DNA from: Thermoleophilia bacterium
Lineage (GTDB): Bacteria > Actinomycetota > Thermoleophilia > Gaiellales > Gaiellaceae
DNA: 64,000 bases
Assembly: GCA_025936995.1 (NCBI GenBank)
Contig: JAICSH010000006.1
Location: forward strand, 6,575-70,574
Direction: 5' to 3'
Positions within the stretch are counted from its first letter, which is position 1; every line of letters starts with the position of its first letter. Both the position numbers and the translations under genes were made by a program. Below the pieces are notes generated by a model. It was not told the DNA's origin. It saw only the letters and a list, made by a program, of their open reading frames with translations, and did no database searches. Shown piece after piece: positions 1 to 64,000 of the stretch.

Positions 1-1
1 G

Positions 2-382
2 GTCGCCGACGCCGACCTCGAGCCGCTCTTCCGCGAGAAGCCGGCCATCCACCGCTTCCCCGGCGCGATGGCCGAGCGCGTGCGCGAGCTCGCGGCCACC
101 GTCGCGGACGAGTACGGCGGCGACGCCTCCCGGTTGTGGACCGAGGCCGCGGACGGCGCAGACCTGCGGCGCCGCATCTCCGCGCTGCCGGGCTTCGGCG
201 AGATGAAGATCAAGTCGCTGGGCGCCGTGCTCGCCAAGCGGTTCGGCGTGGCGGCCGCCGCGGAGCTCGCTCCCGCCCACCCAACGCTCGGCGACGTCGA
301 CTCTCCCGCTGCGCTCGCCGGCTACCAGGCGGCGAAGAAGGCACACAAGGCCGAGTGGCTGGCGTCCAAGTCCGCACGCTGA
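2..382 (+). CDS. HhH-GPD-type base-excision DNA repair protein, C-terminal fragment (5' end outside the window)
   Basis: Frame 2 is open from the window edge through tracked ORF 68..382. The peptide ...ISALPGFGEMKIKSLGAVLAKRFGV... looks like a helix-hairpin-helix element. Codon usage is GC3-rich. Confidence 0.5.
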   Translation, partial: VADADLEPLFREKPAIHRFPGAMAERVRELAATVADEYGGDASRLWTEAADGADLRRRISALPGFGEMKIKSLGAVLAKRFGVAAAAELAPAHPTLGDVDSPAALAGYQAAKKAHKAEWLASKSAR

Positions 383-1386
383 CGGACGGCGGCCAGCCCG
401 CCGAGGAGACCGCGCACGCCCTCGCCGAGTTCTTCGCGGCGGCGAAGCAGACGCTCGAGATCGCCGTCTACGACCTCCAGCTGCCGGACGAGCTCGAGTC
501 GATCGTTCGCGGCGAGCTCGTCGCGGCGCAGAAGCGCGGGGTCGCCGTCCGCCTCGCGTACAACCTCGACCATCCGAAGGCCGTGCCGGTTCCGCCGCCG
601 CCGCGTACGAACACCGGGGCGTTGGAGGACCAGCCCTTCCCGACCGAGGCGATCCCGGGAGTCCCCGACCTGATGCACCACAAGTACGTCGTCCGCGACG
701 CGGCCTCCGTGTGGACCGGCTCGACGAACTGGACCGCCGACTCGTGGACGCGGGAGGAGAACGTCGTCGTCACCGTCGACTCGCCCGCGATCGCCGCGCG
801 CTACCGCGAGGACTTCGAGCAGCTCTGGACGACACGCGACGTCGCGCGCAGCGGCAAGGTCGACACGGCCCCGGTCGATGGGATGCGCGCATGGTTCTGC
901 CCCGGCCGCGGCGAGAAGCTCGCGCACCGGATCGCGAAGGCGATCGGCTCCGCCCGGCGCCGCATCCGGATCGCATCGCCGGTCATCACCTCGGCGCCGA
1001 TCCTCGGCACGCTTGCCCAGGTCGCCTCCGACGGAAAGGTCGACCTCGCCGGGGTAGTCGACGCCACCCAGATCGCCGAGGTGCTGCAGCAGTGGCGCGA
1101 GAACGGAAACGTCGACTGGAAGGGCCCGCTGCTCCGGACGGTGCTCACGCGCGCGCCCTTCTCCGGCAAGCAGACGACGCCGTGGGGGCCCGGCACGGTG
1201 CACGACTACATGCACGCCAAGGTCACCGTCGCGGACGACACGATCTTCGTCGGCAGCTTCAACCTCTCCCATTCGGGCGAGCTGAACGCCGAGAACGTCC
1301 TCGAGCTCGAGGATGCACGGCTCGCGGAGCAGCTCGCCGCGTTCGTCGACGGGATACGCGCGCGTTACCCCGCGGTCGCCCTTTAG
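355..1386 (+). CDS. Phospholipase D-like (two HKD motif) family protein
   Basis: Same frame as tracked ORF 136..1386. It has two HKD motifs (HHKYVVRD..GSTNWT and HAKVTVAD..GSFNLSHSG). The Arg-rich first part of the tracked ORF overlaps the upstream gene, so I moved the start to in-frame GTG 355 (uncertain). Confidence 0.8.
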   Translation: MAGVQVRTLTDGGQPAEETAHALAEFFAAAKQTLEIAVYDLQLPDELESIVRGELVAAQKRGVAVRLAYNLDHPKAVPVPPPPRTNTGALEDQPFPTEAIPGVPDLMHHKYVVRDAASVWTGSTNWTADSWTREENVVVTVDSPAIAARYREDFEQLWTTRDVARSGKVDTAPVDGMRAWFCPGRGEKLAHRIAKAIGSARRRIRIASPVITSAPILGTLAQVASDGKVDLAGVVDATQIAEVLQQWRENGNVDWKGPLLRTVLTRAPFSGKQTTPWGPGTVHDYMHAKVTVADDTIFVGSFNLSHSGELNAENVLELEDARLAEQLAAFVDGIRARYPAVAL

Positions 1387-1510
1387 GGGGATTCCCGGTC
1401 ATACGGGACTCATACCGCGCGGCCACTCGATTTCATAAGGCGCTACCCGATGCTCTGGTCACCGGACAACGAGTCCGGCCGGTACGAACGAGACCAGAGG
1501 AGCTTTGACA

Positions 1511-1924
1511 ATGCGCAAGATTCAGACCGCGACGCGGACCACGAAGTTCGTTGTCGCAGCAGTAGTGGCGTCGATCGCCTTCGCGGGCGTCTACGGCTTC
1601 GCCGCGTCACTCGGCATCACGTCGTCGGGCCTTGGCGCCGGCAACGCGGTCGTCGCATCCTGCGGCACCGGCATCACCGCGTCGTACACGACCGCGTACA
1701 GCGCGACGATCCCGGGCTACTCCGTCAGCCAGGTGAACCTCGCCAGCATCCCGGCCGCCTGCCTGAGCAAGGCGTACAGGATCCAGCTGACCGGCACCGC
1801 CGGCGCGACCGTCGGGTCCGAGGTCTCCGGGACGTTGCCCGCCTCGGGCACCACTGCGAGCGTCGCAACCTCGGGGAACGTCGACGCAAGTCTCGTCACC
1901 GGCATCTCGGTCGTCGTCTCGTAG
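1511..1924 (+). CDS. Small secreted protein P1 with a SipW-cognate-like N-terminal motif (paralogue of P2)
   Basis: ATG 1511 lies 8 nt after AGAGGAG (1495-1502). The protein has an N-terminal hydrophobic signal segment, then the motif FAASLGITSSGLGAGNAVVASC. It is Thr/Ser/Gly-rich with two Cys. Confidence 0.75.
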   Translation: MRKIQTATRTTKFVVAAVVASIAFAGVYGFAASLGITSSGLGAGNAVVASCGTGITASYTTAYSATIPGYSVSQVNLASIPAACLSKAYRIQLTGTAGATVGSEVSGTLPASGTTASVATSGNVDASLVTGISVVVS

Positions 1925-1951
1925 CGACCCGTCTCCGTACCGGCGGACTGC

Positions 1952-1980
1952 GAGCGGGGCGCGCCTACAGCGTCCCGCTC
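1952..1980 (+). terminator. GC-rich hairpin between P1 and P2 (possible partial terminator or attenuator)
   Basis: GAGCGGG (1952-1958) pairs with CCCGCTC (1974-1980) around a 15-nt loop. It is followed by the T/C-rich run gttccgtctctc. There is no clean U-tract. Confidence 0.3.
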
Positions 1981-2003
1981 GTTCCGTCTCTCGGAGGTAA
2001 CGC

Positions 2004-2390
2004 GTGCAGCGGCTGGCCAACATCCTCGCGATCGTCGTCACGGCGGCTCTCCTGTCGGTCGGAGTCGCGTCGGCCGCCGGCCTCGGCTTCACCAGCGGGA
2101 AGCTCGGCGCCGGGAGCGCCGTGGTCGCCGGTTGCACGTCGTCGTCCCTGACCGCGACCCGCAACGTGGACAACAGCGGCAACGTCACGCAGCTCAGCGT
2201 GACCGGTGTCCCCCAGGCCTGCGCAGGCGAGACCCTCGCCGCGACGCTCGAGAACAGCTCGCATACGAGTCTCGGCAGTGCCTCGGCCGTCGTCGGATCC
2301 TGCACGGGCGGCTGCTCGATGACGCTCTCGGGGTTCGGGACCGTCTCCGCCGCCAACGTCACCGCCTACGCGCTCTCGCTCACGCAGTAA
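2004..2390 (+). CDS. Small secreted protein P2 with a SipW-cognate-like N-terminal motif (paralogue of P1)
   Basis: GTG 2004 lies 6 nt after GGAGG. Signal segment, then SAAGLGFTSGKLGAGSAVVAGC. It shares V-[ST]-Q...[IV]P-x-AC with P1. Confidence 0.75.
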   Translation: MQRLANILAIVVTAALLSVGVASAAGLGFTSGKLGAGSAVVAGCTSSSLTATRNVDNSGNVTQLSVTGVPQACAGETLAATLENSSHTSLGSASAVVGSCTGGCSMTLSGFGTVSAANVTAYALSLTQ

Positions 2391-2397
2391 GCCGACC

Positions 2398-3030
2398 ATG
2401 CGCCGCTTCCGTTCCACGCCGCTCCGTCTCGCCGCCGCGATCGCCATGGCGGCGTGCGTCTCGACCGGCGTCGCGTACGCCGCGAGCCTCGGCCTCAGCT
2501 CCGGCAAGCTCCACGCCTGGAGCCAGACGCTGACCAAGGGAACGTGCAGCCCGTCGACGCTGTTCGACACCTACGTCAGCCAGGCGACTCCCAACACGCC
2601 CATCGGCAACGCGCCGCCGACCCTTCTCGTGTCGGGCGCAGTGAACGCGCAGAACTACACGTTCGTCCGCTTCGACCTTTCCGGGTGCAACATCCCGGCG
2701 ACCGGGGGTGCAGACAACGCGACGCTCACGATCAACGTGACCGCCGCGGGGCACGACAAGATCTCGGTCTTTCCGGTCCTCTCGGCCTGGGACCCGGCGA
2801 CGCTGACGTGGAACGGTCTCGCGGGCGTCACGATCGGATCGACGGCCAGTGATACGCAACCGGTCAACAGCGCAAGAGTGTTCAGCTTCACCGTCACGGG
2901 CGACGTCGACGCAGCCATCAAGGCCGGCGCCCTCTGGGGCTGGGAGATCCGGGACACGAGCGGCACTGCGACGACCGTGATCTCGTCGACGACCAACCCA
3001 CCGTCTCTCTCCATCAACTATGAGAAGTAG
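2398..3030 (+). CDS. Secreted DNRLRE-domain protein P3 with the same N-terminal motif
   Basis: Signal segment, then YAASLGLSSGKLHAW..KGTC. DNRLRE-type signature DTYVSQ...YTFVRFDLSGC...VFPVLSAWDPATLTWN. Confidence 0.8.
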   Translation: MRRFRSTPLRLAAAIAMAACVSTGVAYAASLGLSSGKLHAWSQTLTKGTCSPSTLFDTYVSQATPNTPIGNAPPTLLVSGAVNAQNYTFVRFDLSGCNIPATGGADNATLTINVTAAGHDKISVFPVLSAWDPATLTWNGLAGVTIGSTASDTQPVNSARVFSFTVTGDVDAAIKAGALWGWEIRDTSGTATTVISSTTNPPSLSINYEK

Positions 3031-3586
3031 CGTCCTCCCTCTCGCGCCTCGCGTCGCCCTCCGGCCTCGGCTCCCCCACGCACGGAAGGTGGCGTTGATC
3101 GCGGCACAGCTCGCCTTCGTGGCGGCGCTGCTCTGGTTCTGCCTACCGCAGGGCTTCGGCGGCCGCGCCGACTGGGTGCTCGTGAGCGGGACGAGCATGC
3201 TGCCCCATCTCCACACCGGCGACGTCGTCCTTGTCGACCACCAGTCGGCCTACCACGTCGGGGAGGTCGTCGCGTACCGCGTGCCGAAGGGCCAGGTCGG
3301 CGCCGGATACGTCGTCATCCACCGGATCGTCGGCGGCAACGGCCGGACCGGCTGGACGCTGCAGGGCGACAACCGGACGGCGGCGGACCTCTGGCACCCC
3401 ACGGACCGAAACGTCCTCGGCGCCAAGCTGCTACGCATCCCGGACGCGTGGCTCGCCCTCCGCTTCCTCCACACGCCGCTCTTCCTCGGCCTGCTGGCCG
3501 GCTTCGGCATCTTCTTCTGGGTGGCCTTCAGCGGGGGCGGAGATTCGGACGACGCGGCCGGCGGGACACAGCAGGGACTGAGATGA
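3020..3586 (+). CDS. Signal peptidase I, ER/archaeal (S26B, SipW-like) type
   Basis: Motifs SGTSMLPHLHTGD, VVIHRIV (Ser/His type) and LQGDNR, with N- and C-terminal TM segments. The start overlaps P3 by 11 nt, and the stop overlaps the kinase ATG (ATGA at 3583-3586). Confidence 0.85.
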   Translation: MRSSVLPLAPRVALRPRLPHARKVALIAAQLAFVAALLWFCLPQGFGGRADWVLVSGTSMLPHLHTGDVVLVDHQSAYHVGEVVAYRVPKGQVGAGYVVIHRIVGGNGRTGWTLQGDNRTAADLWHPTDRNVLGAKLLRIPDAWLALRFLHTPLFLGLLAGFGIFFWVAFSGGGDSDDAAGGTQQGLR

Positions 3587-5055
3587 GCGCGATCGCCGAC
3601 GCATACCTCGCCGAGCGCACCGCCCTGCCTGCGCGGCTGCACGCGGCCGTTCTGCGGGTGACCCAGCGGCGGAAGGTCGTGGTCGGGGTCGGCATCACGA
3701 GCCTGCTCCTGACCTTCGTGGGGATGCTGACCACCGGCGGCTCCGGGACGATCGGCACGATCATGTACGTCCCGTGGGTGGCGCTCCTCGCGGCCGAGCT
3801 CGGGCCGGCGGCCGGCGTGCTCGTCGGAATCGCGGCGACCGGCCTCTACTTCGCCGCCGCGGAATCGGTCGGGCTCCCCCACGACCCGGTGACGCTGGTG
3901 CTGCGTCTCGCCCCGCTCGTGGGTGTCGGCGTCGCCGCCGGTCTGTCGTCGCGCCGCATCTCCTCGGACGCCCTGGAGCTCCAGAAGACGAGTGCGGCGC
4001 AGCAGGCGCTGCTCGACTCGACGCTGGACGGCATCTGCCTCACGGACGCCTCCGGTCGCATCCTGCTCGCGAATGCTCCGCTGCAACGGATCTCCGTGGA
4101 GCTCGGGATCCCGCCACACGGAACGGTGATCGAGCGGCTGCTCTCGCTCGCCGACCGGACGACCGAGCCAGCGCGCTTCCGCGACCGGATGCGCGAGCTC
4201 GCGCAGAATCCCGCGGCGAGCGAGGACGAGTTCGAGCTGACCGAGAGCGGCCGCGTGTTCCAGGGCTGCACCGCGCCGGTGCAACGACGCGACGGCACGC
4301 TCGTCGGCCGGATCTGGTCGCTGCGGGAGGTGACCTCCGACCGGCGGCTCGAGCGGCTGCGCGACGCGTTCGTCGCTGCCGTCTCGCACGAGCTGCGCAC
4401 GCCGCTCACCTCGGTCTCCGGCTTCCTCGAGCTGCTCGGCGACGAGGAGGACAACCTCAAGCTCTCTGGGCGCACGTACCTGACCGCCGCCCGTCGCGGC
4501 ACCACCCGCCTCCAGCGGATCGTCGAGGATCTCCTCCTCGTGGCGGAGATCGAGGCAGAGCGCCTCGAGCTCCGTACCGAGCCGGTCGACCTCAGGGAGC
4601 TCGCGGCCGCCGCGGTCGAGATTACCCGCGCCGCCGCCGACGAGAAGCACATCGCGCTCACTCTGGACGTCGAGGGATCGCTCCCGCTCGAGGCCGACGG
4701 CGCACGGCTCGGACAGGTGCTGGAAAACCTCCTGTCGAACGCGATCAAGTACACCCCCGCCGGCGGCGCGATCGTCCTTTCGGCGAGCGGCGGTGACGCA
4801 CACCGGCGGATCGAGGTCGCCGACAACGGCATCGGCGTCCCGCATGAAGAGCTCGGCCAGCTCTTCTCGCGCTTCTACCGGGCCTCGAACGCCACCCGTC
4901 GCGCGATTCCCGGCACCGGCCTCGGCCTCGTGATCGCCCGCGCGATCGTCGAGGGCCACGGCGGCACGATCTCTCTCGACAGCCGCGAGGGCGAGGGAAC
5001 GACCGTCACAGTGACGCTCCCGCTCTGTCAGCCCGACGGCGGCACGTACCTGTAG
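3583..5055 (+). CDS. Membrane-bound PAS sensor histidine kinase (HisKA/HATPase_c)
   Basis: H-box SHELRTPL, N-box LLSNAIKYT, G-boxes DNGIGV and GTGLGL. N-terminal hydrophobic segments and a PAS-like region are present. I chose ATG 3583 because the upstream part of tracked ORF 3448..5055 overlaps sipW and is Arg-rich. Confidence 0.85.
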   Translation: MSAIADAYLAERTALPARLHAAVLRVTQRRKVVVGVGITSLLLTFVGMLTTGGSGTIGTIMYVPWVALLAAELGPAAGVLVGIAATGLYFAAAESVGLPHDPVTLVLRLAPLVGVGVAAGLSSRRISSDALELQKTSAAQQALLDSTLDGICLTDASGRILLANAPLQRISVELGIPPHGTVIERLLSLADRTTEPARFRDRMRELAQNPAASEDEFELTESGRVFQGCTAPVQRRDGTLVGRIWSLREVTSDRRLERLRDAFVAAVSHELRTPLTSVSGFLELLGDEEDNLKLSGRTYLTAARRGTTRLQRIVEDLLLVAEIEAERLELRTEPVDLRELAAAAVEITRAAADEKHIALTLDVEGSLPLEADGARLGQVLENLLSNAIKYTPAGGAIVLSASGGDAHRRIEVADNGIGVPHEELGQLFSRFYRASNATRRAIPGTGLGLVIARAIVEGHGGTISLDSREGEGTTVTVTLPLCQPDGGTYL

Positions 5056-5726
5056 CCGAAGCCGCGGACCGTCTCGATCGGCTGCCAGTCGGCGGTCGCT
5101 TGGCCGAGCTTCTTCCGCAGGTACGAGACGTACAGCTTCACCTGGTCGCGGGAGACTCCAGCCTCATGTCCCCAGCAATGCTCGATCAGCTGCTCGGCCG
5201 AGAGAACCTGGCCCGGGTGACGCGTGAACGCATTGAGGAGCCGGAACTCGAGCGGCGTGAGGGTCACCGGTAGGCCGCGGCTCAGGACGAGCCGGCGCGC
5301 GTAGTCGATCGAGATCGCGCCGTCGTCGTAGTGCTCGAGGTGCTTGGGCTCGGGCGCGCGCCGGAGGAGCGCCTCGATCCGGGCGAGCAGCTCCTGCCGG
5401 CCGAACGGCTTCACGACGTAGTCGTCGGCGCCGGCGCGGAAGCCGCGAACCTTGTCGATCTCGCCGCTGCGCGCGGTGAGCAGGATCACCGGGACGTCGC
5501 TCAGGTCCCGGAGGCGCTCGAGCGTCTCGAAGCCGTCGAGCTCGGGCATCGACAGGTCGAGGACGACGAGGTCGGCCGGAGTCGCGTGGAAGGCCCGCAG
5601 CGCGGCGCGCCCGTCCTTGGCCGTCTCGACCCCGTATCCGGCGCTCCGTAGGAGCTCTGCGAGCAGCAGGCAGATGTCGTCGTTGTCATCGACGACCAGC
5701 ACCCGCCGCAAAGGTGCCGTCACCAC
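5028..5726 (-). CDS. OmpR/PhoB-family response regulator
   Basis: Receiver domain (VLVVDDNDD, DLVVLDLSMP, KPF) plus a winged-helix output domain (LTPLEFRLL, VRGFGYRY). It is convergent with the kinase, and the 3' ends overlap by 28 nt. Confidence 0.9.
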   Translation of the reverse strand: MVTAPLRRVLVVDDNDDICLLLAELLRSAGYGVETAKDGRAALRAFHATPADLVVLDLSMPELDGFETLERLRDLSDVPVILLTARSGEIDKVRGFRAGADDYVVKPFGRQELLARIEALLRRAPEPKHLEHYDDGAISIDYARRLVLSRGLPVTLTPLEFRLLNAFTRHPGQVLSAEQLIEHCWGHEAGVSRDQVKLYVSYLRKKLGQATADWQPIETVRGFGYRYVPPSG

Positions 5727-5756
5727 TGCGGCTCAGTATCTCGCACCGTTCGGCCG

Positions 5757-6713
5757 ATGATAGGTCGAATGAAGCGATTCATCTCCGTTTCGACGCTTAT
5801 TGCGACGCTCTCGGCGGCGCTCCTGACGGGCTCCTCCGCCCAGGCGCTGCGCCTTCCGGCCGCTCGGCACTGCCCCGTCTTCCCGGCGACCAACGCCTGG
5901 AATCAGCGCGTCGACAAGCTCCCGGTCGCCTCCGACTCAGCGCAGTTGATCGCCTCGATCGGGGTAAACGCGTCCGTGCACGCGGACTTCGGCTCGGGCA
6001 CCTGGGCCGGCAGCACGATCGGCATCCCCTTCGACGTCGTCTCGCGGAAGACGCACCGGTCTCGCGTCGGATTCGCCTACGCCGACGAGTCCGATCGCGT
6101 GCGCTATCCGATCCCGCGGCACGTCCATATCGAGGGGGGCCGGCATCCGAGCGGCGACCGGCACGCGCTCCTCGTCGACAAGTCCTCGTGCCGGCTCTAC
6201 GAGCTGTACGACCTCCGTCACACGCGGCACGGCTGGAGGGCCGGCTCGGGCGCCGTCTGGAACCTGCGCTCGAATCACCTCCGCCATGCGGGCTGGACCT
6301 CGGCGGACGCAGCCGGCCTGCCCATCTTCCCCGGCCTCGCCCGCTGGGACGAGGTCAAGCGCGGCGTGATCAACCATGCGCTCCGCTTCACCGCGCCCGA
6401 GACCCGCCGCGCGTACGTCTATCCCGCGCGTCACTACGCATCGAGCTCGAACGACCCCTCGCTGCCGCCGATGGGTCTGCGCGTGAGGTTGAAGGCGCGC
6501 GTGAACGTCGCCTCGTTCCCGCGGCAGGCGCGCGTCGTCCTCCGGGCCATGCAGCGCTACGGGATGATCCTCGCCGACAACGGCTTGCCCTGGTACGTCT
6601 CCGGCGCGCCGAACAAGCACTGGTCGAACGACGCCCTCCACTCGTTCGACCGGCTCACGGGAGCGGACTTCGAGGTCGTCGACACCGCCTCGCTCCCGGA
6701 ACCCGGCAAGTAG
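5757..6713 (+). CDS. Secreted conserved hypothetical protein
   Basis: N-terminal signal peptide (MKRFISVSTLIATLSAALLTGSSAQA) and coding-like GC3 bias. I do not recognise the family. Confidence 0.7.
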   Translation: MIGRMKRFISVSTLIATLSAALLTGSSAQALRLPAARHCPVFPATNAWNQRVDKLPVASDSAQLIASIGVNASVHADFGSGTWAGSTIGIPFDVVSRKTHRSRVGFAYADESDRVRYPIPRHVHIEGGRHPSGDRHALLVDKSSCRLYELYDLRHTRHGWRAGSGAVWNLRSNHLRHAGWTSADAAGLPIFPGLARWDEVKRGVINHALRFTAPETRRAYVYPARHYASSSNDPSLPPMGLRVRLKARVNVASFPRQARVVLRAMQRYGMILADNGLPWYVSGAPNKHWSNDALHSFDRLTGADFEVVDTASLPEPGK

Positions 6714-6726
6714 GCCATGGCCACGC

Positions 6727-6760
6727 GGGACACGTCCGGAACCTGGTTCCAGACGTGTCC
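6727..6760. repeat. GC-rich REP-like palindrome, copy 1
   Basis: GGACACGTCCGGAACC-T-GGTTCCAGACGTGTCC. The 16-nt arms have one mismatch. It lies between convergent genes. Confidence 0.7.
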
Positions 6761-6811
6761 GGCTCAGCCATGCCTCGCTGCGGCGGAACCGCACGGCTCC
6801 ATGGATGAGCC
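6761..6811. repeat. Second hairpin nested between the two REP-like palindromes
   Basis: GGCTCAGCCATG (6761-6772) pairs with CATGGATGAGCC (6800-6811) with one mismatch. Confidence 0.45.
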
Positions 6812-6820
6812 GTCCTCCCC

Positions 6821-6853
6821 GGACACGTCCGGTACCTGGTACCGGACGTGTCC
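6821..6853. repeat. GC-rich REP-like palindrome, copy 2 (perfect)
   Basis: GGACACGTCCGGTACC-T-GGTACCGGACGTGTCC, a perfect 16-nt inverted repeat. Confidence 0.75.
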
Positions 6854-6882
6854 GGTTTGAACAGGGGTCGCGGACGGCGCGG

Positions 6883-7794
6883 CTAGCGGGCGGCCCAGTC
6901 GGCCCGCGGGTCGGGCAGCGGGGTGAGCAGCGGCTCGACGCGTTCGCGGAGATGCTCGAACGCCGGCGGCAGGATGAGCTTCTCGCCGAGGTGCGCGGGA
7001 TCCTCGTCGGTCGCGAACCCGGGACCGAGCGTTGCGATCTCGAAGAGCACGCCTGCCGGCTCGCGGAAGTAGATCGAGCGGAACCAGAAGCGGTCGATGA
7101 TCTGCGTCGGGTTCCCGCCCGCTTCGACGACACGGTCGTGCCAGGCCTGGTGATCCTCCATCGTCGAGGCCCACGCGACGTGGTGGACGGTGCCGGCGCC
7201 GCCGACGCCGTGGACGTCCGGCGCGTCCTCGTAATCGATCCAGCCGCCACGCGTCTCGGCGCGCGTGTCCCAGCGGCCGTCCTCCCGCTCGAAGCCGAGC
7301 GCAACGAGGAACTCGTCACTCGGCCGGCCGTACGCGCGAACCCCCTCGAATCCCTGCAGCGCATGCTCCCGCGGGATCTCGGGATGGAGTGCGACGAGCG
7401 GCTCGTCACTCACGCGCGAGACGACGAGCTCGTGCGCGAGGCCCTCGGGATTCGCGAAGCGGAGCGTCTCGCCGTCGGGCTCGACCTCGTGCCCCTCGGC
7501 GCTCAGCCGATCGGCCCAGAACTCGAGCGCGTCCGTGGAGCCGACCCGCCAGACGACGGTGTGGATCATCCCGGCGCCGGCCACGCCCGGGTGCGCGTCC
7601 GGGTACTCGAAGAACGTGATGTCCGAGCCGGGGCGCCCCTCCTCGTCGGCGTAGAAGAGGTGGTAGACGGTCGGATCGTCCTGGTTGACGGACTTCTTCA
7701 CGAGCCGGAGCCCGAGGACGCGCGCGTAGAAGTCGACGTTGCCGGGCGCGTCAGCCGTGATGCACGTGACGTGATGGATGCCGTCGAACCTCAT
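6883..7794 (-). CDS. Ring-cleaving dioxygenase, VOC/glyoxalase superfamily (two-domain)
   Basis: MRFDGIHHVTCITADAPGNVDFY...HHVAW... is typical of the glyoxalase-fold dioxygenase family. The start is set at ATG 7794, which overlaps the upstream stop (ATGA). The longer tracked N-terminus is Arg-rich. Confidence 0.85.
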   Translation of the reverse strand: MRFDGIHHVTCITADAPGNVDFYARVLGLRLVKKSVNQDDPTVYHLFYADEEGRPGSDITFFEYPDAHPGVAGAGMIHTVVWRVGSTDALEFWADRLSAEGHEVEPDGETLRFANPEGLAHELVVSRVSDEPLVALHPEIPREHALQGFEGVRAYGRPSDEFLVALGFEREDGRWDTRAETRGGWIDYEDAPDVHGVGGAGTVHHVAWASTMEDHQAWHDRVVEAGGNPTQIIDRFWFRSIYFREPAGVLFEIATLGPGFATDEDPAHLGEKLILPPAFEHLRERVEPLLTPLPDPRADWAAR

Positions 7795-8444
7795 GCCGTC
7801 GCGAGGATTGCACACGCGCGTCCCCGCACGCCGACGCGGTGCTTCCAGTCGAGGCCGCGCTTGTCCGCGAGAACTCGCGTCTGCGCCTCCACATTCCAGC
7901 CGGCCGTCTCGACGGCCTTTCGCAGCCCGCGCGGATTGAAGACGAACCACTCGCCCCCATCGCGCCGTGCGTCGAGCCTGGCGAGCGGCGCCGGAAGAAG
8001 CGACAGCGGAAGGGAGACGGTGTCGAGCAGGAGCAACTCGCGGCTCACGCGCCGCACCGCCTCGAGAGCGCCGAGCGGATCGGCCACTACCTGGAGCACG
8101 TAACCCATGAACGCGAAGTCGAACTCACCGTCGAGCTCGTAGAGATCGCACTCCTCGTAGCGGACGCGCGAGCCGAGCTTCGTCTGTGCCTCCTCGAATC
8201 GAGCCCGGCACAGCGACTGGAAGTAGGACGGCCGGTCGATCGCGACGACGTCGGCCGCGCCGCGTCGCTCGAGCTCGAACGCCCAGAAGCCGTCTGCCGT
8301 CCCGATGTCGACGCAGCGCTTCCCACGCAGGTCGGGCCACGGGAGCTTCGGCACGAGCGGGCGAAAGTCCCACCACGCGTCGGTGACAGAGCCGTCGGGA
8401 AGCTCGATCGCGTGCCACCAGCGCTCCGGCTCGTCAGGAGCCAA
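7791..8444 (-). CDS. Class I SAM-dependent methyltransferase
   Basis: SAM-binding motif I is CVDIGTADGFWAFEL, followed by acidic VVAID. It overlaps both neighbouring genes. Confidence 0.8.
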   Translation of the reverse strand: MAPDEPERWWHAIELPDGSVTDAWWDFRPLVPKLPWPDLRGKRCVDIGTADGFWAFELERRGAADVVAIDRPSYFQSLCRARFEEAQTKLGSRVRYEECDLYELDGEFDFAFMGYVLQVVADPLGALEAVRRVSRELLLLDTVSLPLSLLPAPLARLDARRDGGEWFVFNPRGLRKAVETAGWNVEAQTRVLADKRGLDWKHRVGVRGRACAILATA

Positions 8445-9549
8445 ACGGGCCCATGGTCGGGAACCTGTCCTCGCCGTCGAGGAGGTGCCGGAGGAAGAGG
8501 GCGACGCCGACGTCGCCGGCGAAGAGGGAGTAGCGGCCGCGGCCCACCGCGGCCCGCTCCCGCTCGACCTGGCCGATCGCGTGCAACGCGAAGGCGCGCG
8601 CGCGGTCGAGCCAGAGCTCGTCGCCCGTCCGCCGGTGGAGGACGAGGAACGCGTACCCGTTGCCGGCGGTGCCGTGGCAAAGGCCGGGACCCTTCCCGAG
8701 CGGCCCCGCCCGCCACGTCAGCTCGCCGCCGGCGACCGCGAGGTCGAGGTCGAGCAGATCTCCGAGCGTCGCAACCATCCCGGGCGCGCCGTGGCACCAC
8801 TGGACGCGGGTCTCCTCCGGTCCGCACCCCTCGGCCGGGATCCAGTTCACGAGCTCGCCGTCGCGGAGGACGTACGGCTCGAGGTCGACGAGCTGCACCG
8901 GGACCCGGTTGGCGAGCGCGCGGACATTTCCCGCGTAGCCGTGCGCCGGGCCGAGGTACCGGGCGGCGCTCGAGCCGATGTGCGACGTCCATAGCCCATC
9001 GGGATCGCGCGCCGCCTCGACGCGCTCCGCGGCCGCGCGCCACGCCTCGTCCCAGCGCGGCTCGCCCGTCCACGCGAGCATCGCCTCGGCGACGAGCATC
9101 GACCCGGGCGTCCCGAGCATCACCTCGTTCGCCTCGGCATCGAGACCGCCGAGAACGAGCTCGTGGATGCGGTCGGCGAGGCCGGCGTCGCCGGTCAGCC
9201 GGAAGGCGACAAGTGCGATCCCGACCTCCCCGAAGTGGTAGCTCGTCTCGACGGGATCCTCGTCCCAGGGAGAGGGGCGCGCCCGGTAGTGCTCGACGAA
9301 CGACACGGCCGCGTCCCCCCAGCCGGTCGAGCCGAGCTCGTGGAGCGCCCAGATCACCCCCGCGCCGCCGATGTAGACGTCCGAGAAACCCCATTCCTCG
9401 TCTTCGCGCGGGTGCCACGGCCACCGAGTGCCGTCGAACGCGGCTTCCGCGTCGGCGACGATGGTCGCGATCGCCTCCTCGACGCGCGCGTCGTCCCACT
9501 CCCCGGCGGCGAGCGGCTCGTGCTCCGACGGGCGGAAGAGATCAGCCAA
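8434..9549 (-). CDS. Stand-alone LanC-like (lanthionine synthetase C family) protein
   Basis: All LanC signature motifs are visible: GGAGVIWAL, GPAHGYAGN, QWCHGAPGM and LCHGTAGNG (the Zn-ligand Cys/Cys/His positions). Confidence 0.85.
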   Translation of the reverse strand: MADLFRPSEHEPLAAGEWDDARVEEAIATIVADAEAAFDGTRWPWHPREDEEWGFSDVYIGGAGVIWALHELGSTGWGDAAVSFVEHYRARPSPWDEDPVETSYHFGEVGIALVAFRLTGDAGLADRIHELVLGGLDAEANEVMLGTPGSMLVAEAMLAWTGEPRWDEAWRAAAERVEAARDPDGLWTSHIGSSAARYLGPAHGYAGNVRALANRVPVQLVDLEPYVLRDGELVNWIPAEGCGPEETRVQWCHGAPGMVATLGDLLDLDLAVAGGELTWRAGPLGKGPGLCHGTAGNGYAFLVLHRRTGDELWLDRARAFALHAIGQVERERAAVGRGRYSLFAGDVGVALFLRHLLDGEDRFPTMGPFGS

Positions 9550-10723
9550 CGCCTGCGAGCAGGAAGGCGCGCGACTCGCGGAGCATCTCGCGCGCGATCA
9601 CGAGCCGCTGGATCTCTTGCGTCCCCTCGTAGATCTGCGTGATCTTCGCGTCGCGCATGAAGCGCTCGACGGGGTACTCCCGGATGTAGCCGTAGCCGCC
9701 CAGGATCTGCACCGCCTCGGTCGTCACCGCCATCGCGACGTCGCCGCACTTGAGCTTCGCCATCGCCGACGCCTTCGTCAGCTCCTGCCCCTCGACGCCC
9801 TCGTCGACCATGCGCCCGTAGCGGTAGAGGAGGCCGCGCGCCGCCTCGCACTCCGTCTCCATGTCGGCGAGCTTCGCCTGGATCAGCTGGTGCTGGCCGA
9901 TCGGCTTCCCCATCGTCTCGCGCGTCTTCGCGTATTCGAGGGCGTAGTCGGTCGCACCCTGCGCGATCCCGAGCGCCTGTGCCGCGATCCCGGGGCGGGA
10001 GCGGTCGAGGATCCGCATCGCGATCCGGAAGCCCTCTCCCTCCTCGCCGAGGAGGTTCCCGGCGGGGATGCGGCAGCCGTCGAACGTGAGCTCTCCTGTG
10101 GTGGAGCCCGAGATGCCCATCTTCGGCTCGAGCCGCGCGACCGCGAAGCCGGGCGTGTCGGCCTCGACGACGAAGGCCGAGATCCCGGAGTGGCCCGCCT
10201 CCGGGTCGGTCTTCGCGAAGACGGTGTAGAGGTTCGCGACGCCGGCGTTCGTGATGAAGCGCTTCGAGCCGTCGAGGACGTACTCGTCGCCCTCGCGGCG
10301 CGCCGTCGTCCGCATCGCGGCAGAGTCGGACCCGGAGCCGGACTCCGTCAGCGCGTATGCGGGCAGCCATTCGCCCGAGGCGAACCTCGGGAGATACCGC
10401 CCCTTCTGCTCCTCGCTGCCGGCGAGCTTGAGGCCGAGCGAGCCGAGCTCCTGCACGGCGAGGATGAGGGCCGAAGTCGCGCAGACCTTCGCCACCTCCT
10501 CGATCGCGATCAGCGAGAGGAGTGCCCCGGTGCCGAGCCCGCCGTGCTCCTCGGCGAAGAAGAGCCCGAAGATGTCGTTCTCGCGGAACAGTTCGACGAC
10601 GTCCCACGGAAACTCGTGCGAAGCGTCGATCTCGGCCGCTCGCGGCGCGATTCGCTCGCGCGCGAGCTGCCGGACGAGGTCGCGCAGCTCGCGCTGCTCG
10701 TCGGTCAGGACGTCCCAGGGCAT
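9542..10723 (-). CDS. Acyl-CoA dehydrogenase
   Basis: Typical ACAD sequence (YALTESGSGSD, GKPIGQHQLIQ, IYEGTQEIQRLVIAR). The start is set at ATG 10723 (MPWDVLTDEQRELR). The stop overlaps the LanC-like start by 8 nt. Confidence 0.9.
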   Translation of the reverse strand: MPWDVLTDEQRELRDLVRQLARERIAPRAAEIDASHEFPWDVVELFRENDIFGLFFAEEHGGLGTGALLSLIAIEEVAKVCATSALILAVQELGSLGLKLAGSEEQKGRYLPRFASGEWLPAYALTESGSGSDSAAMRTTARREGDEYVLDGSKRFITNAGVANLYTVFAKTDPEAGHSGISAFVVEADTPGFAVARLEPKMGISGSTTGELTFDGCRIPAGNLLGEEGEGFRIAMRILDRSRPGIAAQALGIAQGATDYALEYAKTRETMGKPIGQHQLIQAKLADMETECEAARGLLYRYGRMVDEGVEGQELTKASAMAKLKCGDVAMAVTTEAVQILGGYGYIREYPVERFMRDAKITQIYEGTQEIQRLVIAREMLRESRAFLLAGVG

Positions 10724-10753
10724 GGCGGCAAGGATCGTACGGGAAGCGTCGAC

Positions 10754-10759
10754 TACGCT
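10754..10759 (+). promoter_or_regulatory. -10-like hexamer TACGCT, 7 nt upstream of GTG 10767 (putative leaderless promoter)
   Basis: It matches TANNNT and uses the same geometry as several other genes in this window. Confidence 0.35.
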
Positions 10760-10766
10760 CGCGCTC

Positions 10767-12278
10767 GTGATCCTGCGCAACGGGACGATCCGCACGCTCG
10801 ATCCATCACTGCCGACGGTCTCGTCCCTCTGGATCGCGGGCGACCGGATCGCGGGCGGGGTCGGCGTGCACGAGGCGGCGCTGCCGAGCCCGGAGACGGT
10901 GGATCTCGGCGGCCGCTGCGTCCTGCCCGGGTTCACCGACTCGCACGTCCACTTCCCCACCTGGGCCCTCGCGCGGCACGACGTGCGCCTCGACGGCTGC
11001 GCGTCGCTCGCGGATGCGCTCGACCGGGTGCGCGCGGCGCCGCGAACCGGAACCTGGCTGCGCGGCCAGGGCTGGCGGGACGCCGACTGGCCCGACGGCC
11101 CGCCGACCCGGCAGGCGCTCGACGAGATCGAGCCCGAACGGCCCGCGATGCTGATCTCGAAGGACTACCACGCGCTCTGGCTCAACTCCGTCGCGCTCGC
11201 GCTCGCGGGCGGCTACCTCGAGGTCGAGGGAGGCGTGGTGGTCCGCGACGAGCACGGCGACGCGACCGGCGTCCTCTACGAGCGTGCGGCGTGGGAGTTC
11301 AAGGAACGCCACGCGCGCGTGCCGGACGACGAGTACGTCGAGGCGATGCGTGACGGCGTCAAGGTCGCGGCCTCGCGCGGCGTCACGGCGCTGCACGACA
11401 AGGACGGCTGGCTCGGCGCGATCGGGCTCTGGCAGCGGCTCGAGCAGCAGGGCAGCCTGCCGCTCCGCGTCTGGCAGTCGACGCCCGCCGACCGGCTCGG
11501 CGACCTCCGCAACCTCGGCCTGCGTAGCGGCGTCGGCTCTCCCCTCCTCCGACTCGGCTACCTCAAGGCGTTCATGGACGGAACGCTGGGCTCGCAGACG
11601 GCCTGGATGGCGGACCGCAGTGGAGTCACGATCACGAGGAGCGAGGATCTCGAGGAGATCGTCCGCGATGGCGCCGAGGCCGGCTGGCCCGTCGGCGTGC
11701 ACGCGATCGGCGACGCGGCGAACGCAGCGGCGCTCGACGCATTCGAGCGTTCTCGGGAAGCGTGGCAGCCGCGCGGCCTCCGCCCGCGGATCGAGCACGC
11801 GCAGTGCCTCGCCCCGGGCGACGTCTCACGCTTCGCCGAGCTAGGCGTCGTGGCCTCCGTCCAGTTCTCCCACGCGCCTTCCGACGAGGAGCTCGCGAAG
11901 CGCTTCTGGTCCGACCGCCTCGACCGCACGTACTCGTTCGGCGCACTCCTCGAGTCGGGCGCGCTCCTCGCGAACGGCTCCGACGCGCCGGTGGAGGAGC
12001 TCGAGCCGTGGGCCGGCGTCGTCGCCGCCGTCCTCGACCACTGGCGCGATGACCAGCGGCTGACGCTCGAGCAGGCGTTGCATGCGGTCTGCGTCGCGCC
12101 GGCGTGGCTGTCCCACGACGAGCGCGTCCGAGGGACGCTCGTCCCCGGCCGCTACGCCGACCTCGTGGTGCTCGACCGCGACCCGTTCGCCTGCGAGCCG
12201 GAGGAGCTGCGCGAGGTCCAGATCGTCGCGACGATGCTCGCCGGCCGCTGGACGCACAACCCGCCGCCCTGGGATTGA
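10767..12278 (+). CDS. Amidohydrolase family protein (YtcJ-like metal-dependent hydrolase)
   Basis: Motifs DSHVHF, HAIGD and GSDAPV. The start is either GTG 10767 or ATG 10722, and the latter would share its CATG with the divergent ACAD start. Confidence 0.85.
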   Translation: MILRNGTIRTLDPSLPTVSSLWIAGDRIAGGVGVHEAALPSPETVDLGGRCVLPGFTDSHVHFPTWALARHDVRLDGCASLADALDRVRAAPRTGTWLRGQGWRDADWPDGPPTRQALDEIEPERPAMLISKDYHALWLNSVALALAGGYLEVEGGVVVRDEHGDATGVLYERAAWEFKERHARVPDDEYVEAMRDGVKVAASRGVTALHDKDGWLGAIGLWQRLEQQGSLPLRVWQSTPADRLGDLRNLGLRSGVGSPLLRLGYLKAFMDGTLGSQTAWMADRSGVTITRSEDLEEIVRDGAEAGWPVGVHAIGDAANAAALDAFERSREAWQPRGLRPRIEHAQCLAPGDVSRFAELGVVASVQFSHAPSDEELAKRFWSDRLDRTYSFGALLESGALLANGSDAPVEELEPWAGVVAAVLDHWRDDQRLTLEQALHAVCVAPAWLSHDERVRGTLVPGRYADLVVLDRDPFACEPEELREVQIVATMLAGRWTHNPPPWD

Positions 12279-12305
12279 TCGGAAAAACATTTGATCAGAC
12301 CGCCT

Positions 12306-12336
12306 CGGATGCGGTTAGATCGCTCAACCGCGTCCG
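12306..12336 (+). other. 11-bp stem hairpin in the gap between the amidohydrolase and permease genes
   Basis: CGGATGCGGTT-agatcgctc-AACCGCGTCCG, with one G-U pair and no U-tract. The SD GGGGAGGAG follows at 12344-12352. Confidence 0.3.
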
Positions 12337-12357
12337 AACCTCAGGGGAGGAGTAACG

Positions 12358-13830
12358 ATGGAGGCTGCAACGCCGAGCGGCGGCCGCTTCGAGCATCTCC
12401 GCGAGCACTCGATCGGTCTGCCGCAGGTCCTGTTCCAGTCGATCACGCACATGGCGCCCGCCGCCGCGGTCGCCTACTCGATCTTCATCTCGGTGCCGTA
12501 CTCGCAGCAGGCACTGCCGCTCTCGGTGGGACTCGCGCTGATTGCGTGCCTCTGCGCCGCGACCGCGATCGGCCAGCTTGCGAAGCGCTTCCCGTCCGCC
12601 GGCGGGATGTACACGTACACGGCGCGGACGCTCGGCCCATGGGCCGGGTTCCTCGTCGCGTGGCTCTTCATCCTCTTCGAGCCACTTGTCGCCCCATTCC
12701 TCTACCTCGAGTTCGGCTGGGCGATGACCGACGTGTTCCAGAACTCGATCGGCTGGCACTACAGCGGCCAGTGGTGGATCTGGGTGACGCTCATGACGGT
12801 CGTCGTGTTCCTGCTCACCTACCGCGACATCCGCCTCTCCACGACGGCCGGCGTGATCCTCGGCGCGTTCGAGATCCTGATCTTCGGAGCTCTCGCGTTC
12901 TGGATGATCTTCTCGAACACCGGCCGGCTCAACCTTCAGCCGTTCAATCCGCATCACGCAGTCAACGAATGGAGCGGCGTCTTCAAGGGGATGGTGTTCG
13001 CGATCCTCGCCTTCATCGGCTTCGAGGCGTCGGCGCCGCTCGGCGAGGAGGCGAAGAACCCGCGCCGGACGGTCCCGTTCGCCGTGGTGGGCTCCGCGCT
13101 CGTGATCGGCGTCTTCTACGTCCTCTGCGCGTACGCCTGGGTGTTCGGAGCCGGCTTCGACAACTTCGTCAACCAGGCGACGACGAACGCCGATCCGTGG
13201 CGCAGCCTCGGGAAGGCGTTCTGGGCTGGCGGATGGGTGCTCGTCTTCCTCGCGATCTGCAACTCGATCGCGGCGAACTCGAACGCTGCCGTCAACGCTG
13301 CGACGCGTGTCTTCTACGCGCTCTCGCGGAACGGCCTCGCGCCGAAGCGGCTCGGCCACATCCACGAGAGGTTCCGGACGCCGGACGTCGCCATCTTCGG
13401 CATGTCCGCCTTCGCGCTCGTGATCTCGCTGCTCTTCGGCTGGAAGTGGGGCCCCCTCGACGGGTTCTTCACGATCGCAACGATGGCCGTGCCGCCGGTG
13501 ATCCTCGTCTACATGCTCGTCTCTGTCGGCTCGATGGCCTATTACATCGGCCCTCTCCGCCGGCACTTCAACGTGTTTCTGCACGTGCTGATCCCGATCG
13601 GCGGGATCGTCCTCTTCTTCTTCCCGCTCTACTACCAGTTCGTGAAGTACCAGCCCGTCTACCCGGAGAAGTACGGGAACTGGATCGATTACGCGTGGGT
13701 CGGACTGGGAATCGTGCTCACGCTCTTCCTGGTTGCAACGCGGCCGGACAAGATCGCGGACATGGAGCGCGTGTACGTCGAAGACGAAACAGCACCGGAA
13801 AGTGACACAGCACCATCGCCTGCCTCGTAG
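12358..13830 (+). CDS. APC-superfamily amino acid permease
   Basis: About 12 hydrophobic segments and the motif KRFPSAGGMYTY. A strong SD sits 5 nt upstream of the ATG. Confidence 0.9.
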   Translation: MEAATPSGGRFEHLREHSIGLPQVLFQSITHMAPAAAVAYSIFISVPYSQQALPLSVGLALIACLCAATAIGQLAKRFPSAGGMYTYTARTLGPWAGFLVAWLFILFEPLVAPFLYLEFGWAMTDVFQNSIGWHYSGQWWIWVTLMTVVVFLLTYRDIRLSTTAGVILGAFEILIFGALAFWMIFSNTGRLNLQPFNPHHAVNEWSGVFKGMVFAILAFIGFEASAPLGEEAKNPRRTVPFAVVGSALVIGVFYVLCAYAWVFGAGFDNFVNQATTNADPWRSLGKAFWAGGWVLVFLAICNSIAANSNAAVNAATRVFYALSRNGLAPKRLGHIHERFRTPDVAIFGMSAFALVISLLFGWKWGPLDGFFTIATMAVPPVILVYMLVSVGSMAYYIGPLRRHFNVFLHVLIPIGGIVLFFFPLYYQFVKYQPVYPEKYGNWIDYAWVGLGIVLTLFLVATRPDKIADMERVYVEDETAPESDTAPSPAS

Positions 13831-14719
13831 CGAGGTGATCTGGTCGTTCGGGCCCGACCTCCAGCCCGTGCTGGAGGTCGAGCCCGGCGACGTCGTCACC
13901 TTCGAGACGAACGACTGCTTCACGGGCCAGATCCGGAGCGAGGACGACCTCGTGACCGAGATCGACCTCTCGCGGATCAACGGCGCCACCGGCCCGGTCG
14001 CAGTCAAAGGCGCGGAGCCGGGCGACTCGCTCATTGCAGAGATCCTCGACGTGCGCCCGATCGAGTGGGGCGTCGCCACGCTCATCCCGGGCTTCGGCCA
14101 GCTCATCGAACACGTGCAGTCCCCGCTGACGCGGCTTTTCGAGGTGCGCGACGGCGTCGTGAAGATGAACGATCGCGTCTCGTTCCCCGCGCTACCGATG
14201 GTCGGCGTCGTCGGGGTCGCGACCGACGGGGAGGATCTCTCGAACGGGCTAGCCGGTCGCCACGGCGGCAACCTCGACGACCACTGGCACGGGAAGGGAG
14301 CCCGCATCTTCTTCCCCGTCCGCCAGCCCGGCGGCATGTTCGCGGTCGGCGACATGCATGCCGCGATGGGCGACGGCGAGATCTGCTTCACGGGCGTCGA
14401 GATCGCCGGCGAGGTCGACGTCCGCTTCCACGTCCTCAAGGACAAGCAGGCGACGTGGCCGGTGACCGAGCTCGCCGACCGCTGGCTGCCGCATGCAACC
14501 GCGCCGGAGTACGCCGAGGCGCTTCAGCTGGTGTCCGAGGAGGCGGCGCGCCTGCTCGTCGACGAGCACGGCTTCACGATGGAGGACGCCTTCATCTTCC
14601 TCTCGGTCGCGTGCGACGCCGGCGTCGCGCAGGCGTGCAAGCCGTGCGAGGGCTTCGGGACGATCGCACGCTTCTCGATCCCGAAGATCGACGCCTGCCC
14701 CGCTCCGTTCGGGGTCTAG
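13802..14719 (+). CDS. Acetamidase/formamidase family protein
   Basis: Motifs HGGNLD and VGDMHAAMGDGEICFTGVE. I prefer the start GTG 13802 (TQHHRLP...) over GTG 13835. Confidence 0.85.
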   Translation: MTQHHRLPRSEVIWSFGPDLQPVLEVEPGDVVTFETNDCFTGQIRSEDDLVTEIDLSRINGATGPVAVKGAEPGDSLIAEILDVRPIEWGVATLIPGFGQLIEHVQSPLTRLFEVRDGVVKMNDRVSFPALPMVGVVGVATDGEDLSNGLAGRHGGNLDDHWHGKGARIFFPVRQPGGMFAVGDMHAAMGDGEICFTGVEIAGEVDVRFHVLKDKQATWPVTELADRWLPHATAPEYAEALQLVSEEAARLLVDEHGFTMEDAFIFLSVACDAGVAQACKPCEGFGTIARFSIPKIDACPAPFGV

Positions 14720-14729
14720 ACGCGCGACG

Positions 14730-14735
14730 TACAAT
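14730..14735 (+). promoter_or_regulatory. -10 hexamer TACAAT, 7 nt upstream of ATG 14743 (putative leaderless promoter)
   Basis: Near-consensus TANNNT with no SD before the ATG. Confidence 0.4.
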
Positions 14736-14742
14736 CGGACGG

Positions 14743-15102
14743 ATGGCCGTCCGCACGATGAACCCTGTCCACGAGGCGAGCACCTGTGCCGTCGCGGCGT
14801 CGGCCGCGATCATCGGCGCCAAGTGGACGGCGCTCCTCGTCCACGACCTCTCCGAGGGGCCGCGCCGCTTCTCCGAGCTCGAGCGCTCGTGCCAGGGCAT
14901 CAGCCCGCGCACGCTCGCCGAGCGGCTCCGAGCCCTCGAGGCCGACGGGATCCTCGAGCGCCGGAGCTACGCCGAGACGCCGCCGCGGGTCGAATACCGG
15001 CTGACGGACAAGGGCCAGTCTCTCCTGCCGATCATCGACGCGATGCGCAAGTTCGGCCACGAGTGGCTCGAGTGCGGGCGCACGCACCCGCACGAGCTCT
15101 AG
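14743..15102 (+). CDS. HxlR-family transcriptional regulator
   Basis: KWTALLVHDLSEGPRRFSELERS..GISPRTLAERLRALEADGILERRSY..PPRVEYRLTDKG. Confidence 0.85.
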   Translation: MAVRTMNPVHEASTCAVAASAAIIGAKWTALLVHDLSEGPRRFSELERSCQGISPRTLAERLRALEADGILERRSYAETPPRVEYRLTDKGQSLLPIIDAMRKFGHEWLECGRTHPHEL

Positions 15103-16427
15103 TCGTTCAGCCGGCCGAGAGCGGTCAGCAGCGCCGCGACCGTGTCGATCCCGGCCGCGAAGTACGGGACGTAGAACCGCTCGTTCGGTGAGTGGATGTT
15201 GGACTCGGGCAGCGCGAAGCCGCTGAGGACCGTGTCGATCCCCTTCTCGGTCAGCGCGGGCATGAGCGGGATCGTGCCGCCCGTGCGCGTCAGGAGGGGG
15301 CGCACTCCCAGCGCTTGCTCGAACGCGTCGAGGGCGAGCCGGATGGCCGGTGCGTCGGCACGGACGAGGCCCGGGTTGGTGCCGGAGACGACGATCTCGA
15401 GCTCGGCGCCGGCGGGCGCAGCGTCGCGCAGGAGCTGCTCGGCGGCCGCGCCGATCGTGTCGGCGTCCTGGCCCGGCGCGAGCCGGATCGTGAATTCGGC
15501 CGAGGCCGCGACGCTGAGCGTCGTGTTGCGGATTCCGGGCTTCCCTCCGAGGATCCCGTTCACGTCCAGCGCGGGCTCGCCCCACGTGCGGACGTAGAAC
15601 TCCTCCGCCGCGTTTGCGTACAGCGGTCGCGCGCCCTGATCCGAGAGCGCCTCGGCGCCGGGCGGTAGTTTCGCCCAGGCTTCGAGCTCGTCGGCCGTCG
15701 GGGGGACGATTCCCTGGCGGAGAGGCTCCGGCAGCAGGCCGTCCGGGCCGGCGAGCACCGCGTCGAGGCAGCGCATGAGCGCGTGGATCGCATTGAGCGC
15801 GGCGCCGCCGTAGACGCCGGAGTGGAGATCGCGTCCGCCGGTCCGCACCTTCACGTCGACGCCGACGAGACCGCGGGTCGCGAGCTCGATCGTCGGCACG
15901 TCCCGCCGGAGCATCCCGCCATCGAAGATCACGGCCACGTCTGCGCCGCGCTCGTCCTGCGTGAGGAAGTCGACGATCGTGTGTCCGCCGATCTCCTCCT
16001 CGCCGTCATACGCGAAGCGGAGGTTGACCGGGAGCGCTCCCGCCTCGACGAGCCGCTGCACCGCGCGGAGGACGACCCAGAGCTGGCCCTTGTCGTCCAC
16101 GACTCCGCGGCCGTAGGCCCACTCGCCGCGGATGTCGAGCTCGAACGGGTCGGACTCCCACAAGTCCAGCGGCGCGGGCGGCTGGACGTCGAAGTGGTTG
16201 TAGAGGAGCACGGTCGGCGCGTTGACGGCGCCGTTCGAGGCGGGAATCTCGCCGAGCACGAGCTCTCGCTCTCCGAACGGGGTCAGCTCCGCGGTGCCGC
16301 CGATGCGGCGGATGAAGTCGCAGACCCACTCGCCGGCGCGCTTCACGTCCTCCCGGTGAGCCGGGTCGGCGCTCACGCTCGGGATCGCGATCAGCTCCGC
16401 CAGCTCTGCGCGCCAGGCTTCTTCCAC
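15099..16427 (-). CDS. M20-family metallopeptidase (dipeptidase-like)
   Basis: Motifs NHFDVQP, GRGVVDDKG and EEIGG. It shares a CTAG double stop with the HxlR gene. Confidence 0.9.
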   Translation of the reverse strand: MEEAWRAELAELIAIPSVSADPAHREDVKRAGEWVCDFIRRIGGTAELTPFGERELVLGEIPASNGAVNAPTVLLYNHFDVQPPAPLDLWESDPFELDIRGEWAYGRGVVDDKGQLWVVLRAVQRLVEAGALPVNLRFAYDGEEEIGGHTIVDFLTQDERGADVAVIFDGGMLRRDVPTIELATRGLVGVDVKVRTGGRDLHSGVYGGAALNAIHALMRCLDAVLAGPDGLLPEPLRQGIVPPTADELEAWAKLPPGAEALSDQGARPLYANAAEEFYVRTWGEPALDVNGILGGKPGIRNTTLSVAASAEFTIRLAPGQDADTIGAAAEQLLRDAAPAGAELEIVVSGTNPGLVRADAPAIRLALDAFEQALGVRPLLTRTGGTIPLMPALTEKGIDTVLSGFALPESNIHSPNERFYVPYFAAGIDTVAALLTALGRLND

Positions 16428-16438
16428 GAGGCGATCCT

Positions 16439-17152
16439 ATGCTGCGGTCCGTGCGGTTCGCGGAAGTGGCGTTACAGGGGCCGGCGGGGCTGAGGGAGTT
16501 CTACGGCAGTGTGCTCGGCTTCGCGCTCGACGGCGAGACGATCGGCGTCGGCGAGACGAGGCTCCGGTTCGAGCCGGCGGAGAGCGGCGCCTTCTACCAC
16601 TTCGCACTGCTCGTCCCGGGCGACCGCTTCGACGCGTCGCTCGCGTGGGTGCGGGAGCGCGTGGAGCTGCTCGGCGACGTCTTCGACTTCGAGGCCTGGG
16701 ACGCTCACGCCGTCTACTTCCACGATCCCGCCGGAAACATCGTGGAGCTCGTCGCGCACCGCGGCCTCGACGAGGGCGGACGCTCGGGTGAGTTCGCGCC
16801 GGAGGAGCTCGCCGGCTTCTCGGAGCTCGGGATCGTCGGCGACCCGCCGGACCTGGCGCGCCGGCTCGCGACCGTCGGCGTGGCGCTCTGGGACGGCACG
16901 ATCGACGAGCCCGGCGGGCTCGCCTTCGCCGGCGAGCAGGGCCGGACGCTGATCCTCGCCCCACCGGGCCGCGGGTGGCTCCCAACGAGCCGCCCCGCCG
17001 AGCCGCATCCGCTGACAGCGACGCTCGCCGGCGGGCGTGACCCCACTGACCCCACTGACCTTGTAACACTTTGTTACTTGCTCGATCCGACCGCCAAAGA
17101 TGGAGAAAAGGGCGCCGGCACCGCACCTAGTAACACTTTGTTACTAGGGTAG
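16439..17152 (+). CDS. VOC/glyoxalase-fold protein whose 3' end runs through an AT-rich repeat element
   Basis: The VOC-like core is FYHFALLVP..VYFHDPAGNIVELV. The last roughly 35 codons (..DPTDPTDLVTLCYLLD..SNTLLLG) are encoded by the repeat, so the native C-terminus is doubtful. Confidence 0.7.
   Translation: MLRSVRFAEVALQGPAGLREFYGSVLGFALDGETIGVGETRLRFEPAESGAFYHFALLVPGDRFDASLAWVRERVELLGDVFDFEAWDAHAVYFHDPAGNIVELVAHRGLDEGGRSGEFAPEELAGFSELGIVGDPPDLARRLATVGVALWDGTIDEPGGLAFAGEQGRTLILAPPGRGWLPTSRPAEPHPLTATLAGGRDPTDPTDLVTLCYLLDPTAKDGEKGAGTAPSNTLLLG
17055..17078. repeat. AT-rich palindrome box A1 with its conserved left flank
   Basis: CTGACCTTGTAACACTTTGTTACT is identical over 24/24 nt to 30035-30058. 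The core inverted repeat is GTAACA-CTT-TGTTAC. It is preceded by a perfect tandem 9-mer, CCCACTGAC x2 (17042-17059). Confidence 0.8.
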
Positions 17153-17168
17153 ACGGGTCCGGTCGGGG
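17124..17168. repeat. AT-rich palindrome box A2 plus a conserved GC-rich right flank
   Basis: CACCTAGTAACACTTTGTTACTAGG (17124-17148) matches 30117-30141 at 24/25 nt. AGACGGGTCCGGTCGGGG (17151-17168) matches 30144-30161 at 15/18 nt. Confidence 0.8.
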
Positions 17169-17169
17169 C

Positions 17170-18255
17170 TCAGGCGACGTCCCGGAGGGAGTCCGTCAGG
17201 GCCAGCGCGCGGAGCTTCTTCAGGCTCTGGTTCTCGATCTGGCGGATCCGCTCGCGCGTCACGTTGAACGCGCGGCCGACCTCGTCGAGTGTGCGCGGCT
17301 GCTCGCCGTCGAGGCCGTAGCGCAGCTCGAGCACCCGCCGCTCGCGGTGCGAGAGCGTGTCGAGGATGTCGCGGAGCAGCTCCGTCCGCAGCGTCGTGTC
17401 GGCCGCTTCGTCGGGGAGCGGGGCGTTTTGGTCGGTGAGGAAGTGCCCGAACTCCGACTCCTCCTCGTCTCCGACCGGCTTCTCGAGCGAGATCGGCGTC
17501 TGAGACGTGCGGAGGATCTGCTCGACCTCGTCGAGCGGAAGGTCGACGTCGCTCGCGATCTCGACGGGCGAGGGCTCGCGGCAGAGCTCGCCGCGCAGCT
17601 TCCGCTCGGACCGCACGATCTTGTTGAGCTTCTCGACGACGTGGACGGGCATGCGGATCGTCCGTCCCTTGTCTGCGAGCGCCCGCGCGACCGCCTGGCG
17701 GATCCACCACGTCGCGTACGTCGAGAACTTGTAGCCCTTGCGCCAGTCGAACTTCTCGGCGGCGCGGACGAGGCCGATCGTCCCCTCCTGGATCAGATCG
17801 AGGAACGGGAGCCCCTGGTTGCGGTAGCGCTTGGCGATCGAGACGACGAGCCGGAGGTTCGCCTCCACCATCTCCTGCTTCGCGCGATGGTCGCCGCGCT
17901 CGATCCGCTTCGCGAGCTCGACCTCCTCCGCGGCGGTCAGCAGCTCGACCTTGCCGATGTCCTTGAGGAAGAGCTGGAGCGCGTCGGTCGAGACCTCGCG
18001 GGCGGTCTCGTCGAGGCGCGCCTCCTCCTTCACGTTTGGGGTGGCTGTACCGTCGACGACCTCGACCTGAAGCTCCTCGAGCGCGCGGTAGACGTCCTCG
18101 ATCTGAGCCGGCTCGAGGTCGAGCTCGTCGAGCGCGAGCGCGAGCTCCTCGGCGTTGATCCTTCCGGCGGCCTGCGCGGCTTCGAGCAGGCTTCGTGCCT
18201 CTTCCGTCTCGAGAACGTCGTTGGGTGACGCTCCCACAGTGGCTGTAGCGGCCAT
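17170..18255 (-). CDS. RNA polymerase sigma-70 factor, group 1/2 (RpoD/HrdB-like)
   Basis: Regions 1.2-4 are present, including [10 protein letters not shown] and a region 4 HTH. The start is set at ATG 18255, just downstream of GGGAGGGGGAG. Confidence 0.9.
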
Positions 18256-18332
18256 CTCCCCCTCCCTGGCGATGCCGGAGGATGCCATGCGGGCCACGGC
18301 GGGCGCCATAGGCCGTTCGGCTCATATTTCCT

Positions 18333-19334
18333 TTACTTGGTCCCATGCTTCCCAATGCGGGAAAGCAGGGTTCGTACGGCTTTTGCGTAGGACGAACGAG
18401 GAGCCTCGGCGGCCGCGAGCCGGAGCTGCTTGAGGCCCTTCGCGGGCTGCGCGGTCGCGATGAGGAGCAAACCGAGCTCGAAGCGGACGACCGGCGCGTG
18501 CGGGAACACCGCCGTCAGCGGCCCTAGCCGTGCAAAGGCGCGCGCCGGCGCGCGCTTCGTGAAGAGGCCGACGGCGGCCGCCGTGCGCGCGTAGGGATCC
18601 TGCGGCGCCAGCCGGGCCGCCGCGGCGAACTGACGCTCGGCGGAGACGCGATGCCAGAGCTGCCAGAGGAAGTAGCCGTACCGCAGCTTGGCCTCCGCGT
18701 CCGGCTTGCGCGCGTCGGCCGCGAGGACACGCAGCTGCGCCGCGGCGCTCGCTGCCCCCGGCAGGGACAGCGGCAGGACGAGGTCCGGCAGATCCGGCTT
18801 GTCCGCGGAGTAGAGCTGGTTCTCGGCCTCGACCGACTCCGGCGAGTCCGGGAACCGCGTGTCGACCCGATTCCAGGCCGCTGCGGCGTCGGCGATCCGG
18901 CCCGACCAGAGGTACGCCCAGCCGAGGTGGTACTCGGCCACCGCGCTGTCCGGGTTCTCCGCCGCGAGACGCTTCAGCGTGCCGAGGCCGTCGTCGCCCG
19001 GCCAGCCGGCGAAGGCGAGGCCGATCTGCGCCTGCAGCGAGTGGTGGCGCTCGAAGATGGCGCGCGCCGCGGCGACGTGTTTCGCGTTCAGGAGCTCTGC
19101 GGCGCGAGCGAGGTCCCGGGCCTCGGGGTCGTCGCGGACGCCGAAGTCGAAGAACACCGGGGGGATCCCGGAGCGCGGCTTCGTCACGGAACCCGGCACG
19201 GTCGTCGTCTCGCCGCGCGTCTGGAGGACGGTCACGCCGACGACGGCTCCGGCGGCGATCAGAGCTGCGACCGCGACGACGAGAACGATCCGGCGGCTCC
19301 GAGCCGCCGCGAGCGGGCGTGCTGCTGTGGCCAC
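18333..19334 (-). CDS. Membrane-anchored TPR-like repeat protein
   Basis: One N-terminal TM segment (IVLVVAVAALIAAGAVVGVTVL) followed by helical repeat-like sequence. The start is set at GTG 19334, because the rest of tracked ORF 18333..19967 is antisense to the E1 gene. Confidence 0.65.
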   Translation of the reverse strand: MATAARPLAAARSRRIVLVVAVAALIAAGAVVGVTVLQTRGETTTVPGSVTKPRSGIPPVFFDFGVRDDPEARDLARAAELLNAKHVAAARAIFERHHSLQAQIGLAFAGWPGDDGLGTLKRLAAENPDSAVAEYHLGWAYLWSGRIADAAAAWNRVDTRFPDSPESVEAENQLYSADKPDLPDLVLPLSLPGAASAAAQLRVLAADARKPDAEAKLRYGYFLWQLWHRVSAERQFAAAARLAPQDPYARTAAAVGLFTKRAPARAFARLGPLTAVFPHAPVVRFELGLLLIATAQPAKGLKQLRLAAAEAPRSSYAKAVRTLLSRIGKHGTK

Positions 19335-19379
19335 GTTCCGAGCGTAGCCCGGAACCGCGTCGCTACATTTCCGAAAGCG

Positions 19380-20555
19380 ATGCCGAACTATCGGGAGCTC
19401 CTGCAGCAGATCAAGTCGGAGATCGACGAGGTCGACGTGACCCAGGCCCGCGATCTCCTCGCGTCCGGCGGCCGTCCCCTCGTCGTCGACGTGCGCGAGC
19501 TGGACGAGTGGACCGAAGGGCGCATCCCGGGCGCGATCCACATTCCGCGCGGCTCCCTCGAGTCGCGCATCGAGCAGGCGGTCCCCGATCGCGCCCAACC
19601 GATTCTTCTCTACTGCGCAGCCGGCAACCGCTCCGCCTTCGCCGCGAAGTCGCTCGAGGAGCTGGGCTACGAGAGCGTGTCCTCCCTCGCCGGCGGCTAC
19701 ACCGACTGGAAGCGCAGCGGCCTCCCCACCGAGCTGCCACGCACGCTCGACGCGGCGAAGCGACAGCGCTACAGCAGGCACGTCCTCATCCCGGAGGTCG
19801 GCGAGGAGGGACAGCTCAAGCTGCTCGACTCGCGCGTGCTCCTGCTCGGCGCCGGAGGGCTCGGCTCGCCGTCCGCGCTCTATCTCGCGGCTGCGGGCGT
19901 CGGGCGCATCGGGATCGTGGACGACGACCGCGTCGACGCGTCGAACCTCCAGCGCCAGGTGCTCCACTCGACCGGACGGCTCGGCGAATGGAAGGCGGAA
20001 TCCGCGAAACGGACGATCGAGGAGCTCAACCCCGACGTCGAGGTCGTCCCCTACATCGAGCGCCTGACCTCAGAGAACGTCGAGCGGATCCTCGCCGACG
20101 GCTGGGACGTGATCGTCGACGGCGCCGACAACTTCCCGACGCGCTACCTGATCAACGACGCCGCCGTCTGGCACGACATCCCGCTCGTGCACGGCTCGAT
20201 CTACCGGTTCGAAGGGCAGGCGACCGTGTTCAAGCCCGGCGACGGGCCGTGCTACCGCTGCCTCTTCCCGCAGCCGCCGCCGCCCGAGCTCGCGCCGAGC
20301 TGCGCGGAGGGCGGCGTCCTCGGCGTCCTCCCGGGCATCGTGGGCTCGCTGCAGGCGAGCGAGGCGCTCAAGCTCTGCCTCGGGATCGGCGAGCCGCTCG
20401 TCGGACGGCTGCTCCTCTTCGACGCGCTCGAGACCGAGTTCAGCGAGGTCACGCTGCGGCGCGATCCGTCCTGCCCGGTCTGCGGCGACTCCCCCACCAT
20501 CACCGAGTACGTCGACTACGTCGAGTTCTGCTCGGGAAGGCCGGCGCACGCATGA
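19380..20555 (+). CDS. MoeB/ThiF-type E1-like adenylyltransferase with an N-terminal rhodanese domain (MoeZ-like)
   Basis: Rhodanese active-site loop YCAAGNRS at the N-terminus. The E1 part has the nucleotide motif GAGGLGS and the CxxC pairs CYRC and CPVC. Confidence 0.9.
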   Translation: MPNYRELLQQIKSEIDEVDVTQARDLLASGGRPLVVDVRELDEWTEGRIPGAIHIPRGSLESRIEQAVPDRAQPILLYCAAGNRSAFAAKSLEELGYESVSSLAGGYTDWKRSGLPTELPRTLDAAKRQRYSRHVLIPEVGEEGQLKLLDSRVLLLGAGGLGSPSALYLAAAGVGRIGIVDDDRVDASNLQRQVLHSTGRLGEWKAESAKRTIEELNPDVEVVPYIERLTSENVERILADGWDVIVDGADNFPTRYLINDAAVWHDIPLVHGSIYRFEGQATVFKPGDGPCYRCLFPQPPPPELAPSCAEGGVLGVLPGIVGSLQASEALKLCLGIGEPLVGRLLLFDALETEFSEVTLRRDPSCPVCGDSPTITEYVDYVEFCSGRPAHA

Positions 20556-20824
20556 GTCGCGTCCGCATCCCTCCCCAGCTGCGCAGCGAGGTCGGCGGCG
20601 CGCGCGAGGTGCCCGCCCACGGCGGCACCGTTCGCGAGCTGCTCGACGACCTGATGGACCGCTTCCCCTCGCTCCGGCCGCAGCTCGTGGAGGACGACGA
20701 CATCGCGCCGTTCGTGAACGTCTACCTCGAAGGTGAGGACGTGCGCACCCTCGACGGGCTCGACACGTCGGTCGACCACGGGTCCACGGTGATCCTCCTC
20801 CCAGCCATGGCCGGTGGGCTCTAG
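20552..20824 (+). CDS. cysO: ThiS/MoaD-family sulfur-carrier protein (CysO-like) ending in GG-Leu
   Basis: 90-aa beta-grasp-like protein ending ...LLPAMAGGL. The ATG overlaps the E1 stop (ATGA). Confidence 0.85.
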   Translation: MSRVRIPPQLRSEVGGAREVPAHGGTVRELLDDLMDRFPSLRPQLVEDDDIAPFVNVYLEGEDVRTLDGLDTSVDHGSTVILLPAMAGGL

Positions 20825-21749
20825 CCTCCACACGGCCGGCTCCCTTCTCGAGCTCGTCGGCAGGACTCCGCTCGTCGAGCTGAGGCGCCTCTCGCCTCAC
20901 CCCACGGTGCGGCTGTACGCGAAGCTCGAGGGTCAGAACCCGACCGGCTCGATCAAGGACCGCGTCGCGCTCGCGATGATCGAGGCGGCCGAGGCTGCGG
21001 GAGAGCTCGAACCGGGCCGCGAGCTGCTCGAGCCGACCTCCGGCAACACCGGCATCGCGCTCGCGCTCGTCGCGAAGCTCAAGGGCTACGCGCTCACGTG
21101 CGTGATCCCGGAGAACGCGACCGAGGAGCGGCGCCGGCTGCTCCGGCTGTACGGCGCGACCATCGTCGAGTCGCCGGGCGAGCAGGGCTCGAACGGTGCC
21201 GTCCGCCTGGCTCTGGAGCTCGCCGAGCGGGAGCCGCGCTACTTCATGCCGTTCCAGTACGCGAACGAGGCGAATCCGCGTGCCCATTACGACGGCACCG
21301 GCGCCGAGATCGCAGACGCCCTCGGGCGGGTCGACGTCTTCGTCGCCGGCCTCGGCACGGGCGGGACGCTCATGGGCGCCGGCGAGCGGTTGCGCGAGAT
21401 CTTCCCCGACGTCGTGATCGCGGCGGCCGAGCCGCTGCCGGGCGATCCGGTGATGGGGCTGCGCTCGCTCGACGACGGCTACGTCCCGCCGATCCTCGAC
21501 GTCGCCAAGCTCGACCGGAAGCTGCTCGTCTCGAACGACGAGGCCGTCGCAGGCGTCCGCGCGCTCCTCGACCGCGAGGGCATCTTCGCCGGCGTCTCGA
21601 GCGGCGCCGTCCTCCACGTCGCGCGACGGCTCGCCGGCGAGCTCGAGGAGGGAGTCGTGGTCTGCGTCCTCGCCGACGGTGGCTGGAAGTACCTCTCCGC
21701 GGGCTTCTGGCAGGGGGACGAGATCGACGAGAGCAAGCTGTGGTGGTAG
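20814..21749 (+). CDS. cysM: PLP-dependent cysteine synthase, CysM type
   Basis: Motifs NPTGSIKDR, TSGNTGIALA and GLGTGGTLMG. GTG 20814 overlaps cysO by 11 nt. Confidence 0.9.
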   Translation: MGSSLHTAGSLLELVGRTPLVELRRLSPHPTVRLYAKLEGQNPTGSIKDRVALAMIEAAEAAGELEPGRELLEPTSGNTGIALALVAKLKGYALTCVIPENATEERRRLLRLYGATIVESPGEQGSNGAVRLALELAEREPRYFMPFQYANEANPRAHYDGTGAEIADALGRVDVFVAGLGTGGTLMGAGERLREIFPDVVIAAAEPLPGDPVMGLRSLDDGYVPPILDVAKLDRKLLVSNDEAVAGVRALLDREGIFAGVSSGAVLHVARRLAGELEEGVVVCVLADGGWKYLSAGFWQGDEIDESKLWW

Positions 21750-22114
21750 TGCCGCCCGCGGTGCGGGAGGCGCTGGCCGAGCACGCGCGCGAAGAGCTGC
21801 CGAACGAGAGCTGCGGCCTGCTCGTCGTCCGGGAAGGTGTCGCCGAGCGCTACGAGCCGGGCCGCAATGCCGCCGACTCGCCGTACCGCTTCGACCTCGA
21901 CGTCGATCCCAAGCTCTGGTTCCTCGAGGACGAGGGCTACGAGCTCGCTGTCGTCCACTCCCACGTCTCCGCGCCGCCCAGGCCGTCTCGTACCGACGTC
22001 GAGAACGTCGGGCTCTGGCAGGGCCGCCCGTATCTCATCTACTCGGTCGCGCGGGACGAGCTCGCCGGCTGGACGATCGCGGACGGCTCGATCGAGCCAC
22101 TCGAGCTCCGCTGA
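21743..22114 (+). CDS. mec: JAMM/MPN+ metalloprotease (Mec-like)
   Basis: The JAMM motif is HSHVSAPPRPSRTD (HxHx7Sx2D), with an upstream Glu (NESCG). The start (GTG 21743 or 21749) overlaps the cysM stop. Confidence 0.85.
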   Translation: MVVPPAVREALAEHAREELPNESCGLLVVREGVAERYEPGRNAADSPYRFDLDVDPKLWFLEDEGYELAVVHSHVSAPPRPSRTDVENVGLWQGRPYLIYSVARDELAGWTIADGSIEPLELR

Positions 22115-22139
22115 AGCGGCGGCCTGTCATCCTTGCGCG

Positions 22140-22469
22140 ATGAGCGTGATCCGGATCGAGAACCTCCCCGACAGCGGAAACTCGTACCGCTTCGACGGCG
22201 CCGCGCACGACGCTCCCGTCTCGCTCTTCCTGCTCCACACGCGACCCGGCGAAGGCCCGGGCCTGCACCACCACCCGTACACGGAGACGTTCGTCATCCA
22301 GGAAGGGCAGGCGACGTTCACCGTCGGCGACGACACGATCGAGGCGCGTGCGGGAGACATCGTCGTTGCGCCCGCCGACACGCCGCACGCGTTCGTCAAC
22401 TCCGGCCCGGGCGTGCTGCGATCGGTCAACATCCACCCCGTCGCGGAGATGGAAACCGTCTGGCTCTGA
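22140..22469 (+). CDS. Cupin-domain protein
   Basis: Cupin motifs GLHHHPYTETFVIQEG and GDIVVAPADTPHAFVN. Confidence 0.8.
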   Translation: MSVIRIENLPDSGNSYRFDGAAHDAPVSLFLLHTRPGEGPGLHHHPYTETFVIQEGQATFTVGDDTIEARAGDIVVAPADTPHAFVNSGPGVLRSVNIHPVAEMETVWL

Positions 22470-22484
22470 GTGCGCGCGAACCCG

Positions 22485-22526
22485 ATTTAGTCTGATAACG
22501 TACTATTTAGTCCGGTATAAGACTAA
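22485..22526 (+). promoter_or_regulatory. AT-rich repeat/operator-like region upstream of the SRPBCC-MarR operon
   Basis: ATTTAGTC is repeated at 22485 and 22505 (20-nt phasing). The inverted repeat TTAGTC-N8-GACTAA spans 22507-22526 and abuts the SD AAGGAGG. Confidence 0.4.
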
Positions 22527-22536
22527 GGAGGTTCAG

Positions 22537-22947
22537 ATGATCAGCCGCACCGTCACCGCCGTCCTCGACGCGCCGAGCACCGAGGTCTTCGCCTTCCTCT
22601 CGCGCGTGGAGAACCTCCCCGTGTGGGCGACCGACTTCGCGCGGGAGCTGAAGTACGAGAACGGCGAGCCCATGGTGGTGAACGGACTCGGCGAGTTCTA
22701 CTTCCGGATCGACGCGAACGGCGACACCGGCGTGATCGACATGTTCGCCGGGCCTGACGAGACGCAGATGGCGATCTTCCCCACCCGCGTCGTCCGGCTC
22801 GCGCCGGACCGGTGCGCGTACACGTTCACGATGTTCAAGGCCCCGGAGACGGCCGACGAGCTGTTCGAAGCGCAGCACCGGTCGCTCGAGCGCGAGTTCG
22901 AGAACATCCGAGCTCGCTTCTCACGCGAACGGGCGGATGGCAGCTGA
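22537..22947 (+). CDS. SRPBCC-superfamily (polyketide cyclase/dehydrase-like) protein
   Basis: The size and pattern fit the family (TVTAVLDAPSTEVFAFLSRVENLPVW). A perfect SD, AAGGAGG, lies 5 nt upstream. Confidence 0.8.
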   Translation: MISRTVTAVLDAPSTEVFAFLSRVENLPVWATDFARELKYENGEPMVVNGLGEFYFRIDANGDTGVIDMFAGPDETQMAIFPTRVVRLAPDRCAYTFTMFKAPETADELFEAQHRSLEREFENIRARFSRERADGS

Positions 22948-23365
22948 CCGCAACGACACCGGCTACCTGCTCGCGCTCGCGAGCAGGCGCTGGAACGAGA
23001 TCCTCGAGCAGCGCTTCGCAGACGCCGCCTTCCCGGAGGTGCGTGCCTCGTACGGCGCGCTGCTCGTGCCGCTGTTCGAGGAAGACGGGCTGCGGCTGGG
23101 CGAGCTCGCCCGCCGGGCGCGCCTGAGCAAGCAGACCGTGACGACGATGGCGCGCCTCCTGGAGCGCACCGGGCTCGTCACACGCCATCCGGACGCGGAC
23201 GATGCGCGCGCCACGCGGCTCTTCCTCTCCGGGCGCGCGAGACGCTTCCAGCCCGTCGCGGAGTCGGTGCTCGCCGAGCTCGACCAGGAGGTCGCAAAGA
23301 CCCTCGGCGGCGAGCAGGCGGCCGGACTCAAGCTGTCCCTCGCCGCCCTCGTCGAGCTCAGCTGA
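22937..23365 (+). CDS. MarR-family transcriptional regulator
   Basis: Winged-helix core LRLGELARRARLSKQTVTTMARLLERTGLVTRHPDADDARA. It overlaps the upstream gene by 11 nt. Confidence 0.85.
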   Translation: MAADRNDTGYLLALASRRWNEILEQRFADAAFPEVRASYGALLVPLFEEDGLRLGELARRARLSKQTVTTMARLLERTGLVTRHPDADDARATRLFLSGRARRFQPVAESVLAELDQEVAKTLGGEQAAGLKLSLAALVELS

Positions 23366-23372
23366 AAAAGCC

Positions 23373-23402
23373 ACGTCCGGAACCTGGTTCCCGGACGTGT
23401 CC
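23373..23402. repeat. Degenerate copy of the GC-rich REP-like palindrome
   Basis: ACGTCCGGAACC-T-GGTTCCCGGACGTGTCC has one extra C and a truncated left arm. It again lies between convergent genes. Confidence 0.5.
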
Positions 23403-23413
23403 CCGCGAGACGG

Positions 23414-24739
23414 TTACTCCAGCTCGTCCTCGTCGGCATAGTCGGCGACCTCGTCGCGCCGCGGCTCCGGCAGCTCCTCGAACGTGACCGCGATCCGCTC
23501 GATGCGGTTGCCCTCCACCTCGAGCACGTCGAAGCGCATCCCGTCGTACGAGACGTCGTCCCCCGGCTCCGGCGCACGCCCGAGCTGGCCGAAGACGAAG
23601 CCCGCCACCGTGTGGAAGTCCTCTTCCGGGAGCTCTGTGCCGAAGCGCTCGTTGAAGTCGTCGATCGAGAACATCCCGTCGACGCGGTAGGAGTCCTCGC
23701 CGATCTGCTCCACCGGCTCCTCGGGCACGTCGAACTCGTCCTCGATCTCGCCGACGATCTCCTCGAGCAGGTCCTCGAGCGTCGCGATCCCGACCATCGC
23801 CCCGTACTCGTCGATCACCACCGCGAAATGCGTGTTGGCGCGCCGGAACTCCTGCAGGAGCGAGGCGAGGTCCTTCGTCTCCGGGACGACGTAGGCCGGC
23901 CGCAGCAGCGACTCGAGGTCGACCTGCGCCAGCCCGCGGTCGTGGATCGCGCTGAAGAGGTCGCGGACGTGCAGCACGCCGGCGATGTCGTCGAGCGACT
24001 CGCGGTAGACGGGGTAGCGCGTGTAGGGCGAGTCGAGGACGACGGCGAGCGCCTCCTCCGGCGCCAGGTCGATCGAGACTGCGGCGACGTCCGGCTTGGC
24101 GACCATCACGTCGGCGACGTCCTTGTCGCCGAAGACGAAGACCTTGTCGATCATCTCCCGCTCGTCCTCCTCGATCTGCCCCTGCTGCGTGGAGCGGGAG
24201 ACAAGCATGCGCAACTCCGCCTCCGAGTGCACCTCGCGCTCGGCGCCCGGCGGCTCGAGGCCGAGGGCGCGAAGGATCACGTCGGTCGACGCGCGCAGGA
24301 GCCAGATCGCCGGACGGAACAGCGCGAAGAACCCGCGGACGGGCACGGACACCCAGAGCGCCGTCCCTTCCGCGTGCCCCAGCGCAGCGCCTTTCGGCAC
24401 TAGCTCGCCGAAGACCACATGGAAGAAGCTCAGGACCGCGTAGGCGAGGATGATCGCCACGATCGCCGCCATCCAGTGCTTGAACTCGCGCGACAGGGTC
24501 TCCTCGCCGAGGGCGCCGATGGCCAGGGAGGTGAGCGTGACGCCGAGCTGCATGGCCGCGATGAAGCGCGGCGGGTCGCCGGTGATCCGCAGGACGTCGC
24601 GGGCGCGCCGGTTCCCCTGGTGCTGGAGCTCGATGATGCGCGTCCGCCGCGCCGTGACGAGGCCGTACTCCGCGGCCACGAAGAACGCGTTGAGCAGGAT
24701 CAGGAACGCGACCCCGATCAGCTCGTAGAGGAGTGTCAC
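23414..24739 (-). CDS. CNNM/hemolysin-family transporter protein (DUF21-CBS pair-CorC_HlyC)
   Basis: N-terminal TM domain, a CBS pair region and a C-terminal CorC/HlyC-like domain (VDGMFSIDDFNERFG...GFVFGQLGR). Confidence 0.9.
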   Translation of the reverse strand: MTLLYELIGVAFLILLNAFFVAAEYGLVTARRTRIIELQHQGNRRARDVLRITGDPPRFIAAMQLGVTLTSLAIGALGEETLSREFKHWMAAIVAIILAYAVLSFFHVVFGELVPKGAALGHAEGTALWVSVPVRGFFALFRPAIWLLRASTDVILRALGLEPPGAEREVHSEAELRMLVSRSTQQGQIEEDEREMIDKVFVFGDKDVADVMVAKPDVAAVSIDLAPEEALAVVLDSPYTRYPVYRESLDDIAGVLHVRDLFSAIHDRGLAQVDLESLLRPAYVVPETKDLASLLQEFRRANTHFAVVIDEYGAMVGIATLEDLLEEIVGEIEDEFDVPEEPVEQIGEDSYRVDGMFSIDDFNERFGTELPEEDFHTVAGFVFGQLGRAPEPGDDVSYDGMRFDVLEVEGNRIERIAVTFEELPEPRRDEVADYADEDELE

Positions 24740-24828
24740 GCCCTCACCTGGAGGGCGTCGGTACTAGGAGGGTTCTCGTCCAACTCTCCGGCCGGAGTAT
24801 AGGGACGGCCCCGGAGACACCCGTCAAC

Positions 24829-24844
24829 ACGAACATACGTTCGC
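24829..24844. promoter_or_regulatory. LexA SOS box (actinobacterial/Gram-positive Cheo type)
   Basis: ACGAAC-ATAC-GTTCGC matches the consensus TCGAAC-N4-GTTCGA at 10/12 positions. It sits immediately upstream of a TATCCT hexamer and 12 nt from ATG 24857. Confidence 0.6.
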
Positions 24845-24850
24845 TATCCT
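24845..24850 (+). promoter_or_regulatory. -10-like hexamer TATCCT, 6 nt upstream of ATG 24857 (putative leaderless promoter)
   Basis: TANNNT geometry with no SD before the ATG. Confidence 0.35.
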
Positions 24851-24856
24851 TCCCCG

Positions 24857-25756
24857 ATGCGCGCCGAGTATCGCGAGGAACCGTGTCGCAGCGCCCTCAA
24901 CCGCGTGCGCGGCATGCCCTTCGCCTGGTCGCTCAACCCCTACATGGGCTGCGCGCACCGGTGCATGTTCTGTTACGTCCGCGCCTTCGAGGCGCGGGCC
25001 GAGAGGCCGTGGGACGACCTCTACGGCTCGAGCATCCGCGTCAAGACGAACGTCGCCGAGGTGCTGCGACGGGAGCTCGCGCGGCCGAGCTGGAAGCGCG
25101 AGGCCGTCGCGATCGGCGCGGCGACCGACCCGTACCAGCCGGCGGAGGGCCGCTACCGCCTGACGCGTGCCTGCATCGAGGCCCTCGGCGCGGCGGCGAG
25201 CCCGTTCTCGATCATCACGCGCGGGCCGCTCATCGTGCGGGACGTCGACGTCCTCGCCGAGGCAGCGTGCCGCGCGGATGTCTCCGTCACCTTCTCCGTT
25301 CCGACCCTGGACGACGAGATCTGGCACGGCACGGAGCCGGGGACGTCGCCGCCGCGCCAGCGGCTCCGCGCCCTCTCGCGGCTAGTGGAGGCCGGAATCG
25401 ACGCCCGCGTGGGGATGGCGCCGATCCTCCCCGGGCTCAGCGACCGGCCCGAGCTGCTCGCCGACGTCGTCCGCGAGGCCCGGGCGGCCGGAGCGACAGG
25501 AATCTGGGCAAATCTCCTCTACCTCAGGCCCGGGACGCGCGAGCACTTCCTCGGCGCGCTCGAGCGCGACTGGCCCGAGCTCCTGCCGAGGTACGAGCAG
25601 CTGTACCGCCGGGGGGCGTATCTGCCGCGCCGCGAAACCGAGCCTGTGAGGGAACGCGTCCGTGCGCTCGCCCGCAACCACGGCGTCCGCGACCGCAGGC
25701 CAAGGCGGCTCGAGCCGGCCGCAATTGCAGAGCAGCTGGAAATAGCGGCTATGTGA
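24857..25756 (+). CDS. Radical SAM protein, SplB-like (DNA repair photolyase-like, COG1533 type)
   Basis: The CxxxCxxC cluster motif is CAHRCMFC near the N-terminus, and the length fits the family. Confidence 0.85.
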   Translation: MRAEYREEPCRSALNRVRGMPFAWSLNPYMGCAHRCMFCYVRAFEARAERPWDDLYGSSIRVKTNVAEVLRRELARPSWKREAVAIGAATDPYQPAEGRYRLTRACIEALGAAASPFSIITRGPLIVRDVDVLAEAACRADVSVTFSVPTLDDEIWHGTEPGTSPPRQRLRALSRLVEAGIDARVGMAPILPGLSDRPELLADVVREARAAGATGIWANLLYLRPGTREHFLGALERDWPELLPRYEQLYRRGAYLPRRETEPVRERVRALARNHGVRDRRPRRLEPAAIAEQLEIAAM

Positions 25757-25787
25757 TATCGGATCGCCGTTCTATGATCTCCCGGCC

Positions 25788-26414
25788 GTGGCGGCCTCCG
25801 AGATCACCTGTCTCATCGTCGACGATCACGAGGTCGTGCGCGAGGGGCTGCGCCTGTCGCTCAGCCGGGCACCCCACATCCGCGTCATCGGCGAGGCGGC
25901 CGACGGCGAGGCGGCCGTCGCGCTCGCCGAGCGGAGGCGGCCGATGGTCGTGATCATGGACGTCCGGATGCCCGGCATGGACGGGCTCGAGGCGACGAAG
26001 GCGCTCATGGACAAGTCGCCCGACAGCGCCGTCCTGATCTTCACCGCCTACAGCGAGCGGAGCCTGCTGAGCCGGGGTCTCGATTCCGGCGCCAAGGGCT
26101 ACGTCCTCAAGGAGGCGCCGCACGAGACCCTCCTGCGCGCGATCGAGAAGGTCGCCGGCGGCGAGGGCTATGTCGACCCGGCGCTCATGCCCGCCTTCCT
26201 CACCGGGCGCGAGAAGGACGACATGCTCACGACGCGGGAGCGTGAGATCCTCCAGCTCCTCGCCGACGGCATGTCGAACGCGGACGTCGCGACCCAGCTC
26301 TTCATCAGCCAGGAGACGGTGAAGAGCCACGTGCGCCACATTCTCGCCAAGCTCGAGGCGGATACGCGCACCCACGCGGTCGCGATCGCCCTGCGTGAGG
26401 CCATCATCGATTAA
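25788..26414 (+). CDS. NarL/LuxR-family response regulator
   Basis: Receiver domain (LIVDDHEVVREG, VVIMDVRMPGMDG) plus a LuxR HTH (LTTREREILQLLADGMSNADVATQLFISQETVKSHV). Confidence 0.9.
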   Translation: MAASEITCLIVDDHEVVREGLRLSLSRAPHIRVIGEAADGEAAVALAERRRPMVVIMDVRMPGMDGLEATKALMDKSPDSAVLIFTAYSERSLLSRGLDSGAKGYVLKEAPHETLLRAIEKVAGGEGYVDPALMPAFLTGREKDDMLTTREREILQLLADGMSNADVATQLFISQETVKSHVRHILAKLEADTRTHAVAIALREAIID

Positions 26415-27078
26415 CAGCGGGAGTCCCACCATCGACAACGCGAACCGCGAGCTGGCCGAACATGTCCTCGCGGCCGAGCAGGACGAACGCCGCCGGATCG
26501 CGCTCTTCCTCCACGACGGGCCCGTGCAGTCGCTCGCCGGCGTCGCGCTCATGCTCGACGCCTCGCTCGACCTCGTTCGCCGTGGCGACCTCGAGCAGGC
26601 TCGCGAGATCCTCGACCGCGCGCTCGGCCGGACCCGGACGACGGTCGGCGAGCTCCGGGATCTCTCGTTCAATCTCGAGCCGGTCGCGCTACGAGACCAC
26701 GGCTTTGCGGCGGCGGTCGACGCGCTCGCGCAGTCCCGCAGTCACGAGCACCGGATCGAGGTCTCGCTCGACGTCGCGCTCATCGACGCGCTGGGCGAGC
26801 GGACGCAGGCCGCCCTGTACCAGATCGTGCGCGAGGCGCTCGAGGAGGCGATCCGGCGCGGGCCTCCCTCCCGCTTCGAGGTCGCGGCCGCGTCCGACAC
26901 GCCCGGGGCGCTCCGGCTCGTGATCAGGGACGACGCGCCGACCGAGCGGCGCCGGCGCGCTCTCGAGGTCCTCGGCGAACGTGCGCGCACGCTCGGCGCG
27001 ACGCTCACGCTGGACCACGACGTCGGCGGCACGACGATGAGCCTCGAACTGCGCGGCCAGCCGACCGGCGACGACTAG
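26395..27078 (+). CDS. Sensor-less HisKA_3-type histidine kinase-like protein with an apparently degenerate ATPase domain
   Basis: H-box ERRRIALFLHDGPVQSL lies about 40 aa from the start, with no TM or sensor region. The N-box reads REALEEAIRRG (the expected Asn is replaced), the G1 box reads RDDAPTE, and the G2 box is weak. GTG 26395 is the only start codon upstream of the H-box that I found by eye. Confidence 0.7.
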   Translation: MRPSSINSGSPTIDNANRELAEHVLAAEQDERRRIALFLHDGPVQSLAGVALMLDASLDLVRRGDLEQAREILDRALGRTRTTVGELRDLSFNLEPVALRDHGFAAAVDALAQSRSHEHRIEVSLDVALIDALGERTQAALYQIVREALEEAIRRGPPSRFEVAAASDTPGALRLVIRDDAPTERRRRALEVLGERARTLGATLTLDHDVGGTTMSLELRGQPTGDD

Positions 27079-27089
27079 TCTTCCGCGCG

Positions 27090-27284
27090 GTGAACGGCGA
27101 CGGCGCGCAGCAGCACCTTCTCTTCGTCTGGAAGCCCTCCGGGTACGAGCTCGTCGAGCAGGACGGCGAGCCGCCGGCGATCGGCGCCGAGGTCGAGGTC
27201 GAGGGAAAGCAGCTGCGGGTGACGAAGCTCGCGCCGTCTCCCTTGCCCGGCGATCGCCGGATCTGCGCCTACCTCGGCGGTTAG
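27090..27284 (+). CDS. Small hypothetical protein (64 aa), third gene of the RR-HK module
   Basis: GTG lies 11 nt after the kinase stop. Composition is coding-like (HLLFVWKPSGYELVEQDG...). No family recognised. Confidence 0.45.
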   Translation: MNGDGAQQHLLFVWKPSGYELVEQDGEPPAIGAEVEVEGKQLRVTKLAPSPLPGDRRICAYLGG

Positions 27285-28279
27285 GCGCCCGCGATCGACT
27301 CGGCCGCTGCGAGGCCGAACACGAGCGCCTGCGCGAGACCGCTTGCGTAGCCGCCGGTCGCGACGCCGCCTGCGTCGACTCCCGCCGCCCAGAGGCCGTC
27401 CGCACCGGTCACGCGACCCTCGACATCGACCCGCAGCCCGCCGATCGTGTGCGTCACCGCGGCAGCGACGTGCACGCCGAGCGTGCCGTCCTCGCGCTCG
27501 ACGACCGTGCCGCCGGCCGCGCGCGCCGCTTCGATCCGGTCGTTCGTCTCGGCGACGACGTACCAGGCGCGGGGACCGACGAGCTGCGCGAGGTCGTTCT
27601 CGTGCCACGCGACCTCCGGCGGCGTGATCTCGGTCCAGTCGTCGGTGAAGACCCGAGCTTCGCGGCCGTAGAGCTGCGCCAGCGGGACGAAGTCCTCCTC
27701 CCGGATCCGCGGCGGAGGCGCCGGCATGACGCGGCCGTAGAACTCGTCCAGGCCGGACGTCGTCGCGGCGCCGCGCTCGAGCGCGAAGTCCAGTCCGTCT
27801 CCCTCGCTCCACGGGTTCGCGCGCAGGAGCAGCCCGCGCTCGCGTGCAAGGCGCCCCGGGAACCCGCCCGTCGCGAGCAGCACGGGCGGCTCGGCGTCGC
27901 GCGGCAGCGTCGTCTCGACCTCGACCTCGCCTGCGGCCTCGGCAAGGAGCCGCGTCAGCGTGCGTGGCTCGTACCGGCGGCCGGTCGTGAGCGGGTTCTC
28001 GGTGTCGTGCCAGACGGGCTCTGTGCCGAGCGACTCGAGCCAGCGGAGCCCGTCATCGAGCCGTTCCCAGATCACCCGCTGCAACCGCTCGTCGCCGCCG
28101 GGACAGTCCTCGCGGAAGCTCTCCCACTCGAGATGCCGCCAGATCACGCACGAGGAGAGGAGCATCGAGCCGCCGGCGCGTGTGCCCTTCTCCAGCACGC
28201 GTGGCTCGTGGCCGAGCTGGCGTAGGCGCGTGGCGGCGACGAGGCCCGCCATCCCGGCGCCCGCGACCGTGACGCGCAA
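27281..28279 (-). CDS. FAD-dependent oxidoreductase (FAD_binding_2-like)
   Basis: N-terminal dinucleotide fold VTVAGAGMAGLVAATRL and C-terminal GLWAAG..GG. Confidence 0.8.
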   Translation of the reverse strand: MRVTVAGAGMAGLVAATRLRQLGHEPRVLEKGTRAGGSMLLSSCVIWRHLEWESFREDCPGGDERLQRVIWERLDDGLRWLESLGTEPVWHDTENPLTTGRRYEPRTLTRLLAEAAGEVEVETTLPRDAEPPVLLATGGFPGRLARERGLLLRANPWSEGDGLDFALERGAATTSGLDEFYGRVMPAPPPRIREEDFVPLAQLYGREARVFTDDWTEITPPEVAWHENDLAQLVGPRAWYVVAETNDRIEAARAAGGTVVEREDGTLGVHVAAAVTHTIGGLRVDVEGRVTGADGLWAAGVDAGGVATGGYASGLAQALVFGLAAAESIAGA

Positions 28280-28289
28280 CGACGACCTC

Positions 28290-28991
28290 CTAGGTCAGCG
28301 AGAACGTCGGCTTGTGCTCGACGTACTCGACCCGCACGCGCTCCGGCCCCCAGACGAAGACCGCGAGGGTGTTGGGAGCGTCGACGAAGTCGTCGACCTC
28401 GACGCCGAGGTCCTGCGCCGCGGCGAGGTGCTCGTCGGCGGAGTCGACGAGCACGGCGAGATGGTTGAGAAGCGGCCGCTCCGGCGCGCCGGGCTCGCCC
28501 GGGTGGAACTCGATCCACGCCCCCGCGACCTCGACGCGCGGGCAGCCCGACCGGCCGGGAGCGGCGGCGCCGAAGCCGAGCGAGCCGTAATCCGACGCAG
28601 TCGCCTGCGGATCGGCGGAGCGGAGCGCGACATGGTCGAGGTCGTAGTCGAGATCGGTGTCCGCCTCGACGAGGCCGAGGACCACGCCTTCCGCGAGCTC
28701 GAAGTACGCCTCGCCGTCGTGACTGCGGTCGACCTCCAGGCCGTCCGGCAGCCCCGAGAGCGCGCGCTCGAGATCGGCGACGCGCAGCGCGACGTGCTCG
28801 AGCGCGCCGCGCTCCCGAGGGCCGTCGGCGGAGAAGAGCGTCAGCTTCCCGCGCCGCGCGTCGGCGCCGACGAGCGTGAACGCCTCGGTCCGGTCGATGA
28901 CGTGCATGCCGAGGTGACGCACGACGAAGTCCGCCACGGCGTCGCGGTCCGCGAGCCAGTAGGCGACGTGGTCGAGGGTCTTCGGGTTCAC
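28290..28991 (-). CDS. VOC/glyoxalase-fold protein (two-domain)
   Basis: LDHVAYW...LEHVALRV...LDHVALRS...LNHLAVLV is the repeated beta-alpha-beta-beta-beta module signature. Confidence 0.8.
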   Translation of the reverse strand: MNPKTLDHVAYWLADRDAVADFVVRHLGMHVIDRTEAFTLVGADARRGKLTLFSADGPRERGALEHVALRVADLERALSGLPDGLEVDRSHDGEAYFELAEGVVLGLVEADTDLDYDLDHVALRSADPQATASDYGSLGFGAAAPGRSGCPRVEVAGAWIEFHPGEPGAPERPLLNHLAVLVDSADEHLAAAQDLGVEVDDFVDAPNTLAVFVWGPERVRVEYVEHKPTFSLT

Positions 28992-29021
28992 GAGATTGGC
29001 TCTTCCCCGAACGCGCCGCCG

Positions 29022-29327
29022 TTATGCGATCGGCTCGTTCTGGACGTTGTTCTCGTCCGCGTACTTCTGGGTGAGCTCGTTGACGACCTCCGCCCCCTTG
29101 TCGTACGCGTAGTTGATCTCGACGAACGCGTTCCACTTGTCCGGCAGCGCGTCCTCGGGGAAGATCGCCTCCACCGGGCATTCCGGCTCGCACGCCCCGC
29201 AGTCGATGCACTCCTCCGGGTCGATGACGAGGATCCGGTCGAACTCGTGGATGCAGTCGACCGGGCAGACGTCCACGCAGGAGCGGTCTTTGATGTCGAT
29301 GCAGGGCTCGGCGATGATGTACGTCAC
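29022..29327 (-). CDS. fdxA: 7Fe ferredoxin (3Fe-4S plus 4Fe-4S, FdxA type)
   Basis: TYIIAEPCIDIKDRSCVDVCPVDCIH....CIDCGACEPECPVEAI. The start is set at GTG 29327. Confidence 0.9.
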   Translation of the reverse strand: MTYIIAEPCIDIKDRSCVDVCPVDCIHEFDRILVIDPEECIDCGACEPECPVEAIFPEDALPDKWNAFVEINYAYDKGAEVVNELTQKYADENNVQNEPIA

Positions 29328-29373
29328 GCGGCCTACTGTAGATAGCGATTGCGGGCGACTGCGGGCCGAACCG

Positions 29374-29691
29374 TCACAATTCTTCGGACTCCGTGAGCTC
29401 CGCGACGAGCTCCCCGAGGCGCTCGTCGAGAGCGGATTTCGCGAGCACCTGGTCGAACCCGGCCGCATGCGCCGCGCGCAGGCCCGAGGTGTCCGTGTGG
29501 TTCGTGAAGCCGACGATCGGGATGTCGGGATACGAGTCGGCGACCTCCTTCGGGTCGACGCGCGAGACGTCGGCGAGGACGAGCTCCGGATCCTCCGTGT
29601 GATCGACCGTGATGAGGCGATGCGCAGGTAGGAGGGCCTCGAGCTTCCCTCGTATGAAGAGATCGACCCCACAGAGCAGGATCGTGGCCAC
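29374..29691 (-). CDS. Small CheY-fold (receiver-like) protein lacking the N-terminal acidic pair
   Basis: The beta-alpha pattern TILLCGVD / LVLADVS / IVGFTNH / VLAKS resembles a receiver domain. This assignment is by eye only. Confidence 0.45.
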   Translation of the reverse strand: MATILLCGVDLFIRGKLEALLPAHRLITVDHTEDPELVLADVSRVDPKEVADSYPDIPIVGFTNHTDTSGLRAAHAAGFDQVLAKSALDERLGELVAELTESEEL

Positions 29692-29710
29692 GTGGGAAGG
29701 TTAGAACGCC

Positions 29711-30046
29711 ATGGAGGCGTCATACAAGCGCGGGCTCGAGGCGATTCGCGAACGCCGCTACTTCGAGGCGCACGAGGAGCTCGAGATCGCGTGGCGCGCG
29801 GCGCCTGCCGAGGAGCGGGATTACTTCCAGGGACTCGTCCATGTGGCGGTTGCCTGGTACCAGGCCGGACGCGGACGCCCCGTCGCGACGGCGCGGCAGC
29901 TCGAGAAGGCGTCGCGGCGCCTCGCCGCGTTTGCGCCGGCGCACCGCGGAGTCGACGTCGAAGGCCTGCTCACGCAGGTCGACGCGGCGCGCAAGCGAGT
30001 CGCCTCCGGCTCTCTCGACCTCGCTCCACCAAAGCTGACCTTGTAA
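29711..30046 (+). CDS. DUF309-domain protein
   Basis: RYFEAHEELEIAWR...QGLVHVAVAWY is typical of DUF309. Its TAA stop (30044-30046) lies inside AT-rich box B1. Confidence 0.75.
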   Translation: MEASYKRGLEAIRERRYFEAHEELEIAWRAAPAEERDYFQGLVHVAVAWYQAGRGRPVATARQLEKASRRLAAFAPAHRGVDVEGLLTQVDAARKRVASGSLDLAPPKLTL

Positions 30047-30058
30047 CACTTTGTTACT
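30035..30058. repeat. AT-rich palindrome box B1 with its conserved left flank
   Basis: CTGACCTTGTAACACTTTGTTACT is identical to 17055-17078. Confidence 0.8.
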
Positions 30059-30116
30059 AGCGTGGACGGGTGCCGTTTCGGAGGTGTCCACCGGCATGGC
30101 TGCACGGGTTCCCGAG

Positions 30117-30161
30117 CACCTAGTGACACTTTGTTACTAGGAAAGACGTGTCCGGTTGGAG
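30117..30161. repeat. AT-rich palindrome box B2 plus a conserved GC-rich right flank
   Basis: CACCTAGTGACACTTTGTTACTAGG, then AGACGTGTCCGGTTGGAG. The flank contains GACGTGTCCGGTT, which is identical to 6845-6857 in the REP-like palindrome. Confidence 0.8.
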
Positions 30162-30208
30162 TGGATGCCTGGGCCCCGGTGGCGCGCCCTGGGGGCTCCG
30201 GCCTCGGG

Positions 30209-30919
30209 CTAGGGCTTCGTCAGGCCGAGGTCGATGAGGGCTCGGTTCAGCCCTACCTGCAGCCACCACTCGCGGTGGAAGAACAGGAGGAGCCCCAGCG
30301 CGACGAGGACGAGGCCGCTGGCGATCTGGATCACCTTGTAGCGGTCGCGCAGCCAGCGGAACGTTCCCATCGCCCGAGCGAACGCGAGACCCGCGACGAC
30401 GAACGCCGCGCCGAGGCCGAGTGCGTAGGCCGCGAGGAGGACGGTCCCCTTGAGCACCGTCCCGCTCGTGCTCGCGAGGACGAGAACCGCACCGAGAACG
30501 CTCCCGATGCACGGTGCGGCGCACACGGCGAACGCACCCCCGAGCAGCGCGCCGGAACCTCGCCGGCGTGCCCCCGCGAGCAGTCCGGGCGCCAGCACGC
30601 GCTCGGGCACGGGCAGCAGGCCGACGAAGGCGAGGCCGAGCACCACGAGGACGAAGCCCGCGACCTCCGTCCGGACGGTCCCGGAGAGGACGCTGCCGAT
30701 CGCGGCTGCGCCCGCGCCGAGGACCACGAAGACGACGGTGAAGCCCGCGATGAACGGCAGGCTCGAGACGACGACTCGCCGCGTCGTCCCGCGCTGGCCG
30801 AGCCGGCCGGCCTCGACGCTCGAGACGGCGGCCAGGTAGCCGGGAACGAGCGGAAGCACGCACGGCAGCACAACCGACACGAACCCGGCGGCGAACGAGA
30901 TGCCGAGCCTTCCTCCCAT
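30209..30919 (-). CDS. ccdA: Cytochrome c biogenesis / thiol-reductant transporter CcdA (DsbD-family membrane protein)
   Basis: Six TM segments with motifs VVLPCVLPLVPGYL and AVCAAPCIG. Confidence 0.9.
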   Translation of the reverse strand: MGGRLGISFAAGFVSVVLPCVLPLVPGYLAAVSSVEAGRLGQRGTTRRVVVSSLPFIAGFTVVFVVLGAGAAAIGSVLSGTVRTEVAGFVLVVLGLAFVGLLPVPERVLAPGLLAGARRRGSGALLGGAFAVCAAPCIGSVLGAVLVLASTSGTVLKGTVLLAAYALGLGAAFVVAGLAFARAMGTFRWLRDRYKVIQIASGLVLVALGLLLFFHREWWLQVGLNRALIDLGLTKP

Positions 30920-31380
30920 CAGTCGAAGCGTGCCAGGAGATCGTCGAGACGGCGCTCGGTCTCCTCGTCGAGCCCCGAGTCCTCCGGCTCATCCGGCTCA
31001 TCGGGCCCGCGCCGCCTGCTCCAGCGCCAGACGCCGAACGCGAGCACGAGCCCGCCTCCCAGGACGCCGGCGACCGGCAGCCACCACGCGAGCAGGTCGA
31101 AGCCCTTGTGCGACGGCGCCGCGAGGATCCCCTGGCCGTAGTTCGCGACGAGATCCGACCTGATCTGGTCCGCGGTCGCGCACTGCGCGATCCGCTTCGA
31201 GATGAAGACCTCGATCTGGCGCGCCGCCTGCGAGTCGGACTGGTCGAGCGTCGTGTGGCAGGTCGGGCACATCACCTGGCCCTCGAGATACGTCAGCGAG
31301 GTGCGCGGGCGGGCACACGCGGCGGCCGGCCCCGCAAGCGCGAGTGCGAGCGCCACCACGCCGAAGAACCGGAGGATCAC
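30919..31380 (-). CDS. CcmH/NrfF-family protein (CxxC, membrane-anchored)
   Basis: QVMCPTCHTTLDQSDSQAARQIEVFI...IRSDLVANYG, then a TM segment and RRRG. The GTG start overlaps the upstream stop (GTGA), and the stop shares 1 nt with the ccdA ATG. Confidence 0.75.
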   Translation of the reverse strand: MILRFFGVVALALALAGPAAACARPRTSLTYLEGQVMCPTCHTTLDQSDSQAARQIEVFISKRIAQCATADQIRSDLVANYGQGILAAPSHKGFDLLAWWLPVAGVLGGGLVLAFGVWRWSRRRGPDEPDEPEDSGLDEETERRLDDLLARFD

Positions 31381-31916
31381 GCGGCCGCGGCCTCGGCAAG
31401 CGCGCTGCGGAACTTGAGGGAGAAGCCGGGATTCGTGATCGGCCCTGCGAGATGCGCGACGACCCGTCCCTGCCGGTCGAGCACGTACGTCTCCGGCACC
31501 TGCGAGATCCCGTACCTCCCCGTCACCCGGCCGGACCCGTCCTGGAGCATCGTGAACGACAGCGCGTGCGCGCTGACGAAACGCCGCGCGTCGGATGCGA
31601 GGTCGTGATAGTCGACCCCGAGGAAGACGACGCCGCGGCTGTGATAGCTCGCCCAGTCGCGCTCGAGCACCGCCGCCTCGCTCTTGCACGGCTCGCACCA
31701 CGAGGCCCAGAAGTTCAGCACGACCGGACGCCCCCGATACGCGGCCAGCGAGACCTTGCCCGCCCCGTCGAGGCGGCGGAGGCTGAACGCAGGAGCGACC
31801 GCGCCGACCCCGGGCGCATGATGCTGGTGCCCGAGCTGCCAGACGAGGAGCGCGAGCAGGCCGGCCACGCCCCCGAGCGCGACCAGCTGAGCCGCGACCT
31901 TGAGACGGCGGGTCAC
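31377..31916 (-). CDS. TlpA/ResA-family thiol:disulfide oxidoreductase (paralogue 2)
   Basis: TM anchor plus a thioredoxin fold with WASWCEPCK. GTGA overlap with paralogue 1. Confidence 0.85.
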   Translation of the reverse strand: MTRRLKVAAQLVALGGVAGLLALLVWQLGHQHHAPGVGAVAPAFSLRRLDGAGKVSLAAYRGRPVVLNFWASWCEPCKSEAAVLERDWASYHSRGVVFLGVDYHDLASDARRFVSAHALSFTMLQDGSGRVTGRYGISQVPETYVLDRQGRVVAHLAGPITNPGFSLKFRSALAEAAAA

Positions 31917-32461
31917 GCCTTTCGCGCCGCCTTCAGCTCGCGTTTGAACTGCGCGCTGTACCCCTTGTCGCTGACGGGCCCCACGACCGGGTCGCCGACG
32001 ATCCGTCCCTCCGGGTTGAGCACGTAGGTGACCGGGAGCCCGGGCAGGGCGTACCGGTTCGAGGCGATGCCCGCGTTCGGGTCGAAGACGACGGGATACG
32101 TGATGCCGTGCACCTTCACGAAGCGGCGCCCGTCGCTCGCGGCGTCCGGGCCGGTGTCGACGCCGAAGACGACGAGGTGGTCGTTCCGATCCTCGCGCCA
32201 GAGCTGCTCGAGCACCGGCGCCTCGCGCTTGCACGGGGTGCACCAGGAGGCGAAGAAGTTCAGCACGACGGTCTTCCCGCGGAACGACCGGAGCGAGAGG
32301 TCGCCGTCGCCCGTCAGGCGGCCGAGCGAGAAGGCGGGCGCGGGCCGGCCCACCTTCGGCGGTGGGGTCTGGTGCGTCAGGTTCCACACGAGCATGGTCG
32401 CGAGAAGCCCGATCCCTGCGACTGCGAGCGCCTGCGCCCCGAGCTTGAGCCCGCCCGCCAC
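31913..32461 (-). CDS. TlpA/ResA-family thiol:disulfide oxidoreductase (paralogue 1)
   Basis: TM anchor plus a thioredoxin fold with FASWCTPCK. Confidence 0.85.
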   Translation of the reverse strand: MAGGLKLGAQALAVAGIGLLATMLVWNLTHQTPPPKVGRPAPAFSLGRLTGDGDLSLRSFRGKTVVLNFFASWCTPCKREAPVLEQLWREDRNDHLVVFGVDTGPDAASDGRRFVKVHGITYPVVFDPNAGIASNRYALPGLPVTYVLNPEGRIVGDPVVGPVSDKGYSAQFKRELKAARKA

Positions 32462-32468
32462 GACGCGG

Positions 32469-33452
32469 CTAGGACGCGATGATGAACACCGGCGTCCCGA
32501 TCTGCACGCGGTTGAAGAGCCACTCCGCGGAGGGCACCTGCATGCGGATGCAGCCGTGCGACTCCGAGTGGCCGATCGACCACGGCTCGTCGGTGCCGTG
32601 GATTCCGACGCCCGGCGCGCTCAGCCCCATCCAGCGCGTGCCGAGCGGGTTGCCCGGCCCGGGTGGGACCGGCTTGGCGCCGGCCGCCCACGAGTCCTGG
32701 GTCGGCGGGTACCACCACGGGTTCACCTGCTTGACGACGATCTCGAAGTGGCCGAGCGGCGTCGGCCATGCAGCCTGGCCGGTGGCCACCGGGAACACGC
32801 GGACGAACCGGCTACCGCTGTAGAGATAGAGGCGGTTCGAGCCGCGGTGGATCACGATCACCGGCTCGGGCTTCGAGGCCGAGCTCGTGAGCGTCTTCGA
32901 GGGCGCGGCGATGGTCGTGCGTGTGCCGTCGAGGATCGCGTGCCGGATCAGCATGCGCGTCGGGAACCTCCGGAGCGCGCGCCCCGGGTGGGAGTGGGTG
33001 AAGAACGGCCGGCTGTTGCGGAGGAGCAGCGTTCCCGCGACCGCCGGCCGGTCCGTCTTCGCCGCCAGGGTCTTGACCCACTTCGCGATCAGCTCGGAGT
33101 CGAGCGTCGGAGTGAGCGCGAGGACCGTGTCCGGCAGAGCGGTGAGCGCCGTCTGGATCGCGGCGGCGAGATCGAGATCGGTGTGGAAGTGATGCGGCGA
33201 GACCGAGTAGTTGCGGTGCCCGACGTGGACGACCACGGGCGCGAAATATGCCGCCTGGACCGCCGCCGTCGCCTGGTCGGAGTTCATCCCGCCGACGGCG
33301 ACCGGACCGATCTGGACGCCGTCCGCGATCACCGTCGGCGCCGGCGTGCCGTCGGCGCGGGCGTGGCTCGCCCCGACGCCGAGGGCGCAGACGACGAGAC
33401 AGAGGATGAAGCCGGCGCGCTTGGCCACGGATCGCCTTGATTCTAGCTTCAC
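32469..33452 (-). CDS. L,D-transpeptidase (YkuD domain)
   Basis: YkuD active site IHGT...SHGCIRM and an N-terminal signal/anchor. GTG 33452 lies 9 nt after GGAGG. Confidence 0.85.
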   Translation of the reverse strand: MKLESRRSVAKRAGFILCLVVCALGVGASHARADGTPAPTVIADGVQIGPVAVGGMNSDQATAAVQAAYFAPVVVHVGHRNYSVSPHHFHTDLDLAAAIQTALTALPDTVLALTPTLDSELIAKWVKTLAAKTDRPAVAGTLLLRNSRPFFTHSHPGRALRRFPTRMLIRHAILDGTRTTIAAPSKTLTSSASKPEPVIVIHRGSNRLYLYSGSRFVRVFPVATGQAAWPTPLGHFEIVVKQVNPWWYPPTQDSWAAGAKPVPPGPGNPLGTRWMGLSAPGVGIHGTDEPWSIGHSESHGCIRMQVPSAEWLFNRVQIGTPVFIIAS

Positions 33453-33468
33453 GCCGTAAAGCCTCCGC

Positions 33469-36216
33469 TCACCTCCGGCGGATGACGACCACGGCCAGGT
33501 CGTCGGAGAGGTCGCCCCCGGCGAAGTCGCGCGCATCCTCCGCGACCGCCTCGGCGAGTGTGCGCGCCGGCAGATCGCGCCGGTCGGCGAGCAGCGCGTC
33601 GAGCCGCTCCTCCCCGTAGAGCTCGCCGTCGCGCCGCGCCTCGATCACGCCGTCGGTGTAGAGGACGAGCGAGGCGCCGGGCGGCAGCTCGGTGCGCGCC
33701 TCCGCGTACTCCTGACCTCCGTCGATCCCGAGCACGAGGCCGTGCGCCTCGAGCGGGCGAGTCGACCCGTCGGACAGGACGATCCGCGGCGGGGGATGGC
33801 CGGCGCTCGCGCTCGCGACGCCGCCCCCGGCGCCGTCGACGACGACGTAGCTCATGCTGATGAACTTGCCCGGGCCGATCTCGCTGCAGATCACGTCGTT
33901 CGCGGAGGCGAGGAAGTCCGCCGGTTCCGAATGCTCGCGGGCGAGCGAGCGGAACACGAACTTCGCCATCGCCATGTCCGCCGTCGCGTCGACACCATGC
34001 CCGGTCACGTCCCCGAGCACCACCGCGAGGCGGCCGTCGTCGAGCGCGAGGAAGTCGTAGAGGTCCCCGCCGACCTCCACCCGCGCCGACGGTTCGTACA
34101 CCTCCCCCACCTCGAGGCCGGCGATCACCGGCCGGGAACGCGGGAGGAGCGAGCGCTGCATCGTGTCGGCGAACTGCTTCTGCTGCTGGTAGAGGCGCGC
34201 GTTGTCGATCGCGAGAGCCGCCTGCGCCGCGAGCGCCGCCGCCGCGTCGACCGTCTCCTCCGACAGCGGGTCCCCCGGCCGGAAGGAATAGACGCCGAGC
34301 GTGCCGATGACCTCCGTCGGCAGGGCCACGGGGACGATCGACGCCGTCCAGCCCTTCTCGAGGAAGGGCACGAGCGCGGGCAGGTAATGCCCGCCGCGGG
34401 AGCGGCCGGGCCTGAGCCGGAAGCTGCGCCGGTCCCGGAAGAGCCGCTGGACGTTGCGCTGGCCGAACGGCACAGGCAGGGTGAGGATCGTGCGGACCGC
34501 CGCTGCGAACGGCGCGTCCCGGACGTGGATCGCCTGCGGCACGAGCTGCTCGCGCCGTTCGTCCGGCATCCGTACCACGGCCGCGTCGACGTCGAGGACG
34601 TCGACGACGGTGCGTGCGAGCGCCGCGAGCGTCTCGTCGAGGGAAAGGCTCTGCGCGAAGGAACGGGAGACCTCGTACAGCGCGCGGAGCCGCCGTGCGG
34701 CCGCCCGCTCGGCGGCGAGGGCGGCCTCGCGCTCCTCGCCGAGCCGCGTCGCCTGCTCGTGGAGTTGCGCGTTCTGAACGGCGACCGCCAGCTGTCCGGC
34801 AAGCGCCGCCAGGAGCGCCGTCTCGTGCTCGCCTGGCTGCGGTCTGCCGGCGGGGAACGCGGCAAGCAGCCCGACCACCTCTCCGCGGGCGACGAGCGGA
34901 ACGGCGAGCGCCGAGCCGATACCGGTCTCCCGGGCGGCTGCCGCGGCCGCTGCGAGCCGCGGGTCGCGCACGATGTCCGCGACCTCGAGAACCGCGCGGT
35001 GTCGCGAAGGCCTCAACGCCACGTCGAGCAGCCTGTCCGCCACGCGCGCGTGCGGGCCCGCGAGGCCGCGGCTCGTCGCCTCTTCCAGCTCGCCCTCGCC
35101 GGCGCCGCGCAGGTAGACGGCCACCCGTTCCACCCCGAGGAGCTCGGCGACGCGTTCGACGGCGGTCTCGAGCGTGTGGGAGACGGAGAGCTCCGCGGTC
35201 GCCTGGGCGATCACCTCGAGCAGCGCCCGTGTCCGCTCGAGCTCGAGTGCGAGCAGCCGCGTGCGCTCGCCGGTGCGAAGCGCGTGCGCGGCGCGGACAC
35301 CGAATGTGGCAAGCCGCGTCAGCTGCTCCTCGTCCGGCTCCTCCCCGGGCGGATGGAACAGCTGGAGGACGCCAACCGGAGGCCTGCCGAGCGCCAGCGT
35401 GGTCGAGACGCCCCGATCCTCCACGAGCCCCGCGGATTGGGCGCGAACCGGCCCCGGCTCGGCGAGTGCGCGCTCGGCGGCCTCGCGCGCCGCGTCGAGA
35501 TCGTCTCCCTCGTCGACGCACCACGAGGCGCCGGGAACAAGGCCCTCCTCGCGGCTCTCCCAGAGGACGGCCGCGGACGCGCCGGCGACGCCGGCGGCGA
35601 GCCGGACGATCTCCGGCGCAGCGTCCTGCTCGTGCAACGCGCCCGCGAGCGCTTCTCCTGCGAGCTCGAGTGCCGGCCGCGCGAGGGAGGCGGCGCCCTC
35701 GCCGGCGGCGAAGCCGCGTAGGACGATCGCCGCGAGGGCGGCGCACAGCTCGGCAGCGAGCCGATGCTCGGCGCCGAACGGCTCTCCCGCGCGGAACAGC
35801 TCGAGCGAGACCGCGCAGCCGTTCGCGCGTGCCGGTACGAGGAGCAGCTGCTCGGCGCCGACGCGTTCCGCGATGCGACGGACCGCGGCCGGAGCCGTCG
35901 CAAGACCGTCGAGCGGCGTATCGGGAAGCTCCGTGGCCGGCAGCACCGTTCCTTCGAGCTCGGCGGAGACCGTCTGCATCGCCGCGACCGCCACCGCCTC
36001 GAGCCGTTCGCCGCCCTCGTCGAGCGCGCGGAGGAGCGCGACGTCGGCTCCCGAGACGGCCCGCGCCGCGTCCGCCAGCGCGCGAAGCGCGTCCGCCGCG
36101 GTCGTGGCGACCGCCGCAGCTGCCGCCGCGTGCACGAGCGCAGCGAGTGACGGGGCCGAAACGCGAACGTCGTTCGAGTCTTCAGCCGAGGAGTCCAGAT
36201 CGAGCAGGCTGCTCAT
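33469..36216 (-). CDS. Multi-GAF domain PP2C-type (SpoIIE) serine phosphatase
   Basis: The C-terminal PP2C/SpoIIE motifs are GGDLYDF, GDVTGHG and YTDGVIEA. The upstream approximately 650 aa have repeated GAF-like segments. The start is set at ATG 36216, because the longer tracked ORF (to 37551) overlaps two other genes. Confidence 0.85.
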   Translation of the reverse strand: MSSLLDLDSSAEDSNDVRVSAPSLAALVHAAAAAAVATTAADALRALADAARAVSGADVALLRALDEGGERLEAVAVAAMQTVSAELEGTVLPATELPDTPLDGLATAPAAVRRIAERVGAEQLLLVPARANGCAVSLELFRAGEPFGAEHRLAAELCAALAAIVLRGFAAGEGAASLARPALELAGEALAGALHEQDAAPEIVRLAAGVAGASAAVLWESREEGLVPGASWCVDEGDDLDAAREAAERALAEPGPVRAQSAGLVEDRGVSTTLALGRPPVGVLQLFHPPGEEPDEEQLTRLATFGVRAAHALRTGERTRLLALELERTRALLEVIAQATAELSVSHTLETAVERVAELLGVERVAVYLRGAGEGELEEATSRGLAGPHARVADRLLDVALRPSRHRAVLEVADIVRDPRLAAAAAAARETGIGSALAVPLVARGEVVGLLAAFPAGRPQPGEHETALLAALAGQLAVAVQNAQLHEQATRLGEEREAALAAERAAARRLRALYEVSRSFAQSLSLDETLAALARTVVDVLDVDAAVVRMPDERREQLVPQAIHVRDAPFAAAVRTILTLPVPFGQRNVQRLFRDRRSFRLRPGRSRGGHYLPALVPFLEKGWTASIVPVALPTEVIGTLGVYSFRPGDPLSEETVDAAAALAAQAALAIDNARLYQQQKQFADTMQRSLLPRSRPVIAGLEVGEVYEPSARVEVGGDLYDFLALDDGRLAVVLGDVTGHGVDATADMAMAKFVFRSLAREHSEPADFLASANDVICSEIGPGKFISMSYVVVDGAGGGVASASAGHPPPRIVLSDGSTRPLEAHGLVLGIDGGQEYAEARTELPPGASLVLYTDGVIEARRDGELYGEERLDALLADRRDLPARTLAEAVAEDARDFAGGDLSDDLAVVVIRRR

Positions 36217-36259
36217 CCCCGAAAGTATTCCGGGCGGGTCCCGCCGGCGACGAGCGGCT

Positions 36260-36502
36260 TCAGGCGACGATGCGATTCGCGCGCGGCAAGCGGCTCTCCC
36301 AGATCGTGCCGGCGCACATGGGGCACTGCGGCAGCTCGCGCTGCACGACGGCCCCGTAGCCGCAATCGGCGCACCGGAACTCGCCCGAGACGCGCGTGCC
36401 TGCGAGGACGAAGTCGGCGAAACCGGTGTCGTCCAGCTCCACCGCCGTCGGAGAACCGGACCCTTGTGTGGACTCCTCGACCTGAACCCCCACCTGCGCC
36501 AC
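36260..36502 (-). CDS. Small zinc-ribbon protein (CxxC...CxxC)
   Basis: FRCADCGYGAVVQRELPQCPMCAG. The gene lies 43 nt upstream of the phosphatase gene. Confidence 0.55.
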   Translation of the reverse strand: MAQVGVQVEESTQGSGSPTAVELDDTGFADFVLAGTRVSGEFRCADCGYGAVVQRELPQCPMCAGTIWESRLPRANRIVA

Positions 36503-36558
36503 CGCCTCTTCGTCCTCGGATAGACGCGCCCAGAGCGCGCCCGGTGCAATTTTTTGCC

Positions 36559-36564
36559 CATACT
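36559..36564 (+). promoter_or_regulatory. -10-like hexamer CATACT, 6 nt upstream of GTG 36571 (putative leaderless promoter)
   Basis: It is preceded by the T-run AATTTTTTG and lies in a divergent intergenic region. Confidence 0.3.
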
Positions 36565-36570
36565 GCGCCT

Positions 36571-37056
36571 GTGCAAACTCCCGAGCCAGCCCGTCCGTTC
36601 CGGATCCGGCCGGAGCGGCGCCAGCCGCGGCCGGAGCGCGCCACGCCGCTCGTGGGCAGCTGGGGAGTGCGGATCGCGTGGGTCTCGGGGCTCGTCCTCG
36701 CGGTCTCCTCGTTCACGGACTGGTACGCGGGGACGCTGCAGAACGGGTTGACCCTGTCGGTGACCGGCTGGCACTCCGGTGCGCTGGGCAAGCTCGTGTT
36801 CTTCGTCGGGCTCGCGACCCTGATCCTCGAGGCCGCCAGGGAAGCCGGGATCCTGCTGCCCGCCGCCGTGCCGGACCGGCTGCTGCTGATCGCGCTGGGC
36901 TCTCTCGCCGTGATCTTCGTCCTCATCCGGCTGATCTCCGTGCCGGACGTGTACTTCGTCTCGACCGCACGCGGGATCGGCCTCTACGTCAGCCTCCTCG
37001 CGGCGCTCGGGCTCCTGGGCGCGGGCCTTCTGCGGACGGCGGAAGACCTCCCCTAG
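36571..37056 (+). CDS. Hypothetical integral membrane protein
   Basis: Four hydrophobic segments follow a basic N-terminus. The start is uncertain (the tracked ORF begins at 36466). Confidence 0.55.
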   Translation: MQTPEPARPFRIRPERRQPRPERATPLVGSWGVRIAWVSGLVLAVSSFTDWYAGTLQNGLTLSVTGWHSGALGKLVFFVGLATLILEAAREAGILLPAAVPDRLLLIALGSLAVIFVLIRLISVPDVYFVSTARGIGLYVSLLAALGLLGAGLLRTAEDLP

Positions 37057-37074
37057 GCTCGTCCCGAAGTCGGA

Positions 37075-38319
37075 GTGACGACGGCGCCGGAACCGGGGGG
37101 CGCGCCGGGTGCCCTGAGCAGTCTGCGGGCGAACCGCAACTTCAGACTGCTGTGGATCGGCCAGGTGCTGTCCGACCTCGGCACGCAGATCGGGACGCTC
37201 GCCTATCCGCTCCTCGTCCTCGCCCTCACGCATTCGGCCGTGATCGCCGGCGCCGTCGGGACGGCCGCGAGCGCGGCGGCCTTCGCGGTGCGGCTGCCCG
37301 CGGGGGCGCTGGCCGATCGGCTCGACCGCCGCCGGACGATGATCCTCTGCGACGGCGCGCGAGCGGTCGCGCTCGCGGCGCTCGCCGTGCTCGTGGCGAC
37401 GGACTCCGTGGCGTGGCCGGTCGTGATGGTGGTGGCGATTGTCGACCGCGCGGGAGACACGCTCTTCACGCCGGCCTCGATGGCCGCGCTGCCGCTGATC
37501 GTCGCCGACGAGCAGCTGGAGTCGGCGTGGGCCGTGTCCGAGGGCAGGCAATACGGGGCCAACCTCGTCGGGCCTCCGCTCGGCGGCTTTCTCTACGGAC
37601 TGGGGCGCGCGCTGCCCTTCGCCGCGGACGCGGTCTCCTACGGCGTCTCCGTCTTCACCTCGCGCGGACTGCGAGGCTCGTTCGCCTCGTCGGCCGACGG
37701 CGCCTCACGACGTGGCCTGTGGGCCGAAGCGTCCGACGGGCTGAAGCACCTCTGGCGCGACTCACTTCTCCGCGCGGTTCTCATCCAGGCGCCGCTCATC
37801 AACTTCGCGTTCAACGGGACGCTGTTCACCGTCATTCTCGGCCTGCGCCGGAACGGCGTCTCCGCGACCGCGATCGGCGGCGTCGAAGCGGTGATCATGA
37901 TCGGCGGCATCGTCGGCGCCGTCGCGGCCCCCCAGATCGGGCGGCGGCTGTCGCTGCGGCAGTCGATCCTGCTCCTCACTGTCACCGGCGCGCTCCTCAT
38001 GCTGGTCGCGGCCGTAGTCATCCCGTCGCCGGCCGTCGCCGCGCCGCTCGCGATCCCGTTCATCCTCGCGCCGGCGACGAACGCGGCGCTCTTCGCAATG
38101 ATGCTCCGCCGGACACCGCCGGAACTGCACGGCCGCGTCAACAACGGGCTGCTCCAGGTCGCGGTGGCGCTCGCCGCGCTCGCCCCGCTGGCGAGCGGCC
38201 TCGTGATCGGCGCGGCGTCGGCCCGCTGGGCGATGGTGCTGTTCGCAGCCGCGCTCGCCGCGGTGATCCCGATCGCGATCCTGCAGCCGCTGCCGCGAAC
38301 TTCCGAGGGCGCCGGCTAG
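37075..38319 (+). CDS. MFS transporter (MFS_3/EntS-like)
   Basis: FRLLWIGQVLSDLGTQ and GALADRLDRRR motifs with about 12 TM segments. Confidence 0.85.
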   Translation: MTTAPEPGGAPGALSSLRANRNFRLLWIGQVLSDLGTQIGTLAYPLLVLALTHSAVIAGAVGTAASAAAFAVRLPAGALADRLDRRRTMILCDGARAVALAALAVLVATDSVAWPVVMVVAIVDRAGDTLFTPASMAALPLIVADEQLESAWAVSEGRQYGANLVGPPLGGFLYGLGRALPFAADAVSYGVSVFTSRGLRGSFASSADGASRRGLWAEASDGLKHLWRDSLLRAVLIQAPLINFAFNGTLFTVILGLRRNGVSATAIGGVEAVIMIGGIVGAVAAPQIGRRLSLRQSILLLTVTGALLMLVAAVVIPSPAVAAPLAIPFILAPATNAALFAMMLRRTPPELHGRVNNGLLQVAVALAALAPLASGLVIGAASARWAMVLFAAALAAVIPIAILQPLPRTSEGAG

Positions 38320-38894
38320 ACGGGAACGATCGCCTTCGTCTGCTCGACGAGCTCCCCGAGGTCGAAGGGCTTCCCGACGAACCCGCGCGCGCCCCTCGAG
38401 GCCGCCTGCCGCCTCGCTGCCTCGTCCACCTGGCCGCTGAACATCAGGACGGGGATCGCGCCGGCGCCGTGCCGCTCCTGCACCCGACGCAACATCTCCC
38501 AGCCGTCGACGTGGGGCATCATCACGTCGAGGAGGATCAGCTCGGGCTTCCGCGCCTCGATCGCGGCAAGCCCCTCGTCGGCGCTCGCGGCCTCCTGCAC
38601 GTCGTAGCCCTCTCGCTCGAGCTCGTTCCGGACGAGCTCCCGCATCCGTTCGTCGTCGTCGACGAGAAGCACGGACGGTCCGGGCTGCTGACGGCCGGGG
38701 CCGGAGCGGGCGAGGAACGACTCGAGGTCGCCGCGTCGGAAACGACGGTGGCCGCCCGGCGTGTAGAAGGCAGGGACGCGGCCCTGGTCCGACCACTTGC
38801 GGATCGTGCTCTGTGCGACGCCGAGGAACCGCGCGGCTTGACCGAGGGTGAGCCACTCCGCTTCGCGGCGTCCGCCCTCGTCTCTGTACCCCAT
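38316..38894 (-). CDS. Response regulator with an N-terminal MerR/excisionase-type HTH and a C-terminal receiver domain
   Basis: The HTH is LTLGQAARFLGVAQSTIRKWSDQGRVPAFYTPGGHRRF, followed by the receiver VLLVDDDE...LILLDVMMPHVDG...KPF. The start is ATG 38894 or GTG 38921. Confidence 0.8.
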   Translation of the reverse strand: MGYRDEGGRREAEWLTLGQAARFLGVAQSTIRKWSDQGRVPAFYTPGGHRRFRRGDLESFLARSGPGRQQPGPSVLLVDDDERMRELVRNELEREGYDVQEAASADEGLAAIEARKPELILLDVMMPHVDGWEMLRRVQERHGAGAIPVLMFSGQVDEAARRQAASRGARGFVGKPFDLGELVEQTKAIVPV

Positions 38895-38932
38895 GTGTGA
38901 GAACTTGTCCAAAACTCCCACTTATTACACCT

Positions 38933-38956
38933 GGATGTGTGTCTAGGCGCACATCC
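38933..38956. other. Inverted repeat GGATGTG-N10-CACATCC between the DUF501 operon end and the HTH-REC gene
   Basis: 7-nt arms (9 with one mismatch). It could be a terminator hairpin for the upstream operon or an operator for the HTH-REC gene. Confidence 0.35.
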
Positions 38957-39268
38957 TCATGGTTCGTAATCGATAGCCCCTCGCTGGTACGCGTCGAATG
39001 CCGCGGCGAGGACGACCGTGAGATCGCGGGGCCAGCCGGGCTCCGGCGCGCTTTCCTCGACCGCCTCGCGCGCCCAATGCTCGGACTCGCCGTACGCCGC
39101 GACGAGCTCCTGCAGCGTGAACGTCTGGCCGACCCGCTTGCGGAGCTCGTCGCGCACGAGCTCGAGGAGCTCGAGCAGCTGCCGGTAGCGCCGTGGCTCG
39201 TCGCGTGCAGCCTCGATCCGGTGGCTCGCCTCTTCCCACTCCTGGCGGGCGACCTCGACCTGGCTCAC
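38957..39268 (-). CDS. Small hypothetical protein translationally coupled to the DUF501 gene
   Basis: GTG 39268 forms a GTGA overlap with the DUF501 stop. The sequence is helical and acidic (..EWEEASHRIEAARDEPRRYRQLLELLELVRDEL..). Confidence 0.5.
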   Translation of the reverse strand: MSQVEVARQEWEEASHRIEAARDEPRRYRQLLELLELVRDELRKRVGQTFTLQELVAAYGESEHWAREAVEESAPEPGWPRDLTVVLAAAFDAYQRGAIDYEP

Positions 39269-39777
39269 CTGGAGCAGCACCGGTCCGGCCAGCGCGGCTC
39301 GACCTCCGCGAGGATCCGCTCCCCGAGCTCGTAGCCCGGACGCGCCAAGGCGAACGCGGCGTGCGCGTGCAGGCACTTGAGGCTGCCACTGCGACGCGAG
39401 CCGCCGATCCCGTAGTCGAGCGACGCGCCGCCGTCGGTGCCGGTCGCGCCGTCGGCGAGCTCCCGCCGCAAGCGTCGCTGGTCCTCGTCGGCGGCCGCGA
39501 GGCTCGCGGCGAGCGCCGGCTCGGTGCGCGTGCGCTCGCTCCAGCGCTCGACTCCTCCGGCAGCCTCGAGCCGCGACACGGCGATTACGAAGTGCCGGCA
39601 CGTGAGGTAGTACGTCGTCGGGAAGGGCTCGCCGTCCTGCCCGTACGGGCTCTGCTCGGTGACCGCCGGCGCACCGAACGGACAGCGGACCGCGACGCGG
39701 CGGAGCGTGCGCGGCTCCCGGCCGAGCTGACGCTCTACGACCGCCCGATCAGCGTCTGTGACCACGCGAGGCAGCAT
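39265..39777 (-). CDS. DUF501-domain protein
   Basis: RCPFGAP....PFPTTYYLTC and CLHAH motifs. It occupies the conserved position after ftsB. Confidence 0.8.
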   Translation of the reverse strand: MLPRVVTDADRAVVERQLGREPRTLRRVAVRCPFGAPAVTEQSPYGQDGEPFPTTYYLTCRHFVIAVSRLEAAGGVERWSERTRTEPALAASLAAADEDQRRLRRELADGATGTDGGASLDYGIGGSRRSGSLKCLHAHAAFALARPGYELGERILAEVEPRWPDRCCSR

Positions 39778-40093
39778 GATGCCTGCGCCGCCACTGCGGG
39801 ATGTCCTTGACGAGGAAGAGATGCTCGCCAGGCCGGACGTAGCCGAGCGTCCGCGCCTCGCGCGCGAGCACCACGAGCGACGAGGCCCGCCGCAGCCGCC
39901 GCTTCAGCGTCGCCCGCTCCTTCTGCAGCTTCTGCACGGCCGCGACCCTGACCGCCTGCTGCGAGCGCGCGTCGAGATAGTCGTGCAGCGGGCGGTAGTA
40001 GAGAAGCCCGACGAGGAGCAACGCTCCTACCGCGAGCCAGCGCCGCGTGATCGGTCCACCGGGACGCCGACGGCGTGTCTGCACCGCAGCCAT
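39749..40093 (-). CDS. ftsB: Septum formation initiator FtsB/DivIC-family protein
   Basis: Basic N-terminus, one TM segment and a coiled coil (VQKLQKERATLKRRL). Its position relative to eno and DUF501 is conserved. Confidence 0.75.
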   Translation of the reverse strand: MAAVQTRRRRPGGPITRRWLAVGALLLVGLLYYRPLHDYLDARSQQAVRVAAVQKLQKERATLKRRLRRASSLVVLAREARTLGYVRPGEHLFLVKDIPQWRRRHHAASRGHRR

Positions 40094-40135
40094 TCAGCCC
40101 GAGTTCTCCGGCCGGCGCCGCGGTCCTCCGATGGG

Positions 40136-41548
40136 CTACTCGACGACGTCGACCTTGATCACGTTCGTCGTGCCCGGGATGTTCACGGCCGTCCCCGCCG
40201 TGATCACGACGCCGTCCCCGCTCTCGACGATCCCGGCGTCGCGCGCCGCCTCGACTGCGAGCCGCCACAGCTCCTCGACGTCGCTCGTCTCCGAGATCAG
40301 GAGCGGCGTCACGCCCCACTCCAGCGCGAGCTGGCGCATCGCCCAGTCGACGTGGGTCAGGCCGACGATGGGCCTCCGCGGGCGGAGCCGCGCGACCGCG
40401 TTCGCCGTCCTTCCGGTGAACGTCGGGACGAGGATCGCCTTCGACTGCAGCGATTCCGCGAGGTCGCAGGCGGCGTTCGACATCGCCTGGCCGATCGTCG
40501 GGTTCTCAGTCGCCTCCGGCAGCTCGTGCCGGTAGTCGAGGCTCGGCTCGACCGCCCGTGCGATGCGATCCATGTACGCGACCGCCTCGACCGGATACTC
40601 GCCGACCGCCGTCTCGCCGGAGAGCATCACGGCGGAGGTGCCGTCGAGGATGGCGTTCGCGACGTCGCTCGCCTCCGCCCGTGTCGGCTCGGGCGAGTGC
40701 ACCATCGTCTCCAGCATCTGCGTCGCCGTGATCACCGGCTTCCCGCGTTCGAGCGCCTTGTGGATGATCCGCTTCTGGACGAGCGGCACGAGGGCAGGCC
40801 CGATCTCGACCCCGAGGTCGCCGCGCGCGACCATCACCGCGTCCGTCTCTGCGAGCACCTCGTCGAGGACGTCGACGGCCTCCGACTTCTCGATCTTCGC
40901 GATCACGTGCGCATGCGAGTCGGCCTGCTCGAGCAGCGCGCGCAGGTCGCGCACGTCCGCCGGCGAGCGGATGAAGGAGAGCGCGACGAAGTCCACGCCG
41001 GTCTCGAGCGCCCAGTCGAGGTCGGCGACGTCCTTCCGCGTCAGGGAGGGAATCGGCACCGGAACGCCGGGGAGGTTGACGCCCTTGTGGGAGCTGACGA
41101 TCCCGCCCACGACGACCGCGCACGTTGCGCGGCCTCTCTCGACGTCGTCGACGCGGAGCCGTACGAGGCCGTCGTCGATCAGCACCTCGTGACCGGGCTC
41201 GAGCACGTCTCCGATCACGCCGGGCGCGATCGGAAGCTCGCCGTCGGTCGCCGCCTCCTCCGCGCAGACCTTGATGTGCTCGCCGGTGTGGAGGACGACC
41301 GGCTCCGGCAGCTCGCCGATCCGGAGCTTCGGCCCCTGCAGGTCGGCGATGAGCGCCACGGGACGGCCGACCTCCGCGGCGATCTCGCGCACGAGCCACG
41401 CTCGCTGGGAGTGGTCGTCGTGCGTGCCGTGCGACAGGTTGAAGCGAACCGCGTCGACGCCCGCCACGATCAGTGCGCGCAGGCGCTCGCGCGAGTCGGA
41501 CGCCGGCCCGAGGGTCGCCACGATCTTCGTCCGGCGGTCGATCGCCAT
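40136..41548 (-). CDS. pyk: Pyruvate kinase
   Basis: MAIDRRTKIVATLGPAS..., NLSHG and MVARGDLGVEI are unmistakable. Confidence 0.95.
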   Translation of the reverse strand: MAIDRRTKIVATLGPASDSRERLRALIVAGVDAVRFNLSHGTHDDHSQRAWLVREIAAEVGRPVALIADLQGPKLRIGELPEPVVLHTGEHIKVCAEEAATDGELPIAPGVIGDVLEPGHEVLIDDGLVRLRVDDVERGRATCAVVVGGIVSSHKGVNLPGVPVPIPSLTRKDVADLDWALETGVDFVALSFIRSPADVRDLRALLEQADSHAHVIAKIEKSEAVDVLDEVLAETDAVMVARGDLGVEIGPALVPLVQKRIIHKALERGKPVITATQMLETMVHSPEPTRAEASDVANAILDGTSAVMLSGETAVGEYPVEAVAYMDRIARAVEPSLDYRHELPEATENPTIGQAMSNAACDLAESLQSKAILVPTFTGRTANAVARLRPRRPIVGLTHVDWAMRQLALEWGVTPLLISETSDVEELWRLAVEAARDAGIVESGDGVVITAGTAVNIPGTTNVIKVDVVE

Positions 41549-41561
41549 ACGACTCAGAGTA

Positions 41562-43637
<2,076 letters not shown>

Positions 43638-44702
43638 TCAGCCAGTGGTCGTCGGCGCCGTCGTCGTCGGGGTCGTCACCGACGGCGTCGAGGTCGTCGC
43701 CGGCTTGTAGCCCGTCTGGTACGAGACCTTGCCCTTGTAGTCCTTCTGCACCTTGGCGAGCCAGTTCGACCACGCGACCTGCTTCTGCTGCTGGGCGAGG
43801 TTCGACTGGATCTGCGTCTCGACCTCCGCGAAGGTCTGCGTGTGCGCGGGCTTGATCGGGCCGAGCGCCTGGATGACGTGCCAGCCGTAGACGCTGTGCA
43901 CCAGCGAAATCTCGTTCGTCTTCATGGAGAAGGACGCCTTGTCGAACGGCGGCACCGTCTGCTGGCACGCACCGCTGGAGCCGCCGTGCGCCACGCAGAG
44001 CTTGCCGCCCTGCTGCGCGGAGCCCGTGTCCTTCGAGTACTTCTTCGCCAGAGTCGCGAAGCTGGCGCCGCCCTTGAGCTGCGTCTCGATCTTCTGGGCA
44101 AGGCTCTTGCTGTTGACGAGGATGTGCCGCACCTCGCGCGTCTTCGGCGTCGTGAAGGACGCCTTGTTCTCGTTGTAGTACTTCTGCGCGGCGGACTTCG
44201 ACACCTTGACGCTCGACGTCACCTTCTTCTGGAGCTGCTCGCTGAGCAGCGTCGGCGCGAGGTTGTACTTCTCGAGCTGGTCGAGCGTGATGTCGTCCTT
44301 CTTCAGGGCCGCCTCGAGCTTCGACTCGCTGCCCTTGTAGTACGACTTCCGGATCAGCGCGAGCCGGGCGTCGATGTCCTTCTGGCTCACCGTCACGCCG
44401 AGCTTCTGGCCCTCCTGCGTCAGCTCCTCCTCCTGCACGAGGAAGGTGACGGCCTGGTCCCGGAGCTGCGAGTACGCGGGCGTGCCGACCTTGGGCGGCT
44501 TCTGGCCCTGGCTCTTGAAGCGCGCGAAGGCAACGGTCATGAGCGCGTTGAAGTTCGCCTTCGTGATCGAGGTCGAGTCGACCTTGGCGATCGAGTCGGA
44601 AGGGACGGAACCCGAGCCTCCGCCTCCGCCGCAGCCTGCGGCGAGGAAGGCGACGAGCACGACGGTCAGGGCGAGGAAGGGCGCGCGAGTCTTCATTTCC
44701 AT
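43638..44702 (-). CDS. Lipoprotein peptidyl-prolyl isomerase (parvulin, PrsA/SurA-like)
   Basis: Lipobox LAAGC and a parvulin core (VRHILV...GWHVIQ). The protein is Lys/Ser/Thr-rich and has a Thr/Pro tail. Confidence 0.85.
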   Translation of the reverse strand: MEMKTRAPFLALTVVLVAFLAAGCGGGGGSGSVPSDSIAKVDSTSITKANFNALMTVAFARFKSQGQKPPKVGTPAYSQLRDQAVTFLVQEEELTQEGQKLGVTVSQKDIDARLALIRKSYYKGSESKLEAALKKDDITLDQLEKYNLAPTLLSEQLQKKVTSSVKVSKSAAQKYYNENKASFTTPKTREVRHILVNSKSLAQKIETQLKGGASFATLAKKYSKDTGSAQQGGKLCVAHGGSSGACQQTVPPFDKASFSMKTNEISLVHSVYGWHVIQALGPIKPAHTQTFAEVETQIQSNLAQQQKQVAWSNWLAKVQKDYKGKVSYQTGYKPATTSTPSVTTPTTTAPTTTG

Positions 44703-44752
44703 CCAGTGAGGTCGATGTCGCGGGAAACGCCGAGGAGATGGGAAAAGCGGTC

Positions 44753-47700
44753 TCAGGCCGCCCGGCGCGCGTCCAAGATAGCATCGACCAGCTCGACCGC
44801 CTGCGCGATTTCCTCCTGGCCGCGCATGCTTACTTCCTGCTTAGAAGAGACGTAGACGGCCGTTTTCGCGCGGTCGCGGAGCTCTCGCAGCTCCCCCGAG
44901 CCGAGGACGAGCCGGCCGACCGTGGCGCGGCCTCCCAGGAAGACGAGGTAGTCCGCGCCGAGCAGGGCGACCTTGATCTTCGCCTCCTGGATGCGGAAGA
45001 GGTTGACGACGGGGTCGGGCAGCGGCCCGTAGCGGTCCTCGAGCATCGCCTGCAGCTCCCGCAGCTCGTCCTCCGTCTCCGCCAGCGCGAGCCGGCGGTG
45101 GACGTCGATCCGCAGCGCCTCGGAGTCGACGTACGCGGCGGGGACGTACGCGTCGACCCGCGCGTCCACCCGTACCGGCCGGACCGCGATGCGCTTCTGG
45201 CCCTGCAGCTCCGCGACCGCCTCGTTCAGGAGCTCGACGTAGAGCTCGAACCCGACGGCTGCGACATGGCCGGACTGCTCGGCGCCGAGCAGCTCTCCCG
45301 CTCCGCGGATCTCGAGGTCGCGCATCGCGATCGCGAAGCCGGCACCGAGCTCCGTGTGGTCGGCGAGCGTCGAGAGACGGGCCCGCGCCTCGGGGGTCAG
45401 CTCGCGCGCGTCGGGATAGAAGAGGTACGCGAACGAGGTGGCGTCGGAGCGGCCGACCCGGCCGCGGATCTGGTAGAGCTGGGCGAGGCCGAGCATGTCG
45501 GCACGCTCGACGATGAGCGTGTTCGCCTGCGGGATGTCGATCCCCGACTCGATGATCGTCGTCGAGACGAGGACGTCGGCGTCGCCGCGCAGGAAGGCGT
45601 GCATCCGCTCCTCGAGCTCCTTCTCGCGCATCTGCCCGTGCGCGACGAGGAAGCGCAGCCCCGGGCACAGCTGCTGCAGCTGCTCCGCCCGCTCCTCGAT
45701 CGTCTCGACTCTGTTGTGCAGGAAGAACGCCTGACCCTCCCTCTCGGCCTCGCGCTCGAGCGCGAGCTTCACGAGCTCCTCGTCGTACTCGCCGACGGTG
45801 GTGCGGATCGGCCGGCGCCCCTCCGGCGGCGTCTCGATGATCGAGATGTCTCGCATGCCCGCCAGCGAGAGGTGCAGCGTGCGCGGGATCGGCGTCGCGC
45901 TCAGCGTGAGCACGTCGACCTCGAGCCGCAGCGACTTGAGCAGCTCCTTTTGCGCGACGCCGAAGCGCTGCTCCTCGTCGAGGATCACGAGCCCGAGCTC
46001 CTTCGGGATCACGTCGCGGCTGAGGACGCGGTGCGTGCCGATGAGCACGTCGACCTTGCCGGCGCTGAAGTCGGCGAGGATCCGCTTCGTCTCCTTCGGC
46101 GCGACGAAGCGGGAGACCATCTCGACCTGCACGGGGAAGTCGCGGAACCGGTCGCGGAAGGTGTTGTAGTGCTGCTCGGCGAGGATGGTCGTAGGCGCGA
46201 GAAGCAGCACCTGCCGGCCGTTCACGGCGACGGCGAACGCGGCTCGCACCGCGACCTCGGTCTTGCCGAAGCCGACGTCGCCGCAGACCAGCCGGTCCAT
46301 CGGACGCGGCGTCTCGAGGTCCTCCTTCACCGCCTCGATCGCCGCCTCCTGGTCGGGCGTCTCCCGGTACGGGAAGCTCGCCTCGAGCCGCGGCAGCCAC
46401 TCGTGCGAGAGGTCGAACGCGACTCCCTCGCGCGTCTGCCGCTGCGCGTAGAGCTGGATCAGGTCGCCCGCGAGCTCGCGGACGGACTCGCGCGCGCGGG
46501 ACTTGAGCGTCTGCCACGCCTTGCCGCCGAGCTTGGAGAGCGCGGGCGCCGACGCGTCGGCGCCGACGTAGCGTGAGACCTTGCCGAGCTGCTCGTGCGG
46601 GACGTAGAGCCGGTCCTCCCCGCGGAACGCGAGTTGGAGGTAGTCGCGCGTGACGCCGGCGACCGTCTTCGTCTCGAAGCCGAGGAGCCGCCCGACGCCG
46701 TGATCCTCGTGGACGACGTAATCGCCGGTGCGGAGGTCGGCGAACGACTGCAGCGCCCGGCCGCCCAGGCGGCGCTCGCGGGGCGCGCGGCGGCGGAAGA
46801 CCTGGTGATCGGGGAGGAGGACGAGGCCGAGGTCGCGCCAGACGAAGCCGCGGCGCGCGGGCGCGACCGCGAACAGGAGCTCGGCCTCCTCCGGCAGCTC
46901 CTCGCCCGGCTCGAGCAGCCGCGCCGCGACCCGGCGGAGGAGGTTCTGCGTGCGCAGCGCTTCGCCGCGATGCGGGAAGGCGACCACGACGCGCTGGCCG
47001 GAGCGGATGAGCGCTGCGAGCTCGTTCTCGGCCTCGGCGAGACCGCGCGCGGCGATCGCGGGCCGCTGCGCCTCGAACGCGAGCGGCTGAGCCTGCGGGA
47101 ACGGGTCGAGCTCCGTCGAGCCGGCGAGCGAAGGCGGGTCGCCGACGCCGTCCTCCTCCCACACGCGCCGAACGTCGTCCGGCTGGAAGACGAGGTCGGG
47201 CGGCCGTTCGAGCGCCGGCACGAGATCGTCGGGAACCGCCGGGGCCGCGGGCTCCTCCCCCTCCTCCGCAAGTAACACGTTGTCACTAAGTTCGACAGTG
47301 TCCAATCGGCGCTCGGCCGCCGGGTACAGGGTCGCTTCGGACACCGGATGGAGCGCCCGCTGCGTGAACGGCGAGAAGGCGCGCACCGACTCGATCTCGT
47401 CGCCGAAGAACTCGATCCGCAGCGGCTCGCGGCCCGTCGTCGGGAAGGCGTCGACGATGCCGCCGCGCACGGCGAACTGGCCGCGGTCGTCCACCCGCTC
47501 CACGCGCTCGTAGCCGGCGAGGGCGAGCCTCTCGCTCAGCTCCTCGACGCCGACCTCCAACCCGGTCCCCAGCTCGATCGGCTCCGGCCGCTGCCCGGCC
47601 GGCGGCAGCCCCTCCGCCAGCGCCCGCGCGGAGGCACAGACGAGCCCGCCGCGCTCGAGCACGTGCAGCGCGCGCGCCCGCTCGCCGACGAGGTGCGGCG

Positions 47701-47983
47701 GCGGCGCGAGCCCCGAGTCCCACGTCACGCCGCGACTCGGCAGCAGGCCGACCTCGTCGTCACCGAGGAACCAGGCCGCGCCCTCGGCGGCGTCGCGCGC
47801 ATCCGCGTCCTCCGGGAGAAGGACGACCAACCCGCGCTCGAGACGCTCGTGCAGCGAGGCCAGGAGCAGCGGAAGCGCCGGCTCCGAGACGCGGGCGCGA
47901 GTCGGCAGGCCATCCGCGAGCTCGACGAGACGCTCGTGCTCGACGAGCTCGGTGACGAAAGCGTGAAGTACCGGACGGTCCAT
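44753..47983 (-). CDS. mfd: Transcription-repair coupling factor Mfd
   Basis: The DEAD/DEAH-box helicase motifs are GDVGFGKTEV and DEEQRFG, with TRG and CarD-like regions. The start is set at ATG 47983. Confidence 0.95.
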   Translation of the reverse strand: MDRPVLHAFVTELVEHERLVELADGLPTRARVSEPALPLLLASLHERLERGLVVLLPEDADARDAAEGAAWFLGDDEVGLLPSRGVTWDSGLAPPPHLVGERARALHVLERGGLVCASARALAEGLPPAGQRPEPIELGTGLEVGVEELSERLALAGYERVERVDDRGQFAVRGGIVDAFPTTGREPLRIEFFGDEIESVRAFSPFTQRALHPVSEATLYPAAERRLDTVELSDNVLLAEEGEEPAAPAVPDDLVPALERPPDLVFQPDDVRRVWEEDGVGDPPSLAGSTELDPFPQAQPLAFEAQRPAIAARGLAEAENELAALIRSGQRVVVAFPHRGEALRTQNLLRRVAARLLEPGEELPEEAELLFAVAPARRGFVWRDLGLVLLPDHQVFRRRAPRERRLGGRALQSFADLRTGDYVVHEDHGVGRLLGFETKTVAGVTRDYLQLAFRGEDRLYVPHEQLGKVSRYVGADASAPALSKLGGKAWQTLKSRARESVRELAGDLIQLYAQRQTREGVAFDLSHEWLPRLEASFPYRETPDQEAAIEAVKEDLETPRPMDRLVCGDVGFGKTEVAVRAAFAVAVNGRQVLLLAPTTILAEQHYNTFRDRFRDFPVQVEMVSRFVAPKETKRILADFSAGKVDVLIGTHRVLSRDVIPKELGLVILDEEQRFGVAQKELLKSLRLEVDVLTLSATPIPRTLHLSLAGMRDISIIETPPEGRRPIRTTVGEYDEELVKLALEREAEREGQAFFLHNRVETIEERAEQLQQLCPGLRFLVAHGQMREKELEERMHAFLRGDADVLVSTTIIESGIDIPQANTLIVERADMLGLAQLYQIRGRVGRSDATSFAYLFYPDARELTPEARARLSTLADHTELGAGFAIAMRDLEIRGAGELLGAEQSGHVAAVGFELYVELLNEAVAELQGQKRIAVRPVRVDARVDAYVPAAYVDSEALRIDVHRRLALAETEDELRELQAMLEDRYGPLPDPVVNLFRIQEAKIKVALLGADYLVFLGGRATVGRLVLGSGELRELRDRAKTAVYVSSKQEVSMRGQEEIAQAVELVDAILDARRAA

Positions 47984-47991
47984 GACGAAGG

Positions 47992-48011
47992 GCGGAACCG
48001 ACCGGTTCCGC
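47992..48011. promoter_or_regulatory. 20-bp palindrome in the mfd / MFS divergent region
   Basis: GCGGAACCG-AC-CGGTTCCGC has perfect 9-nt arms. It shares the GGAACC..GGTTCC core with the REP-like palindromes. Confidence 0.4.
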
Positions 48012-48043
48012 GGAGTCCGATGGTAACGCGGCGCTGCGGGGCG

Positions 48044-48049
48044 TACGCT
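48044..48049 (+). promoter_or_regulatory. -10-like hexamer TACGCT, 7 nt upstream of GTG 48057 (putative leaderless promoter)
   Basis: Same hexamer and spacing as at 10754. Confidence 0.35.
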
Positions 48050-48056
48050 CCGGGTC

Positions 48057-49298
48057 GTGCGCGGGGTCGGTCGCTTCGGACCGCTGCAAGAGCGTCCGTT
48101 CAGGCTGCTCTGGCTCGCGCGTACCGGATCGTCCGTCGGCGACTCGCTGATCCCCGTGGCGCTCGTGTTCGCGGTGATCGGGATCCACGGCCACGCACTC
48201 GACCTCGGCATCGTCCTCGCCTGCCGCACGATCGCGCTCGGAACGTCCACGATCGCGGGCGGCGTCTGGGCGGATCGCCTTCCGCGCCGGGCGGTGATGG
48301 TCTCCGCCGACCTCTTGCGCTTCGCCACCGAGGCCGCGACCGCGGCCCTGCTGCTGGAAGGCGCCGCCCATGTCTGGCAACTCGCGGTACTCCAATCGGC
48401 CGCCGGAGTGGGCGCCGGCTTCTTCTCCCCTGCCTCGACGGCGCTGCTGCCGCAGGCGGTCAGCGCCGGGAACCTGCAGAAGGCGAACTCGTTGCTCTCG
48501 ATGTCCGAGAGCGGGACGCGCATCTTCGGGCCCGTGATCTCGGGCGTGATCGTCGCCGCCGCCGGACCGGGATGGTGCTTTGCCGTCGACGCGGCGAGCT
48601 TCCTCGTCAGCGCCGGGTTCGTGACGGCAACCCGCGTCCCCGAACACGTGGCCGCCGTCCGGCAGCGCTTCTGGCGCGACGTCGCCGACGGCTGGGTCGA
48701 GGTGCGGCGGCACCGCTGGCTGACCGCCGGGTTCCTGGGCTTCGCGCTCGGGAACGTCGGGATCGGGATCTACCTCGTGCTCGGCCCGTACGTGGCGAAC
48801 CAGCACCTCGACGGCAAGGTCGGGTGGGGTCTGATCCTCGGTTCGATCCCCGTGGGCGGGCTGCTCGGCGCGTTCGTCGCCTACCGGATCAAGCCGGAGC
48901 ACCCGGTGGCGACGTCGTTCGCGATCTGGTCACTCTGCGGAGTGCTCCCGTTTGCGCTGGTCGTGCCCTTCCCCCTGCCGGTGGTGATGGTCGCAGCCGC
49001 GATTCTCGGCGCCTGCATACTCATCGGCAACGCACTCTGGGAGACGGCGATGCAGCAGGAGGTTCGCCCGGATCGCCTCGCCCGCGTCGCCTCGATCGAC
49101 GCGCTCCTCTCGATCGGCCTGATGCCCATCGGCCAGGTGCTCGCCGGCGCCGTCGCGGCAGGCGTCGGCCGGCCTGCGACGCTCCTGCTGGCCGGGACGC
49201 TGATGTGCGTGCCGAACCTGCTCGTCGTGGCATTCGTCCCCGACGTGCGAACAGTGCTGCGCCGCGACGACCCCGAGCCGGCGCTGTCACCCCTCTAG
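48057..49298 (+). CDS. MFS transporter (MFS_3 type, paralogue of 37075..38319)
   Basis: FRLLWLARTGSSVGDS and WADRLPRR motifs with about 12 TM segments. Confidence 0.85.
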   Translation: MRGVGRFGPLQERPFRLLWLARTGSSVGDSLIPVALVFAVIGIHGHALDLGIVLACRTIALGTSTIAGGVWADRLPRRAVMVSADLLRFATEAATAALLLEGAAHVWQLAVLQSAAGVGAGFFSPASTALLPQAVSAGNLQKANSLLSMSESGTRIFGPVISGVIVAAAGPGWCFAVDAASFLVSAGFVTATRVPEHVAAVRQRFWRDVADGWVEVRRHRWLTAGFLGFALGNVGIGIYLVLGPYVANQHLDGKVGWGLILGSIPVGGLLGAFVAYRIKPEHPVATSFAIWSLCGVLPFALVVPFPLPVVMVAAAILGACILIGNALWETAMQQEVRPDRLARVASIDALLSIGLMPIGQVLAGAVAAGVGRPATLLLAGTLMCVPNLLVVAFVPDVRTVLRRDDPEPALSPL

Positions 49299-51446
49299 CG
49301 CCGGAGCCCCTTCCCGCCGCCGCTCATCGCGGATGAACAAGGCCCGGCGCGTCCAGTGCGGGAGCCACCAGTTCGCGTTCCCGAGCAGTCGCATCAGCGC
49401 AGGCACGAGCAGCGCGCGGATCACGGTCGCGTCGAAGATGATCCCCGCGGCGAGGCCGATCGCGAACTCCTTGATCTCGAAGCCGGGGCTCGAGGAGAGG
49501 ACGAGGAACGCGAACATCAGGATGAGCGCCGCGCTCGTGACGAGCTTCCCGGTCCGCGCGAGGCCGAGCTCGATCGCGCCGTCGGTCGACCCGGTCTCGT
49601 CGTACGCCTCGCGCATCCGCGTGAGCATGAAGACCTCGTAGTCCATCGAGAGCCCGAACAGGAAGGCGAAGATCATCAGCGGGATCCAGGCTGTGATCGC
49701 CTGGGTCGCGGTGATGTTCCAGAGCGACGAGCCGTGGCCCTCCTGGAAGATGAACACGACGATCCCGAACGCCGCGCCGAGCGAGACGAGGTTGAGGATC
49801 GCGGCCTTGATCGGCAGCACGATCGACCGGAAGGCCCGCGTCAGGAGCACGAGCGTCAGCACGAGCACGAACGCGAGCACGTACGGGAAGTTGTCGTAGA
49901 CGGCGTGAACGAAGTCGCGGTCGGCCGCCGCCACTCCGCCGAGCGTCCCGTCCGTCCCGCGCAGCGCCCCGTCGACCTTGTCGATTGTCCCCTGGATGCC
50001 GGGCGCCGCGCCGTCGATCGCGGGAAACGCCTCGACGAGCGTGTCGGGGCCGCGATGCCAGGCGGAGCCGGGCGGCACCGTTGCGCCGGCGATGCCGGGA
50101 ACGCTGCGCTCCTTCGCGGCGACGGCCTGCGCGTCGCCGCCGCGCTCCACAAGGGTCACGAACGGCTTCATCACGCCGGGCGAGATGCCGGCCTCGGCGA
50201 GCATCGTCCGGCCCGCGACGGCGGTGCCGGTGCCCGGGAAGTTCTTCAGCTGCGACTCGTTCGGGTTCAGCTGCACGCCGAGCACGACGAGGACGGCCAC
50301 GATCGCAGCGCCGATCGTCGCGATCGTCCACGGCCGGCGCAGGACGAAGCGCGCCCAGCGTCCCCACGCGCCGTCCTCCGGGTGGCCGTGGTCGACGAAC
50401 CGCCGGGGCAGCAACCGCACGCTGTTGATCCGCTCGCCGAGCACCGCGAGCATCGCGGGCATCAGGGTGATCGCCGCGAGCACCGAGACAGCCGGAATCA
50501 GCATCCCGCCGATCCCGATCGACCGGATGAACGGCAGCGGGAGGATGACCATGGACAGCAATCCGACGGCGACGGTCGACCCCGACACGATCACCGACCG
50601 GCCGGCGTGGGTCATCGTCTCCACGAGGGCCGTCTCGACGTCGCTCCCCTCACGGAGCTCGTCGCGGAAGCGGAAGATCATCAGCAGCGCGTAGTCGATC
50701 GCCACGCCGAGGCCGACGAGCGCGATCAGGAACTCGACGATGATCGAGACGTTCGTGATGTACGTGAGCGCCCAGACGAGCGTGAACGTGTTCAGGATCG
50801 CGGCCACGGCGACCGCGACCGGCATGAGGATCGCGGGCAGCGTCCCGAAGACGAAGAGGAGGATCACGATCGCGCCGAGACCGCCGATCACGGCCTCGAC
50901 GAGGATGCTCCCGCCTCCGCCGCCCTCGGAGCTCGCTTCCTCGAGCGGGTCGTGGCCGGTCACCTGCACCTGGATCGCCGCCGGCAGCCCGGTTGCGGCC
51001 TCCCTGCGCATCTCGTTCGCGCCGCTCGTGGTGGAGAAGGTCGCAGGCCCGTCCGGATAGACCTCCATGAACGTCGTGTGCCGGTCCTTCGAGACGTACA
51101 TCAGGTCGCGCGTCGAGAAGTACGAGCTCGTCCGGGCAGCCGGGTTGTCGGCCGAGACTCGGAGCATCGCTGCCCGGATCGCGTTGCTCTTCGTCGCGTC
51201 GCCGGCCGTGCGGAAGACGACGACGTTGGGGGGCCGGACGCCGGTGCCGAACGTCTTCAGGGTCCGCTGGTTCGCCTCGTATGCCGACTTGCCCGGGATC
51301 GAGAAGCTCTGGTACCAGCGCTTCGAGACCTGCCCCGCGGCGAAGCCCCCGAACAGGGTGAGGACGATCCAGGCGCCGATGACCTTCCAGCGATTCCGCG
51401 CGATGAGGTGAGCGAGTCTCCCGAGAATCGAGCCGGCCTGTGTCAT
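49287..51446 (-). CDS. MMPL-family (RND superfamily) transporter
   Basis: Two six-TM bundles with large extracytoplasmic loops, 719 aa. The family is typical (IDYALLMIFRFRDEL). The 3' end overlaps the MFS gene by 12 nt. Confidence 0.9.
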   Translation of the reverse strand: MTQAGSILGRLAHLIARNRWKVIGAWIVLTLFGGFAAGQVSKRWYQSFSIPGKSAYEANQRTLKTFGTGVRPPNVVVFRTAGDATKSNAIRAAMLRVSADNPAARTSSYFSTRDLMYVSKDRHTTFMEVYPDGPATFSTTSGANEMRREAATGLPAAIQVQVTGHDPLEEASSEGGGGGSILVEAVIGGLGAIVILLFVFGTLPAILMPVAVAVAAILNTFTLVWALTYITNVSIIVEFLIALVGLGVAIDYALLMIFRFRDELREGSDVETALVETMTHAGRSVIVSGSTVAVGLLSMVILPLPFIRSIGIGGMLIPAVSVLAAITLMPAMLAVLGERINSVRLLPRRFVDHGHPEDGAWGRWARFVLRRPWTIATIGAAIVAVLVVLGVQLNPNESQLKNFPGTGTAVAGRTMLAEAGISPGVMKPFVTLVERGGDAQAVAAKERSVPGIAGATVPPGSAWHRGPDTLVEAFPAIDGAAPGIQGTIDKVDGALRGTDGTLGGVAAADRDFVHAVYDNFPYVLAFVLVLTLVLLTRAFRSIVLPIKAAILNLVSLGAAFGIVVFIFQEGHGSSLWNITATQAITAWIPLMIFAFLFGLSMDYEVFMLTRMREAYDETGSTDGAIELGLARTGKLVTSAALILMFAFLVLSSSPGFEIKEFAIGLAAGIIFDATVIRALLVPALMRLLGNANWWLPHWTRRALFIRDERRREGAPALEG

Positions 51447-51472
51447 GCCATCCCTTCGTTCGTCTTCCGATT

Positions 51473-51497
51473 AATCATTCTGTGACTGAACGATTCA
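51473..51497. promoter_or_regulatory. Inverted repeats in the MMPL / MarR divergent region (likely MarR operator)
   Basis: AATCATTC-N7-GAACGATT (one mismatch), overlapping the palindrome TGAA-CGA-TTCA. Confidence 0.4.
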
Positions 51498-51504
51498 GTA
51501 GCTG

Positions 51505-51510
51505 TAGCAT
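51505..51510 (+). promoter_or_regulatory. -10 hexamer TAGCAT, 6 nt upstream of GTG 51517 (putative leaderless promoter)
   Basis: TANNNT geometry with no SD. Confidence 0.4.
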
Positions 51511-51516
51511 ACGGGT

Positions 51517-52008
51517 GTGAGCACGCGCAACTCTCGAGCCTCCGATCCGGAAACGCCGCCCTTCCAAAGCGTTGCCTTCATGCTCTCGAGCCTCGGCTAC
51601 GCGGTCTCGAGGGGTTTTCACGAGACGCTCGAGCCGCTCGGGCTCGAACCCGGAGAGTTCGCTCTCCTCCGCGCGGTGGCGGCCAGCGACGGAGAGCCCC
51701 AGAACGCGCTGGCCGAGCGCCTGCGCATCTCCCCGAGCTGGATGGTCGCGATCGTCGACGAGCTCGAGCGGCGCGAGCTCCTCGCGCGAAAGCCTCACGC
51801 GCGCGACCGCCGTGTCCGCAACCTCCACCTGACCGACGCCGGACGGAAGCTGCTCAGGCAGGCGCAGCGGAAGGCACAGCAGTTCGACCGGCAGGTCACG
51901 GGCCCGCTGAGCGAGCCGGAGCGCCGCGAGCTGTTCGAGTTGCTCGGGCGAGTCGCCGCAGGGCTCCATCTGGAGCCGGGCGCCGCCCACGCCGCGCTCC
52001 GCCGCTAG
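51517..52008 (+). CDS. MarR-family transcriptional regulator
   Basis: Winged-helix core QNALAERLRISPSWMVAIVDELERRELLARKPHARDRR. It is divergent from the MMPL gene. Confidence 0.85.
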   Translation: MSTRNSRASDPETPPFQSVAFMLSSLGYAVSRGFHETLEPLGLEPGEFALLRAVAASDGEPQNALAERLRISPSWMVAIVDELERRELLARKPHARDRRVRNLHLTDAGRKLLRQAQRKAQQFDRQVTGPLSEPERRELFELLGRVAAGLHLEPGAAHAALRR

Positions 52009-52565
52009 CGCCGGTTGACCTGGAGCTGGGCGCGCTCGACGCCTTCCGAGACGAGCGTCTCGACCGCGTCCGCCGCACGCGCGACAAGGGCGTCCTTGTC
52101 CTCGTGCGGCTGGAAGTCGCCGAGGACCCAGTCGGCGAGCGGACGCGGGTCGCCGCGCTCGGGGCGCCCCACTCCGATGCGCAGCCGGAGGAACTCCTGC
52201 GTGCCGATCGCCTGCGCGATCGAGCGGAGCCCGTTGTGGCCGGCCAGCCCGCCGCCGACCTTGAGCTCGAGACGGCCGAGGTCGAAGTCCCCCTCGTCGT
52301 GCACGACGAGCACCTCGCTCGGCTCGAGCTTGAAGAACGCCGCGGCAGGACCGACGGAGCGCCCGGAGTCGTTCATGTACGTCTCCGGCTTCAGGAGCGC
52401 GAGCCGTTCGTCGCCCACGCGCACCTCGGCCATCTGCCCGGCGAACTTCCCACGCCAGGATCCGTCGTGCCGCCGAGCGAGCTCGTCCACGACCATCCAG
52501 CCCGCGTTGTGACGGTTCCGGGCGTGCTCGCGGCCCGGATTCCCCAGACCGACGACGAGGAGCAC
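52005..52565 (-). CDS. pth: Peptidyl-tRNA hydrolase
   Basis: LVVGLGNPG..Y..TRHN-type N-terminus (GLGNPGREHARNRHNAGW) and the GHNGLRS motif. Confidence 0.95.
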   Translation of the reverse strand: MLLVVGLGNPGREHARNRHNAGWMVVDELARRHDGSWRGKFAGQMAEVRVGDERLALLKPETYMNDSGRSVGPAAAFFKLEPSEVLVVHDEGDFDLGRLELKVGGGLAGHNGLRSIAQAIGTQEFLRLRIGVGRPERGDPRPLADWVLGDFQPHEDKDALVARAADAVETLVSEGVERAQLQVNRR

Positions 52566-53291
52566 TTAGCCCTCGGCGGTGTCCTGGTCGCCGGCGGCCT
52601 CCGCCTCCGGCTCGGCCGCGCCCTCCGCAGCCTCGCCCTCAGCCGGCTCCTCGCCCTCGGCAGCCTCGCCCTCCGCCTCCATCGCGGCGAGATCCTCCTC
52701 CGTGGGCTCGGGCTCGACGACCTTCGTCGGCGCGGTGACCGTGGCGACGACCATCTCCGGGTCGTCCAGGAGCGTGATGCCTTCCGGCGTCGCAAGGTCG
52801 GAGATGCGGAGCGTCCCACCGATCTCCATGCCAGAGACGTCGAGGTCGAGATGCTCGGGAACTTCGAGCGGGAGTGCCTCGACCCTCACCTCGCGCAACG
52901 GCTGCGAGAGCACGCCGCCCTCGCGCACGCCCGGCGCGTCCTCGCCGCCGTGGAGCTGGACGGAGACCGCGGCCTGGATCGTCCGATCGAGCCGCACCTC
53001 GTGCAGGTCGACGTGCGTGACGCCGCCCCGCACGGGATCGACCTGGTACTCCTTGAGAATCGACGCGTGCGTCTCACCCTTGCCGTCGATCTCGACGTCG
53101 AGGATGGAATGCAGGCCCGCGGCGCCGGTGAGCGCGCGACGGAGCTCACGCTCCGCGATGGAGATGGACACCGGCTCTCCGTCCCCGTAGAGGACGCCCG
53201 GCACGAGACCTTCACGCCGCAGGCGCCGCGACTCGGCCGAGCCGAGTCTGTCGCGCTGCGCGACGACGAGCTTGGTGCGTTCTCCGGCCAT
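52566..53291 (-). CDS. rplY: 50S ribosomal protein L25 / general stress protein Ctc
   Basis: RRLRREGLVPGVLYG...VQLHGGEDAPG, with an acidic Glu/Ala-rich tail. The start is set at ATG 53291. Confidence 0.9.
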   Translation of the reverse strand: MAGERTKLVVAQRDRLGSAESRRLRREGLVPGVLYGDGEPVSISIAERELRRALTGAAGLHSILDVEIDGKGETHASILKEYQVDPVRGGVTHVDLHEVRLDRTIQAAVSVQLHGGEDAPGVREGGVLSQPLREVRVEALPLEVPEHLDLDVSGMEIGGTLRISDLATPEGITLLDDPEMVVATVTAPTKVVEPEPTEEDLAAMEAEGEAAEGEEPAEGEAAEGAAEPEAEAAGDQDTAEG

Positions 53292-53375
53292 TCCGGCGGC
53301 GGAGTGTAGCCGAACGCGTCCCTCGCGCCCGGGCCTGGGCGACGGATGCTCTGCGGCTCCGTCTACGGTGCCGGG

Positions 53376-54440
53376 GTGGATTTCGAGGATCTTCTCGCGC
53401 AGTGGGACGGCGAGCACGCGGTCGTGCGCCACGACCCGGAGAGCGGCGCCTGGATGTTCGTCTGCGTCCACTCGACCGTGCTCGGGCCGGCGGGAGGCGG
53501 GACGCGGATGCGCGTCTACCCCGCTCCCGCCGACGGCCTCGCCGACGCCATGCGCCTCTCGGGCGCGATGACCTCGAAGATGGCGGCCGCCGGAGTGGAC
53601 CGTGGCGGGGGGAAGGCCGTGCTCGCGGTGCCGGAGCTTCCGGCCGGCGAGTCGCGGAAGCAGCTGCTACGGCGGTACGGCGAGCTCGTCGCTTCGCTCG
53701 GCGGCAGCTACCGGACCGCCGGCGACATGAACATCTCGCCGGACGATCTCGACGTCGTCGCCGAGACGTGTCCCTGGGTCTACGGCACGACGAGCGGCGG
53801 CGGCAACAGCGGCCGCGGCACCGCGCGCGGCTGTCTGCACGCGATCCGCGCGACGACGGAGCATCTTTTCGGAACGCCGGAGCTCTCGGGCCGCAGCGTC
53901 CTCGTCCAGGGCGCCGGCGCGGTCGGAGCGATCCTCGCGGGGGAGCTCGCGGAGGCCGGCGCCCGCGTGCTCGTGAGCGACGTCGACGAGGAACGCGCGG
54001 CCGCGACCGGCTGCGAGACGGTGGCGCCGGAGCGCGTGCTCGGTACCGAGGTGGACGTCTACTCGCCCTGCGCCGTCGGCGGCACGCTGAACGCCGACTC
54101 GATCCCGCTTCTCACGTGCCGCGCGGTCGCCGGCTGCGCGAACAACCAGCTCGCAGAGCCCGACGACGCGGAACGGCTCCGCGAGCGCGGCATCCTCTAT
54201 GCACCGGACTACATCGTGAACGCGGGCGGGATCATCCAGCTCATCGGCCTCGAGGACGAGGGCTGGGACGAGGCGCAGCTCGAAGAAGGGCTCGCGAAGA
54301 TCGGCGCGACGCTGCGCGCGCTCTTCGCGGAAGCCGAAACCGCGGGCATCACCCCGGCCGAGGCCGCCGAACGGCTCGTGCAGAGGCGCCTCGCCGGTGA
54401 GCTCCAGTCCCAGGCCGCTCGTCGAGATCGGACCGCATAA
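53376..54440 (+). CDS. Leu/Val/Phe-type amino acid dehydrogenase (Glu/Leu/Phe/Val dehydrogenase family)
   Basis: GPAGGGTRM and the catalytic GGGKAV motif, plus the NAD fold VQGAGAVG. I prefer GTG 53376 because it gives a family-typical N-terminal length. The tracked ORF starts at ATG 53346. Confidence 0.85.
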   Translation: MDFEDLLAQWDGEHAVVRHDPESGAWMFVCVHSTVLGPAGGGTRMRVYPAPADGLADAMRLSGAMTSKMAAAGVDRGGGKAVLAVPELPAGESRKQLLRRYGELVASLGGSYRTAGDMNISPDDLDVVAETCPWVYGTTSGGGNSGRGTARGCLHAIRATTEHLFGTPELSGRSVLVQGAGAVGAILAGELAEAGARVLVSDVDEERAAATGCETVAPERVLGTEVDVYSPCAVGGTLNADSIPLLTCRAVAGCANNQLAEPDDAERLRERGILYAPDYIVNAGGIIQLIGLEDEGWDEAQLEEGLAKIGATLRALFAEAETAGITPAEAAERLVQRRLAGELQSQAARRDRTA

Positions 54441-54474
54441 CCGGCAGACGCGTTGCCACGTTCTACCGGCGCGC

Positions 54475-54530
54475 CTGGGGATCCGTGGCCGCAAGGGGGA
54501 CTACGGCAGACTCACACGGCCGCTCCCCAG
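54475..54530. terminator. Long imperfect GC hairpin between convergent genes (candidate bidirectional terminator)
   Basis: CTGGGGA...GGCCG // CGGCC...TCCCCAG. The outer 7-nt arms are perfect. There is no obvious U-tract. Confidence 0.3.
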
Positions 54531-54553
54531 GCGCTTCCGCCAGGCAGCGTCGG

Positions 54554-55561
54554 CTAGAAGAGCTGGTTCTCGCCGCCGAAGATCGCCGAGACGGAGTCGT
54601 CGGCGAACACGTTCATGATCGCCTCGGCGAGCAGGCCCGAGACGCTGAGGACGGTCATGTTGTCGGGACGCTTGCGCGGGTCGACCGGAACGCTGTCGGT
54701 GACGACGATCCGGTCGATCTCCGAGTTGCCGATCCGCTCGAGCGCGTCGTCGGAGAAGAGCGCGTGCGTGACGAAGACGTTCACCTCGGTCGCGCCCTGC
54801 TCCTTCAGCGCCTCTGCGCCGGCGATGAGCGTGCCGCCGGTGGTTGCGACGTCATCCCCCACGACCGCGACCTTGCCGCGCACCTTGCCCGTGACCTCCG
54901 TGATCTCCACCTTGTCGGAGGCCAGGCGCATCTTGTGCATGATCGCGAAGCTCGCCTCGGTCATCTCCCCGAAGCGCACGGCGTGCTTCGCCCGCCCGGC
55001 GTCCGGAGCCACGGCGACGACGCCGTCCCCGGTCAGCCCGAGATCGCGGAAATGCGTAGCGAAGAGCTGGAGCGCGGTCATGTGGTCGACCGGGATCGTG
55101 AAGAAGCCCTGGATCTGGCCGGCGTGGAGATCCATCGTGAGCACACGGTCGACGCCGGCGAGCTGGAGCATGTCGGAGACGATCCGGGCCGAGATGGGCT
55201 CGCGCGGCTTCGCCTTCCTGTCCTGCCGCGAGTAGGGGAACCACGGGATGACGGCCGTGATTCGCTTCGCCGAGGCGAGCTTCGCGGCCTGGATCATCAG
55301 CACGAGCTCCATGAGGTTCTTGTCCACCGGCGGAGCTCCGGTCTGCACGATGAAGACGTCGGCGCCGCGGATCGACTCGAGGTAGCGGCAGTACGTCTCG
55401 TCGTTCGGGAAGGTGCTGAGCTCGACGTCGCCGAGCTCCACGCCGAGCTTCTCCGCCATCGATCGCGCGAGCTCGGGGTGCGAGCGGCCGGAGAAGACCA
55501 TGAGCCGCTTCAGCGGCCCGCGCACGATCGAGTGCTGCGGCCCGGGATCGCTCACAGCCAC
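54554..55561 (-). CDS. prs: Ribose-phosphate pyrophosphokinase
   Basis: LMVFSGRSHPELA, DLHAGQIQGFF and the PRPP loop VVGDDVATTGGT. GTG 55561 lies 4 nt after GAGGGA. Confidence 0.9.
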   Translation of the reverse strand: MAVSDPGPQHSIVRGPLKRLMVFSGRSHPELARSMAEKLGVELGDVELSTFPNDETYCRYLESIRGADVFIVQTGAPPVDKNLMELVLMIQAAKLASAKRITAVIPWFPYSRQDRKAKPREPISARIVSDMLQLAGVDRVLTMDLHAGQIQGFFTIPVDHMTALQLFATHFRDLGLTGDGVVAVAPDAGRAKHAVRFGEMTEASFAIMHKMRLASDKVEITEVTGKVRGKVAVVGDDVATTGGTLIAGAEALKEQGATEVNVFVTHALFSDDALERIGNSEIDRIVVTDSVPVDPRKRPDNMTVLSVSGLLAEAIMNVFADDSVSAIFGGENQLF

Positions 55562-55589
55562 GGTTCCCTCGAGGCCGGGCAGGGCCAGC

Positions 55590-56873
<1,284 letters not shown>

Positions 56874-56885
56874 GTCAGGAAGAAG

Positions 56886-56959
56886 TGGCTGGGGCGCCAG
56901 GATTCGAACCTGGGATCACGGGACCAAAACCCGTTGCCTTACCACTTGGCTACGCCCCA
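56886..56959 (-). tRNA. tRNA-Gln (anticodon UUG), CCA encoded
   Basis: The reverse complement folds as a cloverleaf: acceptor TGGGGCG/CGCCCCA, anticodon stem ACGGG/CCCGT with loop TTTTGGT (anticodon TTG), T-arm CCAGG-TTCGAAT-CCTGG, discriminator G plus CCA. Confidence 0.9.
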
Positions 56960-56972
56960 GGGGCACGGAAGT

Positions 56973-57344
56973 CTAGCGGTGGTCGAGGAGGAGAAGACCC
57001 AGGGCGACGAGCGCGAAGATCACGAGCAGGACGATCAGCGCGCCGATGAGGATGTACCCCGCAGCGACGAGAATCGTGGCGCCGAGCTGCGACGCTGCGA
57101 GCAGCCAGACGAGCTGTCGCAGGAACGACGATTGCGTCCGTTCCGTCGTGTAGCGGTACAGCATCAGGCAGGCGAAGGCGATGACACCGAGCACGAGGAT
57201 CGTCGCGATGTGGAGCCCGTGGGTCACCCACACGACGAGCCCCTCGACCACGGCGATCCACAGGACGATGCGGAACCGATGCCGGTGGAGCCACCCGGTC
57301 GGTCCGCGCGAGCCCTCGATCGCCTGCGACGACCCGGTCAGCAC
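56973..57344 (-). CDS. Small hypothetical integral membrane protein
   Basis: Four hydrophobic segments. It begins 3 nt after the ispE stop. Confidence 0.55.
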   Translation of the reverse strand: MLTGSSQAIEGSRGPTGWLHRHRFRIVLWIAVVEGLVVWVTHGLHIATILVLGVIAFACLMLYRYTTERTQSSFLRQLVWLLAASQLGATILVAAGYILIGALIVLLVIFALVALGLLLLDHR

Positions 57345-57347
57345 CGG

Positions 57348-58166
57348 TCAACCGTACCACGCAGGTGCCGCGACCCAGGTGCGGCCGAGGCGGCGGAGCG
57401 AGCGTCTTGCAGCGCTCACATCGGCGCGCTGGTGGAACAGGCCGTAGAGCGCCGGGCCGGCGCCCGAGACGTCGGCGCGGAAGGCTCCCGCCGCGCGAAT
57501 CTCGTCCGCCAGCGGCGAGGTCGTGAGATCGTTCGGCGGCAAGGCCGCGAGATCGCGCGGACGCGTCACCTGCGCGAGCCCGTCGAGGAGCGTGCTCCTG
57601 CGCTCGGCGAACCCCGCCGGACCCTTGCGCGCGTCGAACGCGGCGTACACGTCGGCGGTGGAGCTCTTCTCCGCGCGGCGCGGAAGGAGCACCACGACCC
57701 AGAAGTCCTGGGGCAGCTCGAGTCGCTCGAGCTCGCTGCCGTCGCCGCGACCGAGCTGCGGGCCGTCGGCGAGGAAGAACGGGACGTCCGCGCCGAGCCC
57801 GGCCGCGATCGCGAGCAGCTCCTCGCGGGACAGCGGCTCCGGCAGCGTCGCGTTGGCCAGCCGGAGCGCCGTCGCCGCGTCGGAACTGCCGCCGCCGAGC
57901 CCCGCCGCGACCGGGATCTTTTTCTCGATCCGGACGCGCCAGCGCGGGTCGATGCCGGCCGCGCGAGCCAGTTCCCGCAGTGCACCGGCGACGAGCGTGT
58001 CCTCGGGGAAACCCTCGACCCGGAGCTCGGGCGCCTCGTCGAGCTCGAGCCGGTCGACGAGGTCGATCCGCTGCAGCACGGTGAGAACCTCGTGCTTGCC
58101 GTCGTCTCGAAGGGGCCCGACGACGAGCGCGAGGTTGATCTTGGCCGGAGCCGGCGCCCGCGTCAT
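57348..58166 (-). CDS. ispE: 4-diphosphocytidyl-2-C-methyl-D-erythritol kinase
   Basis: APAKINLAL.VG and the GHMP motif PVAAGLGGGSSDAA. The ATG overlaps the rsmA stop (ATGA). Confidence 0.9.
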   Translation of the reverse strand: MTRAPAPAKINLALVVGPLRDDGKHEVLTVLQRIDLVDRLELDEAPELRVEGFPEDTLVAGALRELARAAGIDPRWRVRIEKKIPVAAGLGGGSSDAATALRLANATLPEPLSREELLAIAAGLGADVPFFLADGPQLGRGDGSELERLELPQDFWVVVLLPRRAEKSSTADVYAAFDARKGPAGFAERRSTLLDGLAQVTRPRDLAALPPNDLTTSPLADEIRAAGAFRADVSGAGPALYGLFHQRADVSAARRSLRRLGRTWVAAPAWYG

Positions 58167-58936
58167 CCGAGCTTCTCGGCCAGCACGACGAAGTCCTCCG
58201 GAGCGAGCGCCTCGGCTCTCGTCTCCCCTCGGCGGCCGATGCCCACAAGAGCCTCGGCCGCTTGCTCGCGCGTGACGAGCCCGGCCAGGGCCAGCGAGTT
58301 CGGGAGGGTCTTGCGGCGGTGGGCGAAGGCCCCGTTGACGACTGCCTTCACCCGGCGGAAGTTCGCCGGCAGCTCCTTGCGCCGGAAGGCGACGAGCGCC
58401 GAGTCGACGTTCGGTTGCGGCCGGAAGACCGTCCGTGAGACGGGATGGAAGCCCGTGCGCGCGGCCGCAAGCTGGACGAGCACCGATACGGCCCCATAGG
58501 CCTTGGTTCCCGGCTCGGCGAAGAGACGATCCGCCACCTCCCGCTGCACCATCACGCACCAGAGCGCCACGTTGGGCAGCCCGTCGAGGCTCTCGACGAC
58601 GAGCGGCGTCGCGACGTTGTAAGGAAGGTTGGCGACGAGCTTCGTCGCGTCCTGGGGAAGCTCGATCTGGAGCGCGTCGCCGAAGGTCACGTCCACGTTG
58701 CCGGCGAGCCCGCCGAGCGCCGGCTCGAGCGCCCTGTCGATCTCGATCGCGTGGACGTGGCCGACGCGCTCTGCGAGATAGCGCGTCAGCACGCCCTCCC
58801 CCGGGCCGACTTCGAGCACGACGTCGTCCGGGCCGAGCTCGGCGAGCCGCCCGATCACCTCGAGGATGTTCGGGTCGCGCAGGAAGTGCTGGCCGTACTC
58901 CTTCTTCGGCCGGGTGCTCACGGCAGGGAGAAGCAC
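58163..58936 (-). CDS. rsmA: 16S rRNA (adenine1518/1519-N6)-dimethyltransferase
   Basis: YGQHFL, EVGPGEG and NLPYN motifs. Confidence 0.9.
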   Translation of the reverse strand: MLLPAVSTRPKKEYGQHFLRDPNILEVIGRLAELGPDDVVLEVGPGEGVLTRYLAERVGHVHAIEIDRALEPALGGLAGNVDVTFGDALQIELPQDATKLVANLPYNVATPLVVESLDGLPNVALWCVMVQREVADRLFAEPGTKAYGAVSVLVQLAAARTGFHPVSRTVFRPQPNVDSALVAFRRKELPANFRRVKAVVNGAFAHRRKTLPNSLALAGLVTREQAAEALVGIGRRGETRAEALAPEDFVVLAEKLG

Positions 58937-59661
58937 TCGGCGGCGTTGCGCTCGATGCGGCGCTCGAGCTCCTGGGGCTCCTCGCCTCGGGCGCGCGCGA
59001 CGGCCGCGAGCGTGTGGACGACGTTCGCCGGCTCGTTGCGCTTGCCCCGCAACGGCTGCGGCGCGAGATACGGCGAGTCCGTCTCGGCGAGGATGCGCTC
59101 CGCCGGAACCTGCGTCGCCGCGAGGCGGAGGTCGACGGCCTTCGGAAAGGTGGCATTGCCGGCGAACGAGACGTACCAGCCTCGCTCGAGCGCGGTCGGC
59201 AGCATGTGCGGCGACGAGAAGCAGTGGAGGACGACCGTCCCGCGGAAATTTTCGAGCGCGGCGAGCGTGTCGTCGTCCGCGGCACGTGTGTGGATCACGA
59301 CGGGCTTGGCGAGCTCCGAGGCGAGCTCGAGCTCGGCGGCGAAGAGGCGCCGCTGGTCGCCGCGCGGCGCGTAGTCCCGGAACCAGTCGAGCCCGGTCTC
59401 GCCGACTCCGACCGCCTTCGGGTGCTCGAGGAGGCCGCGCAACGCGGCGAGGTCGTCGGTCGTGGCCGTGCCGGCCTCGTGCGGATGGATGCCGAGGATC
59501 GCGTAGACGCCGTCGTGCTTCTCCGCGAGCGAGAGCGCCCGGCGGCAGTCGTCGACGTCCGTGCCGACGGTGAGGATGCGCTCGACGCCCGCCTCGGCGG
59601 CGCGTGCCACTGCCTCGTCGGCGTCGTCGAGCGCGGCGAGATGCGCGTGGGTGTCGATCAC
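58918..59661 (-). CDS. tatD: TatD-family metal-dependent hydrolase
   Basis: IDTHAHL, GETGLD, HTR and ETDSPYL motifs. GTG 59661 overlaps the metG stop (GTGA). Confidence 0.85.
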   Translation of the reverse strand: MIDTHAHLAALDDADEAVARAAEAGVERILTVGTDVDDCRRALSLAEKHDGVYAILGIHPHEAGTATTDDLAALRGLLEHPKAVGVGETGLDWFRDYAPRGDQRRLFAAELELASELAKPVVIHTRAADDDTLAALENFRGTVVLHCFSSPHMLPTALERGWYVSFAGNATFPKAVDLRLAATQVPAERILAETDSPYLAPQPLRGKRNEPANVVHTLAAVARARGEEPQELERRIERNAAECFSLP

Positions 59662-61175
59662 GCAGTGGCCGCAGGAAGCTCGATCTTCGGGAAGAGCGGT
59701 TTTGCGGCGGCGATCCCGTCGACCTCCTCCGCGACGCCGTTCCGGACGCGCTCCCAGCCGAGATCCGCCGACTGGCGCAGAGACTCGAGGATGCGAGGCG
59801 CGGTCTCCGGCAGGAATGCGGCGAGCGCGACGGCGAGCGCCGTCAAGCCGTCCACGAGGTTGTAGAGGACGCCGTCGAGCTTCGCCGCGTTCGCGTCGTC
59901 CTTCGCGAGCTGCCACGGCGCTTCGGCGGTGACGTACTGGTTGAGCGCACGAACGCCGTCCCAGATCGCGACGAGCGCCCCCGTGACGTCGAACCGGTCG
60001 AGGCGATCTGCGACGTCCTTGCCGAGCGCGCTCAGGTCGAGCGGAGCGGTCGCCTCGCCGCGGCGCAGGCTGCCGTCGCGGTACTGCACGACCATCGCAG
60101 TCGTGCGCGAGAGGAGGTTTCCGAGGTCGTTGGCCAGCTCGTTCTCGTACCGTTCCTGGACTCCGTCGATCGATGCGCTACCGTCGTGTCCGAAAGAGAT
60201 CGCACGCGCCATCCAGTAGCGAACTGCGTCGACGCCGTACACACCGGTGAGCTCGAGTGGATCGATCGCGTTGCCGAGCGATTTCGAGATCTTGCGGTCA
60301 TCGAGCAACAGGTAGCCGTGCACGAACAGCTGCTTCGGCGGCTCGTAGCCGGCTGCGAGCAGCATCGCCGGCCAGTAGACGCAGTGGAAACGGAGGATGT
60401 CCTTCGCGAGGAGGTGGTGAACGACAGGCCAGAAACGGTCGCGGAGGTCCTCACCCGGATGCGCGTACGTGAGGGCGCTGACGTAGTTGACGAGCGCATC
60501 CGCCCAGACGTAGGCGACCTGGCTCTCGTCCCACGGCAGAGGGATGCCCCAGGGCTGGCCGGCGCGGGAGATGCTGAAGTCGCGTAGGCCGCCCGCGATG
60601 AACGACCTCGCCTCGTTGTAGCGGAAGTCGGGCAGGACAAGGTCAGGACGCTCGTCGTAGAGGGCGAGCAGGCGGTCCTGGTACGCGGAAAGGCGGAAGA
60701 AGTAGTTCTTTTCCTCGATCCACTCGGGCGGTACGAGGTGATCGGGACAGAGCCCGTCGGGTGTCAGCTCCTCCTCGGTCTTGAACGCCTCGCAGCCGAC
60801 GCAGTAGAGGCCGGCGTAGATGTCCTCGTAGACGTCGCCGTTGTCGTAGATCCGCTGCAGAAATTCCCTGACGAACGCCTTGTGCCCCTCGTCGCTCGTG
60901 CGAAGGAAGAAGTCGACCTCCGCGTTCATCCGCGGCGCTAACTCGCGCCAGGGCACGGCGATGCGATCGGCGTACTCCTGCGGTTCGAGGCCCTGCTCCT
61001 CGGCAACGCGCCAGACCTTCGTCGCGTGCTCGTCGACTCCGGTCAGAAAGAACGTGTCGGCACCTCGTTGCCGCTGGTGGCGGACGAGCATGTCGCCGAT
61101 CGTGGTCGTGTACGCGTGCCCGATCGTCGGCGTCGAGTTGACGTAGTAGATCGGCGTGGTGAGGTAGAAGCGCAC
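59658..61175 (-). CDS. metG: Methionyl-tRNA synthetase
   Basis: TTPIYYVNSTPTIGH (HIGH-type motif) and KISKS (KMSKS-type motif). The start is set at GTG 61175. Confidence 0.95.
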   Translation of the reverse strand: MRFYLTTPIYYVNSTPTIGHAYTTTIGDMLVRHQRQRGADTFFLTGVDEHATKVWRVAEEQGLEPQEYADRIAVPWRELAPRMNAEVDFFLRTSDEGHKAFVREFLQRIYDNGDVYEDIYAGLYCVGCEAFKTEEELTPDGLCPDHLVPPEWIEEKNYFFRLSAYQDRLLALYDERPDLVLPDFRYNEARSFIAGGLRDFSISRAGQPWGIPLPWDESQVAYVWADALVNYVSALTYAHPGEDLRDRFWPVVHHLLAKDILRFHCVYWPAMLLAAGYEPPKQLFVHGYLLLDDRKISKSLGNAIDPLELTGVYGVDAVRYWMARAISFGHDGSASIDGVQERYENELANDLGNLLSRTTAMVVQYRDGSLRRGEATAPLDLSALGKDVADRLDRFDVTGALVAIWDGVRALNQYVTAEAPWQLAKDDANAAKLDGVLYNLVDGLTALAVALAAFLPETAPRILESLRQSADLGWERVRNGVAEEVDGIAAAKPLFPKIELPAATA

Positions 61176-61221
61176 ACGACCATGATACGAGGGCCCGTGC
61201 GGCCGGACCCAGGGCGTTTTC

Positions 61222-62241
61222 TCAGGCTGCGCGCCGGTCGTTTCGCCGGTCGAATACCGCGCGCGGTAGCTCGAGAACGTCGGCGATCGCGCTGGCGGGC
61301 CGTCGGCGACGGCTGCGCGCCGCGGCGAGGGCGGCAGTGACGGCGACGAGTGCCGCAAGCCCGTTGCACAGAAGTCCGAGCAGCGCACCGGACGACCCGT
61401 GCCGCGGCTGAAGGAGCTCGGTCGTCGGCTTGGTCTCGAGGCCGGTGTCGAGACCGGCAGATCTCGCCGGTTCGACGACCGGCCGCCGCGCGAAGACGGT
61501 CGGCTCACTCACCCGCGGCGTCGGCTGCTTCGAATGCCTCGCCCCGGAGGCGACTGCGGTCCGGACCTGGGTCTCCTCAACGGGCCGCTGCGCCGACCGA
61601 GGCTGCTGGGCGTCGGGGCGAGCGGCGTGTATGCGTCCGCGTGCTCGATGCGACGTTCCTGGCCACGCACTCGATGTCTCCGTGCCCACCGGTGTTGCAG
61701 TGACCGGCGCCGGCTGGGCCGCAGCCGGAGTCGTGGTGGCGGCGCCTGCGCTCGCGCTCGGCTGGACGGCGGGAGGCTCGGTTTCCGCGGGAGGGCTCTC
61801 GTCCGCTGGCGCCGGGAGGAGACTGAGTGGGTCGACGTAGCCGTCCGGGTCGTCCGTCATTCGGACCCCGAGGTGCACGTACGGGCCGTCCACCTCGGCC
61901 GTCCCGCTCGGGCCGACCGTGGCGACCTCGTCCCCCTCGACGATCGTGCCACCCCTGGCGACGAGAATCGTGCCGAGGTGCGTGAGGGTGACGGAGTAGC
62001 CGTCCCCGGTGGCGATCGTGAGCGACACGCCGCTGGTGGGCACCGTTCCCGCGAAGGCGACAGTGCCCGATGCGGGTGCGACCACCGCTTCGCCCGTGCC
62101 CTGGGCGCCGATGTCGATGCCTCGGTGCTGGCCGGACGCATAGGGATGCGCCTCGTCGTATGTGAACGGCTGCAGCACGGGTCCTGCCAAGGGCCAGCTC
62201 CACGCGCGAGCGACCGGCGTCCAGGCCAGGAACAAGACCAT
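61222..62241 (-). CDS. M23 (LytM)-family peptidase-like protein with a disordered linker and a C-terminal TM anchor
   Basis: The HxxxD motif is HRGIDIG. The expected HxH motif reads YVH (GPYVHLGVR). A long Pro/Ala/Thr-rich linker follows, then a C-terminal hydrophobic segment and RSRRRR. Confidence 0.8.
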   Translation of the reverse strand: MVLFLAWTPVARAWSWPLAGPVLQPFTYDEAHPYASGQHRGIDIGAQGTGEAVVAPASGTVAFAGTVPTSGVSLTIATGDGYSVTLTHLGTILVARGGTIVEGDEVATVGPSGTAEVDGPYVHLGVRMTDDPDGYVDPLSLLPAPADESPPAETEPPAVQPSASAGAATTTPAAAQPAPVTATPVGTETSSAWPGTSHRARGRIHAARPDAQQPRSAQRPVEETQVRTAVASGARHSKQPTPRVSEPTVFARRPVVEPARSAGLDTGLETKPTTELLQPRHGSSGALLGLLCNGLAALVAVTAALAAARSRRRRPASAIADVLELPRAVFDRRNDRRAA

Positions 62242-62293
62242 CGGAAGGACGAGCCGCGGGATGAGTGTGTCCTTGTTAGCAACAAGAAAGGCA

Positions 62294-62322
62294 GCGTAGC
62301 GCGACCGGCTCTCGTTGTCAAA
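62294..62322 (-). promoter_or_regulatory. Sigma-70-type promoter for the M23 gene: TTGACA-17 nt-TACGCT
   Basis: On the minus strand the -35 TTGACA lies at 62317-62322 and the -10 TACGCT at 62294-62299, with an exact 17-nt spacer. The palindrome CTTGTT-AGC-AACAAG (62272-62286) follows in the leader. Confidence 0.45.
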
Positions 62323-62327
62323 TCTGC

Positions 62328-63137
62328 CTACAGGGACTGCCGGTAGAGCCGGTTGCGCGAAACGCCTGCGAGGCTCGAGACGATCTCGGCGGCCCGCCGC
62401 CGCGGCACTCCGGCTGCCACGAGGTCGGTGACGGCCGCGAGTGCGCGCTCCTCACCGTCACCCCTGTCTTGCCGCACCGCGGGGCCGAGAACGAGCGTTA
62501 TCTCGCCCTTCGGGGGCGCGTCGAACCGCTGCGCCACTTCGGTCGCGGCGCCTCGCACAACTTCCTCGAACCGCTTCGTCAGCTCGCGGCAGACGGCGAC
62601 CTCTCGCTCGGGATCGGCAGCCGCGAGCGAGCGCAAGGTCGAGGGCAGGCGCTGCGGCGATTCGAAGGCGACCGCCGGCCACGGCCAGGCACCGAGCTCG
62701 TCCCACAGCGCGGCGAGCCTCTTGTCGCCACGCGGGAGGAACCCGAGGAAGCGGTACTGGTCCGCGACGAGGCCGGAAGCGACGAGCGCCGTCTCGACCG
62801 CTGATGCTCCGGGCAGCACCGTGACATCGACGCCTGCGTCGAGCGCCGCGCGCACGAGCCGCGCGCCGGGGTCGGACACGCCCGGCAGTCCGGCATCCGA
62901 AACGAGTGCGATCCGCTCCCCCGCCTCGAGCCGCGGCAGGAGCTCGGCCGTCCGCTTCGCCTCGTTGTGCTCGTGATACGAGAGCAGTCGCGCTTCGATC
63001 CCGTGCCGGTCGAGCAGGACGCGCGTGTGGCGCGTGTCCTCGCAGAGGACGACGTCGGCGGCCGCGAGCTCGGCGAGAACGCGAAGCGTGACGTCCTCGA
63101 GGTTCCCGATCGGAGTCGCGCAGACTGCTAGTGACAT
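62328..63137 (-). CDS. rsmI: 16S rRNA (cytidine1402-2'-O)-methyltransferase
   Basis: ATPIGNLEDVTLR, CEDTR and SDAG.P..SDPG motifs. Confidence 0.9.
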   Translation of the reverse strand: MSLAVCATPIGNLEDVTLRVLAELAAADVVLCEDTRHTRVLLDRHGIEARLLSYHEHNEAKRTAELLPRLEAGERIALVSDAGLPGVSDPGARLVRAALDAGVDVTVLPGASAVETALVASGLVADQYRFLGFLPRGDKRLAALWDELGAWPWPAVAFESPQRLPSTLRSLAAADPEREVAVCRELTKRFEEVVRGAATEVAQRFDAPPKGEITLVLGPAVRQDRGDGEERALAAVTDLVAAGVPRRRAAEIVSSLAGVSRNRLYRQSL

Positions 63138-63143
63138 CGGACG

Positions 63144-63728
63144 TCAGACGACATGCCAGTCCTCCGGTAGCCGCAGCGGCTCCCACTCCGTCGGCGGACG
63201 CCAGTCCTCCCAGCCGGTCGGCCACGGCTTCGCTGCGATCACGCGCTCGCCTTCGGCTCGCACCTCGGCTGCGGCGGCGGGGTCGAGGATCCCGAGCTCC
63301 TGCGCCTCGGCGAAGTCGTCCTCGTCCTTCCAGCGCCAGCTGCCGTCCGGATCGACCCAGACGTCGAGAGCCCAATCGGTCTGGTCGAAGCGGTCGCCGC
63401 GAATCGCGAGCGGTGCCTGGAGGTTCACGTACCAGCAGACGAGGTTCCAGTCGTGGTCCCAGCAGAGCTCGACCGTGTGCGCGTCGCCGGCACGCATGAA
63501 GCGGAGTACGTGGCCCTTGTCCCAGACCTGGTCGACCGGAGGAACCCCGTTCATCCAGGCCTCGAGGTAGCGGCCGTCGGCGTCCCGCGTCATGCCCTTG
63601 CCGGCGTTCCCAGGCTGGCAGTACAGGCCGTGCCTTCCCTCCCATTCGCCGACGTAGCGGGACGGGAAGCACCAGCGGACGTGGCCGCCGTAGATGCTCC
63701 GGAAGAGGACCGCGTCGCCGGGCTTCAC
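63144..63728 (-). CDS. DUF402-domain protein (FomD-like nucleotide phosphatase family)
   Basis: The Trp/Asp-rich beta-barrel-like sequence is typical of DUF402 (DLALDVWV-type: WALDVWVDPDG). GTG 63728 overlaps the upstream stop (GTGA). Confidence 0.75.
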   Translation of the reverse strand: MKPGDAVLFRSIYGGHVRWCFPSRYVGEWEGRHGLYCQPGNAGKGMTRDADGRYLEAWMNGVPPVDQVWDKGHVLRFMRAGDAHTVELCWDHDWNLVCWYVNLQAPLAIRGDRFDQTDWALDVWVDPDGSWRWKDEDDFAEAQELGILDPAAAAEVRAEGERVIAAKPWPTGWEDWRPPTEWEPLRLPEDWHVV

Positions 63729-64000
63729 CGGTCGAGCGCCTCGAAGCCGACGAACCCAGCACCGATGAGACCGGCCGCGGTGCCCAGCTCGGCCTTCGCC
63801 AGTCGCACCGCGCCGCGCATCGGCTCGAGCGCTTCGCGGCGCAGGACCTCCTCCGCCGGGCCGCTCAGGTACTCGTACGCGGCGACACCGAAGCCGCCGC
63901 CGAGGATGACGAGCCGCGGGCCGAACACGTTGACGAACGAGCCGAGCCCGGAGCCGAGATGGCGGGCGACCTCCTCGAGCAGCGCCTTCGCCTTCGCGTC
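63725..64000 (-). CDS. ROK-family protein (sugar kinase/regulator), C-terminal fragment (5' end outside the window)
   Basis: The frame is open to the window edge. ...LVILGGGFG...AELGTAAGLIGA is the ROK C-terminal signature. Confidence 0.65.
   Translation of the reverse strand, partial: DAKAKALLEEVARHLGSGLGSFVNVFGPRLVILGGGFGVAAYEYLSGPAEEVLRREALEPMRGAVRLAKAELGTAAGLIGAGFVGFEALDR

Follow-up and report, generated by a model that had tools for sequence, protein, structure and literature searches.

The window analysed here, a stretch of 64 kb in total, comes from a soil actinobacterium that is Gaiellaceae-like (Thermoleophilia) to judge by its closest relatives, and carries near its start a cluster of three genes for secreted proteins, followed by a gene for a dedicated signal peptidase. 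P1 (1511..1924, + strand) encodes 137 aa from an ATG start at 1511, with AGAGGAG just 5' of it, and is the putative major subunit. Its paralogue P2 (2004..2390, + strand; 128 aa) is the putative minor subunit and has two additional Cys, and P3 (2398..3030, + strand; 210 aa), a putative tip adhesin, nucleator or anchor, combines the N-terminal motif discussed below with a DNRLRE/CBM96 domain. The S26B (ER/archaeal-type) signal peptidase I comes next (3020..3586, + strand; 188 aa, of which 24-42 and 151-170 are hydrophobic segments), and its stop codon is overlapped, in an ATGA, by the start codon of a histidine kinase with PAS, HisKA and HATPase_c domains (3583..5055, + strand). From P2 to the kinase the spacing is a 7-nt gap, then an 11-nt overlap, then a 4-nt overlap; all four ORFs from P1 to the peptidase are present as an earlier note on this DNA had described them, including the 11 nt shared by P3 and the peptidase. 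An OmpR-family response regulator (5028..5726, - strand) lies convergent with the kinase. The cluster has neither an anchor protein nor a sortase or a DUF5305 accessory.

P1, P2 and P3 have in common a mature N-terminus of the form A-(S/G)-L-G-x-(T/S)-S-x-x-L, which follows a Sec signal ending in (A/G)-x-A. For P1, with a signal peptide of aa 1-31 and a mature protein of ~106 aa, cleavage is predicted between G29-F30-A31 and A32-S33-L34, for P2 between A22-S23-A24 and A25-G26-L27, and for P3 between A26-Y27-A28 and A29-S30-L31. The motifs that the earlier note quoted are indeed found in all three proteins. It had placed them in the signal peptide and early mature region, and the second half of that description stands while the first does not, since the motif lies mostly C-terminal to the predicted (A/G)-x-A site and is therefore a mature N-terminus and not a part of the signal peptide. 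Among the best 150 representatives of the P1 family 127 fit the motif, and within these, Ala stands at position -1 in 125 and Ala or Gly at position -3 in 126, with A-(S/T)-L at P1'-P3' in 98. P3 resembles the family over its N-terminal ~40 residues only (family HMM E 5e-4, and a BLASTP segment), and P1, P2 and P3 are the only matches of the family HMM across the window. An ORF at 36151-37056, caught by a loose motif regex, is unrelated and was taken as a chance match. Note that the signal peptides of P1-P3 resemble ordinary Sec/SPase I signals with a non-aromatic P2', which leaves unexplained why a dedicated peptidase would be needed.

So what kind of signal peptidase accompanies these proteins? 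Against TIGR02228 (archaeal-type signal peptidase I) it scores 54.7 bits with a cutoff of 51.85, a marginal pass, and its best sequence relatives in the PDB are human SEC11A and SEC11C. Its catalytic motifs, Ser59 (GTSM), His101-Arg102 (VIHRIV) and Asp117 (GDN), are those of a Ser-His(-Asp) enzyme and differ from LepB with its Ser-Lys dyad. In the alignment with SEC11A the Ser and GDN motifs coincide, and the HR motif, shifted by 2 residues, was matched by eye; all three are invariant in 8 cluster-linked homologues. The enzyme had earlier been assigned to the SipW class rather than to LepB. An S26B/Sec11-class peptidase distinct from LepB is what TIGR02228 and SEC11A/C indicate, but a SipW orthologue it is not, with 20.2 bits against NF046067 (the SipW equivalog) where the cutoff is 190. 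Apparent fusions of a ~240-aa region to the peptidase in some metagenome loci were set aside as stop-free, out-of-frame read-through in high-GC DNA.

That P1 and P2 are paralogues is confirmed by BLASTP (37% identity over 73 aa, E 4e-8), and both match the family HMM (P1 5e-44, P2 4.5e-22). The family comprises proteins of ~130 residues in 651 clusters at 50% identity, whose named members are almost always called "hypothetical protein" in the sources. It has two conserved Cys, which in P1 are Cys51 and Cys84; in the survey of the best 150 family representatives, 112 have exactly two Cys. The median spacing between the family Cys is 34 residues and both adjoin modelled strands. Seven columns are invariant or nearly so, and include A31, A32 and L34, at the cleavage site and N-terminal strand, as well as both Cys. 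Useful family diversity was obtained with an alignment of distant members only as the query, while a mixed-alignment query returned close Gaiellaceae homologues only. The P1/P2 family has no match in Pfam, NCBIfam or the PDB, and no consistent family emerged when P1-P3, the first 50 residues of each, and 58 diverse family members were scanned with NCBIfam and Pfam. When the family profile was compared with all PDB sequences, the only matches returned were to RSV-F and are spurious.

In the AlphaFold model of P1, which is of moderate confidence (pLDDT 70 as a whole), a domain of ~90 aa forms a 7-strand beta-sandwich with pLDDT ~80-86. This sandwich seems complete, and therefore no obvious empty groove is seen in it. 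The monomer model leaves residues 28-44 unpacked (pLDDT below 50). A fold with no exposed N-terminal strand was among the outcomes that the earlier note had named as speaking against its proposal, and because mature P1 begins with a segment that the model does not pack, these outcomes did not arise. A TasA-like fold, on the other hand, is not borne out, as Foldseek did not match the beta-sandwich significantly to TasA or to a pilin of any kind. Against the PDB nothing was returned at E below 0.001, the top matches being weak, generic FN3-like scaffolds (E 0.087-0.9, TM 0.2-0.37), and against viral structures, an uninformative set, nothing significant was found.

The earlier assignment of a DNRLRE-type domain to P3 is well founded: residues 57-204 form a DNRLRE/CBM96 carbohydrate-binding-type domain, over the cutoff for both NF033679 (59.7 bits, cutoff 34, E 3.4e-16) and PF24517 (44.8 bits, cutoff 26, E 1.6e-11), and the P1-type domain is absent. 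Compared with DNRLRE/CBM96 proteins, P3 has the same domain and differs in its cluster-specific N-terminal motif and its dedicated-peptidase neighbour. Directly 5' of the peptidase there is usually, in other lineages as well, a motif protein with an unrelated domain of ~200 aa, which varies between clusters, being CBM96 in some and other domains elsewhere. A domain that is swapped while its place beside the peptidase is kept is the pattern expected for an exchangeable tip or adhesin.

The cluster is kept as a unit far outside close relatives, from Gaiellaceae to Dormibacterota and other lineages. Of the Gaiellaceae-type reference loci, 26 are of sufficient length to reveal the order PLD-P1-P2-P3-SP-HK (SP, signal peptidase; HK, histidine kinase), and it is intact in all 26, at P1 identities down to 43%; the search for these reference loci was made with a narrow alignment and reached Gaiellaceae only. 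P2 adjoins P1 in every Gaiellaceae locus and in the Dormibacterota locus L035, and Dormibacterota carry the arrangement P1-P2like-CBM96-SP. P1-like genes together with an S26B peptidase are also present in Nocardioides, Acidimicrobiia and further lineages. The two also co-occur in metagenomes: a same-strand S26B peptidase lies within 3.5 kb downstream of the P1-family gene in 28 of the 29 informative loci (those with at least 2.5 kb of downstream sequence). Exceptions without a nearby peptidase are the Acidimicrobiaceae locus L036 and the metagenome locus L097. In one cluster there are seven subunit paralogues, of which five stand in tandem. Among the neighbourhoods compared, the kinase and OmpR-family regulator are linked to the cluster in Gaiellaceae only.

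Several non-coding elements surround P1. Upstream of it, on the + strand at 1400..1438, are the direct repeats CATAC (1400-1404), CATAC (1411-1415) and CATAA (1434-1438), which do not vary in an alignment of 21 Gaiellaceae upstream regions; for CATAC-N6-CATAC, the window has one occurrence where chance would give 0.21. Judged from sequence, the repeats are a candidate site for the adjacent OmpR-family regulator, and in Gaiellaceae the co-transcribed PAS kinase and this regulator probably control the P1 promoter through them. The P1 ORF is furthermore bracketed by a 9-nt inverted repeat, with a 5'-UTR arm GCCGGTACG (1478..1486, + strand) and a 3' arm CGTACCGGC (1936..1944, + strand) 12 nt past the P1 stop. 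Both arms are near-invariant across loci, and locus L029 alters both in a matching way. Between P1 and P2 lies a GC-rich stem-loop (1951..1981, + strand) that has no U-tract. This hairpin, also reported earlier, is real by its folding energy (-48.8 kcal/mol, z = -3.7), and its 9-bp core stem is kept across 26 loci, with compensatory double changes at 4 pairs. Its probable role is that of a partial terminator or of a 3'-stabiliser, by which the ratio of P1 to P2/P3 would be raised. A further candidate, a 5'-UTR hairpin formed by 1453-1460 and 1492-1499, was discarded, as covariation support for it is absent from the upstream alignment.

Taken together, we lean towards the reading that the locus by itself provides for the export and assembly of a protein polymer outside the cell, either a fimbria or a matrix fibre. 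P1, P2 and P3 would be exported by Sec, and the membrane-bound S26B peptidase would cut each of them after (A/G)-x-A, exposing a common N-terminus A-S-L-G-x-T-S-x-x-L. The resulting N-terminal segment of ~12-15 residues could then act as the donor beta-strand for a neighbouring P1 or P2, entering its small, disulfide-stapled beta-sandwich; such donor-strand exchange between P1/P2 subunits is proposed by analogy. The outcome would be a chaperone-free polymer like those of TasA/TapA/SipW and of haloarchaeal TafA/TafE/TafC/TafD. P1 would be the bulk subunit; its gene comes first, and the conserved stem-loop behind it should lower read-through. P2 would be a minor or adapter subunit. P3, having the strand and no acceptor domain, would serve as cap or nucleator at one end and would also bind a glycan, be it of a substrate or of the cell's own envelope or EPS.

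The observations could also be read differently. P1-P3 may be cognate substrates of the peptidase that do not polymerise, and instead act as monomeric surface or wall coat proteins or adhesins, with the N-terminus as no more than a recognition or sorting element for the specialised peptidase, in analogy to systems with dedicated sorting enzymes. This would account equally well for the co-occurrence of motif and peptidase, and is consistent with the modelled P1 domain being a complete small beta-sandwich and with the family having no homology to known fibre subunits. We nevertheless consider it rather unlikely. The 10-12 mature residues are conserved across phyla and across unrelated C-terminal domains, and signal peptidases I normally require little P'-side specificity, for which reason cleavage alone explains this conservation poorly. 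Furthermore, the seven paralogues of one cluster, five of them in tandem, are typical of structural subunits, and the layout, in which a major gene and a hairpin precede a minor paralogue and a lectin-domain gene, mirrors that of known fibre operons (PMC11821415). Alternatively, a polymer could be held together covalently, by intermolecular disulfides between the two Cys that hardly vary, if at all, within the family, or by isopeptide bonds as in BsaA. A matrix polymer that is both covalent and SipW-linked has a precedent in BsaA/SipW of Clostridium perfringens (PMC7395162, PMC11580942). The spacing of the Cys and their positions beside modelled strands are better suited to an intramolecular staple, however, and covalent models do not explain why the N-terminal motif is kept in P3-type proteins, which makes such linkage improbable.

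Readings that rest on other machinery fare worse and were dismissed on gene content. That the peptidase is adjacent by accident, as a housekeeping enzyme or unrelated paralogue, or that it is a RiPP leader peptidase, would have some basis in that S26B peptidases and some SipW homologues can act in RiPP maturation (PMC13381572). Yet the adjacency is kept across classes and phyla, neither an RRE nor RiPP-modifying genes occur in the neighbourhoods examined, and the substrates are proteins of 128-244 aa with classical signal peptides, so that we give this reading very little credence. Least probable of all is a pilus of a known type, whether type IV/Tad, sortase-dependent or chaperone-usher. An operon of small secreted subunits rich in Ala, Ser, Gly, Thr and Val might suggest one, but there is no class III signal or prepilin peptidase, no C-terminal LPXTG (P1 ends in ...GISVVVS) or sortase, and no usher or chaperone in the cluster of the window or in related loci.

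Few soil bacteria are as abundant, or as little studied, as Gaiellales and Acidimicrobiia, and to our knowledge nothing has been described of how they attach or build a matrix. If the proteins of this cluster do form fibres, the rule that a dedicated Sec11-type peptidase goes with a donor-strand fibre would hold for Actinomycetota as well as for Bacillota and Archaea, with a new minimal subunit fold. The signature (A/G)-x-A, followed after the cut by A-(S/T)-L-G-x-T-S-x-x-L, could then annotate hundreds of clusters when found beside an S26B peptidase, and a very small self-assembling, low-charge protein module would become available for materials use. Going further, we tentatively propose, as a conjecture somewhat short of even probability, a new and widespread class of chaperone-free donor-strand fimbriae in soil Actinomycetota and Dormibacterota. 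These would have disulfide-stapled, Ig-like subunits of ~105 aa without detectable match to TasA, Tafi or pilins, their own Sec11-like peptidase, and exchangeable glycan-binding tips, and would be the bacterial counterpart of archaeal Tafi/thread-type filaments. Possibly the Gaiellales, which are abundant and barely cultured, have such fimbriae as their main adhesin. As Nocardioides conyzicola is a cultured carrier, with a P1-like gene and a peptidase fusion at its locus L034, the idea is directly testable there.

How does this cluster then relate to fibre systems already described? In Bacillus subtilis, TasA/TapA/SipW give biofilm fibres by donor-strand exchange, in which cleavage frees the assembly-driving N-terminal strand (PMC9674648, PMC10151520). 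There, too, an operon joins an ER-type peptidase to a major fibre protein and to an accessory one with the same N-terminal element, and by analogy a fibre role may apply here. The match to TasA/camelysin families and alternate-type signal models that the earlier note had proposed to look for did not materialise: searches with TIGR04088, TIGR04089 and Peptidase_M73 of P1-P3, their N-terminal 50 residues and 58 family members returned nothing at E up to 1-10, and hhalign of the family against an approximate B. subtilis TasA sequence yielded a probability of 0.6%. Unlike TasA/camelysin, to which neither sequence nor fold is matched, the cluster has its peptidase gene last, in reversed order. Moreover, an aromatic P2' makes TasA resistant to LepB (PMC10269814), where Ser or Thr is found in the present proteins.

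The earlier note knew of no functionally described counterpart in a GC-rich actinobacterium, a claim that needs qualifying, as dedicated S26B peptidases beside major, minor and tip subunits are known for Tafi (PMC11821415) and AbpX (bioRxiv 10.64898/2026.01.04.697558). Genes for AbpX, AbpA, TafE and TasA often adjoin a TIGR02228 peptidase and minor or tip subunits (bioRxiv 10.64898/2026.01.04.697558), and AbpX/AbpA loci of the TasA superfamily resemble ours in their make-up, with minor subunits beside a fibre subunit, a tip that varies, and a signal peptidase I of their own (PMC9245690). Their subunits have a jelly-roll core, often with calcium-mediated complementation, unlike the P1 family; AbpX-linked peptidases have ten TM helices, and in bacteria the AbpX/AbpA loci are often equipped with sortases and with anchors of the SLH or LPXTG type, none of which occur here. 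Tafi of Haloarcula hispanica consists of the major subunit TafA, the minor subunit TafE and a lectin-domain tip, TafC, with TafD as S26-type signal peptidase (PMC11821415). Processing of TafA depends on TafD, and the major, minor and lectin-domain subunits stand at roughly 100:3-5:1; Sec-dependent taf-like clusters are found in Thermococcus and Archaeoglobus (PMC11821415). The cluster differs from Tafi in its bacterial hosts (Actinomycetota and Dormibacterota), in a tip with CBM96/DNRLRE where Tafi has LamG, and in subunits of ~106 aa when mature against ~150-190 aa, which have no similarity to DUF1102/TafA. No Pfam match to DUF1102/TafA or DUF5305 was found in P1-P3 or the family members, and both are absent from the neighbour gene lists. 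The peptidase is a single domain with two hydrophobic segments, where TafD has two domains and four TM helices, and neither a DUF5305 (TafG) accessory nor a TafF-like anchor accompanies it. What the two have in common is the layout: a dedicated S26 peptidase with a major subunit, a minor paralogue of similar size, and a larger, two-domain tip protein of carbohydrate-binding type that shares their N-terminal region, with a regulator nearby. As such, the best reading is of a system that would be analogous to both TasA/SipW and archaeal Tafi, rather than a member of either.

P1, P2, P3 and the signal peptidase gene form a genuine functional unit that is widely conserved. All four reading frames claimed in the earlier note are present, and their coordinates were confirmed in the sequence: P1 at 1511-1924 (137 aa, with the ribosome-binding site AGAGGAG 8 nt upstream), P2 at 2004-2390 (128 aa), P3 at 2398-3030 (210 aa) and the peptidase gene at 3020-3586 (188 aa). 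A 7-nt gap separates P2 from P3, P3 and the peptidase gene overlap by 11 nt, and the latter shares an ATGA overlap with the histidine kinase gene downstream. Judging from these tight junctions, P2, P3, peptidase and kinase are almost certainly co-translated from a single mRNA. Among 28 species-level reference genomes of Gaiellaceae and related Thermoleophilia MAGs, 26 loci were long enough to judge. All of these keep the order PLD-like gene, P1, P2, P3, peptidase, kinase, with P1 identities down to 43%, and 24 of them also show the convergent regulator. The PLD-like gene itself (340-1386, plus strand) encodes two PLDc_2/HKD domains; it directly precedes P1 in all Gaiellaceae loci but is missing from the clusters of other lineages. 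Just past the response regulator lies a 318-aa ORF (5757-6713, plus strand) that has no Pfam match and whose N-terminus resembles a signal peptide; related Gaiellaceae contigs carry a gene of 312-314 aa in the equivalent place, and this ORF may belong to the same regulon. In two long contigs (L001 and L002, from ENA ERZ25039583 and ERZ25039464) the genes for PLD, P3 and the kinase are broken up or joined across frames, giving for instance a 647-aa ‘Peptidase_S24+HisKA+HATPase’ gene call. The same genes are intact in L003 and L004, which encode a P1 protein identical to that of L001/L002, and indel errors of assembly, not biology, probably account for the broken genes.

P1 and P2 are paralogues (BLASTP: E 4e-8, identity 37% across 73 aa), and the resemblance of P3 to either is limited to the first ~40 residues. 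All three start with a basic n-region and a hydrophobic h-region, followed by a small-x-small site, with cleavage predicted at G29-F30-A31/A32-S33-L34 in P1, A22-S23-A24/A25-G26-L27 in P2 and A26-Y27-A28/A29-S30-L31 in P3. The extended motif was matched by 127 of the best 150 family representatives; in these 127, Ala occupies position -1 in 125 and Ala or Gly position -3 in 126, and the three residues after the site read A-(S/T)-L in 98. With such a site and such regions, the signal peptides look like ordinary Sec/SPase I types. The unusual feature comes next: the first 12-20 mature residues are conserved, as A-S-L-G-x-(T/S)-S-x-x-L, which in P1 and P2 extends further as G-A-G-x-x-x-V-x-S-C. 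The only invariant or near-invariant columns of the family alignment are A31, A32, L34, V48, C51, C84 and A126, and P1, P2 and P3 are the only ORFs of the 64-kb window that the family HMM matched.

At E <= 0.001 there are 762 relatives of P1, and the 120 of these that were listed are 80-99% identical and mostly from soil metagenomes, with one labelled Gaiellaceae. Searched exhaustively at the same threshold, the 50%-identity representatives yielded 651 clusters. Members of the P1/P2 family are ~130 aa long, usually with exactly two Cys at a median spacing of 34 residues, and once mature they have very few charged residues and an abundance of Ala, Ser, Gly, Thr and Val. Named relatives, nearly all annotated "hypothetical protein", carry the labels Acidimicrobiia, Acidimicrobiales, Ilumatobacteraceae, Nocardioides conyzicola and Candidatus Dormibacteraeota. 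No consistent Pfam or NCBIfam match was found for 58 diverse members, nor did the family profile match anything meaningful among all PDB sequences.

The peptidase passes the TIGR02228 model for archaeal-type signal peptidase I (54.7 bits, cutoff 51.85) and falls below the bacterial LepB-type model (28 bits, cutoff 47). Among solved structures, human SEC11A and SEC11C are its closest sequence relatives, and its motifs GTS59M, VIH101R and GD117N are invariant in 8 homologues from related clusters. The catalytic domain is flanked by hydrophobic segments, read from the sequence, at 24-42 and 151-170. These features make it an S26B enzyme of the SipW/Sec11 class. The SipW-type assignment holds at the level of class but not as orthology, the score against the Bacillus SipW equivalog being 20 bits for a cutoff of 190.

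Outside the Gaiellaceae-type loci the core recurs without the PLD and two-component genes. A Dormibacterota contig encodes P1-like (130 aa), P2-like (111 aa), motif+CBM96 (238 aa) and peptidase (174 aa) proteins, and another locus (L040) has two P1-like genes, a motif+CBM96 gene and a peptidase gene. In L038, from Acidimicrobiia, and in L037, a P1-like gene and a peptidase gene accompany a 225-244-aa protein that begins A-(A/S)-(L/V)-G-G-x-T-S-x-x-L and carries another domain, of no recognised type. P1-like and motif-bearing proteins are also present in L036 (Acidimicrobiaceae), with no peptidase within 7 kb. When an Acidimicrobiia-type sub-alignment was used to scan metagenome contigs, 80 loci came back. 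Of these, 29 are distinct and have 2.5 kb or more of downstream sequence; a same-strand S26B peptidase gene lies within 3.5 kb in 28 of the 29, which bears out the suggested co-occurrence of P1-like genes with such peptidases. The gene immediately 5’ of the peptidase usually starts with the motif. Long peptidase fusion ORFs in these loci were rejected as out-of-frame read-through in high-GC DNA. One metagenome contig (L039:3869-9460) holds seven P1-family paralogues, a 220-aa motif-bearing protein and two separate S26B peptidases; five of the paralogues stand in tandem, with near-identical signal peptides and divergent mature domains, and the array suggests subunit diversification or variation. 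In Nocardioides conyzicola (L034) a P1-like gene is followed by that of a 639-aa protein (7439-9358) with an N-terminal peptidase domain and a C-terminal Cys-containing repeat region of ~450 aa with a CBM_2 match. The homologues in L038 (242 aa) and L037 (303 aa) end in an acidic or low-complexity tail. The peptidase may also act as an anchor or assembly platform.

The 79-nt spacer between P1 and P2 contains a strong stem-loop (-48.8 kcal/mol, z = -3.7) that has no U-tract. Its 9-bp G+C-rich core is kept in 26/26 aligned loci, with compensatory double changes at four pairs. We infer that it serves as a partial terminator or 3’ stabiliser, raising P1 over P2/P3, as would be expected for a major subunit. 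Furthermore, a 9-nt perfect inverted repeat, GCCGGTACG at 1478-1486 and CGTACCGGC at 1936-1944, brackets the P1 ORF: the first arm falls within the 5’ UTR, the second 12 nt past the stop codon. The two are near-invariant among the Gaiellaceae loci, and one locus (L029) alters both in a matching way (G>C, C>G). They could allow 5’-3’ pairing of a monocistronic P1 mRNA, or be two sites for one DNA-binding protein. Upstream of P1, the direct repeats CATAC-N6-CATAC (1400-1415) and, 23 bp further on, CATAA (1434-1438) are spaced at about one and two helical turns and are invariant in the Gaiellaceae alignment; the window holds a single CATAC-N6-CATAC, where chance would give 0.21. The kinase carries a PAS domain, and the regulator next to it (5028-5726, minus strand) is of the OmpR type. 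The repeats look like a candidate OmpR-family site for this regulator, and the kinase-regulator pair presumably regulates P1.

So do these proteins form a fibre? Modelled with AlphaFold2 on a 136-sequence alignment (mean pLDDT 70, pTM 0.52), P1 has a signal-peptide helix, unpacked residues 28-44 (pLDDT < 50) and, at residues 46-136, a seven-strand beta-sandwich (pLDDT ~80-86). Foldseek against the PDB gave nothing significant, the best matches being FN3 scaffolds (E ≈ 0.09, TM < 0.4), and TasA, AbpA, thread and pilin structures were absent among the 50 matches listed. The modelled fold is thus a small generic beta-sandwich, in which no TasA jelly roll can be recognised. The unpacked N-terminal segment is compatible with a donor strand, without proving one. 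The main rival, which we consider rather unlikely, is that P1-P3 are cognate surface proteins that do not polymerise. On balance we lean, by analogy, towards a dedicated-peptidase fibre system with P1 as putative major subunit, P2 as minor subunit and P3 as tip or anchor.

Our literature searches found no account of such a module in Actinomycetota. Its locus grammar resembles that of three known systems, although membership tests for their families failed. In Bacillus TasA/TapA/SipW, assembly proceeds by donor-strand exchange (PMC9674648, PMC10151520). The "TasA-like fibre" proposed in the earlier note remains the best available mechanism by analogy, but not as family membership or as a match to the TasA fold. 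AbpX loci, described in a 2026 preprint, combine a TIGR02228 peptidase with minor subunits and variable tip proteins (bioRxiv 10.64898/2026.01.04.697558). The closest functional precedent is Tafi of Haloarcula hispanica, together with its Sec-dependent relatives in Thermococcales and Archaeoglobus. There, the cluster-encoded S26 peptidase TafD is required for processing the major subunit TafA, all subunits have a conserved N-terminal region in common, TafC has a lectin-type domain, and fibres contain roughly 100 TafA to 3-5 TafE to 1 TafC (PMC11821415).

Follow-up and report, generated by a model that had tools for sequence, protein, structure and literature searches.

In the 64-kb stretch of DNA analysed here (the window), from a soil Gaiellaceae bacterium, a LanC-like gene is wedged, together with a rare methyltransferase gene, between two housekeeping genes, so that the four-gene string is a mosaic whose parts can be separated and does not constitute a single new pathway. 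The LanC-like protein is most likely a LanCL-type enzyme that adds thiols to activated double bonds (thia-Michael addition), as predicted from sequence comparison and a structural model, and its sequence relationships argue that it is not a lanthipeptide cyclase. Taken as a whole, this reading of a mosaic string carrying a LanCL-type, non-lanthipeptide thiol-adding enzyme is held with slightly more confidence than doubt.

Table 1. Features of the four-gene string and its flanks (positions in the window).
Feature	Position	Strand	Length	Remarks
Acyl-CoA dehydrogenase (ACAD)	9542-10723	minus	393 aa	ATG at 10723; short-chain type
LanC-like protein	8434-9549	minus	371 aa	TTG start; predicted LanCL-type Zn enzyme, stand-alone; accessory gene
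SAM methyltransferase	7791-8444	minus	217 aa	class I; rare accessory gene
Two-domain VOC dioxygenase	6883-7794	minus		MhqO/PcpA-type, ring-cleaving, hydroquinone-type
Divergent intergenic region, ACAD / amidohydrolase_3 gene	10724-10766		43 bp	presumed promoter region of the four-gene string
GC-rich palindromes between convergent genes	6727-6853			directly past the dioxygenase stop; sequence read

Layout and conservation of the gene string

The earlier note had described four overlapping minus-strand genes, and direct reading of the sequence confirms overlaps of 8, 11 and 4 nt. The ACAD stop and the LanC-like start share TTGGCTGA, the LanC-like stop and the methyltransferase start share TTGGCTCCTGA, and ATGA joins the methyltransferase stop to the start of the dioxygenase gene; the TTG start of the LanC-like gene agrees with the N-termini of its orthologues (MAELF...). 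All four genes are probably co-transcribed in the window genome. A scan of the divergent intergenic region for consensus sigma-70 elements gave no promoter match, and no T-tract terminator was found in the palindromic stretch after the dioxygenase, where inverted repeats of the CCGGACACGTCCGG type recur; these palindromes likely mark the end of the transcription unit. Overlaps are common in this genome, being present in 21 of 42 co-directional neighbour pairs of the window by rough gene calls, and thus point to co-transcription and not to a special unit. More generally, tight gene overlaps in compact high-GC genomes are poor evidence for a common pathway.

The further claim, that the string is one coupled pathway built around the LanC-like protein, is not supported, since the set of four lacks synteny in relatives and both ACAD and dioxygenase occur there without the LanC-like gene. 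Among 25 distinct orthologous LanC-like loci, the ACAD gene lies immediately upstream of the LanC-like gene in 24, with a very stable 8-nt overlap, and this is the sole stable junction of the string. The methyltransferase gene is found in only six of these loci, adjoining the dioxygenase gene more often than the LanC-like gene, and in 3 of 120 other genomes of the family. LanC-like and dioxygenase genes may be as close as 18 nt or as much as about 7 kb apart, and the cargo between them includes genes for DUF2007, PNPOx and Amt proteins and another methyltransferase. Only in the window and in one further locus (L054) are the four contiguous among the loci compared, and a locus of the same genus (L133) carries ACAD, dioxygenase and carboxylesterase genes in this order, without LanC-like or methyltransferase genes.

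The two outer genes are conserved far more widely. ACAD matches three ACAD Pfam domains (167, 106 and 96 bits), with the N, middle and C domains all there, and its catalytic Glu is present in QIYEGTQEIQ (YEGT motif). In the PDB it is matched best by enzymes of the SCAD/butyryl-CoA dehydrogenase type (E 1e-117 to 1e-91), and its substrate is not assignable because its NCBIfam scores fall under every equivalog cut-off. It occurs in 95 of 151 genomes sampled from the order and as a single orthologue in 41 of 45 family genomes, and thus belongs to the core of the family. The dioxygenase, with two Glyoxalase/VOC stretches in Pfam, is by sequence comparison a full-length two-domain match to MhqO/PcpA (B. 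subtilis MhqO 3oaj, E 6e-52, residues 5-294; 1zsw, 1e-50; PcpA 4huz, 9e-26). Present in 142 of the 151 order genomes, mostly away from ACAD, and in 44 of the 45 family genomes, it counts among the core genes of the order. The methyltransferase belongs to class I (Methyltransf_23/11/25 in Pfam), scores 61 bits against TIGR04290 (cut-off 300) and has weak PDB matches of WbdD type (E 7e-4).

The LanC-like protein and its family

The LanC-like protein matches PF05147 (LANC_like) over residues 57-365 with 79.8 bits (cut-off 23.2). The earlier observation that it keeps its zinc-ligand and catalytic motifs holds: GGAG, AHGYAG, WCHG and CHGTAG are all present, and the zinc ligands C252, C291 and H292 and the catalytic H203 are invariant in an alignment with 18 relatives, down to 41% identity (orthologues are 65-88% identical). 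An AlphaFold2 model (pLDDT 91.5) is an all-helical repeat with an alpha,alpha-toroid fold, for which Foldseek matches to LanCL, MadC and NisC all reach a probability of 1.00. The top nine are LanCL2, LanCL1 and GCR2 structures (E about 1e-12, TM 0.66-0.72), with NisC at rank 17 (E 6e-6, 15% identity). A profile search of the PDB gave LanCL2 118 bits, LanCL1 113, GCR2 109 and LicM2 44, NisC not being among the matches at E<=1. By both sequence and model, the protein appears much closer to eukaryotic LanCL1, LanCL2 and GCR2 than to NisC.

LanCL1 and LanCL2 (3E6U, 8CZK, 6WQ1) and Arabidopsis GCR2 (3T33) are likewise stand-alone, single-domain toroids of about 370-400 aa, and they have the Cys/Cys-His zinc site, the catalytic His and the His of WCHG in common with the window protein. 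This last residue, directly after the first zinc-binding Cys, is His in LanCL-type proteins (LanCL1 His277) and Tyr in bacterial LanCs (PMC9934072). The window protein and its clade have the His (WCHGAPG), and some paralogues carry T, A, V or G in its place. Identity to the LanCL/GCR2 proteins is, however, just 21-23%, and in HMMER sequence alignments, as distinct from a structural superposition, the LanCL1 glutathione contacts H274/R364/D367/E374 correspond to Q250/A/R/A. The window family also differs in being bacterial and, within the sampled phylum, confined to Thermoleophilia. With the class I cyclases NisC (2G02) and MadC (8BYK) the protein shares superfamily, zinc ligands and catalytic His, and thia-Michael chemistry is expected for both; these cyclases nevertheless show much weaker similarity to it, usually have the Tyr, and come with LanB and LanA, neither of which was found in the window genome or genus.

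Within Thermoleophilia, this large family is common among the Gaiellales and Solirubrobacterales of soil. Its distribution is patchy: homologues occur in 68 of the 151 order genomes and 20 of the 45 family genomes, and the window orthologue in four of nine genus genomes of at least 90% completeness. Contexts are many and unrelated, copy number varies between genomes, and some paralogues lie among housekeeping genes, as in plsX-acpP-rnc-smc-[LanC-like]-ftsY. Methyltransferases, VOC proteins, ACAD and Pyr_redox are among the 52 co-directional neighbours tallied.

Lanthipeptide machinery and the candidate thiol

The view that this is not a lanthipeptide locus is borne out by the genome and genus searches. 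The window genome (70% complete) yielded no LanB, no LanM and no second LANC_like gene. The LanB models PF04738 and PF14028 had no match in it or in three genus genomes of at least 90% completeness (G002, G012, G018), and PF13575 none in five genomes including that of the window; these searches used Pfam models of the known dehydratase classes on metagenome-assembled genomes 70-95% complete, and the same LanB search gave matches in 6 of 150 other Actinomycetota as a positive control. The LanC-like protein is a single domain without a fused dehydratase or kinase/lyase domain, and scores 51-65 bits against the NCBIfam models of LanKC, LanL and LanM (cut-offs 304-650). There is no precursor peptide gene beside it, the overlapping genes leaving no intergenic space, and no conserved small Cys/Ser/Thr-rich reading frame nearby; the single conserved small frame in relatives encodes a DUF2007 protein. 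The reported lack of a nearby transporter gene needs one qualification: an APC amino-acid permease gene lies 1.6 kb away in the divergent operon, and its product is not a RiPP-type exporter.

These results bear on the idea, to which we give very little credence, of an orphan RiPP cyclase that forms thioether rings in a peptide after its dehydration by an unrecognised enzyme from another locus. The residues for LanC-type cyclisation are intact, and among about 1,400 unclassified LanC-like genes that have been listed, some are in clusters with RiPP-associated genes (Walker et al., 2020, PMC7268733). Against it stand the failure to find LanB, LanM or a further LanC domain in the genus, the missing precursor, and the greater closeness to LanCL than to any cyclase. 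Moreover, the 25 most frequent of the 83 families matched in the neighbour tally include no RiPP family and no protease, ABC exporter or kinase. In genome mining, such LanC-like genes should not count as lanthipeptide clusters.

Eukaryotic LanCL proteins have reportedly been recognised only recently as glutathione-adding repair enzymes. In five genus genomes a search for the glutathione synthetase GshB gave nothing above cut-off, whereas its controls matched, and no MshC was found above cut-off either. The thiol used by the LanC-like protein is thus probably neither glutathione nor mycothiol, a further difference from LanCL1. To our knowledge, no function has been assigned to any of the thousands of stand-alone LanC-like proteins of bacteria. 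With an intact active site, no lanthipeptide context and hosts that show no glutathione or mycothiol markers, the present family is therefore a reasonable entry point to the role of bacterial LanCL-type enzymes and to the thiol of these actinobacteria.

Mechanism and competing readings

In the reading we prefer, two Gaiellales core genes, for ACAD and the MhqO-type dioxygenase, bracket a variable slot, which in the window lineage holds the genes of the LanCL-type zinc enzyme and the rare methyltransferase. The zinc site (Cys252, Cys291, His292) would activate a thiol, and His203 and His253 may then help to add it to an activated C=C, for which small enones, quinones and the dehydroamino acids of damaged proteins are candidates. 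It is the chemistry, an intermolecular mode and a role in detoxification or repair that we infer for the protein. Of the earlier proposal of thiol (Michael) addition in place of lanthipeptide synthesis, the chemical part is retained, with LanCL-like, intermolecular addition the most reasonable form; the dedicated four-gene pathway is not.

That pathway, in which ACAD makes an enoyl-CoA, the LanC-like protein adds a thiol, and the adduct passes to the methyltransferase and dioxygenase for further conversion, seems improbable to us. The tight overlaps would suggest co-translation, and ACAD also adjoins LanC-like proteins of far lower identity (47-48%) in other Gaiellaceae (L147, L072), two more lineages beside the 24 loci; a single clade of all ACAD-adjacent LanC-like proteins was not rejected (AU p=0.11), so that the pairing may be old. 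The stable overlap and these divergent pairs thus leave room for a real functional link between the two proteins, and the pairing is compatible with an enoyl-CoA connection and equally with an inherited insertion behind a core gene. ACAD, however, evolves very slowly (91-96% identity across orthologous loci) and occurs in most family genomes without the LanC-like gene, the methyltransferase is as rare as described above, the core dioxygenase is usually far from ACAD, and it is hard to see what a hydroquinone ring-cleaver would act on in a pathway of acyl-CoA thioethers. A non-catalytic or regulatory role, as binding partner of another protein, is rated lower still. Such a role is said to have long been proposed for LanCL2 and GCR2, and the very diverse contexts, the variable copy number and the co-substrate pathway searches that found none in the genus genomes would suit it, but the strict invariance of the zinc ligands and the catalytic His, even among paralogues that share only about 40% identity, argues for retained catalysis.

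Quinone detoxification, with the LanC-like protein linking a thiol to an aromatic electrophile such as a benzoquinone, the dioxygenase cleaving the S-adduct and the methyltransferase capping a hydroxyl or thiol, is entertained only tentatively. Mhq/CatE dioxygenases are described as thiol-dependent, act on quinone-S-adducts and are under DUF24/HxlR-type regulators (PMC6798810). The window locus resembles the Mhq genes of B. subtilis and S. aureus (MhqO/MhqE, MhqD, regulators YodB and CatR) in its dioxygenase, closest to MhqO/PcpA, in the Abhydrolase_2 gene (MhqD-like carboxylesterase) directly after the dioxygenase in relatives, as in mhqED, and in an HxlR-family regulator gene which, with a small VOC gene, belongs to its conserved backbone. 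VOC proteins are also the second commonest co-directional LanC-like neighbours (4 of 52). It differs in lacking a MarR-type MhqR and in having its HxlR gene 7 kb off in another transcription unit, the carboxylesterase gene of relatives is absent from the window, and we know of no Mhq system with a LanC-like enzyme. The dioxygenase, moreover, is nearly ubiquitous in the order regardless of the patchy LanC-like gene, variable cargo separates the two, in relatives the dioxygenase unit mostly begins with a DUF2007 gene, and LanC-like genes occur in many unrelated contexts.

A bolder extension of the preferred LanCL-type reading, which we consider rather doubtful, would see in the Thermoleophilia proteins the first LanCL-type enzymes of detoxification or repair in bacteria, with a thiol other than glutathione or mycothiol, be it cysteine, CoA or a low-molecular-weight thiol of Gaiellales yet to be described. 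In the window lineage the enzyme would work with its neighbours, either conjugating quinones for cleavage by the thiol-dependent MhqO-type dioxygenase or trapping reactive enoyl-CoAs from ACAD, and the recurrently adjacent methyltransferases would act on the adduct. At other loci, LanC-like genes repeatedly adjoin unrelated class I methyltransferases, and this recurrent adjacency hints that the methyltransferase of the window is perhaps more than mere cargo.

Organization and conservation of the four-gene locus

The four genes lie in a 1.85-Mb, 70%-complete Gaiellaceae MAG. Direct reading of the junctions, namely TTGGCTGA between the genes for the acyl-CoA dehydrogenase (ACAD) and the LanC-like protein, TTGGCTCCTGA between the latter and the methyltransferase gene, and ATGA between the methyltransferase and VOC genes, bears out the overlaps of 8, 11 and 4 nt described in the earlier note. 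Since overlaps are ordinary for this genome, occurring in 21 of the 42 co-directional neighbour pairs of the window according to rough gene calls from a GC3-based heuristic, they support co-transcription of the four genes and nothing beyond it. A scan of positions 6500-11000 for consensus promoters and terminators gave no match.

Coordinates of the four genes in the window
Feature	Positions	Strand	Evidence
Acyl-CoA dehydrogenase (ACAD)	9542-10723	minus	Pfam
LANC_like protein	8434-9549	minus	Pfam, 79.8 bits
Class I SAM methyltransferase	7791-8444	minus	Pfam
Two-domain VOC protein	6883-7794	minus	Pfam

The orthologous locus was gathered from genomes of the same genus and from public genomes, and its neighbours were mapped by tblastn and by clustering of our own gene calls; all compared genomes are MAGs, related genomes are not independent, and the counts are thus descriptive. 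In the tree, the orthologues of the LanC-like protein, 25 distinct sequences in all, group as a single clade with 100% support. The ACAD gene lies immediately upstream with the identical 8-nt overlap in 24 of these 25 loci, the sole exception (L068) carrying two small genes in between. The spacing from the LanC-like gene to the dioxygenase is as short as 18 nt and as long as about 7 kb, and the intervening cargo includes a DUF2007 gene, a PNPOx-like gene, a different methyltransferase together with an ammonium transporter, and unknowns. The methyltransferase of the window type is present at six of the 25 loci, adjoining the dioxygenase in five and the LanC-like gene in three. ACAD orthologues were found in 95 of 151 genomes sampled from the order and in 41 of 45 from the family, the MhqO-like dioxygenase in 142/151 and 44/45, and LanC-like homologues in 68/151 and 20/45, while the methyltransferase was recovered in 3 of 120 in its family sample. 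The dioxygenase is mostly distant from ACAD in the sampled genomes of the order, and the LanC-like orthologue itself occurs in four of the nine genus genomes with at least 90% completeness. In L133, a locus of the same genus, ACAD, dioxygenase and carboxylesterase follow each other with no gene between. Across the orthologous loci ACAD evolves far more slowly (91-96% identity) than the LanC-like protein (65-88%), and the backbone conserved throughout the family runs M20 peptidase, HxlR, amidohydrolase_3, small VOC and ACAD. As this varied synteny and the core and accessory counts indicate, the locus consists of two core genes on either side of a variable slot. The dedicated four-gene pathway proposed earlier is therefore unsupported, the set not being conserved in relatives.

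The pairing of ACAD with LanC-like genes extends further. In other Gaiellaceae (L147, L072), the ACAD orthologue is directly followed by more divergent LanC-like genes (47-48% identical). The opposite end of the backbone block carries a LanC-like gene in five further loci, L101, L106, L141, L143 and L144, where it immediately precedes the M20 peptidase gene; the five form one clade in the tree. They come from another Gaiellaceae genus and, in the case of L101 and L106, from two additional public MAGs of Gaiellaceae type. The three ACAD-adjacent groups stand apart in the tree, though one shared clade could not be rejected by an AU test (p=0.11). An old ACAD-LanC arrangement with many losses explains the data as well as repeated recruitment does, and a functional link between the two genes is possible but unsupported. 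We found no such link in the literature.

Relationship of the LanC-like protein to eukaryotic LanCL proteins

RefSeq holds 3,052 unclassified LanC-like genes (Walker et al., 2020; PMC7268733), and the gene of the window joins this already known, uncharacterised group; no published functional assignment was found for any stand-alone LanCL-type protein from bacteria. The motifs GGAG, AHGYAG, WCHG and CHGTAG, as previously noted, are all there. Across 18 homologues, with identities as low as 41%, His203, Cys252, Cys291 and His292 do not vary, and this strict conservation of the zinc site and the catalytic His argues for a retained catalytic function.

A single-sequence search matches GCR2, LanCL2 and LanCL1. 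With the family profile, LanCL2 scores 118 bits, LanCL1 113 and GCR2 109, as opposed to 44 bits for the class II enzyme LicM2, and the class I cyclase NisC was not recovered at E<=1 in the PDB search. The AlphaFold model (pLDDT 91.5, pTM 0.92) has LanCL/GCR2 proteins as its nine best PDB structure matches (E about 1e-12, TM 0.66-0.72), whereas the class I cyclases MadC and NisC come behind at 3e-8 and 6e-6. In the WCHG motif of the protein, the residue that follows the first zinc Cys is the LanCL-type His, a position occupied by Tyr in most bacterial LanCs (PMC9934072). It differs from LanCL1 in the glutathione contacts, as His274, Arg364, Asp367 and Glu374 correspond, by sequence alignment, to Gln, Ala, Arg and Ala.

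The earlier statement that no lanthipeptide machinery lies nearby is matched by the searches of whole genomes: neither LanB (PF04738, PF14028) nor a LanM dehydratase (PF13575) was found in the window genome and three near-complete congeners carrying the LanC-like gene, while the identical LanB search succeeded in 6 of 150 other Actinomycetota. The window genome has one LANC_like gene only, and the overlapping four-gene string leaves no space for a precursor gene. A conserved 74-aa ORF between the LanC-like gene and the dioxygenase of relatives was considered as a precursor peptide and ruled out, as it encodes a DUF2007 domain protein and is also missing from the window genome.

Possible thiol chemistry and the neighbouring enzymes

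The nearness to LanCL proteins, together with the lack of peptide machinery, points to intermolecular thia-Michael addition, a reaction in which the LanC-like protein would add a thiol to an electrophile. As for the thiol, pathway markers were sought in five genomes of the genus (G000, the window's own, and G002, G012, G018 and G075): no MshC reached the cut-off, GshB was not found, and a single genome carried EgtB. Among the neighbouring enzymes, ACAD is a typical short-chain/butyryl-CoA-type enzyme (PDB matches E 1e-117 to 1e-91) with the catalytic Glu retained in its YEGT motif; it reached none of the NCBIfam equivalog cut-offs, so that NCBIfam indicates no substrate, nor did it for the methyltransferase, which has generic matches only. 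For the VOC protein, the PDB search gave MhqO of B. subtilis (3oaj) at E 6e-52, as well as PcpA, a hydroquinone dioxygenase.

According to published work (PMC6798810), dioxygenases of the Mhq/CatE type depend on thiols, split quinone-S-adducts and are under the control of DUF24/HxlR-type sensors. An attractive but weakly supported idea is that quinone S-adducts would connect the LanC-like protein with the neighbouring Mhq-type dioxygenase: the backbone carries an HxlR gene and a small VOC gene, to which relatives add an MhqD-like carboxylesterase, but the dioxygenase is nearly universal and the LanC-like gene is not. The carboxylesterase, an Abhydrolase_2 (phospholipase/carboxylesterase) protein, directly follows the dioxygenase in L031 (11155-11760), L034, L054, L058, L060 and L133 and is absent from the window; the Firmicutes mhqED pair is mirrored by this order in the relatives, but not in the window. 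In most relatives, a conserved DUF2007 ('putative signal transducing') gene of 72-76 aa immediately precedes the gene for the MhqO-like dioxygenase (L036:6748-6975, L037:8412-8633 and 15 other related loci), and once it was found between ACAD and the LanC-like gene; tblastn detected none in the window or its 70%-complete genome.

Distribution and genomic contexts of the LanC-like family

The family is large, with at least 524 loci confirmed among pattern matches in public genomes, and in a sample of 300 Actinomycetota genomes, matches at E<=1e-30 were limited to two other genomes, which belong to Thermoleophilia as well. Class I methyltransferases (7), VOC (4), ACAD (3) and Pyr_redox_2 (3) lead a Pfam tally of 52 co-directional immediate neighbours, and no RiPP-associated family is among the 25 most frequent of the 83 matched. 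Paralogues are found in housekeeping or miscellaneous surroundings, some of them beside LigD, GFA, leuA, glycogen phosphorylase and others.

A second paralogue, 37-45% identical, is inserted into a housekeeping string, between plsX-acpP-rnc-smc and ftsY or an M29 peptidase gene in the same genus and relatives (L044, L048, L049, L050, L112), and its WCHG His is replaced by A/G/T/V. In the same genus, the surroundings of this paralogue resembled a RiPP cluster, with a small ORF of 81 aa and a large gene upstream, a reading that these gene identities ruled out. Unrelated class I SAM methyltransferases of at least three sequence clusters lie directly beside LanC-like genes of different subclades (the window, L065:9110-9841, L068:9113-9856, L078:6077-6796, L109:1213-2046 and L098). 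In L078, three tandem LanC-like segments, 37-47% identical to the query, occupy one strand at 6802-10302, preceded by LytR_C and methyltransferase genes. Finally, a GFA-family gene is convergent to the LanC-like gene in at least six Solirubrobacterales-type loci (L074-L076, L079, L083, L121); the GFA fold is that of the glutathione-dependent formaldehyde-activating enzyme, which is likewise a Zn-thiol adduct enzyme.

What the first reader, a model, noticed from the sequence alone, without database searches (positions are those of the whole stretch)
30035..30161. Locus B of the same element: conserved blocks with a variable spacer argue for functional sites rather than a recent MITE copy
Thirteen kb downstream the same architecture recurs between another convergent gene pair (DUF309 and ccdA). 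Block 1 is CTGACCTTGTAACACTTTGTTACT and is 24/24 identical to locus A. Block 2 is CACCTAGTGACACTTTGTTACTAGG (24/25). Block 3 is AGACGTGTCCGGTTGGAG (15/18) and contains a half-site of the GC-rich REP-like palindrome. The spacer between boxes is unrelated in sequence and differs in length (45 nt in A, 58 nt in B; box centres 67 versus 80 nt apart). Conserved modules with a free spacer look like protein-binding sites or RNA hairpins under selection, not a recently transposed unit. Box B1 supplies the TAA stop codon of the DUF309 gene (30044-30046). The core fits the generic pattern TnAC-N5-GTnA (BldD-box-like) and GTnAC-N5-GTnAC. The position at the 3' ends of genes is not typical of an operator.
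Basis: partly seen in the sequence, partly recalled or inferred. Interest (0 to 1): 0.7.

Follow-up and report, generated by a model that had tools for sequence, protein, structure and literature searches.

The report
Paired, helically phased palindromes at gene ends
Locus B belongs to a previously undescribed family of paired 23-bp DNA palindromes that sit between the ends of converging genes in Gaiellaceae soil bacteria, are spaced a whole number of DNA helical turns apart, and are most likely clamped by a still unknown DNA-binding protein.

Summary
The window is 70.7% GC. It holds two copies of one architecture, A at 17.06 kb and B at 30.04 kb. Each has two AT-rich dyads, (S)CWW-GTAACA-NNN-TGTTAC-WWG(S), 67 and 80 bp apart, wedged between convergent genes. 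The first box of B supplies the DUF309 stop codon.

The boxes belong to a large family. I found 7 pairs in one Gaiellaceae MAG and at least 105 pairs in high-GC soil contigs.
- The arms are almost invariant: 0.97 identity among locus A orthologues, against 0.58 for the spacer and 0.71 for synonymous sites.
- Box-to-box distances cluster at about 55, 66, 78 and 88.5 bp, a period of 11–12 bp with P < 1/2000. Orthologues differ by about 11 bp.
- The centre triplet is the same in the boxes sampled from a genome (CTT here, GWC in orthologues).
- 56% of pairs lie between convergent genes, against 16% in the background.
- Orthologous sites are either filled or cleanly empty.

There is no support for an RNA structure, a promoter, a terminator, a target-site duplication, shared internal sequence or a neighbouring transposase.

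The best reading is two same-face binding sites for a symmetric DNA-binding protein. It resembles REP/BIME elements and is not a recent MITE. The protein and the function remain unknown.

The parts
30035..30042 (.). Left outer flank of locus B (CTGACCTT). It is identical to the flank of box A1 and lies in the last codons of the DUF309 gene.
30039..30061 (.). Dyad site B1: CCTT-GTAACA-CTT-TGTTAC-TAGC, core 30043-30057. The TAA at 30044-30046 is the DUF309 stop codon.
30058..30122 (.). Spacer of locus B, 65 nt between the cores and 80 bp from start to start (the 7-turn class). It is weakly homologous to the spacers of the orthologues L118, L084 and L040. It has no exceptional fold of its own (z -0.43).
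30119..30141 (.). Dyad site B2: CCTA-GTGACA-CTT-TGTTAC-TAGG, core 30123-30137. It carries one tolerated A>G change in the arm.
30142..30161 (.). Right outer arm ('block 3', AAAGACGTGTCCGGTTGGAG). The same WWGG-AAAGAC-N2-GNCCGG motif follows or precedes boxes in a subfamily of elements, on either side and facing outward.
29711..30046 (+). DUF309 gene that ends inside box B1.
30209..30919 (-). ccdA-like (DsbD_TM) gene, convergent. The element lies next to its 3' end in five genomes.
17030..17062 (.). Left outer arm of locus A. It includes a 9-bp tandem duplication, GACCCCACT. It is an imperfect inverted partner of the right arm.
17059..17081 (.). Dyad site A1, core 17063-17077.
17078..17129 (.). 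Spacer of locus A, 67 bp from start to start (the 6-turn class). There are no indels among five orthologues.
17126..17148 (.). Dyad site A2, core 17130-17144. The TAG at 17150-17152 ends the read-through ORF.
17145..17169 (.). Right outer arm of locus A (block 3). It abuts the sigma-70 stop codon (TCA at 17170-17172).
16439..17152 (+). Glyoxalase/VOC-like ORF whose native C-terminus was replaced. It is translated through both boxes.
17170..18309 (-). Principal-type sigma-70 gene, convergent on locus A.
47272..47286 (.). Solo box-like site GTAACACGTTGTCAC inside the mfd coding sequence. It has one arm mismatch and is either a chance match or a relic.

Best explanation
Locus B is one copy of a chromosomal cis-element made of two double-stranded DNA recognition sites.

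Each site is a 23-bp dyad, S-C-W-W-GTAACA-N-W-N-TGTTAC-W-W-G-S, read by a symmetric (homodimeric) sequence-specific DNA-binding protein. The two sites lie a whole number of helical turns apart (5, 6, 7 or 8 turns; 7 in locus B and 6 in locus A). The two bound dimers therefore face the same side of the helix and can contact each other as a dimer of dimers or a tetramer. This would loop or clamp the 40-75 bp of arbitrary DNA between them.

The element sits where two converging genes end, and it was gained or lost as a block of about 133-147 bp. Its most likely role is a gene-end nucleoprotein mark of the REP/BIME kind. Possible activities are a barrier to read-through transcription or to supercoil diffusion between convergent genes, or a docking site for a topoisomerase or another enzyme.

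What is shown:
- the dyad sequence constraint;
- the phased spacing;
- conservation of the arms well above neutral sites;
- the same centre in the boxes sampled from a genome;
- the gene-end location.

What is inferred:
- that a protein binds;
- that two dimers cooperate;
- what the complex does.
For: 1. Family and consensus.
- Seven pairs occur in Gaiellaceae MAG SMAG_U5299.
About 105 of them have GC 0.64-0.76.
- The flank profile is the same on the inner and outer sides of each box: T/A, A/T, G, S.

2. Double-stranded DNA dyad rather than a hairpin.
- The WW flank positions are constrained to A or T but are not complementary above chance (z -2.6 and -0.8).
- Positions 7 and 9 are complementary in about 85% of boxes (GWC 140, CWG 44 and AST 10 of 236). 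This gives a 7-1-7 palindrome whose inner pair could not form in a hairpin.

3. Phasing.
- In 109 non-identical pairs, the distance classes have means of 55.0, 66.2, 78.1 and 88.5 bp.
- The best period is 11.9 bp with R = 0.55. None of 2000 null sets reached this value.
- Orthologous elements differ by 11, 11, 11, 12, 13 and 21 bp.
- L058 and L112 have homologous spacers with a net 11-bp indel.
- From my own knowledge, in vivo looping by LacI and AraC shows the same 11.0-11.3 bp period over 55-95 bp.

4. Selection. Locus A orthologues were fetched through the neighbouring protein, so they were not selected on the boxes. Among them, identity is 0.97 for the arms, 0.58 for the spacer, 0.71 for sigma-70 third codon positions and 0.88 for all sigma-70 positions. 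In 13 of 14 filled homologues both boxes are intact.

5. The sampled boxes of one genome share the same centre.
- Window A and B are CTT, while their orthologues are GWC.
- Three SMAG_U5299 loci are CTT/AAG, while their orthologues are GWC.
- This implies a shared trans-acting reader or copier.

6. Location.
- 34 of 61 pairs are convergent, against 49 of 297 background gaps (odds ratio 6.4, P = 9e-10).
- 76% of facing gene ends lie within 30 nt of a box.
- 38% use a stop codon made by the box.

7. No tie to a particular gene. The 143 flanking proteins fall into 161 Pfam families, with none enriched beyond what the orthologous loci explain.
Against: - No binding protein has been identified and no binding data exist.
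- The metagenome scan required two exact-arm boxes 36-96 bp apart. The ratio of pairs to solo boxes, and distances outside that range, are therefore unknown. Only 2 true solo boxes were seen in 744 kb of flanking DNA.
- Minor distance classes at about 84 and 93 bp fall off the integral-turn series.
- A transcription factor rarely has its sites at gene 3' ends.
- A factor that does not touch the centre would not explain why the centre is the same in the boxes sampled from a genome. That feature points to copying or recombination as much as to binding.
- The window's CTT centre breaks the dyad.
- Clean filled-or-empty polymorphism is scattered over the gene tree. That pattern is what a mobile element would give.
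Confidence: 0.5

Rival explanations
1. The element is a non-autonomous mobile element of the REPIN or MITE type. The roughly 133-147-bp dyad-symmetric unit would be moved or copied in trans by a transposase, either a RAYT-like Y1 enzyme or a DDE enzyme, that recognises the boxes. Conservation of the boxes and the genome-specific variants would reflect co-evolution with that transposase and not a service to the host. This overlaps with the best explanation if the binder is a domesticated transposase.
For: - Orthologous sites are filled in some genomes and cleanly empty in others. In L166 and L171 the convergent genes overlap, while window, L165, L169, L172 and L173 carry the insert.
- Filled alleles are scattered over the gene tree.
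- The outer arms are imperfect inverted repeats.
- Tandem arrays exist, such as L162 with 4 boxes.
- Box variants are genome-specific, as reported for REP and RAYT systems.
- The layout of two conserved ends, a poorly conserved spacer and a fixed length is how REPINs are described (PMC3116915).
- The pairs are enriched between convergent genes.
Against: - Copies within one genome share no internal sequence.
- Orthologous copies are older than a 70-80% genome divergence.
- No target-site duplication appears at the junction between filled and empty sites.
- No transposase or recombinase is present in the 64-kb window or among 143 flanking genes.
- Spacers are barely more foldable than shuffled controls (mean z -0.26) and show no compensatory changes. 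REPINs differ on this point.
- The core stem has only 6 AT-rich pairs.
- No excision junctions over locus A were found in four soil DNA runs, although these are contig data and therefore weak.
- Copy number seems low, with 7 exact pairs in the MAG.
Confidence: 0.28
2. The element acts at the RNA level. The boxes would form 6-10-bp hairpins, or one long box1:box2 hairpin, in the 3' UTRs of both convergent transcripts. These would serve as a bidirectional terminator, an exonuclease block or an RNase III site.
For: - The location is at gene 3' ends.
- Each box folds as a hairpin of -12.8 to -13.2 kcal/mol.
- The whole B element can fold into a long hairpin on either strand (z -3.1 and -2.9).
- One weak terminator-like site lies in the A spacer on the sigma-70 strand.
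Against: - There is no Rfam match.
- The predicted folds of A and B differ.
- The covariation terms are positive and the paired columns are invariant.
- The flank positions are W, not complementary, and the 7/9 symmetry is useless in a hairpin.
- B has no GC-rich stem followed by a U tract.
- The exact sequence of the arms is conserved, not merely the pairing.
- A spacing period of 11-12 bp has no RNA rationale.
Confidence: 0.1
3. The boxes are core sites of a site-specific recombinase, with the arms as binding sites and CA-NNN-TG as the crossover region. Limited strand exchange between sites would homogenise the centre within a genome.
For: - The centre is the same in the sampled boxes of a genome but differs between closely related genomes, while the arms stay constant.
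- The 8-7-8 layout resembles lambda-type core sites (from my own knowledge).
- Whole-block gain and loss is seen.
Against: - No recombinase gene lies nearby.
- GAC and GTC differ only at the central base and flip freely between orthologues, so most centres are symmetric and give no polarity.
- Recombination between dispersed chromosomal sites would be harmful.
- There is no evidence of inversion or deletion between the two boxes.
Confidence: 0.07

Closest known systems
REP/BIME elements and REPINs of Proteobacteria (PMC3116915, PMC3337134; gyrase and IHF binding of BIMEs from my own knowledge)
   Same: - Short palindromic units occur in pairs, with a poorly conserved spacer of fixed, class-specific length.
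- They are extragenic, mostly at 3' ends and between convergent genes.
- Tandem clusters occur.
- Sequence variants are specific to a species or genome.
- Inheritance is vertical and long-lasting, with patchy presence.
   Different: - The units here are short, AT-rich, near-perfect 7-1-7 dyads in a 70% GC genome. They are not 25-40-nt GC-rich imperfect palindromes with a GTAG head.
- The spacers show no hairpin or compensatory signal.
- The spacing classes form an 11-bp series.
- Copy number appears to be tens, not hundreds.
- No RAYT has been found.
- The lineage is Thermoleophilia (Actinomycetota).
Auxiliary-operator DNA looping by tetrameric repressors (LacI, AraC, DeoR and GalR type; from my own knowledge)
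   Same: Two palindromic operators 55-95 bp apart work only when they lie on the same helical face. The in vivo period is about 11 bp, and the intervening sequence is irrelevant.
   Different: Those operators flank promoters of specific operons. Here the pairs sit at gene ends next to unrelated genes, and dozens of loci share one site.
BldD box of Streptomyces (TNAC-N5-GTNA; PMC4151990)
   Same: The half-site geometry is the same. The box core TAAC-N5-GTTA fits the 13-bp pattern, and the CWG variant also resembles the longer consensus as I recall it.
   Different: - Only 6 bases are specified, so the match is weak.
- The main variant is GWC.
- BldD sites lie in promoters of developmental genes.
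- No BldD homologue was seen in the DNA at hand.
MITEs such as Correia, ERIC/IRU and RUP (from my own knowledge)
   Same: They are dyad-symmetric units of about 130-150 bp, intergenic, with filled-or-empty polymorphism at orthologous sites. They can add C-terminal extensions or supply stop codons.
   Different: There is no target-site duplication and no shared internal sequence among copies in a genome. Only two 23-bp modules are conserved.
matS/MatP and other chromosome-organising palindromes (from my own knowledge)
   Same: They are low-copy palindromes with a 3-bp centre (GTGAC-RNY-GTCAC), bound by a dimer that bridges two sites as a tetramer.
   Different: matS sites are single, restricted to the Ter macrodomain of enterobacteria, and have a different sequence. 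No regional clustering was shown here.

Membership tests
REPIN / REP-BIME | Two highly conserved palindromic units separated by a less conserved spacer of conserved length | tested here: met
   Arm identity is 0.97 against 0.58 for the spacer. Distance classes lie at 55, 66, 78 and 88.5 bp.
REPIN / REP-BIME | The doublet plus spacer forms a long hairpin that is kept by compensatory changes | tested here: not met
   The covariation terms are +2.16 and +1.92. The mean z of spacer folds is -0.26 against 0.04 in controls. A and B fold differently.
REPIN / REP-BIME | A cognate RAYT (Y1 transposase) gene flanked by REPs in the same genome | not testable with these tools
   No complete genome was available. 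No transposase was found in the window or among 143 flanking genes.
REPIN / REP-BIME | Extragenic location, over-represented at 3' ends, and present in many copies per genome | tested here: inconclusive
   The location criterion is met. Copy number is only known as at least 7 exact pairs in one MAG and 2 pairs in 64 kb.
MITE | Target-site duplication flanking the insert | tested here: not met
   Comparing filled and empty sites at locus A shows no duplicated target.
MITE | Copies within a genome share internal sequence | tested here: not met
   The spacers of A and B, and of the 7 MAG loci, are unrelated.
MITE | Terminal inverted repeats and presence/absence polymorphism | tested here: inconclusive
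   The polymorphism is clear. The outer arms are only about 60% inverted-repeat-like.
BldD regulon operator | Matches TNAC-N5-GTNA | tested here: met
   The core TAAC-ACTTT-GTTA fits the consensus from PMC4151990. The pattern has only 6 specified bases.
BldD regulon operator | Lies in promoter regions of target genes, with BldD encoded in the genome | tested here: not met
   Only 2-3 of 61-69 pairs are in divergent gaps. Neighbouring genes fall into unrelated families. There was no BldD hit in the available DNA, which is a weak test.
Intrinsic (bidirectional) terminator | GC-rich stem followed by a U tract on the transcribed strand or strands | tested here: not met
   There are no terminator-like sites in B and one weak site in the A spacer. 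The box stems are AT-rich.
Curated RNA families (Rfam 15) | Scores above the gathering threshold of a covariance model | tested here: not met
   Only a tRNA was found in the window. Nothing credible was found at 29900-30300 with E up to 10.
Phage or prophage operator set | Boxes present in viral contigs next to repressor genes | tested here: not met
   GTAACAGTCTGTTAC gave 26 single hits in IMG/VR, all in contigs with GC of 0.58 or less and none paired.

The most novel reading that the evidence does not exclude
Gaiellaceae may encode a dedicated, sequence-specific DNA-looping protein that marks the junctions of converging genes. It would act as a protein-based bidirectional insulator of transcription or supercoiling. 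Its recognition code, at the bases next to the dyad centre, would be rewritten in concert at all sites when the protein changes.
Probability: 0.2. Interest if true: 0.8.

Novelty: new variant of a known kind. Interest (0 to 1): 0.6.

Why it matters
Gaiellaceae and other Thermoleophilia are abundant soil bacteria that are almost never cultured, and nothing is known about their genome punctuation. This family offers several things.
- It is a clean, testable cis-element with a 23-bp dyad, a spacing rule of 5-8 helical turns and a strict preference for gene ends.
- It is a natural case in which orthologous sites keep their arms while the central bases switch together in the sampled boxes of a genome. 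That is a rare handle on how a DNA-binding protein (or a copying enzyme) and its dispersed sites co-evolve.
- It matters for annotation. The boxes supply stop codons for about 38% of the genes that face them, and they add 30-40-residue tails to genes such as the VOC-like gene at locus A.

If the binder proves to be a looping protein at convergent junctions, it would be a new solution to read-through and supercoiling conflicts in compact, high-GC genomes.

Tried and rejected
- **Rfam**, with gathering thresholds and a permissive E-value: nothing found.
- **Conserved RNA fold**: RNAalifold on 5 orthologues of B and 5 of A gave no covariation. Spacer foldability across 119 elements was marginal.
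- **Promoter and terminator consensus scans**: nothing in B and one weak site in A.
- **RNA evidence**: soil metatranscriptome contigs cover only the conserved ferredoxin gene, not the element.
- **CRISPR-like mini-array**: rejected because 'spacer' lengths range from 30 to 80 nt in 11-bp classes, the tandem copies in L162 have similar spacers, and no cas genes are nearby.
- **Integron attC or Xer dif**: the sequence and geometry do not fit (reasoning from my own knowledge only).
- **Phage operator**: no high-GC viral contig carries the box.
- **Regulon of one gene family, or an adjacent cognate gene**: 143 flanking proteins fall into 161 Pfam families with no enrichment, and the 38 genes that start next to a box are unrelated.
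- **Target-site duplication or a 2-bp TSD around each box**: the flank dinucleotides show only a modest excess of direct repeats. This is better explained by a rule that one weak half-site is tolerated. No TSD appears at the junction of filled and empty sites.
- **Replication-strand polarity of the asymmetric CTT centre**: there is no consistent GC-skew relation.
- **Excision variants in four soil DNA runs**: none found, but these are contig data and therefore weak.
- **BldD homologue in the available DNA**: none found.
- **Literature searches** for the motif, or for Gaiellaceae repeats: nothing relevant.
- **Site at 47272**: it lies inside the mfd coding sequence and is probably a chance match or a relic.
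Full report
**1. The observation**

The window is 70.7% GC. At 30035-30161 the sequence reads CTGACCTT-GTAACACTTTGTTAC-TAGCG...(spacer)...GCACCTA-GTGACACTTTGTTAC-TAGGAAAGACGTGTCCGGTTGGAG.

- The 24-mer of block 1 recurs exactly at 17055, with none expected by chance.
- Block 2 differs from its partner in locus A at one base, and block 3 at three of 18.
- The 15-bp cores start at 17063 and 17130 (67 bp apart) and at 30043 and 30123 (80 bp apart).
- The two spacers do not align.
- DUF309 (29711-30046, +) ends with the TAA inside box 1. A DsbD_TM/ccdA gene (30209-30919, -) converges on the other side.
- Locus A lies between a glyoxalase/VOC-like ORF (16439-17152, +) and a principal-type sigma-70 gene (17170-18309, -).

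**2. A large family, not a two-copy curiosity**

A scan of one genome per species for two CTT-type cores 53-83 bp apart found seven loci, all in one Gaiellaceae MAG, SMAG_U5299. The other 37 hits were low-complexity repeats in AT-rich genomes.

About 105 of them have GC 0.64-0.76 and come from soil or rhizosphere samples. Homologues of the neighbouring protein are labelled Gaiellaceae. The window itself is found only in soil metagenomes.

The consensus of each site is S-C-W-W-GTAACA-NNN-TGTTAC-W-W-G-S, and the flank profile is the same on both sides of each box. The centres are GAC/GTC (140 of 236 boxes), CAG/CTG (44), CTT/AAG (18, from the window lineage and the MAG) and ACT/AGT (10). In about 85% of boxes positions 7 and 9 are complementary, so the box is a 7-1-7 palindrome. 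GAC and GTC differ only at the central base, and orthologues flip between them. The window's CTT is a hybrid of the half-sites GTAACAC and GTAACAA.

**3. DNA dyad or hairpin?**

- The WW flank positions are restricted to A or T but pair no more often than chance (z -2.6 and -0.8). The 7/9 symmetry would have to close a 1-nt loop, which a hairpin cannot do.
- Rfam finds nothing.
- The predicted folds of A and B differ, and the spacers alone are unremarkable (z -0.43 and +0.67).
- Alignments of five orthologues of B and five of A give positive covariation terms, which count against the structure. The paired box columns never vary.
- Across 119 elements the spacers are barely more foldable than shuffled versions (mean z -0.26, against 0.04 in control segments).
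- There is no promoter or terminator consensus in B.

The sequence constraint is therefore that of a double-stranded dyad read by a symmetric protein.

**4. Spacing is quantised**

Start-to-start distances of 109 non-identical pairs cluster at 55.0 ± 1.5 (n = 35), 66.2 ± 2.0 (30), 78.1 ± 1.5 (24) and 88.5 ± 1.2 (8). Small groups lie at 83.8 and 93.4, and there is almost nothing between the main classes. The best period is 11.9 bp (R = 0.55), a value reached by none of 2000 uniform or jittered null sets. The mean step between the four main classes is 11.2 bp.

This is not only descent within length families. Orthologous elements, identified by 70-90% identical flanks, differ by 11, 11, 11, 12, 13 and 21 bp. 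In the pair L058 and L112 the spacers are homologous, and three indels sum to exactly 11 bp. Locus A keeps 67 bp without a single indel in five genomes although the spacer is only 58% identical.

From my own knowledge, looping by LacI and AraC in vivo shows the same 11.0-11.3-bp period over the same range of 55-95 bp. I infer that the two sites must face the same side of the helix.

**5. Conservation and concerted change**

Locus B is present at the 3' end of ccdA in four other genomes:
- L118, 82% identical over 13.7 kb;
- L084, 80% identical;
- L040 of SMAG_U5299, 73-79% identical;
- L086, 68% identical.

In these the arms are intact, the spacing is 80, 79, 79 and 88 bp, and the spacer is about half identical. 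Those loci were found through exact arms, so they are biased.

Locus A orthologues were fetched through the neighbouring protein and are not biased in that way. Among them, arm identity is 0.97, the SCWW flanks 0.71, the spacer 0.58, the centre triplets 0.50, sigma-70 third codon positions 0.71 and all sigma-70 positions 0.88. In 13 of 14 filled homologues both boxes remain readable in the translated tail.

The centre behaves differently. Both boxes of A and both boxes of B are CTT in the window, while their orthologues carry GTC or GAC. Three loci of SMAG_U5299 are CTT/AAG, while their orthologues are GWC. L118, a GTC genome, is closer to the window at this locus than the CTT genome SMAG_U5299. 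The centre type has therefore switched more than once, and it switched at several loci together. That needs either a shared reader that touches these bases or a copying or conversion process limited to the box.

**6. Location**

These figures come from a crude GC3-based gene caller.
- 42 of 69 pairs, or with stricter of 61, lie between convergent genes. The background is 49 of 297 gaps in the same contigs (odds ratio 6.4, P = 9e-10).
- Divergent gaps hold only 2-3 pairs.
- Of 137 gene ends facing a box, 34 use the TAA of GTAACA, 18 use the TAG made by the flank, and 104 end within 30 nt.
- Convergent genes in these genomes normally abut or overlap, with a median gap of 6 bp. The element therefore makes up essentially the whole intergenic region.
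- The neighbouring genes are ordinary and unrelated: 161 Pfam families in 143 proteins, with no transposase, recombinase or regulator enriched.
- The window itself is core chromosome, carrying mfd, prs, metG, divIC, sigma-70 and moeZ-like genes, with no mobile-element genes.

**7. Gain and loss**

At locus A the contigs L166-168 and L171 lack the element altogether. In them the VOC-like gene and the sigma-70 gene overlap by 4 bp (CTAG) or 17 bp. In the filled alleles a block of about 133-147 bp replaces the native C-terminus of the VOC-like gene. The block consists of a 26-40-nt arm, box, 52-nt spacer, box and a 25-nt arm. The gene is then translated through both boxes to the TAG after box 2, giving the tail ...LVT[VL]CYL...SN.LLLG.

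The same WWGG-AAAGAC-NN-GNCCGG motif is found facing outward on either side of boxes in a subfamily. I could not define a target-site duplication.

Filled alleles (14 of 121) are scattered over a neighbour-joining tree of the protein. That tree is poorly resolved, so I cannot say whether this reflects repeated loss, repeated gain or allelic exchange. Contigs of four soil DNA runs show the filled allele of the window's species, strain variants and no excision junction. The variants include one G>T change inside box A2. These are contig data and cannot show rare events.

**8. Interpretation**

The most economical reading is a cis-element made of two same-face recognition sites for a symmetric DNA-binding protein. 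It is kept by selection at gene ends and moved or lost as a block on rare occasions.

In layout and location it is the counterpart of REP/BIME or REPIN elements, which have two conserved ends, a poorly conserved spacer of fixed length, tandem clusters and species-specific variants (PMC3116915). It fails the REPIN test of a hairpin kept by compensatory change, and no RAYT is known. It fails the MITE tests of a target-site duplication and shared internal sequence. The BldD-box likeness is only the generic TNAC-N5-GTNA pattern (PMC4151990), and the location is wrong for a BldD regulon.

What the complex does is inference. It could be a transcription roadblock, a supercoil barrier, a topoisomerase dock, or merely a binding site for a domesticated transposase.

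**9. Limits**

Solo boxes, longer distances and degenerate copies are therefore under-sampled. Only 2 true solos were seen in 744 kb.
- Gene calls are crude.
- No complete genome, no usable RNA data and no binding data were available.
- Viral contigs do not carry the boxes.
- The CTT strand shows no GC-skew polarity.
- The full-text library holds no description of this motif.

Noticed in passing
window 47272-47286: A solo box-like site, GTAACACGTTGTCAC, has one arm mismatch and is followed by a block-3-like GACAGTGTCC. It lies inside the mfd coding sequence (44753-48523, -), in the stretch encoding ...ELSDNVLLAEE.... It is either a chance match (about 0.12 expected) or a relic.
   Followed up: partly
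window 22114-23415: A cupin / SRPBCC-like / MarR cassette is absent from the 82%-identical syntenic contig L118 but present in the 96%-related contig L165. It includes an AT-rich repeat region at 22479-22535 with two TTTAGTC repeats, GACTAA and AAGGAGG. This looks like a small indel cassette with a probable MarR operator.
   Followed up: partly
window 17038-17055: A 9-bp tandem duplication, GACCCCACT, lies in the left arm of locus A. L165 and contigs of soil runs X3 and X9 have a single copy, so this is a strain-level polymorphism.
   Followed up: yes
window 16439-17152: The VOC-like gene has lost its native stop codon and is read through both boxes of locus A. This adds about 36 residues with low GC3. 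14 of 121 homologues carry the same LVT[VL]CYL...SN.LLLG tail.
   Followed up: yes
L040 4137-4300 against window 29700-30210: The DUF309 gene is missing in SMAG_U5299. There the element lies between ccdA and the ferredoxin-like operon, and box 2 sits directly upstream of AAGGAGG, possibly the ribosome-binding site of that operon. My gene caller places the next start 71 nt further on. Relative to the conserved outer flank, the CTT centre is inverted compared with the window.
   Followed up: partly
L162 1919-2134: Four boxes lie in tandem at 67, 68 and 66 bp, with similar spacers. This is a tandem array of the unit.
   Followed up: no
window 29084-29335: The ferredoxin (Fer4) gene reaches very high depth in soil metatranscriptome contigs. 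This is evidently cross-mapping from many related organisms. The rest of the region has almost no RNA coverage.
   Followed up: no
high-GC loci in general: Convergent genes in these genomes usually overlap by 4 bp (CTAG-type shared stop codons) or abut. The median gap is 6 bp, which leaves no room for conventional terminators.
   Followed up: partly
window 12272-12302, 18316-18343 and 51459-51491: These are further AT-rich islands in intergenic regions, for example GGATTGATCGGAAAAACATTTGATCAGACC and a stretch upstream of the divergent MarR and MMPL genes. They are probably ordinary promoter or operator regions.
   Followed up: no
window 56889-56959: A tRNA gene on the minus strand is the only Rfam hit in the window.
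   Followed up: no
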